DNA of 18,238 bases, from the IMG/VR virus record IMGVR_UViG_3300045988_164576, positions 1 to 18,238 of that record; one strand, written 5' to 3'. Made by a program: the position numbers and the translations under genes. The notes under the pieces were generated by a model, which made no database searches, was not told the DNA's origin, and saw only the letters and a program-made list of their open reading frames with translations. This DNA is from a virus. How positions within the stretch are numbered: the first letter of the stretch is position 1; every line of letters begins with the position of its first letter. Positions 1 to 18,238 of this stretch are shown here, piece after piece.

Positions 1-32
1 GTTGGTTATTCATGATACTTTAATTATACCAC

Positions 33-79
33 AAAAAAAGACTGCTGTCTTGCTTTTTGGCAAGATCGCAGCCTTTTTT
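33..79. terminator. Intrinsic-terminator-like hairpin in left host flank
   Basis: Imperfect hairpin with arms 40-53 and 60-73 (12 of 14 positions pair, including one G-T) and loop tttttg. It is flanked by A7 (33-39) and T6 (74-79), so it could act in either direction. The gene it would serve lies outside the window. Confidence 0.4.
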
Positions 80-126
80 CTTGGGAACTTTTTTTTACAG
101 CCCCTTTTTGTGTTAGAATATTTTGA

Positions 127-220
127 CAACTAAAAAACGGCTCTCCACAATAGCGGAAAGCCGTTTTTTACATATTGGTCGGAGTGACCGGATTTGAACC
201 GACGACCTCTACCACCCCAA
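127..220. repeat. Direct repeat DR1 (94 nt): displaced tRNA-Pro 3' 45 nt (176-220, minus sense) plus the downstream terminator; left att junction of element A
   Basis: 127-220 matches 7760-7853 except for the lengths of one A-run and one T-run. Positions 176-220 are the reverse complement of a tRNA 3' part running from the anticodon loop to CCA. The first 14 nt and last 17 nt are identical to 15646-15690 inside the intact tRNA-Pro. Confidence 0.85.
132..169 (-). terminator. Intrinsic terminator following the displaced tRNA-Pro 3' fragment (likely the native tRNA-Pro terminator)
   Basis: 9-bp stem 138-146 / 155-163, fully paired as minus-strand RNA with one G-U, loop 147-154. On the minus strand it is followed by a U-run (the A6 at 132-137). 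Confidence 0.6.
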
Positions 221-251
221 GCCCACGCACGAAGTGCGCAGGGCGTTTTTT
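221..251 (+). terminator. Intrinsic terminator just inside element A next to the att core
   Basis: GC-rich hairpin 221-244 (gccc/gggc and cgcac/gtgcg arms with a small internal loop, apical loop gaa), followed by T6 at 246-251. In a circularised element it would terminate the int/cargo transcript after attP. Confidence 0.45.
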
Positions 252-556
252 ATGTCCGAAGCATTAAATGTTGAGGGTGCAGGGCGCACAAAGCTGTGCT
301 GTGCGCCTTGCCTGCCCCCTGCCTGAGTGGCGGTCGCCAAAGTTTTGAACGCAGTGAAAAACTTTGTGTGACATCGCCACGCGCCCACCTCTGGGGTGCA
401 GGTCTGCACACTGTCGCAAGGCTGTGCGTTCCCTTTGTTCTGATTGTGTCATATCGGAGCTACAAACAAGCACCGCTTCTCAACTTTAATCCGTAGTGGT
501 CAGCACTTTGTATCCTCGCCGTTTAGGCGACGGCTTGAAGTGTGGATTGTGATTTG

Positions 557-790
557 TTATCCGTCTTTGTCTTGGTTTATCTTTATGATGATTTGCCCTA
601 GTTTCACAAGCGTTTCATTCTGCTGTTTCAATAGTTCCGTTTGCTCCTTGTTCCTCTTTGAAAGATCATTAACAGTTTTGCAAAGGTCAAGAAATTTGCA
701 GATTAGATAAATAATAAGCAAAAAGATTAACGCATCTATGATAATTCGTCCTATAAGTATATATGCTAAAGTCTTGTCTAAACCAAACAT
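557..790 (-). CDS. Small membrane protein (one N-terminal TM segment plus a charged coiled-coil-like tail), co-transcribed with the regulator; function unknown
   Basis: 77-aa ORF starting one nt after the regulator stop (taaATG). It has a hydrophobic stretch IIIDALIFLLIIYLI. It is a homolog of 11719-11955 in element B (KEQTELLKQQNETLV vs EKQTELLRQIQQNTV), in the same position relative to the regulator. Confidence 0.6.
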   Translation of the reverse strand: MFGLDKTLAYILIGRIIIDALIFLLIIYLICKFLDLCKTVNDLSKRNKEQTELLKQQNETLVKLGQIIIKINQDKDG

Positions 791-1138
791 TTATTTCTCC
801 TTAATTTTTACAACAGCGCTATTATTATTCTGCTGTGTTATGTTGTATTTGCTGTTACTGTCTGCTTTGTAGCCTATTCCCCTTTTGTCATTCGTCAGTC
901 CTGCTATATAATCAATACTCACTTTATAAAATTTTGCTAACTGTATAACTTTTTCAAATGGGATAGGATATTCACCTGTTTCCCACCTACTATATTGCTT
1001 TTGAGAAGTGTCAAGAATTTTCGCTATCATGCTTTGATTTAGTTCCATATCCTCTCTTAAATCTCTAAGTCTTTGATAATAATTAATAAAAATCACCTCA
1101 CTTATTTGTTTATTTATACAAATTATATCATAGTACAT
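791..1138 (-). CDS. XRE-family helix-turn-helix transcriptional regulator (CI/Cro-like repressor); start codon uncertain
   Basis: The stretch LRDLREDMELNQSMIAKILDTSQKQYSRWETGEYPIPFEKVIQLAKFYKVSIDYIAG is a typical HTH_3 pattern. The first ATG (1138) lies upstream of the best minus-strand -10 (1127-1132). The real start is therefore probably downstream, near the GAGGTG at 1094-1099. Confidence 0.8.
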   Translation of the reverse strand: MYYDIICINKQISEVIFINYYQRLRDLREDMELNQSMIAKILDTSQKQYSRWETGEYPIPFEKVIQLAKFYKVSIDYIAGLTNDKRGIGYKADSNSKYNITQQNNNSAVVKIKEK

Positions 1139-1205
1139 AATTGTTCTATTGACAATAGTACAAAAATGGGGTATATTATATATGTCGGTAGTACATTATT
1201 GTACT
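1127..1205. promoter_or_regulatory. Divergent face-to-face promoters with TAGTACA operator repeats (element A immunity switch)
   Basis: Plus strand: TTGACA 1149-1154, 17-nt spacer, TATATT 1172-1177. Minus strand: TTGTCA (1150-1155) , 17-nt spacer, TATGAT (1127-1132), so the two -35 boxes overlap. TAGTACA occurs at 1131-1137, 1156-1162 and 1189-1195. The last copy is part of the perfect palindrome AGTACAttatTGTACT at 1190-1205. Confidence 0.55.
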
Positions 1206-1219
1206 AAGTCCTCGAACAT

Positions 1220-1367
1220 AAAGATAACTACGATTAAATCGGTGAATGACGACAGCCTGAAACGGAAAAGTCTCGAATGGTAGGTAGTAGCCGTGAACGT
1301 GTGCATAATAGGTAGCACTCTATGAAACTTTCTTAGAGTTTTGGCACTAAAGAAGCCACCGGGTAAG
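1220..1367 (+). ncRNA. Conserved structured non-coding element, copy 1 (leader RNA or ssDNA-functional element; family not recognised)
   Basis: 148 nt with only 6 substitutions outside one hairpin loop relative to 12334-12474, although the flanking promoters and downstream genes differ. All three forward frames contain stops. The hairpin ACTCTA/TAGAGT (1317-1322 / 1334-1339) keeps its stem while the loop is 11 nt here and 4 nt in copy 2. Confidence 0.45.
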
Positions 1368-1445
1368 TATCTGTTTATCTTATGTTTATTATCACAAATT
1401 TAAAGGCACGAGGAAAAGCCGAAAAACCTCAGAAAGGAAAAAAAC

Positions 1446-1763
1446 ATGAAAACAACTATCGTAGGCTGGACAAAAAAGAAAGCATTTAACGGAGTTATAG
1501 AGGGCAAGCAGATAAACAGCCCTGAAAAGGTCGTCTTTCAGCTTCTGCAGGAAGTTGATAACCCCGACTGTCATGGAAAAATGGTCGATACACTGAAAAT
1601 ACCGACCGAAAATGCAATCAGACTTAACGGAAATTCTGAGGATTTCAATAAGCTTCTCGGCTGTGATGTAATGCTGAACTATCAGATTTTTAACGGACGT
1701 TCTCAGCTTGTTGATATCACCGTAATCAATGCAGACGGAACACTTCACCGCAACACAAAATAA
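1446..1763 (+). CDS. Hypothetical protein, possibly a gpV-like ssDNA-binding protein
   Basis: 105-aa ORF, the first gene of the rightward operon and immediately upstream of the coat-like gene, as in Ff phages. It shows weak similarity to the positionally equivalent 8086-8361 (e.g. VMLNY vs VNINY). The functional guess rests on position and size only. Confidence 0.5.
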   Translation: MKTTIVGWTKKKAFNGVIEGKQINSPEKVVFQLLQEVDNPDCHGKMVDTLKIPTENAIRLNGNSEDFNKLLGCDVMLNYQIFNGRSQLVDITVINADGTLHRNTK

Positions 1764-1817
1764 TTAGCGGTGAAACCGCTGTTATAAAAATTTAATAAGA
1801 AAGGAGTTTTGCTAATA

Positions 1818-1973
1818 ATGGAAGCTGTAACAACAATGCTTAGTAATGCCGTTACTGTTTTTGGTTCTTGTTGGGACGCTATGACAAGCAACGTACCTAT
1901 TGCAATTCTTGTAGGTCTGTCTCTTCTCGGCTCTGGTGCAGGACTTTTCGCAAAGTTCAGACACGCTGTATAA
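1818..1973 (+). CDS. Major coat protein-like (pVIII-like), 51 aa
   Basis: Not in the ORF track because it is under 60 aa. AAGGAG RBS at 1801-1806, ATG at 1818. Sequence MEAVTTMLSNAVTVFGSCWDAMTSNVPIAILVGLSLLGSGAGLFAKFRHAV has a central hydrophobic helix and a basic C-terminus. It shares the W-x-x-MTSN-P motif with 8379-8558. A terminator follows. Confidence 0.65.
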   Translation: MEAVTTMLSNAVTVFGSCWDAMTSNVPIAILVGLSLLGSGAGLFAKFRHAV

Positions 1974-1989
1974 GCAAAACCATTTACAT

Positions 1990-2026
1990 AAGCGGAGTAA
2001 TTCAAATTGCTCCGCTTAATTTTTTT
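1990..2026 (+). terminator. Intrinsic terminator after the coat-like gene
   Basis: Perfect 8-bp stem AAGCGGAG / CTCCGCTT (1990-1997 / 2010-2017) followed by a T-rich run ending at 2026. Confidence 0.6.
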
Positions 2027-2043
2027 GAAAGGAAGTTGATAAA

Positions 2044-3798
2044 TTGAGAAAAAAGATTAAGCAAGTGTTGTGTATGATCTCTGCACTTGTTGTGATGATA
2101 TGTTGTGCTGTTCCTGCATTCGCTTTAAAGCAGTCTGATGGTTCTGGTGGTATGAAACTTTTTATTGATATGGCGTTGAAAAAAATAAATTCTGACTTGG
2201 GTTTTACACCCGATTCATATATAGCCTTTTATTCGCCTAACCGCAAAGAGTACTCTCTTATATATCTTGTTCCTGACACTGTTCAAAAATTTTACCTTAA
2301 TTTGAGCGGCGGTGATATAGATACTTTGAATCAATCACAATTTTATATTTCAAATTATCATCGTCATTCTGATGACAACAAAACATATCGGTATGTTTAT
2401 CGCTATAATGATAAAAATCAACTTGTATTTAAAGCTCAATCTAGTCTTTTTGAATTTTCTGCCAATATAGGTGATATATCCAGTGTTAGTTGCGGTGTTG
2501 CTATGCACGTTGGTGTCGATTCTGATAATGGTGCTGATACCTATGTTTATTATCATAATGCTAAGGTTTATGATTGGTCTAACCCTGATAAAGATGTAAC
2601 CCCTACAGACCCCACCGTTGTTCCTGCTCCGTTTACTGTTACATATACACCTGAACTTTCATTGAATATGCAAAATAAAATTTACTATCCGTCAAAGGGT
2701 GGTGCTAATGCTGATGAAAATGGACTTGTAGCAGCTGAAAATAATAATATAAACCTTGATATAAAGCTTTCACCTGAGTTTTTAAAAACGTTCAATGAAA
2801 AAGACTTAGGAAAAGCTTACGGCTCTGGCACTTATGCCGTTTTATGTTGTCTTTCAAAAAATCTTCTTAACGCTGGTGATGATCTACAACGTTTCTTTGA
2901 TGAAGATGTTGTGCTTTATGCAATGAACCATGACGGCAATTACTACAAGGGTCAAGATGATGAAAAAATTAAGTCTGACGGCTCTTCTTCTGACGATTTG
3001 AATAGTAATGATACTGTTGATACTTTTGAGCCGTATTTAACATTATATCAAGGTCGAACGCCTATTTATACTATTCCTCGTGACGGCAAGATTACTGTAT
3101 CTTTTGATCTCACTTCTATTGATTATAAAACACATGGTCTTACTGATGATAGCAAGCTTTATGTTAATGTTATCGGTGTATTTGTAAAGAATAACGGTCA
3201 TGTTACTCCTCAGAATGGTGAAAAAACAGAAGATACAAATTCTTCAACGTGGCTCGGCTCGTATGCCTATCAAGAAGATTTTACAAACCTTAAGACGTGT
3301 GAGAAGATTGATGATTTTGTAAAGTCCGTTGATGAAGAAACAGGCAAGCCTGAAACATTCAAGGCTTATCGTGTTTATTCTGTTATTTCAGACCCTTTCT
3401 CTTATGAGAAGTTTCCTGATTATGTACCTAAAGTATATAAAGACAAGGACGGAAATACTTATAATCCCTCGACTACAAAGCTTAAAGACTTGTGTAATAT
3501 ACCGCCGTCAAAGGTCACTGACGTTGACCTTGCTAAGGGTTCAGATGGTGTTATAAATGATGGTTCATATATGCAACCTGATGATTATAACAAATATCTT
3601 GATAAGAAAAAAATTAATGCAAATTTCGGCTCTGTTGATTTCACGGATATAAAATCTATATTCAGTACAACGGGTACATATTGGGATTTTCTCACCGCCG
3701 CTCTTTCTTGTTTGCCGTCATGGTTTTATGCTGTGTTCTCTGCATGGTTTGTGCTGTTCTTAGCTATTGCGCTTATCAAGCTTGTTTTACCTACGTGA
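2044..3798 (+). CDS. pIII-like adsorption / minor coat protein (signal peptide plus C-terminal membrane anchor)
   Basis: TTG start 8 nt after AAAGGAAG. The N-terminus MRKKIKQVLCMISALVVMICCAVPAFA looks like a signal peptide. The C-terminus has a hydrophobic anchor (WFYAVFSAWFVLFLAIALIKLVL). It is a homolog of 8627-10177, with conserved ends and a divergent middle. Confidence 0.7.
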   Translation: MRKKIKQVLCMISALVVMICCAVPAFALKQSDGSGGMKLFIDMALKKINSDLGFTPDSYIAFYSPNRKEYSLIYLVPDTVQKFYLNLSGGDIDTLNQSQFYISNYHRHSDDNKTYRYVYRYNDKNQLVFKAQSSLFEFSANIGDISSVSCGVAMHVGVDSDNGADTYVYYHNAKVYDWSNPDKDVTPTDPTVVPAPFTVTYTPELSLNMQNKIYYPSKGGANADENGLVAAENNNINLDIKLSPEFLKTFNEKDLGKAYGSGTYAVLCCLSKNLLNAGDDLQRFFDEDVVLYAMNHDGNYYKGQDDEKIKSDGSSSDDLNSNDTVDTFEPYLTLYQGRTPIYTIPRDGKITVSFDLTSIDYKTHGLTDDSKLYVNVIGVFVKNNGHVTPQNGEKTEDTNSSTWLGSYAYQEDFTNLKTCEKIDDFVKSVDEETGKPETFKAYRVYSVISDPFSYEKFPDYVPKVYKDKDGNTYNPSTTKLKDLCNIPPSKVTDVDLAKGSDGVINDGSYMQPDDYNKYLDKKKINANFGSVDFTDIKSIFSTTGTYWDFLTAALSCLPSWFYAVFSAWFVLFLAIALIKLVLPT

Positions 3799-3806
3799 GG
3801 TGAATT

Positions 3807-3971
3807 ATGGATATAATACATGGTATTGAATTAGTTTTTAAATTCCTGATGAACTGTATGTCTTATACGTTTCCATTTGGCAAATACAGTTTTACTCTCG
3901 GTTCGGCTATTATAGGCGGTATGCTTTTATCAATCAGCTTGACTTTATTATATTTTATGCTTAGAAAGTAG
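3807..3971 (+). CDS. Small membrane protein (minor virion/assembly protein candidate), 54 aa
   Basis: GAGGTGA RBS, ATG at 3807. Sequence MDIIHGIELVFKFLMNCMSYTFPFGKYSFTLGSAIIGGMLLSISLTLLYFMLRK. It is a homolog of 10188-10355 (G-x-x-SFT-x-G-x-x-I-x-G motif) in the same position after the pIII-like gene. Confidence 0.6.
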   Translation: MDIIHGIELVFKFLMNCMSYTFPFGKYSFTLGSAIIGGMLLSISLTLLYFMLRK

Positions 3972-3978
3972 GTTTATT

Positions 3979-4053
3979 ATGTTAGTAAATATTGTTTTAT
4001 TTGTCCTCGTTGCTCTTATGGTCCTTTCTCTTGTATGGCTCGTTAGGAGGTAG
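3979..4053 (+). CDS. Possible 24-aa hydrophobic peptide (pVII/pIX-like size class)
   Basis: The sequence MLVNIVLFVLVALMVLSLVWLVRR is almost entirely hydrophobic. Its 3' end contains the AGGAGG RBS of the next gene. There is no clear RBS of its own and no equivalent at this position in element B. Confidence 0.3.
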   Translation: MLVNIVLFVLVALMVLSLVWLVRR

Positions 4054-4057
4054 AAAA

Positions 4058-4294
4058 ATGCTTAACTTGGTTTTGTTTATACTCGTTGTCTGCTTTATGG
4101 TTTGTACTATAAGCGGTGTTATAGGTTTCTTCACTGACCTTAGAAACTTTAAAGCTGAACATGAGTTCAGCGGAAACAGAAAACAGCTTATAGAGTTTCT
4201 TATGTTCGGTGAAGATGTTGAAATAAAAGCCGTTCCTGCGGTTGAAACTGATGATTGTGAGGTGAACGATAATGAAAGTACACATAGTGTTTGA
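4058..4294 (+). CDS. Small membrane protein with an N-terminal TM segment and acidic tail
   Basis: ATG at 4058 follows AGGAGG (4045-4050), so the ORF-track start at 3992 is probably too far upstream. It is a homolog of 10368-10613 (GVIGFFTDLRNFKAEHEFSGNRKQLIEFL vs GVLTFFIDIHAFKSEKDLSLPRKRLIEAL). Confidence 0.65.
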   Translation: MLNLVLFILVVCFMVCTISGVIGFFTDLRNFKAEHEFSGNRKQLIEFLMFGEDVEIKAVPAVETDDCEVNDNESTHSV

Positions 4295-4481
4295 TGAAAA
4301 TAACCCATTTTTTCAGCTTTTGAAGTCAATGGGCTGTGATCTCTCGCAAGAAGTCATGAATAGATATGACGCTTTGCTCCTCGGCATGGCATTTATATTC
4401 GCTGTGGTTATGCTTTGTATCTTCTGCAAGTTCTTTTATAATGTGATGATACGCATGACACGTTGTGCAAGTGCTGTGTAG
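4272..4481 (+). CDS. Small membrane protein, 69 aa
   Basis: GAGGTGA RBS upstream. It is a homolog of 10607-10813 (motifs QLLK-x-x-GCDL and YN-x-MIR) and has a central hydrophobic segment. Confidence 0.6.
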   Translation: MKVHIVFDENNPFFQLLKSMGCDLSQEVMNRYDALLLGMAFIFAVVMLCIFCKFFYNVMIRMTRCASAV

Positions 4482-4491
4482 GTGATTTGTT

Positions 4492-5286
4492 ATGATTATA
4501 TTTGACTACATAAAACAAATACCGCCCTTTATCACCTATGAGGTATATGACCACCTTTTTGGTGCATACTTCAATAATTCCGCTATCTTTCAAGGTTGGG
4601 GCATACATCTTTATACCGGTAAATTCGGAACAGGTAAAACCTCAACCCTTGCTCAGATAGCATATAACTATTGCGTGCGTTATCCTCAGTTGTCTATACT
4701 TACAAATATCAATCTTCAAAACTTCCCTGAGTGGACGAATATTTATAAGCTTAATTCCGCACAAGATATCCTGCACGCTCCTAAGAATTGTATAGTCGTA
4801 ATTGATGAGATAGGCACTATCTTCAATTCACGAGATTTCTCAGGTGGTAAAAGAGCCGTCTCTAAACCGCTTTTTCAGCACCTTTGTCAATGTAGAAAGC
4901 GCAAAATGATGATACTTGCTACAGTGCAACGATTTAATCTACTTGATAAACAGATACGAGATATAACGGCTACAGTGTCAACGTGCCGTGCTACATTCCG
5001 TCACCCTTATACACGTCTTATTAAGGTTAAAACCTATGATATAGACGAGTATGAAGCGTATACGGAGAATAAGTCATATATGCCGAAAAAGCTTTACAGC
5101 CGTTTGTATTTGCAGACTAATCAGAGTCGACAGCTATATGATACTTCTCAGCTTGTAGATAATATGCTTGATAAGGAGTACATCAGCGACACGGAAATAC
5201 TTGCCAATCGTGGAGTAGATGTCACAAGTGACATCATGCACGATAGAAAGACAAGCAGAAACCTGCGAAAAAGGCGTGGCGTATAG
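4492..5286 (+). CDS. Zot / pI-like P-loop morphogenesis ATPase (inovirus hallmark)
   Basis: Walker A is GKFGTGKTS and Walker B is IVVIDEIG. The pattern P-loop ... ILTNINL ... VIDE is typical of the Zot family. By eye it is roughly two-thirds identical to 10891-11688, making it the most conserved protein pair between the two elements. Confidence 0.75.
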   Translation: MIIFDYIKQIPPFITYEVYDHLFGAYFNNSAIFQGWGIHLYTGKFGTGKTSTLAQIAYNYCVRYPQLSILTNINLQNFPEWTNIYKLNSAQDILHAPKNCIVVIDEIGTIFNSRDFSGGKRAVSKPLFQHLCQCRKRKMMILATVQRFNLLDKQIRDITATVSTCRATFRHPYTRLIKVKTYDIDEYEAYTENKSYMPKKLYSRLYLQTNQSRQLYDTSQLVDNMLDKEYISDTEILANRGVDVTSDIMHDRKTSRNLRKRRGV

Positions 5287-5358
5287 CCACGAGCGACCGC
5301 AGGGGCGAGCGCTTGCGCCGCCCTGCGGTGCGTGTGGCTATTACTTGATATTAGCCAC
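5284..5358 (+). other. Putative plus-strand rolling-circle origin of element A: GC-rich long hairpin plus a second hairpin with a phiX174/pC194-type nick motif in its loop
   Basis: TAGCCAC occurs at 5284-5290 and 5352-5358, with its complement GTGGCTA at 5334-5340. An imperfect GC-rich hairpin spans 5285-5340. A 7-bp stem 5334-5340 / 5352-5358 has the loop ttACTTGATAT, so ACTTGATATTA spans 5343-5353. This matches 11 nt of the phiX174 origin CAACTTG|ATATTAATAAC and contains the CTTGATA core of pC194-family origins. Confidence 0.6.
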
Positions 5359-5394
5359 AAAAAGCACTCACCTAATAAATGGGAGTTGATATAA

Positions 5395-6396
5395 ATGTCC
5401 CTAAAAATGTCTTCTAAAGAGGTCAAGTGCAATACAAAGATAAAGGAATATCGTGACGGCAGTTACACTATAACACGTTCTGATCGACACATATTTAAAG
5501 ACCCTGCATTTGAGTATCACTGCAAGCATGAGCATAGTATTGACGAACGTTCAAGACAAGAGCAACTTAAAACGGCTCGTGAAAATTACATATGTTATTT
5601 TGAGTATGAGGACGAAAACGGAAACATAATGCTTGATATGCTTGATACTCGTAAGTTTAAAGATAAGCAGTCACAAAGCGGTGAAGTTCGTTCCGATAGT
5701 GTTCAAAGAGCAAAGCAAAGTATCTTTGATATAGTTTATCAAAATGATTGGAAATACTTCCTTACTATTACCTTTAATGGCGATAACCTTGACCGCACAA
5801 ACCCTAAAGAAGTCATAAAGCCTTTGAAAAAATGGCTTGAAAATGCAGTTAGTAGAAAAGGGCTTAAATATATCTTAGTTCCTGAGTATCACAAAAAAGG
5901 CGGTATACATTGCCACGCCCTTATAAACGATTGTGACTTTAAGTTCGTTGATAGTGGTACACGTCTTGTTAAGGGTCATGACAAGCCCCTTAAAATAGAT
6001 ACTATAAAGCGCCTGCATATATGTGATAAACTCGGCTGTGATATATCTGATTTGCCTGTTGTGTATAACGTGTCTGATTGGCGTTATGGTTTCTCAACCG
6101 CTATTCAGACTTACGGACAAATGTCTAATTTAGCTTTCTATGTCACTAAGTACATAACAAAGGACGTAAAGAAGATATTCGGCAAATTCTTCTGGAGTAG
6201 CAAGAACATTGTCCGCAAAACTAAAGAGATCTTTTGCAATTCAGACTTTAAAGACGATTTGCCGATAGTTTCTCCCCCTCGTGCTAATGTCTGTTATCAG
6301 TATGAAAGTAGTTTCACCTTTTCAAGTCAAGTCGAAAAGAACTGCAATGATATACTTCAATATCTTAAAGAGAATGGAAATGATGATGTCCTATGA
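5395..6396 (+). CDS. Rolling-circle replication initiator, phiX174 gpA-like HUH superfamily (two-tyrosine type)
   Basis: Motif 1 is FLTITF, motif 2 is GGIHCHALI (H-hydrophobic-H) and motif 3 is FYVTKYITKD (compare phiX174 gpA YVAKYVNK, with two Tyr three residues apart). GGGAG RBS at 5381-5385. Confidence 0.75.
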   Translation: MSLKMSSKEVKCNTKIKEYRDGSYTITRSDRHIFKDPAFEYHCKHEHSIDERSRQEQLKTARENYICYFEYEDENGNIMLDMLDTRKFKDKQSQSGEVRSDSVQRAKQSIFDIVYQNDWKYFLTITFNGDNLDRTNPKEVIKPLKKWLENAVSRKGLKYILVPEYHKKGGIHCHALINDCDFKFVDSGTRLVKGHDKPLKIDTIKRLHICDKLGCDISDLPVVYNVSDWRYGFSTAIQTYGQMSNLAFYVTKYITKDVKKIFGKFFWSSKNIVRKTKEIFCNSDFKDDLPIVSPPRANVCYQYESSFTFSSQVEKNCNDILQYLKENGNDDVL

Positions 6397-7283
6397 TTTT
6401 TAAAGAATGGTTTGAGATGTTCTATAACGCATACTGCGTTGATGTGATAGCCTATGATTGCTATAAGGACTATTACTATATAAATCAAAAACACTTCGGT
6501 TATATAGCCGATATGGAGCTTCTGAGCGTAAAGCCTATTGATATTCAGAATTGTCTTAAATCCACCCTATCTTACAGTAATGACCGCCAAAGACGTTCAT
6601 ATTTCTTACTTAAACGTGTATTCCGTGAAGCTATAGTTAATGGTTATTGTGACAAAAACCCTTGCGACTATATTAAACCTCCAAAACGTATAAAAAAAGA
6701 AGCTGAATATTTTAGCCCCGATAATCTCGTACATCTCTTTGATGATGATAGTAGAGTTTGCAGAATGTTTCAGCTTGACTTGTAGACAGGTCTCCGCCGT
6801 GGTGAACTTCTCGCTCTTAGTTGGGATAACATTGACCTTGATAACAGATATCTTAAAGTTTGTCAGACACTCGTACATACTTCATGCGGTGATAGGATTG
6901 TACAGACCACAAAATCTCGCCGTGATAGGCTTATCCCCTTGCATAGTAATGCAATAGCTATTCTTCATCAGATACGCTCTCAGGACGTTTCAGACGGCTT
7001 TCTGTTCGTTTCACCTATAACGCATACAGTAATATCTCTTAGACGTTATAACAGGCTCTATAGAACGTTCTATGAGCAACAAAAAACAAAGTATCCTGAT
7101 TTACAGTATCTCACCCCGCACAAGCTTAGACATAGCTATGCTACGTATCTTATTCAGTGCGGTGCAGATATTGAAACCCTTAGAGCATTGCTCGGACACG
7201 TTGATATAACAACTACCCAGCGTTATGTACATAGCAATTTTAATCAGATGTGCAAGGCTGTGAATAATCTCAAATTTGAATAA
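6393..7283 (+). pseudogene. Tyrosine integrase interrupted by a single in-frame TAG (6783-6785)
   Basis: ORFs 6393-6785 and 6939-7283 are in the same frame, and the frame is open throughout apart from the single TAG. Translation across it reads MFQLDL*TGLRRGELLALSWDNIDL, against MFRFECLTGLRREEILALRWENVDL in the intact integrase 14713-15621. The TAG aligns with a TTG Leu codon there. The catalytic HKLRHSY, LLGH and RYVH motifs are present downstream. Confidence 0.8.
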
Positions 7284-7305
7284 TAAAGGAGTTTTTAAAA
7301 TGAAA
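7248..7305 (+). repeat. 58-nt direct repeat, copy 1 (integrase 3' end, RBS and first codons of the downstream gene)
   Basis: atgtgcaaGgctgtgaataatctcaaatttgaataataaaggagTttttaaaatgaaa is repeated at 7507-7564 with 2 mismatches. Confidence 0.9.
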
Positions 7306-7506
7306 AGTAAATTTTATACGGAGCAAAAACATAAAGAAACTATGAATCTCGCTGATTTGCTCGAAGGTTCTATAAATCGTATGTGCGTTACTGCTGATAT
7401 GGATGAATTACGTCGACTTCTGATGAATTCAATGTGTAGCCTGTCTGAGTTGTATATCGTCAATCGTAAAAAACTCAAGGAGCGTTTTTCTCAAAATGAT
7501 TTCTGA
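7300..7506 (+). CDS. Hypothetical small protein (cargo gene 1), 68 aa
   Basis: ATG at 7300 follows AAAGGAG, so the ORF-track start at 7276 lies inside the integrase 3' end. No recognisable motifs. It is bracketed by the 58-nt direct repeats. Confidence 0.55.
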   Translation: MKSKFYTEQKHKETMNLADLLEGSINRMCVTADMDELRRLLMNSMCSLSELYIVNRKKLKERFSQNDF

Positions 7507-7564
7507 ATGTGCAAAGCTGTGAATAATCTCAAATTTGAATAATAAAGGAGCTTTTAAAATGAAA
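7507..7564 (+). repeat. 58-nt direct repeat, copy 2
   Basis: See 7248-7305. This copy contains an orphan duplicate of the last integrase codons (MCKAVNNLKFE stop), the RBS and ATGAAA. Confidence 0.9.
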
Positions 7565-7729
7565 GAGTTTAATTTTTGGTGTAAAGAAAATACTGACCAT
7601 GGCGAATGTGCCGATAAGGTATGCGATTATGATAACTGTTGTTGTTATGCCCACTGTGAGGAATGTATATTTTATCTTACAGATTCTCCTGCTTGTGAGA
7701 ATTGCTCTGTACCTTGTTATGATGATTAA
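7559..7729 (+). CDS. Cysteine-rich small protein (11 Cys in 56 aa), cargo gene 2
   Basis: ATG at 7559 follows AAAGGAG. Sequence MKEFNFWCKENTDHGECADKVCDYDNCCCYAHCEECIFYLTDSPACENCSVPCYDD has no signal peptide and an acidic character. Confidence 0.55.
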   Translation: MKEFNFWCKENTDHGECADKVCDYDNCCCYAHCEECIFYLTDSPACENCSVPCYDD

Positions 7730-7759
7730 TATTTACTTGTGAAAATCTTTAGCACTATT

Positions 7760-7853
7760 CAACTAAAAAAACGGCTCTCCACAATAGCGGAAAGCCGTTT
7801 TTACATATTGGTCGGAGTGACCGGATTTGAACCGACGACCTCTACCACCCCAA
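7760..7853. repeat. Direct repeat DR2 (94 nt): second displaced tRNA-Pro 3' 45 nt (7809-7853) plus a terminator copy; junction between elements A and B
   Basis: It matches 127-220 except for A7 vs A6 and T5 vs T6 runs. The terminator stem is 7772-7780 / 7789-7797. Confidence 0.85.
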
Positions 7854-7879
7854 ACACAAATAGAAAATTTTAGGATAAT

Positions 7880-7914
7880 AACCGCCGTATTTTGTTTAAA
7901 TATCGGCGGTTTTA
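7880..7914 (+). terminator. Terminator-like hairpin just inside element B next to the att core
   Basis: Stem ACCGCCG / CGGCGGT (7881-7887 / 7904-7910), extendable through AT pairs with one bulge, followed by tttatt. It is positionally equivalent to 221-251 in element A. Confidence 0.4.
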
Positions 7915-7976
7915 TTGTGCATAGAAATATTACAAAAAGTTTAGTTTGTTAGTGCGGTATTTTAACAAATTATACA

Positions 7977-8027
7977 TTGACAAGAAATATTACAAGTATT
8001 TACGCCATTTTCATAATGTTATATAAT
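7977..8027 (+). promoter_or_regulatory. Candidate promoter region for the element B morphogenesis operon
   Basis: TTGACA at 7977-7982 lacks a good -10 at 17 nt. Alternative -10 boxes are CATAAT (8012-8017) and TATAAT (8022-8027). The 13-nt direct repeat AGAAATATTACAA occurs at 7923-7935 and 7983-7995. An inverted repeat TGTAGTT/AACTACA lies at 8033-8051, just downstream. Confidence 0.35.
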
Positions 8028-8085
8028 ATAACTGTAGTTAAGAGAACTACAACAAATTATTAATTGATTTTGGAGGTATGACAAG

Positions 8086-8361
8086 ATGTATATTGTCAAA
8101 GGTTTTAAGAAAAACAGTGGAGTTATCAAGGAAACTGGCAGAAAGTGGGAAAACTACACACTCTTTTGTCTTAAGGAAAGTAAGGACGAGAGTGTGACAG
8201 GATATGAAACACATATTGCTAAAGTGTCAACAAAGGTCTTGCAGGAAACTTTCCCTAACTCTGCGGCTATCATTGATAGCCATGTAAATATTAATTATGG
8301 CGTTCGTACTTTTGGCGGTGCTGAAAAGCTTGTTGTCGAAAGTATAGACATAATCAAGTAA
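8086..8361 (+). CDS. Hypothetical protein, possibly a gpV-like ssDNA-binding protein
   Basis: 91-aa ORF with a GGAGG RBS, the first gene of the operon and upstream of the coat-like gene. It is a weak homolog of 1446-1763. Confidence 0.5.
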   Translation: MYIVKGFKKNSGVIKETGRKWENYTLFCLKESKDESVTGYETHIAKVSTKVLQETFPNSAAIIDSHVNINYGVRTFGGAEKLVVESIDIIK

Positions 8362-8378
8362 GAAAGGAGTTTAAGAGT

Positions 8379-8558
8379 ATGCCTATTACAGTTCTTACAG
8401 GTGAAACATCAACTATTACTTCTGGTGTTTCAACAATCACTGACCTTGTATCACAGGTTTGGACACTTATGACAAGCAATCCGCTTGTTATGGTCTTTGT
8501 AGGTGCATCACTCCTCGGTGTTGCAATCGGCGTTATCAGAAAGCTTACACATAAGTAA
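8379..8558 (+). CDS. Major coat protein-like (pVIII-like), 59 aa
   Basis: AAAGGAG RBS, ATG at 8379. Sequence MPITVLTGETSTITSGVSTITDLVSQVWTLMTSNPLVMVFVGASLLGVAIGVIRKLTHK has a hydrophobic helix, a basic C-terminus and the shared W-x-x-MTSN-P motif. A terminator follows. Confidence 0.65.
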   Translation: MPITVLTGETSTITSGVSTITDLVSQVWTLMTSNPLVMVFVGASLLGVAIGVIRKLTHK

Positions 8559-8575
8559 GCCGTATATCTCGCTTG

Positions 8576-8610
8576 TGCGGGGCGGTCAATCCGCTCCGCA
8601 TTTTTATTTT
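8576..8610 (+). terminator. Intrinsic terminator after the coat-like gene
   Basis: 9-bp GC-rich stem 8577-8585 / 8591-8599 (one G-U), loop tcaat, then tttttatttt. Confidence 0.65.
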
Positions 8611-8626
8611 AGAAAGGAGAAAAAAT

Positions 8627-10177
8627 ATGAAAACAAAACTTCGGCGGTTTGTGTCAATCCTCTCCGCCATGGTTCTTATGGTCTGCTGTGCCGTTCCTGC
8701 GTTTGCTGATGATATCGGCTCTTCTTACACTACATGGAATGATACCATTAAACAAAATGTTTTTTCGTGTATTCCTGAGAGTGATAAAACCGATTACTAT
8801 ACTGTTATTGCTGCCCCTTACGGCAGTGGTTTTACTTATACTATTATATTTTGTAAATCTAGTACTTCTGTGACTTATTTCGGCAGTAATCTTCATTGCT
8901 ATGTATCAAAGGCTGATTATAATGCGTTTGCGTGTGTCCTCGTTACCTCAGAAAATAAACCTCTCTATGATGATACAGCTACCGATTGGCGGTCTGAAAA
9001 TGGCGATTACTTCGACCATGAGCCTTATGATTATTCAAGCGGTCAAGCCAAGGTAATATATAGTAACGTTCCTGTTTTAAATTGGGAAGATAAGAAAACA
9101 CCTGCATGGAAAGACCCTAACGCCCCACCAGTTCCTTTTACTGTCGATTATTCCCCTGCTCTCTCTGAGGGCATGAGCCGCAAGGGAACTCTTGTCGCTC
9201 CTGGTGCAAGCAACAACGGACAGGAAATTGAAAGCAATGGTCTTAACGTCCGTGTCACACTAACGGACGAATTTTTAAAACTCCGTGACAGCTATGATGA
9301 ACTTAAAGATTATACATATGAATTTGTATGTTATATTACTACTTCCCCCCCTGAAAAGTCGTCTTATGAAGAAAGCGTTAAAAACGCTGTTTATACTTCA
9401 TTGGACTATGGCAAATATATGTATACTACAAGCGGCGTTGTTGATGATGTTACGGACGATAATAAAGAGCCTACAGAATGGATAAAGGCAGAGGGCATAA
9501 ATGCTGGCTATATAATTGGCAAGGGTGGCGAGGTTAAGAATGTTACTATCAATCTTGAAAACCTCGACAGCTCACAGTTTACCGCCGATACAAAGCTTTA
9601 TATCGTGGTATATGGTCGCTTGACTTCTCTTTCAGTGCCGACCCCTGATTACTTCGACCTCGACAATCAAGGTTATCTTTGCAATCAAGGTTCTTTGAAT
9701 ACAAAGCAGATTGTAACAGTAAATGCCGACCCCGAAACAGGCGAGGGAATAGATGTTGTAATGCCTGATTACTATTGTGTAACGTCAACGGCGTTCAATT
9801 ATAAGGACTATCCCGAATACAAGCCGAAAATATTCAAGAATGGTGCTGAAATGGATACAAACAAGCCGTTTACTGATTATCTTGATAAGAAGTTGACCCC
9901 TGATTATATGTATGATTATGATATGGATAAAAAGGGCGAAAGTGGTCTTGCTCCTGACGATTTCAAGAAATATGAGGAACAAAAAAATCTTGATAAAAAT
10001 TTCGGTTCGTTTGATTTTGGTTTGGATAGTATTAAATCAGTGTTTGACGGCTCGTCCGACTTCTTCAAGTTTTTAACTGCAAGTATAGGTATCTTGCCCA
10101 CAACGTTCTTAACTATCCTTATCGCTTTCTTTGTTGTCATGTTGGCAATTTGCGTTGTTAAATGGGTATTGAAGTAG
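8627..10177 (+). CDS. pIII-like adsorption / minor coat protein (signal peptide plus C-terminal anchor)
   Basis: ATG at 8627 follows AAAGGAG, whereas the ORF-track start at 8573 lies inside the terminator hairpin. The N-terminus is MKTKLRRFVSILSAMVLMVCCAVPAFA and the C-terminal anchor is LTILIAFFVVMLAICVVKWVL. Conserved segments shared with 2044-3798 include P-x-PFTV-x-Y-x-P and NFGS-x-DF. Confidence 0.7.
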   Translation: MKTKLRRFVSILSAMVLMVCCAVPAFADDIGSSYTTWNDTIKQNVFSCIPESDKTDYYTVIAAPYGSGFTYTIIFCKSSTSVTYFGSNLHCYVSKADYNAFACVLVTSENKPLYDDTATDWRSENGDYFDHEPYDYSSGQAKVIYSNVPVLNWEDKKTPAWKDPNAPPVPFTVDYSPALSEGMSRKGTLVAPGASNNGQEIESNGLNVRVTLTDEFLKLRDSYDELKDYTYEFVCYITTSPPEKSSYEESVKNAVYTSLDYGKYMYTTSGVVDDVTDDNKEPTEWIKAEGINAGYIIGKGGEVKNVTINLENLDSSQFTADTKLYIVVYGRLTSLSVPTPDYFDLDNQGYLCNQGSLNTKQIVTVNADPETGEGIDVVMPDYYCVTSTAFNYKDYPEYKPKIFKNGAEMDTNKPFTDYLDKKLTPDYMYDYDMDKKGESGLAPDDFKKYEEQKNLDKNFGSFDFGLDSIKSVFDGSSDFFKFLTASIGILPTTFLTILIAFFVVMLAICVVKWVLK

Positions 10178-10187
10178 GGGGTGCAAT

Positions 10188-10355
10188 ATGGATTGGTTTT
10201 CACTCATGAAGTCGCTTTTTGTTTCAATTCAACACTTAATGTGTTTGCGTATTCGTTTCGGTGAATTTAGTTTTACAGTAGGTGCAATGATTGTTGGATT
10301 GTTTGTTATATCCTGCTCCGTTGCTCTGCTAAAATATCTTTTTCACAATACATAA
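10188..10355 (+). CDS. Small membrane protein, 55 aa (homolog of 3807-3971)
   Basis: GGGGGTG RBS-like sequence, ATG at 10188. Sequence MDWFSLMKSLFVSIQHLMCLRIRFGEFSFTVGAMIVGLFVISCSVALLKYLFHNT. Confidence 0.6.
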   Translation: MDWFSLMKSLFVSIQHLMCLRIRFGEFSFTVGAMIVGLFVISCSVALLKYLFHNT

Positions 10356-10367
10356 GGAGTTGTTAAA

Positions 10368-10613
10368 ATGGTTGCAATATTAAAATTATTCGTCCTGTCA
10401 CTAATAGTCATTTTGGCTATTAGTGCGGTTCTTGGCGTGTTGACGTTCTTCATAGATATCCACGCTTTTAAATCTGAAAAAGACTTGTCGCTCCCTCGTA
10501 AACGGCTTATTGAAGCATTATACGAGGAACAGGAACTCAAAAAGAAAGCGGCTGAACAGCCGCAGGACACACCACAGAGCGACAAGCAAGAGCCTGAGAA
10601 AGAGGGGTGGTAA
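10368..10613 (+). CDS. Small membrane protein with an N-terminal TM segment and acidic/charged tail (homolog of 4058-4294)
   Basis: AAGGAG RBS. 81 aa, with a hydrophobic N-terminus and a charged C-terminus. Confidence 0.65.
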   Translation: MVAILKLFVLSLIVILAISAVLGVLTFFIDIHAFKSEKDLSLPRKRLIEALYEEQELKKKAAEQPQDTPQSDKQEPEKEGW

Positions 10614-10813
10614 ATGTGTTATATGATGTTCAAAACGCCTGCTATCAATTGCTAAAGCTTCTTGGCTGTGACCTCGCCGCCATTGATGTTATAAAGACGT
10701 GGAAACAGTTCGGCGTGTTGTGCTTGGAATTTGTCTTTGCCTGCATTATGCTGTTTCTGCTGTGGAAAATGCTATACAATGCTATGATACGATTTTTCAA
10801 TCCTCGAAGGTGA
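10607..10813 (+). CDS. Small membrane protein (homolog of 4272-4481); start uncertain (GTG at 10607 or 10616)
   Basis: It carries the motifs YQLLKLLGCDL and YNAMIR. The RBS-like AGAGGGG ends at 10607, which favours the GTG at 10616. Confidence 0.55.
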   Translation: MVNVLYDVQNACYQLLKLLGCDLAAIDVIKTWKQFGVLCLEFVFACIMLFLLWKMLYNAMIRFFNPRR

Positions 10814-10818
10814 TAGCC

Positions 10819-10890
10819 GTGTGGACTATTCTTGCTTTGTACATTATTTCTGTTATACTTTATTTTATTTTTAATTGGGGTGATAAATAA
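10819..10890 (+). CDS. Possible 23-aa hydrophobic peptide (pVII/pIX-like size class)
   Basis: GTG at 10819 lies 5 nt after GAAGGTGA. The sequence (M)WTILALYIISVILYFIFNWGDK has its stop abutting the Zot ATG (taaATG). A degenerate copy is present in the relic at 12713-12880. Confidence 0.35.
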   Translation: MWTILALYIISVILYFIFNWGDK

Positions 10891-11688
10891 ATGGTTCTTT
10901 TCGATTACTTCGTACGCCTGCCGTCCTTGGCGGCTTATGTAGCTTATGATAAGGCTACAAGCCTTTATTTCAACTGGTCGCAAATATTCAACGGTTGGGG
11001 TATACACCTTTTTGTCGGCAAGTTCGGTGCAGGCAAAACCTCGCTTATGGTCGCACAAGCCTATGATTTGTGTGTGAAATACCCTCAGCTACACATATTA
11101 ACTAATATCAATATCAAAAACTTTCCCGACTATACGGAGATACTCCCCTTGAACACTGCACAAGATATCCTCAACGCTCCTAAAAACACGCTTGTACTTA
11201 TTGACGAGATAGGCACAATATTCAATAGCCGTGACTTTTCGGGCGGTAAATGTGCCGTTCCTAAACCGCTATTTCAGCATTTGTGCCAATGCCGTAAACG
11301 GCGTATGATGATATATGCAACAGTACAACGCTTCAACTTGCTTGACAAACAAATTAGAGATATTACCGCAGACGTGACCGCTTGCCATACGCATTTCAAA
11401 CACCCATTTTGTCGTATACAGACAGGTTACACCTACGATATAGAGGAATACGAACTATACAGTGAAAACAAGGCGTATACGCCTGTTCAGATGTATAACC
11501 GCACATACTTACAGACAAATAAACGCCGTCAGCTCTATGATACATCACAGCTTGTCACGAATATGCTTTCAAAAGAGTATCTCAGTGATGAAGAAATACT
11601 CGCCAATCGTGAGGGAATAGAGCCTAACACACAGCCACTTGACCGAAAGCAGAAGAAATCTATTCGCAAGCGGAAAAATGCTTGGTAA
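10891..11688 (+). CDS. Zot / pI-like P-loop morphogenesis ATPase
   Basis: Walker A is GKFGAGKTS and Walker B is LVLIDEIG. It is colinear with 4492-5286 over its full length. Confidence 0.75.
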   Translation: MVLFDYFVRLPSLAAYVAYDKATSLYFNWSQIFNGWGIHLFVGKFGAGKTSLMVAQAYDLCVKYPQLHILTNINIKNFPDYTEILPLNTAQDILNAPKNTLVLIDEIGTIFNSRDFSGGKCAVPKPLFQHLCQCRKRRMMIYATVQRFNLLDKQIRDITADVTACHTHFKHPFCRIQTGYTYDIEEYELYSENKAYTPVQMYNRTYLQTNKRRQLYDTSQLVTNMLSKEYLSDEEILANREGIEPNTQPLDRKQKKSIRKRKNAW

Positions 11689-11691
11689 TGA

Positions 11692-11733
11692 AACAACTCG
11701 CAGTGGTTGCCGTGAGGCTCACTGCGAGTTGTT
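11692..11733. other. Perfect 14-bp-stem hairpin between convergent genes (terminator or ssDNA structural signal)
   Basis: AACAACTCGCAGTG (11692-11705) pairs perfectly with CACTGCGAGTTGTT (11720-11733), with a 14-nt loop. There is no clean U-tract on either strand. The 3' arm overlaps the end of the minus-strand ORF 11719-11955. Confidence 0.5.
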
Positions 11734-11955
11734 GTTGTCTTTGTTGTTAATCATCAGCAGATTGCTATTAACTGTGTTCTGCTGTATCTGTCTTAATAAT
11801 TCCGTTTGTTTCTCTTCTTCTCGTCTTATCGCTTTGCTGTTTCCTGCTATTTCAAATATAGCACATATCAACAGTATCACAATGACTATTTTCACGATAA
11901 GTATAACAACGCTTATTGACGTCATAGCCTCCAACGCTGTGAATATTTCTTCCAT
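11719..11955 (-). CDS. Small membrane protein co-transcribed with the regulator (homolog of 557-790)
   Basis: 78 aa with TM segment VVILIVKIVIVILLICAIF and a charged tail containing EKQTELLRQIQQNTV. The start lies 4 nt after the regulator stop. Confidence 0.6.
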   Translation of the reverse strand: MEEIFTALEAMTSISVVILIVKIVIVILLICAIFEIAGNSKAIRREEEKQTELLRQIQQNTVNSNLLMINNKDNNNSQ

Positions 11956-11959
11956 ACTC

Positions 11960-12202
11960 TCACCCCTCGTCCGTATGTGTTTTTATTACAATGTGGCTGT
12001 CCTCTGCTGATTTTATCTCATCAGTGATAACCTTTTTGAGATATCCCGCTTTTGACAAGCCTAACTCTTTTGCTCGGTCTTTTATCATTTGGTTAAAGCC
12101 CTTTGGTGCGTCAAACTGCACTTTCTCCAAATTTTCAGCGTCCCACTTTGCATTTGCTCGTTTTCGTGCGTCTGATACTGGCATTTCCTCACCTACTTTC
12201 AT
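11960..12202 (-). CDS. Ribbon-helix-helix (CopG/Arc-like) DNA-binding regulator; the start may be ATG 12184
   Basis: EKVQFDAPKGFNQMIKDRAKELGLSKAGYLKKVI fits a beta-strand, helix, helix RHH pattern. The second Met (12184) is preceded by AGGTGAGGA. The first ATG (12202) would sit at the predicted transcript 5' end, giving a leaderless mRNA. Confidence 0.6.
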   Translation of the reverse strand: MKVGEEMPVSDARKRANAKWDAENLEKVQFDAPKGFNQMIKDRAKELGLSKAGYLKKVITDEIKSAEDSHIVIKTHTDEG

Positions 12203-12209
12203 TAACTTA

Positions 12210-12321
12210 ATTATACAACACTTTCATAAAGCTGTCAATATGTACTGTATCGAGTACATAAAATATTAATATAAGCAATACACTTTGTTTACTTGACTTT
12301 GTACTCAATCGGGTGTATACT
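12210..12321. promoter_or_regulatory. Divergent promoters plus GTAC-core operators (element B immunity switch)
   Basis: Minus strand: TTGACA (12233-12238), 17-nt spacer, TATAAT (12210-12215). Plus strand: TTGACT 12293-12298, 17-nt spacer, TATACT 12316-12321. The palindrome ATGTACTgtatcgAGTACAT lies at 12240-12259. An extra TGTACT half-site lies at 12300-12305, inside the plus-promoter spacer. Confidence 0.6.
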
Positions 12322-12333
12322 TAATATAGACAA

Positions 12334-12474
12334 AAAGATAACTACGATTAAATCGGTGAATGACGACAGCCTGTAATGGAAAAGTCTCGAAAGGTAGGTA
12401 GTAGCCGTGAAAGTGAGCATAATAGGTAGCACTCTATTTTTAGAGTTTCGGCACTAAAGAAGCCACCGGGTAAG
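12334..12474 (+). ncRNA. Conserved structured non-coding element, copy 2
   Basis: 141 nt, nearly identical to 1220-1367 (see that entry). It again begins about 12 nt after a -10 box, but here it precedes a different gene (12528-12689) and lies mid-element. Confidence 0.45.
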
Positions 12475-12527
12475 GACCTGTTTTTCTTATTGTCTATCTT
12501 TAATCAAATTTGAAAGGAGTGAGGATA

Positions 12528-12689
12528 ATGCAGAACATGCCTACAGCTACAGAACTTGCGATAAAGTATGCAAAGCGTGAACAGCTTAGAATTATAATAG
12601 ACAAGGCTCTGAATATTCATGCTGATTGCGAATATGAAGCTTTATCAAAGCTGATTAACAAACTTGAACAAATGCTTGAAGAAGCATAA
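12528..12689 (+). CDS. Hypothetical small helical protein, 53 aa
   Basis: AAAGGAGTGAGG RBS, ATG at 12528. Sequence MQNMPTATELAIKYAKREQLRIIIDKALNIHADCEYEALSKLINKLEQMLEEA has no counterpart in element A. Confidence 0.55.
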   Translation: MQNMPTATELAIKYAKREQLRIIIDKALNIHADCEYEALSKLINKLEQMLEEA

Positions 12690-12712
12690 AAAAAATGTAG
12701 TCGGCAATCCGT

Positions 12713-18238: not shown

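Follow-up and report, generated by a model that had tools for sequence, protein, structure and literature searches.

An exchangeable, dispensable non-coding leader module shared by two tandem inovirus-like prophages

Introduction

Why should two neighboring prophages, whose nucleotide sequences otherwise align almost only in one gene, carry nearly the same stretch of non-coding DNA? The question arises in an 18,238-nt stretch of viral DNA (IMG/VR record IMGVR_UViG_3300045988_164576, hereafter the window). A preliminary description of this DNA had singled out a near-identical repeat, and had suggested for it either a leader RNA, such as one for processive antitermination, or a single-strand origin dependent on host RNA polymerase. 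Here we define the repeat, which we call X, follow its distribution among related phages and weigh the roles that it might have.

Results

Two tandem prophages share the non-coding segment X

The window holds two integrated inovirus-like (filamentous-phage) elements in tandem, adjoining tRNA-Pro(GGG) at 15646-15722 on the minus strand. The 3' part of this tRNA gene is repeated at 165-225, 7798-7858 and 15635-15695, and each prophage is bounded by one copy. The main features of the two elements are as follows.

About 226-7797: element 1, with XRE-type repressor, divergent promoter, 105-aa gene, 584-aa protein, Zot, G2P-type Rep and integrase
791-1138, minus strand: XRE-type repressor gene of element 1
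4492-5286: Zot-type assembly ATPase of element 1
5395-6396: G2P-type Rep of element 1
About 7859-15634: element 2, with 91-aa gene, 534-aa protein, Zot, 80-aa gene, promoter, 59-aa gene, SF3 Rep and integrase
10891-11688: Zot of element 2
Between Zot and the promoter in gene order, minus strand: 80-aa gene of element 2
13156-14355: Rep of element 2, with an SF3-helicase domain

The same tandem prophage pairs were seen again in many IMG/VR and metagenome contigs. An identical 37-nt hairpin with a T-run lies at 132-168 and 7766-7802, just outside two of the tRNA junctions. The integrase of element 1 is present as two separate ORFs, 6393-6785 (130 aa) and 6939-7283 (114 aa), about 150 nt apart; since contig L016 and other relatives align over this region with no large indel, either they share the split or the gene organization is unusual. 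At the end of element 1, two small ORFs in succession have their RBS and start within a 58-nt direct repeat (97%) at 7248-7305 and 7507-7564, and a 111-nt repeat (77%) inside element 2 links 10780-10890, upstream of Zot, with 12712-12822, downstream of the 59-aa gene. An Rfam match to the Staphylococcus sRNA S774 at 15781-15894 (54 bits, threshold 48) extends into the 5' part of tRNA-Met (15875-15951); the best-aligned block is tRNA sequence, and the match is probably an artefact of a model that includes such sequence. The heptamer CTTGATA occurs at 18 sites in the window compared with 3.3 expected from shuffles, mostly inside genes of both elements (for example at 2755, 3598, 4942, 5167, 5344, 5632 and 5641). 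Given this frequency, and because the sequence just upstream of a second element, Y (below), varies, we dropped the idea that X of element 1 had been inserted at a pC194/phiX-type nick site (CTTG/ATA).

Alignment of element 1 with element 2 by blastn returned X (E 1e-61), the Zot genes (68%), two short weak matches and nothing else. The repeat search placed the X copies at 1216-1323 and 12330-12437 (94%) and at 1330-1383 and 12437-12490 (91%), in agreement with MAFFT. The near-identical repeat reported at 1220-1367 amid diverged flanks is therefore real, although the homology reaches slightly further, from 1214 to 1392 and from 12328 to 12514, with about 94% identity overall and a less identical 3' end. 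Recounting the differences within 1220-1367 gave the same number of substitutions, six (1260, 1263, 1278, 1298, 1302 and 1342), and the MAFFT alignment likewise showed one replaced hairpin loop, 11 nt in one copy and 4 nt in the other, on a retained ACTCTA/TAGAGT stem. The two copies are defined here as follows.

1214-1392, plus strand: X allele A (copy 1), a non-coding leader cassette ahead of the first gene (105 aa) of element 1; no Rfam match
12328-12514, plus strand: X allele B (copy 2), the whole 5' UTR of element 2, beginning at the predicted transcription start and stopping shortly ahead of the RBS of the 59-aa gene; no Rfam match

X has stops in all six frames, as expected from its description as non-coding. 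The two alleles have no small plus-strand ORF in common, and a minus-strand ORF (1196-1318 and 12289-12432) was rejected as a gene, as its five substitutions bring four amino-acid changes and the C-termini differ. Consistent with the earlier remark that X resembles no known RNA family, Rfam covariance models gave no match at the gathering score; at E values up to 10 there was only noise, with 7.5-17.8 bits against thresholds of 40-84.

X occupies the predicted leader of the early transcript

The position of X is defined by the following elements.

1149-1177, plus strand: early promoter of element 1, TTGACA-17-TATATT, divergent from the XRE repressor gene
1190-1205, unstranded: operator-like palindrome AGTACATTATTGTACT, read from the sequence, between the -10 box and X copy 1
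12293-12321, plus strand: early promoter of element 2, TTGACT-17-TATACT, with X beginning 7 nt past the -10 box

AGTACA half-sites are also present on both sides of the -35 box of element 1. Both copies of X had been described as starting about a dozen nucleotides after the -10 box. This applies to copy 2, where TATACT ends at 12321 and X runs from 12328, but not to copy 1, which begins 38-39 nt past the -10 box (TATATT ends at 1177) and behind the operator-like palindrome. A spacing of 39 nt is found again in contig L006, behind a different, perfect promoter (12/12 match). The sigma-70 promoters upstream of X were detected by a program in all three cases, 7 nt away for copy 2 and 38-39 nt away for copy 1 and L006, and their location upholds the proposal that X forms part of the 5' leader of a repressor-controlled transcript.

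In all of the approximately 33 copies that we collected, X has the orientation of the downstream genes and lies between a repressor-controlled promoter and the first early gene. Its surroundings vary. Upstream are at least five unrelated immunity/promoter modules (promoter, operator and repressor), and downstream are at least four different sequences, namely the 105-aa gene, element Y, the 59-aa gene and an 85-aa ORF. The edges of allele B are fixed by leaders that lack X, one with the same promoter (L031:9930-10025) and one with the same first gene (L022:13350-13530). In these, X is replaced by a short leader of 37-50 nt whose limits are exactly the -10/start region (..ATATAG|) on one side and the RBS (|TGAAAGGAG) on the other, which implies that the exchanged unit is the 5' UTR itself.

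X occurs with several different Reps, repressors and SSBs, in support of the earlier view that it is independent of the phage Rep. It accompanies two unrelated Reps and is missing from phages whose G2P-type Rep is 92-99% identical; as element 2 also has an origin-like hairpin of its own, with the motif TAGTATTAC, X is not required by either Rep. A Rep-specific double-strand origin was rejected on these same grounds.

X is confined to one phage group and is optional within it

Copies of X were gathered by exact-pattern scans of IMG/VR, the GTDB genomes and the JGI metagenomes, and then with nhmmer. Two exact patterns gave the same 15 contigs from IMG/VR, one pattern gave 13 true contigs from the JGI metagenomes, all near-identical, and one pattern gave a single true match and two chance matches in the GTDB genomes. 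The only named-species genome carrying X is that of Hominimerdicola aceti (Oscillospiraceae). About 30 contigs carry the approximately 33 copies, among which there are 13 distinct sequences and effectively two alleles. Allele A, with the 11-nt loop, is found in phages with the G2P Rep, upstream of the 105-aa gene; allele B, with the 4-nt loop, is found in phages with the SF3 Rep, upstream of the 59-aa gene or the 85-aa ORF. All copies are 93-100% identical to those of the window and are confined to one phage group. A search with nhmmer --max revealed no diverged homologue in 149 related inovirus loci (1.6 Mb), including a third clade with 75% Zot identity; none was found in the scans of IMG/VR, the JGI metagenomes and the GTDB genomes or in the phage and plasmid collections, and no plasmid in PLSDB resembled X. 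Searching with a gapped pattern derived from helix P1 (below) returned six extra matches, all in unrelated GC-rich sequence, and a 60% match from lenient blastn in L141-L146 was set aside as spurious, since it falls inside a 551-aa gene. Further homologues had been sought for signs of covariation and wider conservation. The copies were indeed found, but they show no covariation in the core and no conservation other than the 93-100% identity noted above, a pattern that fits recent exchange rather than deep conservation.

Many relatives do without X. Among phages of the G2P type, the site upstream of the 105-aa gene holds Y only in about 29 contigs, X then Y in about 13, and X only in about seven, including the window. 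Among phages of the SF3 type, about 17 have only a Y-like element, downstream of Rep, four or five have both, about five have X only and five (L121, L125, L130, L132 and L147) have neither; these five ruled out the idea that every phage needs X or Y. One such relative is L016, which has Y instead of X and is 95-100% identical to the window over all aligned parts of element 1 (promoter 100%, 105-aa gene region 96.7%, 2604 to 7315 95.3%). The two differ by the exchange of X and Y and by about 480 nt inside the 584-aa gene that do not align. Since near-identical phages lack it, X cannot be an essential replication or packaging site; and since it is optional across phages, it needs no phage-specific partner.

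Predicted folding of X

As RNA, X is no more stable than shuffled sequence (z +0.88 for copy 1 and +0.59 for copy 2), in contrast to Y (z -4.5 as RNA and -6.3 as DNA). RNAalifold on the 13 variants predicted a nested series of helices, P0-P1-P2-P3, with 34 pairs, of which none showed a compensatory change and one a one-sided change. The predicted features, all on the plus strand, are listed here.

P0, copy 1: 5' strand 1214-1227, 3' strand 1375-1387; pair probability 0.84-0.91 with X folded alone
P0, copy 2: 5' strand 12328-12338, 3' strand 12485-12495; from folding of X alone and duplex energies
P1: UCGGUG 1239-1244 with CACCGG 1357-1362, in copy 2 12353-12358 with 12464-12469; invariant in 13/13 variants and so uninformative
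P2: 5' strand UAGUAGCCG 1285-1293, predicted partner 1342-1349; G1293 faces U (allele A) or C (allele B)
P3: hairpin ACUCUA/UAGAGU 1317-1339 with an 11-nt loop, in copy 2 12431-12446 with a 4-nt loop and the same stem
12467-12490: weak terminator-like hairpin CGGGU-AAGG-ACCUG with a U-run; the 5' arm overlaps the 3' strand of P1

Folding of X by itself pairs the first 11-14 nt with the last 11-13 nt at a probability of 0.8-0.9, giving P0. The changes at the two ends of alleles A and B are coordinated: a G-C pair in B is A-U in A, and a 1-nt deletion together with an A-to-T change shifts the register of the helix. MAFFT does not put this 1-nt indel in register, and P0 was judged by duplex energies. 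Matched ends gave -10.1 and -10.6 kcal/mol compared with -4.8 and -7.5 kcal/mol for mixed A/B ends, and about 1-2% of shuffled 3' strands equaled the matched ends. When the full UTR is folded, P0 is outcompeted by other pairings. P0 appears to be the sole evolutionarily supported structural feature of X, on the basis of a co-variation that comes from two alleles and so has no statistical power.

The helices proposed earlier, ACGG/CCGT at 1262-1265/1291-1294 and CGGTG/CACCG at 1240-1244/1357-1361, lie at the coordinates given for them. Fixed differences between A and B in predicted helices stay pairable on the plus strand through G.U pairs (G1293 with C or U; a CC, UC or UU arm opposite GG), and three rare single-variant changes break plus-strand pairing. 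In copy 2 the terminator-like hairpin (12467-12480) has 3 nt in common with the 3' strand of P1. Its 3' arm reads AUUUG, with three G.U pairs, in about half of the B copies, and there the hairpin is lost from the terminator scan; the scan detected no such hairpin in allele A.

Sequence diversity of X

Among 11 haplotypes carrying allele A and the 105-aa gene, X has 6/177 segregating sites (pi 0.010), compared with 29/106 (pi 0.099) at third codon positions of the adjacent 105-aa gene, 60-250 nt downstream, an approximately tenfold lower diversity. In a sliding profile, the next 900 nt or so downstream of X are about as uniform as X itself, and allele B and the 59-aa gene are equally diverse. 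Because the low diversity extends so far downstream, constraint on X is not demonstrated, and mosaic ancestry can explain its uniformity.

Element Y and candidate origins

Element Y, absent from both prophages of the window, was found at L016:88-245, L004:6566-6724 (minus strand), L003:758-916 (minus strand), L031:11972-12130 and about 60 other loci. It is predicted to form a three-way junction of about 160 nt closed by GTGTCCC/GGGACAC, with the strongly negative z scores given above for ssDNA and RNA. In 13 of the 52 predicted pairs both partners have changed with pairing retained, and substitutions disrupt none; three pairs fall in a stretch that is deleted in the variant sequences Y'. The orientation of Y is constant and its position varies: G2P phages have it upstream of the 105-aa gene, SF3 phages downstream of Rep. 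Rfam gave no match at E up to 1. On these properties, Y is a good candidate single-strand origin or packaging signal. Hairpins 2-3 of Y are overlapped by a 46-aa K/R-rich ORF, the end of which shares an ATGA with the start of the 105-aa gene (L016:160-305 and other Y leaders); the window keeps only its last 45 nt or so (about 1400-1448). The ORF is probably not conserved, with an early stop in the Y-like copy of SF3 phages.

In a 150-nt scan of the window as ssDNA (mean z -0.9), the strongly structured regions were 251-400, 5201-5400, 11651-11800 and 12851-13150 (z -4.3 to -6.9), and windows in X, at z +0.6 to +1.0, were among the least structured. Within element 1, plus-strand ssDNA is structured at 251-400 (z -5.7) and at 5201-5400 (z -5.6), just upstream of the G2P-type Rep, and these two regions are candidate origins or a packaging signal. 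The most structured ssDNA of the whole window is 12851-13000 (z -6.9) in element 2. Short direct repeats of the TTGTTGGAA and TTTCAATGA types at 12880-12970 precede a stem-loop at 13032-13062, GAAGTCGGGG-TATAGTATTAC-CCCCGACTTC, whose loop bears the CRESS/geminivirus-like nonanucleotide TAGTATTAC, about 100 nt upstream of the SF3-helicase Rep gene. This stem-loop region is probably the plus-strand origin of element 2.

Discussion

X is a real, discrete, non-coding module that is exchangeable and dispensable, belongs to no described family and has a narrow distribution. Its position, orientation, sharp boundaries, mosaic exchange, dispensability and the co-variation of its ends are observed. The reading that we tentatively prefer, with a probability of roughly 0.42, is that X is an exchangeable, optional 5'-UTR cassette that acts in cis on the early mRNA. 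X would be passed by recombination among a small group of temperate inoviruses whose prophages lie in tandem at tRNA-Pro in Hominimerdicola-like gut Clostridia. De-repression would lead to its transcription, in allele B as the opening 175 nt or so of the early mRNA and in allele A from about +35; we infer its transcription, its activity as RNA and not as DNA, and its effect alike. The ends of X may pair as P0 and close a loose, elongated fold, P0-P1-P2-P3, which could set message stability, early pausing or attenuation, or the start of translation of the first gene, and thereby tune the level at which the chronic-infection genes are expressed. Any partner would be a host factor, as X works beside several unrelated repressors, Reps and first genes.

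Of the two roles suggested in the preliminary description, a complementary-strand (single-strand) origin or packaging signal on the packaged plus-strand ssDNA, read by host RNA polymerase or the assembly machinery, now seems improbable. The single-strand origin (sso) cassettes of rolling-circle plasmids are of X-like size, have a fixed orientation, are exchanged as modules among Reps, and show host restriction and dispensability (PMC5703833), and X, at about 170 nt, resembles them in all these respects. The fixed orientation of X would be compatible with an orientation-dependent sso, and a transcribed element would look alike. Both prophages of the window lack the structured element Y that most relatives have, and P0 could form equally in ssDNA. 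Against this, X as ssDNA folds no better than shuffles on either strand (plus strand MFE -12.3 kcal/mol, z +0.37; minus strand -9.0 kcal/mol, z +0.59), and its windows are among the least structured while both elements have strong regions elsewhere. The ssoA motifs RSB (TTATGCCGAGAAAATTT) and CS-6 (TAGCGT) (PMC4598088) are missing from X: RSB had no match in the window with up to three mismatches allowed, and CS-6, searched as TAGCGW, had five matches in the window with none inside X. There is also no similarity to PLSDB plasmids, X is always found between promoter and RBS where the position of an sso is flexible, and phages with neither X nor Y exist. By analogy with the hallmarks in the review literature (PMC5703833), the sso role would fit Y much better. 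The other suggested role, a put-like leader RNA for processive antitermination, allowing read-through of terminators after the coat genes, we now hold to be very unlikely. X does lie directly past the promoter, and a strong intrinsic terminator (1989-2018) is found inside the operon of element 1. Relatives that lack X and are >95% identical from within the 584-aa gene onward nevertheless match the window across 1989-2018, compared as a region and not as the hairpin itself. In element 2, X heads the unit of the 59-aa gene, Rep and integrase, whereas the strong terminator at 8575-8601 follows another promoter (7999-8027) and belongs to a different transcription unit; X also has no stable two-stem structure and no Rfam match.

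Three further readings also compete with the cis-acting cassette. A discrete trans-acting sRNA of about 150 nt, ending at the weak hairpin and U-run, is highly improbable: allele B does have a terminator-like hairpin followed by UUUUUCUU, but this has only five pairs, one to three of them G.U, it was not detected in allele A or in the AUUUG variants, and the conserved 3' strand of P0 sits past the U-run. Antisense targets of X elsewhere in the window amounted to chance matches of 10-13 nt. That X is a MITE with terminal inverted repeats of 10-14 nt is barely credible. Its ends are inverted repeats and allele B has TA on both sides, but allele A lacks the TA duplication and no duplication is consistent, H. 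aceti has one copy by exact-match scan of the GTDB genomes, located in the prophage, all copies sit in leaders of inoviruses, and the sites without X show replacement and no clean empty site. The main and serious rival, although we consider it unlikely on balance, is that X has no function and is leader DNA gained recently, and once, by one inovirus lineage from the other through recombination between co-resident tandem prophages, persisting by hitch-hiking, with edges set by microhomology at the -10 box and the RBS. In keeping with this, the copies are 93-100% identical and effectively two alleles, the divergence between A and B (about 6%) lies inside the range within lineages (Rep genes 76-100% identical), other modules such as the 59-aa gene and Y are shuffled likewise, there is neither a fold signal nor core covariation, relatives lacking X are common and diversity is equally low for 900 nt downstream. 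What speaks against this rival is that both ends of X changed together with P0 kept, that the exchanged unit coincides with the UTR in several independent contexts, that segregating sites in X are few (6/177) beside the nearby third codon positions (29/106), and that the hairpin stem was kept despite the replacement of its loop.

A more novel reading would be that X is a new host-sensing leader RNA, riboswitch-like or bound by a host factor, in which P1 and the overlapping hairpin with its U-run are alternative conformations that decide, in these chronic and non-lytic phages, on full expression of the early operon after loss of the repressor. Different phages of one host would then acquire the cassette because it reads a host signal and not a phage signal. 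The overlap of P1 and the hairpin invites such a switch model, yet the hairpin is weak and variable, and we rate this reading as quite improbable.

If X does act on the early mRNA, filamentous phages of the gut would possess a non-coding regulatory cassette that moves between them whichever repressor or replication protein they carry. Such a portable module would give access to the tuning of chronic phage production in a group of human-gut Clostridia that is abundant but experimentally untouched. As it stands, X mainly documents fine-scale mosaicism in the leaders of these prophages, and the idea of a host-dependent single-strand origin moves from X to Y, in relatives.

X can be compared with four kinds of known system. 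Like the mosaic modules and morons of temperate phages, it is a segment of high identity between unrelated flanks, present or absent among near-identical genomes; unlike them, it codes for nothing, brings neither a promoter nor a terminator and fills the UTR exactly. With ssoA, ssoU, ssoT, ssoW and the Ff minus-strand origin it shares the character of a non-coding cassette of about 160-180 nt that is orientation-fixed, host-specific, dispensable and found across unrelated Reps, but it lacks extensive ssDNA structure, RSB and CS-6 and is tied to the promoter-RBS interval. Phage leader RNAs (HK022 put, nut/boxB and the immunity RNAs P4 CI, P1 c4 and N15 CA) resemble X in lying at the very start of a temperate-phage early transcript, independent of repressor type, and differ from it in sequence or covariance match, stable stem-loops, complementary targets and a consistent downstream terminator in the same unit, all of which X lacks. 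The riboswitch and attenuator 5' UTRs of Bacillota differ in that the terminator of X is very weak and variable, that X shows no covariation and that it is found in one phage group upstream of unrelated genes; the resemblance is that of a 5' UTR, about 175 nt long, which may be closed by a helix whose 3' strand overlaps a hairpin and U-run and is followed by the RBS.

Follow-up and report, generated by a model that had tools for sequence, protein, structure and literature searches.

The stretch of DNA described here, an 18,238-nucleotide window that corresponds to positions 1 to 18,238 of the IMG/VR virus record IMGVR_UViG_3300045988_164576, very probably contains both the replication start site and the initiator gene of a filamentous phage that is integrated in Ruminococcus-like gut bacteria. 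We regard it as highly probable that positions 5333–5370 are the plus-strand (double-strand) origin of this 7.6-kb phage, hereafter element A, and that the open reading frame at 5395–6396 encodes its initiator, Rep A. The anatomy of the region, the family of the Rep, the invariance of its catalytic residues and the co-occurrence of the motif with the Rep are all directly observed in the sequences. The origin and Rep of element A are a well-conserved case of a type of system known since phiX174 and not a new kind, and the general picture of rolling-circle replication and of module exchange in inoviruses is unchanged. What they add is a concrete candidate origin (G5347|A5348) and a putative Rep-binding box for a large clade of uncultivated filamentous phages of gut Clostridia, in humans and animals.

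Two tandem filamentous prophages

The window carries two inovirus-type (filamentous) prophages in tandem, elements A and B, for which the integration site is a tRNA-Pro att. A direct repeat, with no strand assigned, is present in three copies: at 165–225, where it forms the left att repeat of element A and copies the 3' end of tRNA-Pro; at 7798–7858, where it separates the two elements; and at 15635–15695, within the true tRNA-Pro (15646–15722, minus strand). Measured from att repeat to att repeat, element A is 7.6 kb long.

The Zot/pI ATPase is the hallmark gene of inoviruses, and the morphogenesis ATPase of element A (4492–5286, plus strand) matches both Pfam Zot (PF05707, 34 bits) and PHROG 1675, "morphogenesis (protein I of M13)". 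Candidates for the coat proteins are two small hydrophobic transmembrane ORFs of 54 and 69 aa, and the candidate adsorption protein, of 584 aa, is hydrophobic at its N- and C-termini, the adsorption proteins of filamentous phages being recognized as large proteins with a signal peptide and a C-terminal anchor. Together with the co-oriented genes and a genome within the 5–10 kb range, these features place element A among the filamentous (Tubulavirales/inovirus-like) phages. A microvirus identity was ruled out, the structural module being composed of Zot/pI and small membrane proteins, with no Pfam capsid match. Rep A, Rep B, Zot and the 584-aa protein are all without an NCBIfam family. The known RNA families across the whole window amount to two tRNAs and one sRNA match, with no Rfam-type family within 5200–5450. 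Among the IMG/VR contigs checked, no A-type contig had the terminal repeats of a circular episomal form, and the single terminal repeat found was on contig L080, from the 42% Rep group.

The origin box and its surroundings

The motif ACTTGATATTA occurs once in the window, at 5343–5353 on the plus strand, 42 nt upstream of the 333-aa Rep ORF and in the loop of the hairpin 5333–5359, in agreement with the sequence-only reading, which had placed it in a hairpin loop upstream of Rep. Taken alone, this 11-mer is not significant, as 0.76 chance matches are expected at ≤1 mismatch and 102 of 200 shuffles contained at least one match; the family box TACTTGATATTAGCCAC (5342–5358) is rarer, with 0.07 expected at ≤3 mismatches. 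Its conserved core, TACTTGAT (5342–5349, plus strand), has near-maximal information content across 31 distinct origins and includes the predicted nick G5347|A5348, the G|A register of which is borrowed from the phiX174 origin annotation. On the 3' side lies the conserved right-hand box ATTAGCCACAAA (5350–5361, plus strand; consensus TACTTGATAnTAGCCACAAA......TCA), a putative binding site and the probable recognition sequence of Rep, which is kept with or without a complementary left arm; a conserved TCA at 5368–5370 follows it.

The association of this box with the Rep family is the strongest part of the evidence. The box TACTTGAT(A)TTAGCCACAAA recurs, a short distance 5' of rep, in about 35 lineages that share only 25–54% identity between their Reps; copies ≤300 nt upstream of rep number 24 against 0.43 expected (P about 1e-33), and either the exact 11-mer or TACTYGAY precedes rep in Ruminococcus, Oscillospiraceae, other Clostridia and circular virome inovirus genomes. 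The motif occupies the coding (packaged) strand in every case, its flanks are not conserved across lineages, and it is absent from element B. The reverse search, with the exact 17-mer in IMG/VR, returned 59 stretches, 2 of them truncated: in 53 an A-family Rep begins within tens of nt after the 17-mer, and one more (L116) has there a divergent PF23343 Rep that the A1 profile HMM recognizes only at E 0.024, giving a PF23343-family Rep after 54 of the 57 untruncated copies. Rep-less "orphan" copies of the box also exist, for example in L102/L135. The ATTA beyond ACTTGAT is common to only about half of the lineages, and part of the 11-nt match to phiX174 is therefore lineage-specific.

As for structure, the nick-site hairpin (5333–5359, plus strand) pairs TGTGGCTA (5333–5340) with TAGCCACA (5352–5359), followed by an inner TA/TA pair, and leaves CTTGA (5344–5348) as the apical loop, so that the predicted nick falls in the loop. 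Alone, this hairpin is weak (−6.6 to −7.1 kcal/mol with DNA parameters), and the region 5270–5400 folds as three hairpins with −33.4 kcal/mol and z = −5.4. The other two, both on the plus strand, are hairpin 1 (5275–5291, CGTGGC-GTATA-GCCACG, −7.0 kcal/mol), inside which the Zot stop codon falls, and the GC-rich hairpin 2 (5293–5331, −17.2 kcal/mol), directly 5' of the nick region. Hairpin 1 also contains a second TAGCCAC copy (5284–5290), not conserved beyond close relatives; the left arm GTGGCTA can pair with either copy, which, more speculatively, might switch the structure from initiation to some other state and back. A long hairpin joining 5284–5290 with 5334–5340 is possible but was set aside, because the three-hairpin form is more stable by 8 kcal/mol.

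Across lineages, an inverted repeat of at least 6 bp brackets the motif in 11 of 31, with differing stem sequences (shuffle control 0.94), and the bracketing stem is missing in the remaining 20. Where the hairpin occurs, the minimal loops are CTTGAT, CTCGAT or CTTGAC, and hence the exposed bases lie exactly at the G|A site of phiX and pC194. A commoner structural feature is a GC-rich hairpin directly 5' of the motif: the 70 nt equivalent to hairpin 2 fold with z<−2 in 23 of 28 lineages, and in the lineage comparison this region has a median GC of 63% versus 34% downstream. The sequence of hairpin 2 is not conserved across lineages, and the variants of close relatives preserve the pairing. It may have a role in the origin, possibly as a cruciform, a minus-strand origin or a packaging element. 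The earlier expectation that the loop motif would be conserved in relatives thus holds for the box and fails for the hairpin around it: judged from the sequences compared, the conserved feature is the linear box and the hairpin is lineage-specific.

The position of the box in the rep leader, in most lineages 42–50 nt ahead of the rep start, could also suit a signal for the transcription of rep, be it a promoter with TTGATA as its −35 element or an operator for Rep autoregulation, with the true nick located elsewhere. Read as TTGATA-N17-TCAnnT, the family consensus is loosely promoter-like, and in rolling-circle replicons the origin and the rep promoter often overlap. Nonetheless, we consider it improbable that this is the main function of the box, because a sigma-70 scan of 5150–5450 gave no promoter-like site, the putative −10 has a C at the near-invariant A2 position, and in pAvY and some other loci the motif lies 100–200 nt from the annotated rep ORF or inside it. 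In addition, a promoter leaves unexplained the invariant TAC 5' of TTGAT, the bracketing inverted repeats with their covarying stems in 11 lineages, and the identity with the nick sequence mapped in phiX.

It is similarly doubtful, and in our estimate a shade more so, that the hairpin cluster 5275–5359 is a terminator, a packaging signal or a minus-strand origin of the morphogenesis operon, its likeness to phiX being coincidental. The Zot stop codon immediately precedes the cluster, which folds much more stably than shuffled sequences and shares with other lineages GC-rich hairpins that are conserved at the position of hairpin 2 in structure and not in sequence; besides, the plus-strand origin of the Ff phages has the packaging signal and the minus-strand origin next to it. 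Hairpins 1 and 2 would suit such functions, but the nick box would not: it is conserved in sequence rather than in structure, is not followed by a T-tract on the plus strand, and tracks Rep instead of Zot, since the Zot of element B is 64% identical to that of element A and yet element B lacks the box. The tie of the 17-mer to PF23343 Reps, in nearly all informative cases, also argues against coincidence. Reading the nick hairpin itself as a terminator was rejected, the sole terminator-like match being hairpin 1 on the minus strand, where no gene ends.

The initiator and its counterparts in known systems

Returning to the reading of the region as an origin with its initiator, Rep A (5395–6396, plus strand) is an intact ORF of 333 aa with an ATG start and GGGAG 9 nt upstream. 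It matches PF23343 (REP_ORF2-G2P) with 56.9 bits against a cut-off of 27.8, over profile positions 2–98 of 99; its homologues number 375, and PF23343 is present in 120 of the 120 listed. The motifs noticed earlier are all found in it: FLTITF at residues 122–127 (motif I, 5758–5775), HCHALI at 172–177 (HUH, 5908–5916) and FYVTKYITKD at 248–257 (YVTKYITK, 6139–6162), so that FLTITF, HCH (172–174) and YVTKY (249–253) follow one another in the order of the HUH Rep class, here with two tyrosines. In a set of 33 sequences, no variation occurs at F122, T124, T126, H172, H174, Y249, K252, Y253 or K256. The AF2 model (pLDDT 78.4) gave 103 Foldseek matches in BFVD at E≤1e-3, microvirus replication initiators included; against the PDB there was none at this threshold, geminivirus and parvovirus Rep domains being reached only at E 0.1–0.4, and the Rep A profile matched no sequence of a solved structure.

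A mechanistic counterpart is phiX174, the origin of which reads CAACTTG|ATATTAATAACACTATAGACCAC and is annotated at A4306. It shares ACTTGATATTA with element A, mapped G|A nick included, which bears out the 11-nt identity and the register first proposed; compared with the phiX174 recognition sequence CAACTTG|ATA, ACTTGATA of element A agrees at 8 of 10 positions, extended to the 11-nt identity. The initiators are likewise related, as gpA also passes PF23343 (33.3 bits) and the profile of the Rep family (33 sequences) aligns with gpA by hhalign at 89.7% and E 1.8e-6, over motif I (FxTLT in gpA), PEY..HxH, WxYG(F/Y)S and the two-tyrosine FYVxKYxxK. However, Rep A gave no match to the gpA family model PF05840 (Phage_GPA) even at E≤10, whereas gpA itself scores 209.9 bits, and of the suggested kinship with gpA the core homology stands and the family membership does not. 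With Y249 and Y253 invariant and a core homologous to gpA, Rep A is, by its sequence, of the phiX ("superfamily I") type in mechanism and not a member of the gpA family. Other differences concern the size of the protein (333 versus 513 aa, with a conserved but unrelated N-terminal domain), the location of the origin, which in element A is intergenic and in or next to hairpins while in phiX174 it lies inside gene A without a hairpin, the 30-bp tripartite origin of phiX174, whose AT spacer and key sequence have no conserved counterpart in element A, and the virion module, filamentous (Zot/pI) in element A and icosahedral in phiX174.

In the filamentous Ff phages (M13/f1/fd), the gene II protein nicks the plus strand in a hairpin-rich intergenic region, beside the packaging and minus-strand signals. 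Its role corresponds to that of Rep A, the initiator of a filamentous phage, although we take it to belong to another Pfam family (Phage_CRI, PF05144) and to use another nick sequence.

Among plasmids, the rolling-circle pC194/pUB110 group has Gram-positive hosts, like element A, and the nick core CTTGATA upstream of rep (PMC10378824), reading TCTTATCTTGATAATAAGGG in pC194. The proteins differ, as Rep A has no Pfam match to the Rep_1 family of pC194/pUB110 (PF01446) and aligns with pC194 RepA at only 0.75% by hhalign, and motif III of the latter holds a single tyrosine (EMAKYSGK) versus two in Rep A (YxxKY). A second plasmid counterpart is the cryptic Staphylococcus aureus plasmid pAvY (PMC6491766), which in 1.4 kb encodes essentially only a Rep homologous to Rep A (hhalign 99.4%); it carries TACTTGAC in the loop of a hairpin with an 11-bp stem, located inside the annotated rep ORF, like the phiX origin, and has no virion genes.

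The Rep A family, at 25–54% identity, is also found in the uncultivated gut inoviruses named "bajarodino virus" and "Dulem virus" and in prophages of Ruminococcus and Oscillospiraceae. In Dulem virus 66 and bajarodino virus 15 the rep gene comes shortly after Zot, as in element A, and bajarodino viruses 76 and 1 have it elsewhere; upstream of rep, all the relatives compared carry the TACTYGAY box, with variants such as TACTCGATATTAACCAC and TACTTGACnATAG. Records of this type annotate a "replication initiator protein" and no origin, and the literature search gave nothing relevant on CTTGATA in filamentous phages, on "bajarodino" or on the 11-mer. The results extend the CTTGAT nick core, known from phiX174 and pC194, to the PF23343-type Reps of inoviruses and tiny plasmids.

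Initiation, mobility and module exchange

In the proposed mechanism, replication would begin after excision, with the TACTTGAT core becoming single-stranded in the supercoiled replicative form, in the lineage of element A through extrusion of the 5333–5359 hairpin, probably aided by the neighbouring GC-rich palindrome. Rep A would bind the conserved ATTAGCCACAAA box and, with the His-x-His metal site H172/H174 and either Y249 or Y253, would cut between G5347 and A5348 and become covalently joined to the 5' end, leaving a free 3'-OH that could prime leading-strand synthesis by the host polymerase and helicase. The second tyrosine would then cut the regenerated origin on its arrival, in a two-tyrosine flip-flop, ligation would resolve the first phosphotyrosine, and the circular plus strand would be released and packaged via the Zot/pI machinery.

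The unit formed by rep and origin could become a minimal replicon for genetically intractable Ruminococcus-type hosts. A further and more speculative idea, which we think unlikely though worth keeping in mind, is that the TACTTGAT(A)TTAGCCAC box is a portable origin, conserved more deeply than the initiators, with cross-recognition by the Reps of co-resident elements; it is prompted by the 17-mer beside the divergent L116 Rep, by the variants in 1.4-kb staphylococcal plasmids and by the core common to phiX174. If Reps do cross-recognize, gut inoviruses, cryptic plasmids and the Rep-less orphan copies could mobilize or parasitize one another.

The copy of element A in the window has a disrupted tyrosine integrase (6393–7283, plus strand), the N-terminal and catalytic Pfam halves of which fall on two different ORFs (6393–6785 and 6939–7283), while in relative L001 the integrase is a single intact ORF of 296 aa; a 259-bp duplication 3' of the integrase is likewise absent from relatives. 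This particular copy may therefore be unable to excise and replicate, but it is hardly credible that the initiator and its origin represent a decaying relic with no present activity, because the Rep ORF is intact and 98–99% identical to many independent metagenomic copies (cluster sizes 583 and 853), every catalytic residue is kept, and the origin region 5284–5363 is identical in relatives that differ elsewhere.

Elements A and B have a 160-nt block in common (1216–1383 and 12330–12490), for which a minus-strand origin or an RNA was considered; it had no Rfam match and a fold z of 0.

Element B had been described as using a circovirus-type system, and this is confirmed: TAGTATTAC lies at 13044–13052 in the loop of a 10-bp stem, and the profile of its Rep (A2) matches the PCV2 Rep 7lar at E 2e-18. 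The two prophages were further said to use unrelated rolling-circle solutions, which is not the case, since both Reps are HUH endonucleases. As regards replication-module swapping, rep-module replacement in inoviruses, with CRESS-type Reps carrying an S3H helicase included, is already published (PMC6668415, PMC6813254, PMC7000223). Element B is itself of this CRESS type, with an HUH nuclease fused to an S3H helicase and a nonanucleotide in a stem-loop, and among the 27 members of its Rep family, 23 carry RNA_helicase and 9 carry Viral_Rep.

Two filamentous prophages in tandem at a tRNA-Pro gene

A 61-nt repeat of the tRNA-Pro 3' end occurs in three copies (165-225, 7798-7858, and 15635-15695), and because the last one lies inside the true tRNA-Pro gene (15646-15722, minus strand), the window holds two elements inserted in tandem at one att site, namely element A (about 226-7797) and element B (about 7859-15634). 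Each encodes a Zot/pI-type morphogenesis ATPase (4492-5286 in A, 10891-11688 in B) that matches both Pfam Zot and the PHROG "protein I of M13", a large protein that begins with a signal-peptide-like stretch and ends in a hydrophobic one, several membrane-protein ORFs of 50-100 aa, and a tyrosine integrase. This gene layout is that of filamentous (inovirus-like) prophages, and a microvirus identity was rejected on the same grounds. Relatives are found in the genomes of Hominimerdicola aceti, Ruminococcus spp., and other Oscillospiraceae and Clostridia, while the closest GenBank phages, the "bajarodino" and "Dulem" inoviruses of rodent and lemur faeces, are uncultivated.

Element A has its integrase divided between two ORFs of 130 and 114 aa (6393-7283), whereas in the relative locus L001 it is a single intact ORF of 296 aa; this copy of A may have to rely on a different recombinase. 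Despite the shared att site, the B integrase and the intact A-type one have only 33% identity. At the end of the integrase gene there is a 259-bp tandem duplication, whose 58-nt repeat ends (7248-7305 and 7507-7564) are 97% identical, and the duplicated segment is single copy in relatives of element A. Just beyond element B, the host DNA has a match to the Rfam family "Staphylococcus sRNA 774" (15781-15894; 54.3 bits, threshold 48) that overlaps the start of a tRNA-Met.

Rep A, the initiator of element A

The ORF at 5395-6396 is intact, and its product, Rep A (333 aa), bears the FLTITF, HCHALI, and FYVTKYITKD motifs described in the sequence-only reading, which had proposed a phiX174-type Rep. 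Among Pfam families, Rep A has one meaningful match, REP_ORF2-G2P (PF23343; 56.9 bits, cut-off 27.8), and does not match Phage_GPA (PF05840), the family of phiX174 gpA, at E ≤ 10. gpA itself scores 209.9 bits on PF05840 and also passes PF23343 (33.3 bits), and therefore PF23343 spans a catalytic core common to gpA and Rep A. Invariant across a 33-sequence alignment, whose homologues share 38-84% identity with Rep A, are F122/T124/T126, H172/H174, and Y249..K252-Y253..T255-K256. When compared by hhalign, the profile of this alignment reaches a probability of 89.7% (E 1.8e-6) with gpA, with motif I, PEY..HxH, WxYG(F/Y)S, and FYVxKYxxK all aligned, 99.4% with the Rep of the 1.4-kb S. aureus plasmid pAvY, and 0.75% with pC194 RepA. 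The AlphaFold model of Rep A (pLDDT 78.4) has no significant neighbour in the PDB and 103 neighbours in BFVD at E ≤ 1e-3, among them microvirus replication initiators and proteins with an ORF2/G2P domain. On the strength of the Pfam, hhalign, and alignment results, Rep A is a two-tyrosine HUH initiator, so that "phiX type" holds in the mechanistic sense, but it is a member of PF23343 and stands outside the gpA family proper.

The N-terminal domain (residues 1-100; 5395-5700), for which neither a Pfam match nor a counterpart in gpA was found, carries invariant N13, K15, K17, and Y19 together with a beta-hairpin predicted with confidence (pLDDT about 90), and is a candidate origin-binding domain. 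On one metagenomic contig, a 449-aa protein (P0004) joins Zot and Rep domains and is 94% identical to Rep A over 79% of its own length, which implies either that the intergenic origin has been deleted or a gene-calling artefact.

The probable origin box upstream of rep

The 11-mer ACTTGATATTA occurs once in the window, at 5343-5353 on the plus strand, enclosed by a hairpin with stem TGTGGCTA (5333-5340) / TAGCCACA (5352-5359) and apical loop CTTGA (5344-5348). Its 11-nt identity to phiX174 (CAACTTGATATTAATAAC..., origin annotated at A4306) and the register of the predicted nick, G5347/A5348, had been read correctly. Within one window such an 11-mer is unremarkable (0.76 expected at up to 1 mismatch) and the hairpin on its own is weak, about -7 kcal/mol; therefore, the case depends on comparative evidence.

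For loci retrieved via Rep, the loop motif proved to be conserved, with the exact 11-mer or a TACTYGAY variant just 5' of rep in lineages, including complete circular virome genomes, whose Reps share only 25-54% identity with Rep A; four apparently motif-less loci gained it once their rep start estimates were corrected. The consensus of 31 distinct motif-aligned origins is TACTTGATAnTAGCCACAAA......TCA, with information content near maximal over the box and near zero in the flanks. Across 35 non-redundant lineages, TACTTGAT has 24 coding-strand copies in the 300 nt preceding rep, where the remainder of the same loci would predict 0.43 (Poisson P about 1e-33).

In the reverse direction, the exact 17-mer TACTTGATATTAGCCAC was found in 59 IMG/VR stretches, 53 of which have an A-family Rep ORF within tens of nucleotides downstream, with another two truncated. 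In one more, L116 (1325-3279), the 17-mer precedes, by about 130 nt, a Rep that scores 72.5 bits on PF23343 (motifs WITLTY, HAHLIL, and YLTAYLG) and is followed by an integrase; this Rep is very divergent (only E 0.024 with the A-family HMM), and at this locus the initiator is less conserved than the origin box. The remaining three, L102, L135 (identical in sequence to L102), and L122, have no Rep nearby. The L102 17-mer (about 1985), in a locus without an A-family Rep, is flanked by CACACTTAACGTGCGAG repeats near an IS200-like transposase ORF and could be either an orphan origin or a match by chance. Element B lacks the box, though its Zot is 64% identical to that of A, and this, with the co-occurrence of 17-mer and Rep, indicates that the box tracks the PF23343 Rep family of A, not the Zot family.

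pAvY, which codes for little besides a homologue of Rep A, has the same motif in a hairpin loop, AAGTTGGTCGT-cTACTTGACAt-ACGACCAACTT (363-395 of locus L091), located inside the annotated rep ORF, a placement like that of the phiX174 origin. The H. aceti contig NZ_JAOQJZ010000005.1 (L001, L006) carries two A-family Reps about 14 kb apart on opposite strands, one A-type (93% identical) and a second 43% identical, whose origin has a 15-bp stem with compensatory changes; it seems common for a host to carry several filamentous prophages.

A perfect inverted repeat of at least 6 bp brackets the motif in 11 of the 31 distinct origins, against 0.94 expected by chance (maximum 4 in 200 shuffles of the left flank). 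The stems differ by lineage (TGTGGCTA/TAGCCACA, GCGGTTATA/TATAACCGC, GTGGCACTA/TAGTGCCAC, and AAGTGTCCTT/AAGGACACTT) and the smallest loops are CTTGAT, CTCGAT, and CTTGAC, so that the hairpin is recurrent and selected, exposing precisely the presumed nick site. In the other 20 lineages the bracketing hairpin is absent and the right arm is still conserved without a partner, a persistence that points to a protein-recognition element.

More widespread is a long GC-rich hairpin that ends at the TA of TACTTGAT or close to it: the upstream 70 nt (median GC 63%, median dG -38.6 kcal/mol, z -4.8) fold at z < -2 in 23 of 28 lineages, compared with GC 34% and z -1 for the downstream 70 nt, and changes in this hairpin preserve pairing among close relatives of element A. 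In A, one GTGGCTA (5334-5340) lies between two direct TAGCCAC copies (5284-5290, overlapping the Zot stop codon, and 5352-5358), and therefore the nick hairpin's left arm could pair with either. Pairing with 5284-5290 would close a GC-rich hairpin of 57 nt that ends at the nick motif; this alternative is less stable by 8 kcal/mol (-23.3 vs -31.3 kcal/mol) and is conserved no further than close relatives.

The best reading of the motif region is a standard rolling-circle plus-strand origin, for which we infer the scheme established for phiX174 gpA, an enzyme with two juxtaposed tyrosines (van Mansfeld et al. 1986, as cited in PMC5714925). Rep A would bind the right-hand box and cut the exposed CTTG/A by means of its HxH metal site and one tyrosine; the 3'-OH would be extended by host enzymes, and the regenerated origin would be cut by the second tyrosine in a flip-flop that seals the circle. 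The GC-rich hairpin may assist as a cruciform, act as the minus-strand origin, or signal packaging. Taking the hairpin cluster as a whole for a terminator, a packaging signal, or a minus-strand origin fits hairpins 1 and 2 (5275-5291 and 5293-5331) but does not account for the box. A promoter or operator is not supported by a consensus scan and would leave the invariant TAC, the covarying stems, and the phiX identity unexplained. An intact Rep that is widely shared, together with an origin identical across many independent assemblies, contradicts the view that Rep and origin are a relic.

In CTXphi, phage DNA is produced directly from a tandem array. Since the window has a single A-type origin and B uses another system, such production is not expected here, and replication of element A would be expected to require excision.

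The Rep family, the nick core, and module exchange were all known previously. In the literature searched, the particular origin box of this clade of gut-Clostridia inoviruses appears not to have been described, nor its occurrence in pAvY-type plasmids and beside very divergent PF23343 Reps. It helps annotation and offers an origin that can be tested, but would not surprise a specialist.

Element B and exchange of the rep module

Element B is a filamentous prophage whose circovirus-like origin and CRESS-type replication module bear out the circovirus type proposed from the sequence. A 10-bp stem (13032-13041 / 13053-13062) presents TAGTATTAC (13044-13052) in its loop and is followed by GTCACA repeats and a 399-aa Rep (13156-14355) with an HUH nuclease and an S3H helicase; the profile of its family matches PCV2 Rep (7lar) at E 2e-18, and family members match RNA_helicase and Viral_Rep. 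No similarity was detectable between Rep A and this Rep, and the two replication systems had been called unrelated, wrongly, as both Reps are HUH enzymes.

That inoviruses exchange rep modules is established (PMC6668415). An RCR-plus-S3H Rep (iPF_00203; PMC6813254) and CRESS-type Reps (ctbe30, ctbc27; PMC7000223) are likewise known from inoviruses, and the combination of a filamentous phage with a CRESS-type module has already been reported (PMC7000223, PMC6813254). The view of A and B as tandem siblings differing by a swapped module stands for their kinship, which is confined to the morphogenesis module (Zot 64% identical, adsorption protein 29%), but the swap was not a simple in-place replacement, because the regulatory block sits between Zot and rep in B and beyond the att site in A.

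A and B also share some 160 nt of non-coding sequence (1216-1383 in A, 12330-12490 in B), whose position relative to Zot and rep differs between the elements and which is about 93% identical, far above the proteins. This block matched no Rfam family, folds unremarkably (z = 0), was found in only 3 of the fetched A-type loci, and may be an exchanged regulatory or immunity region.
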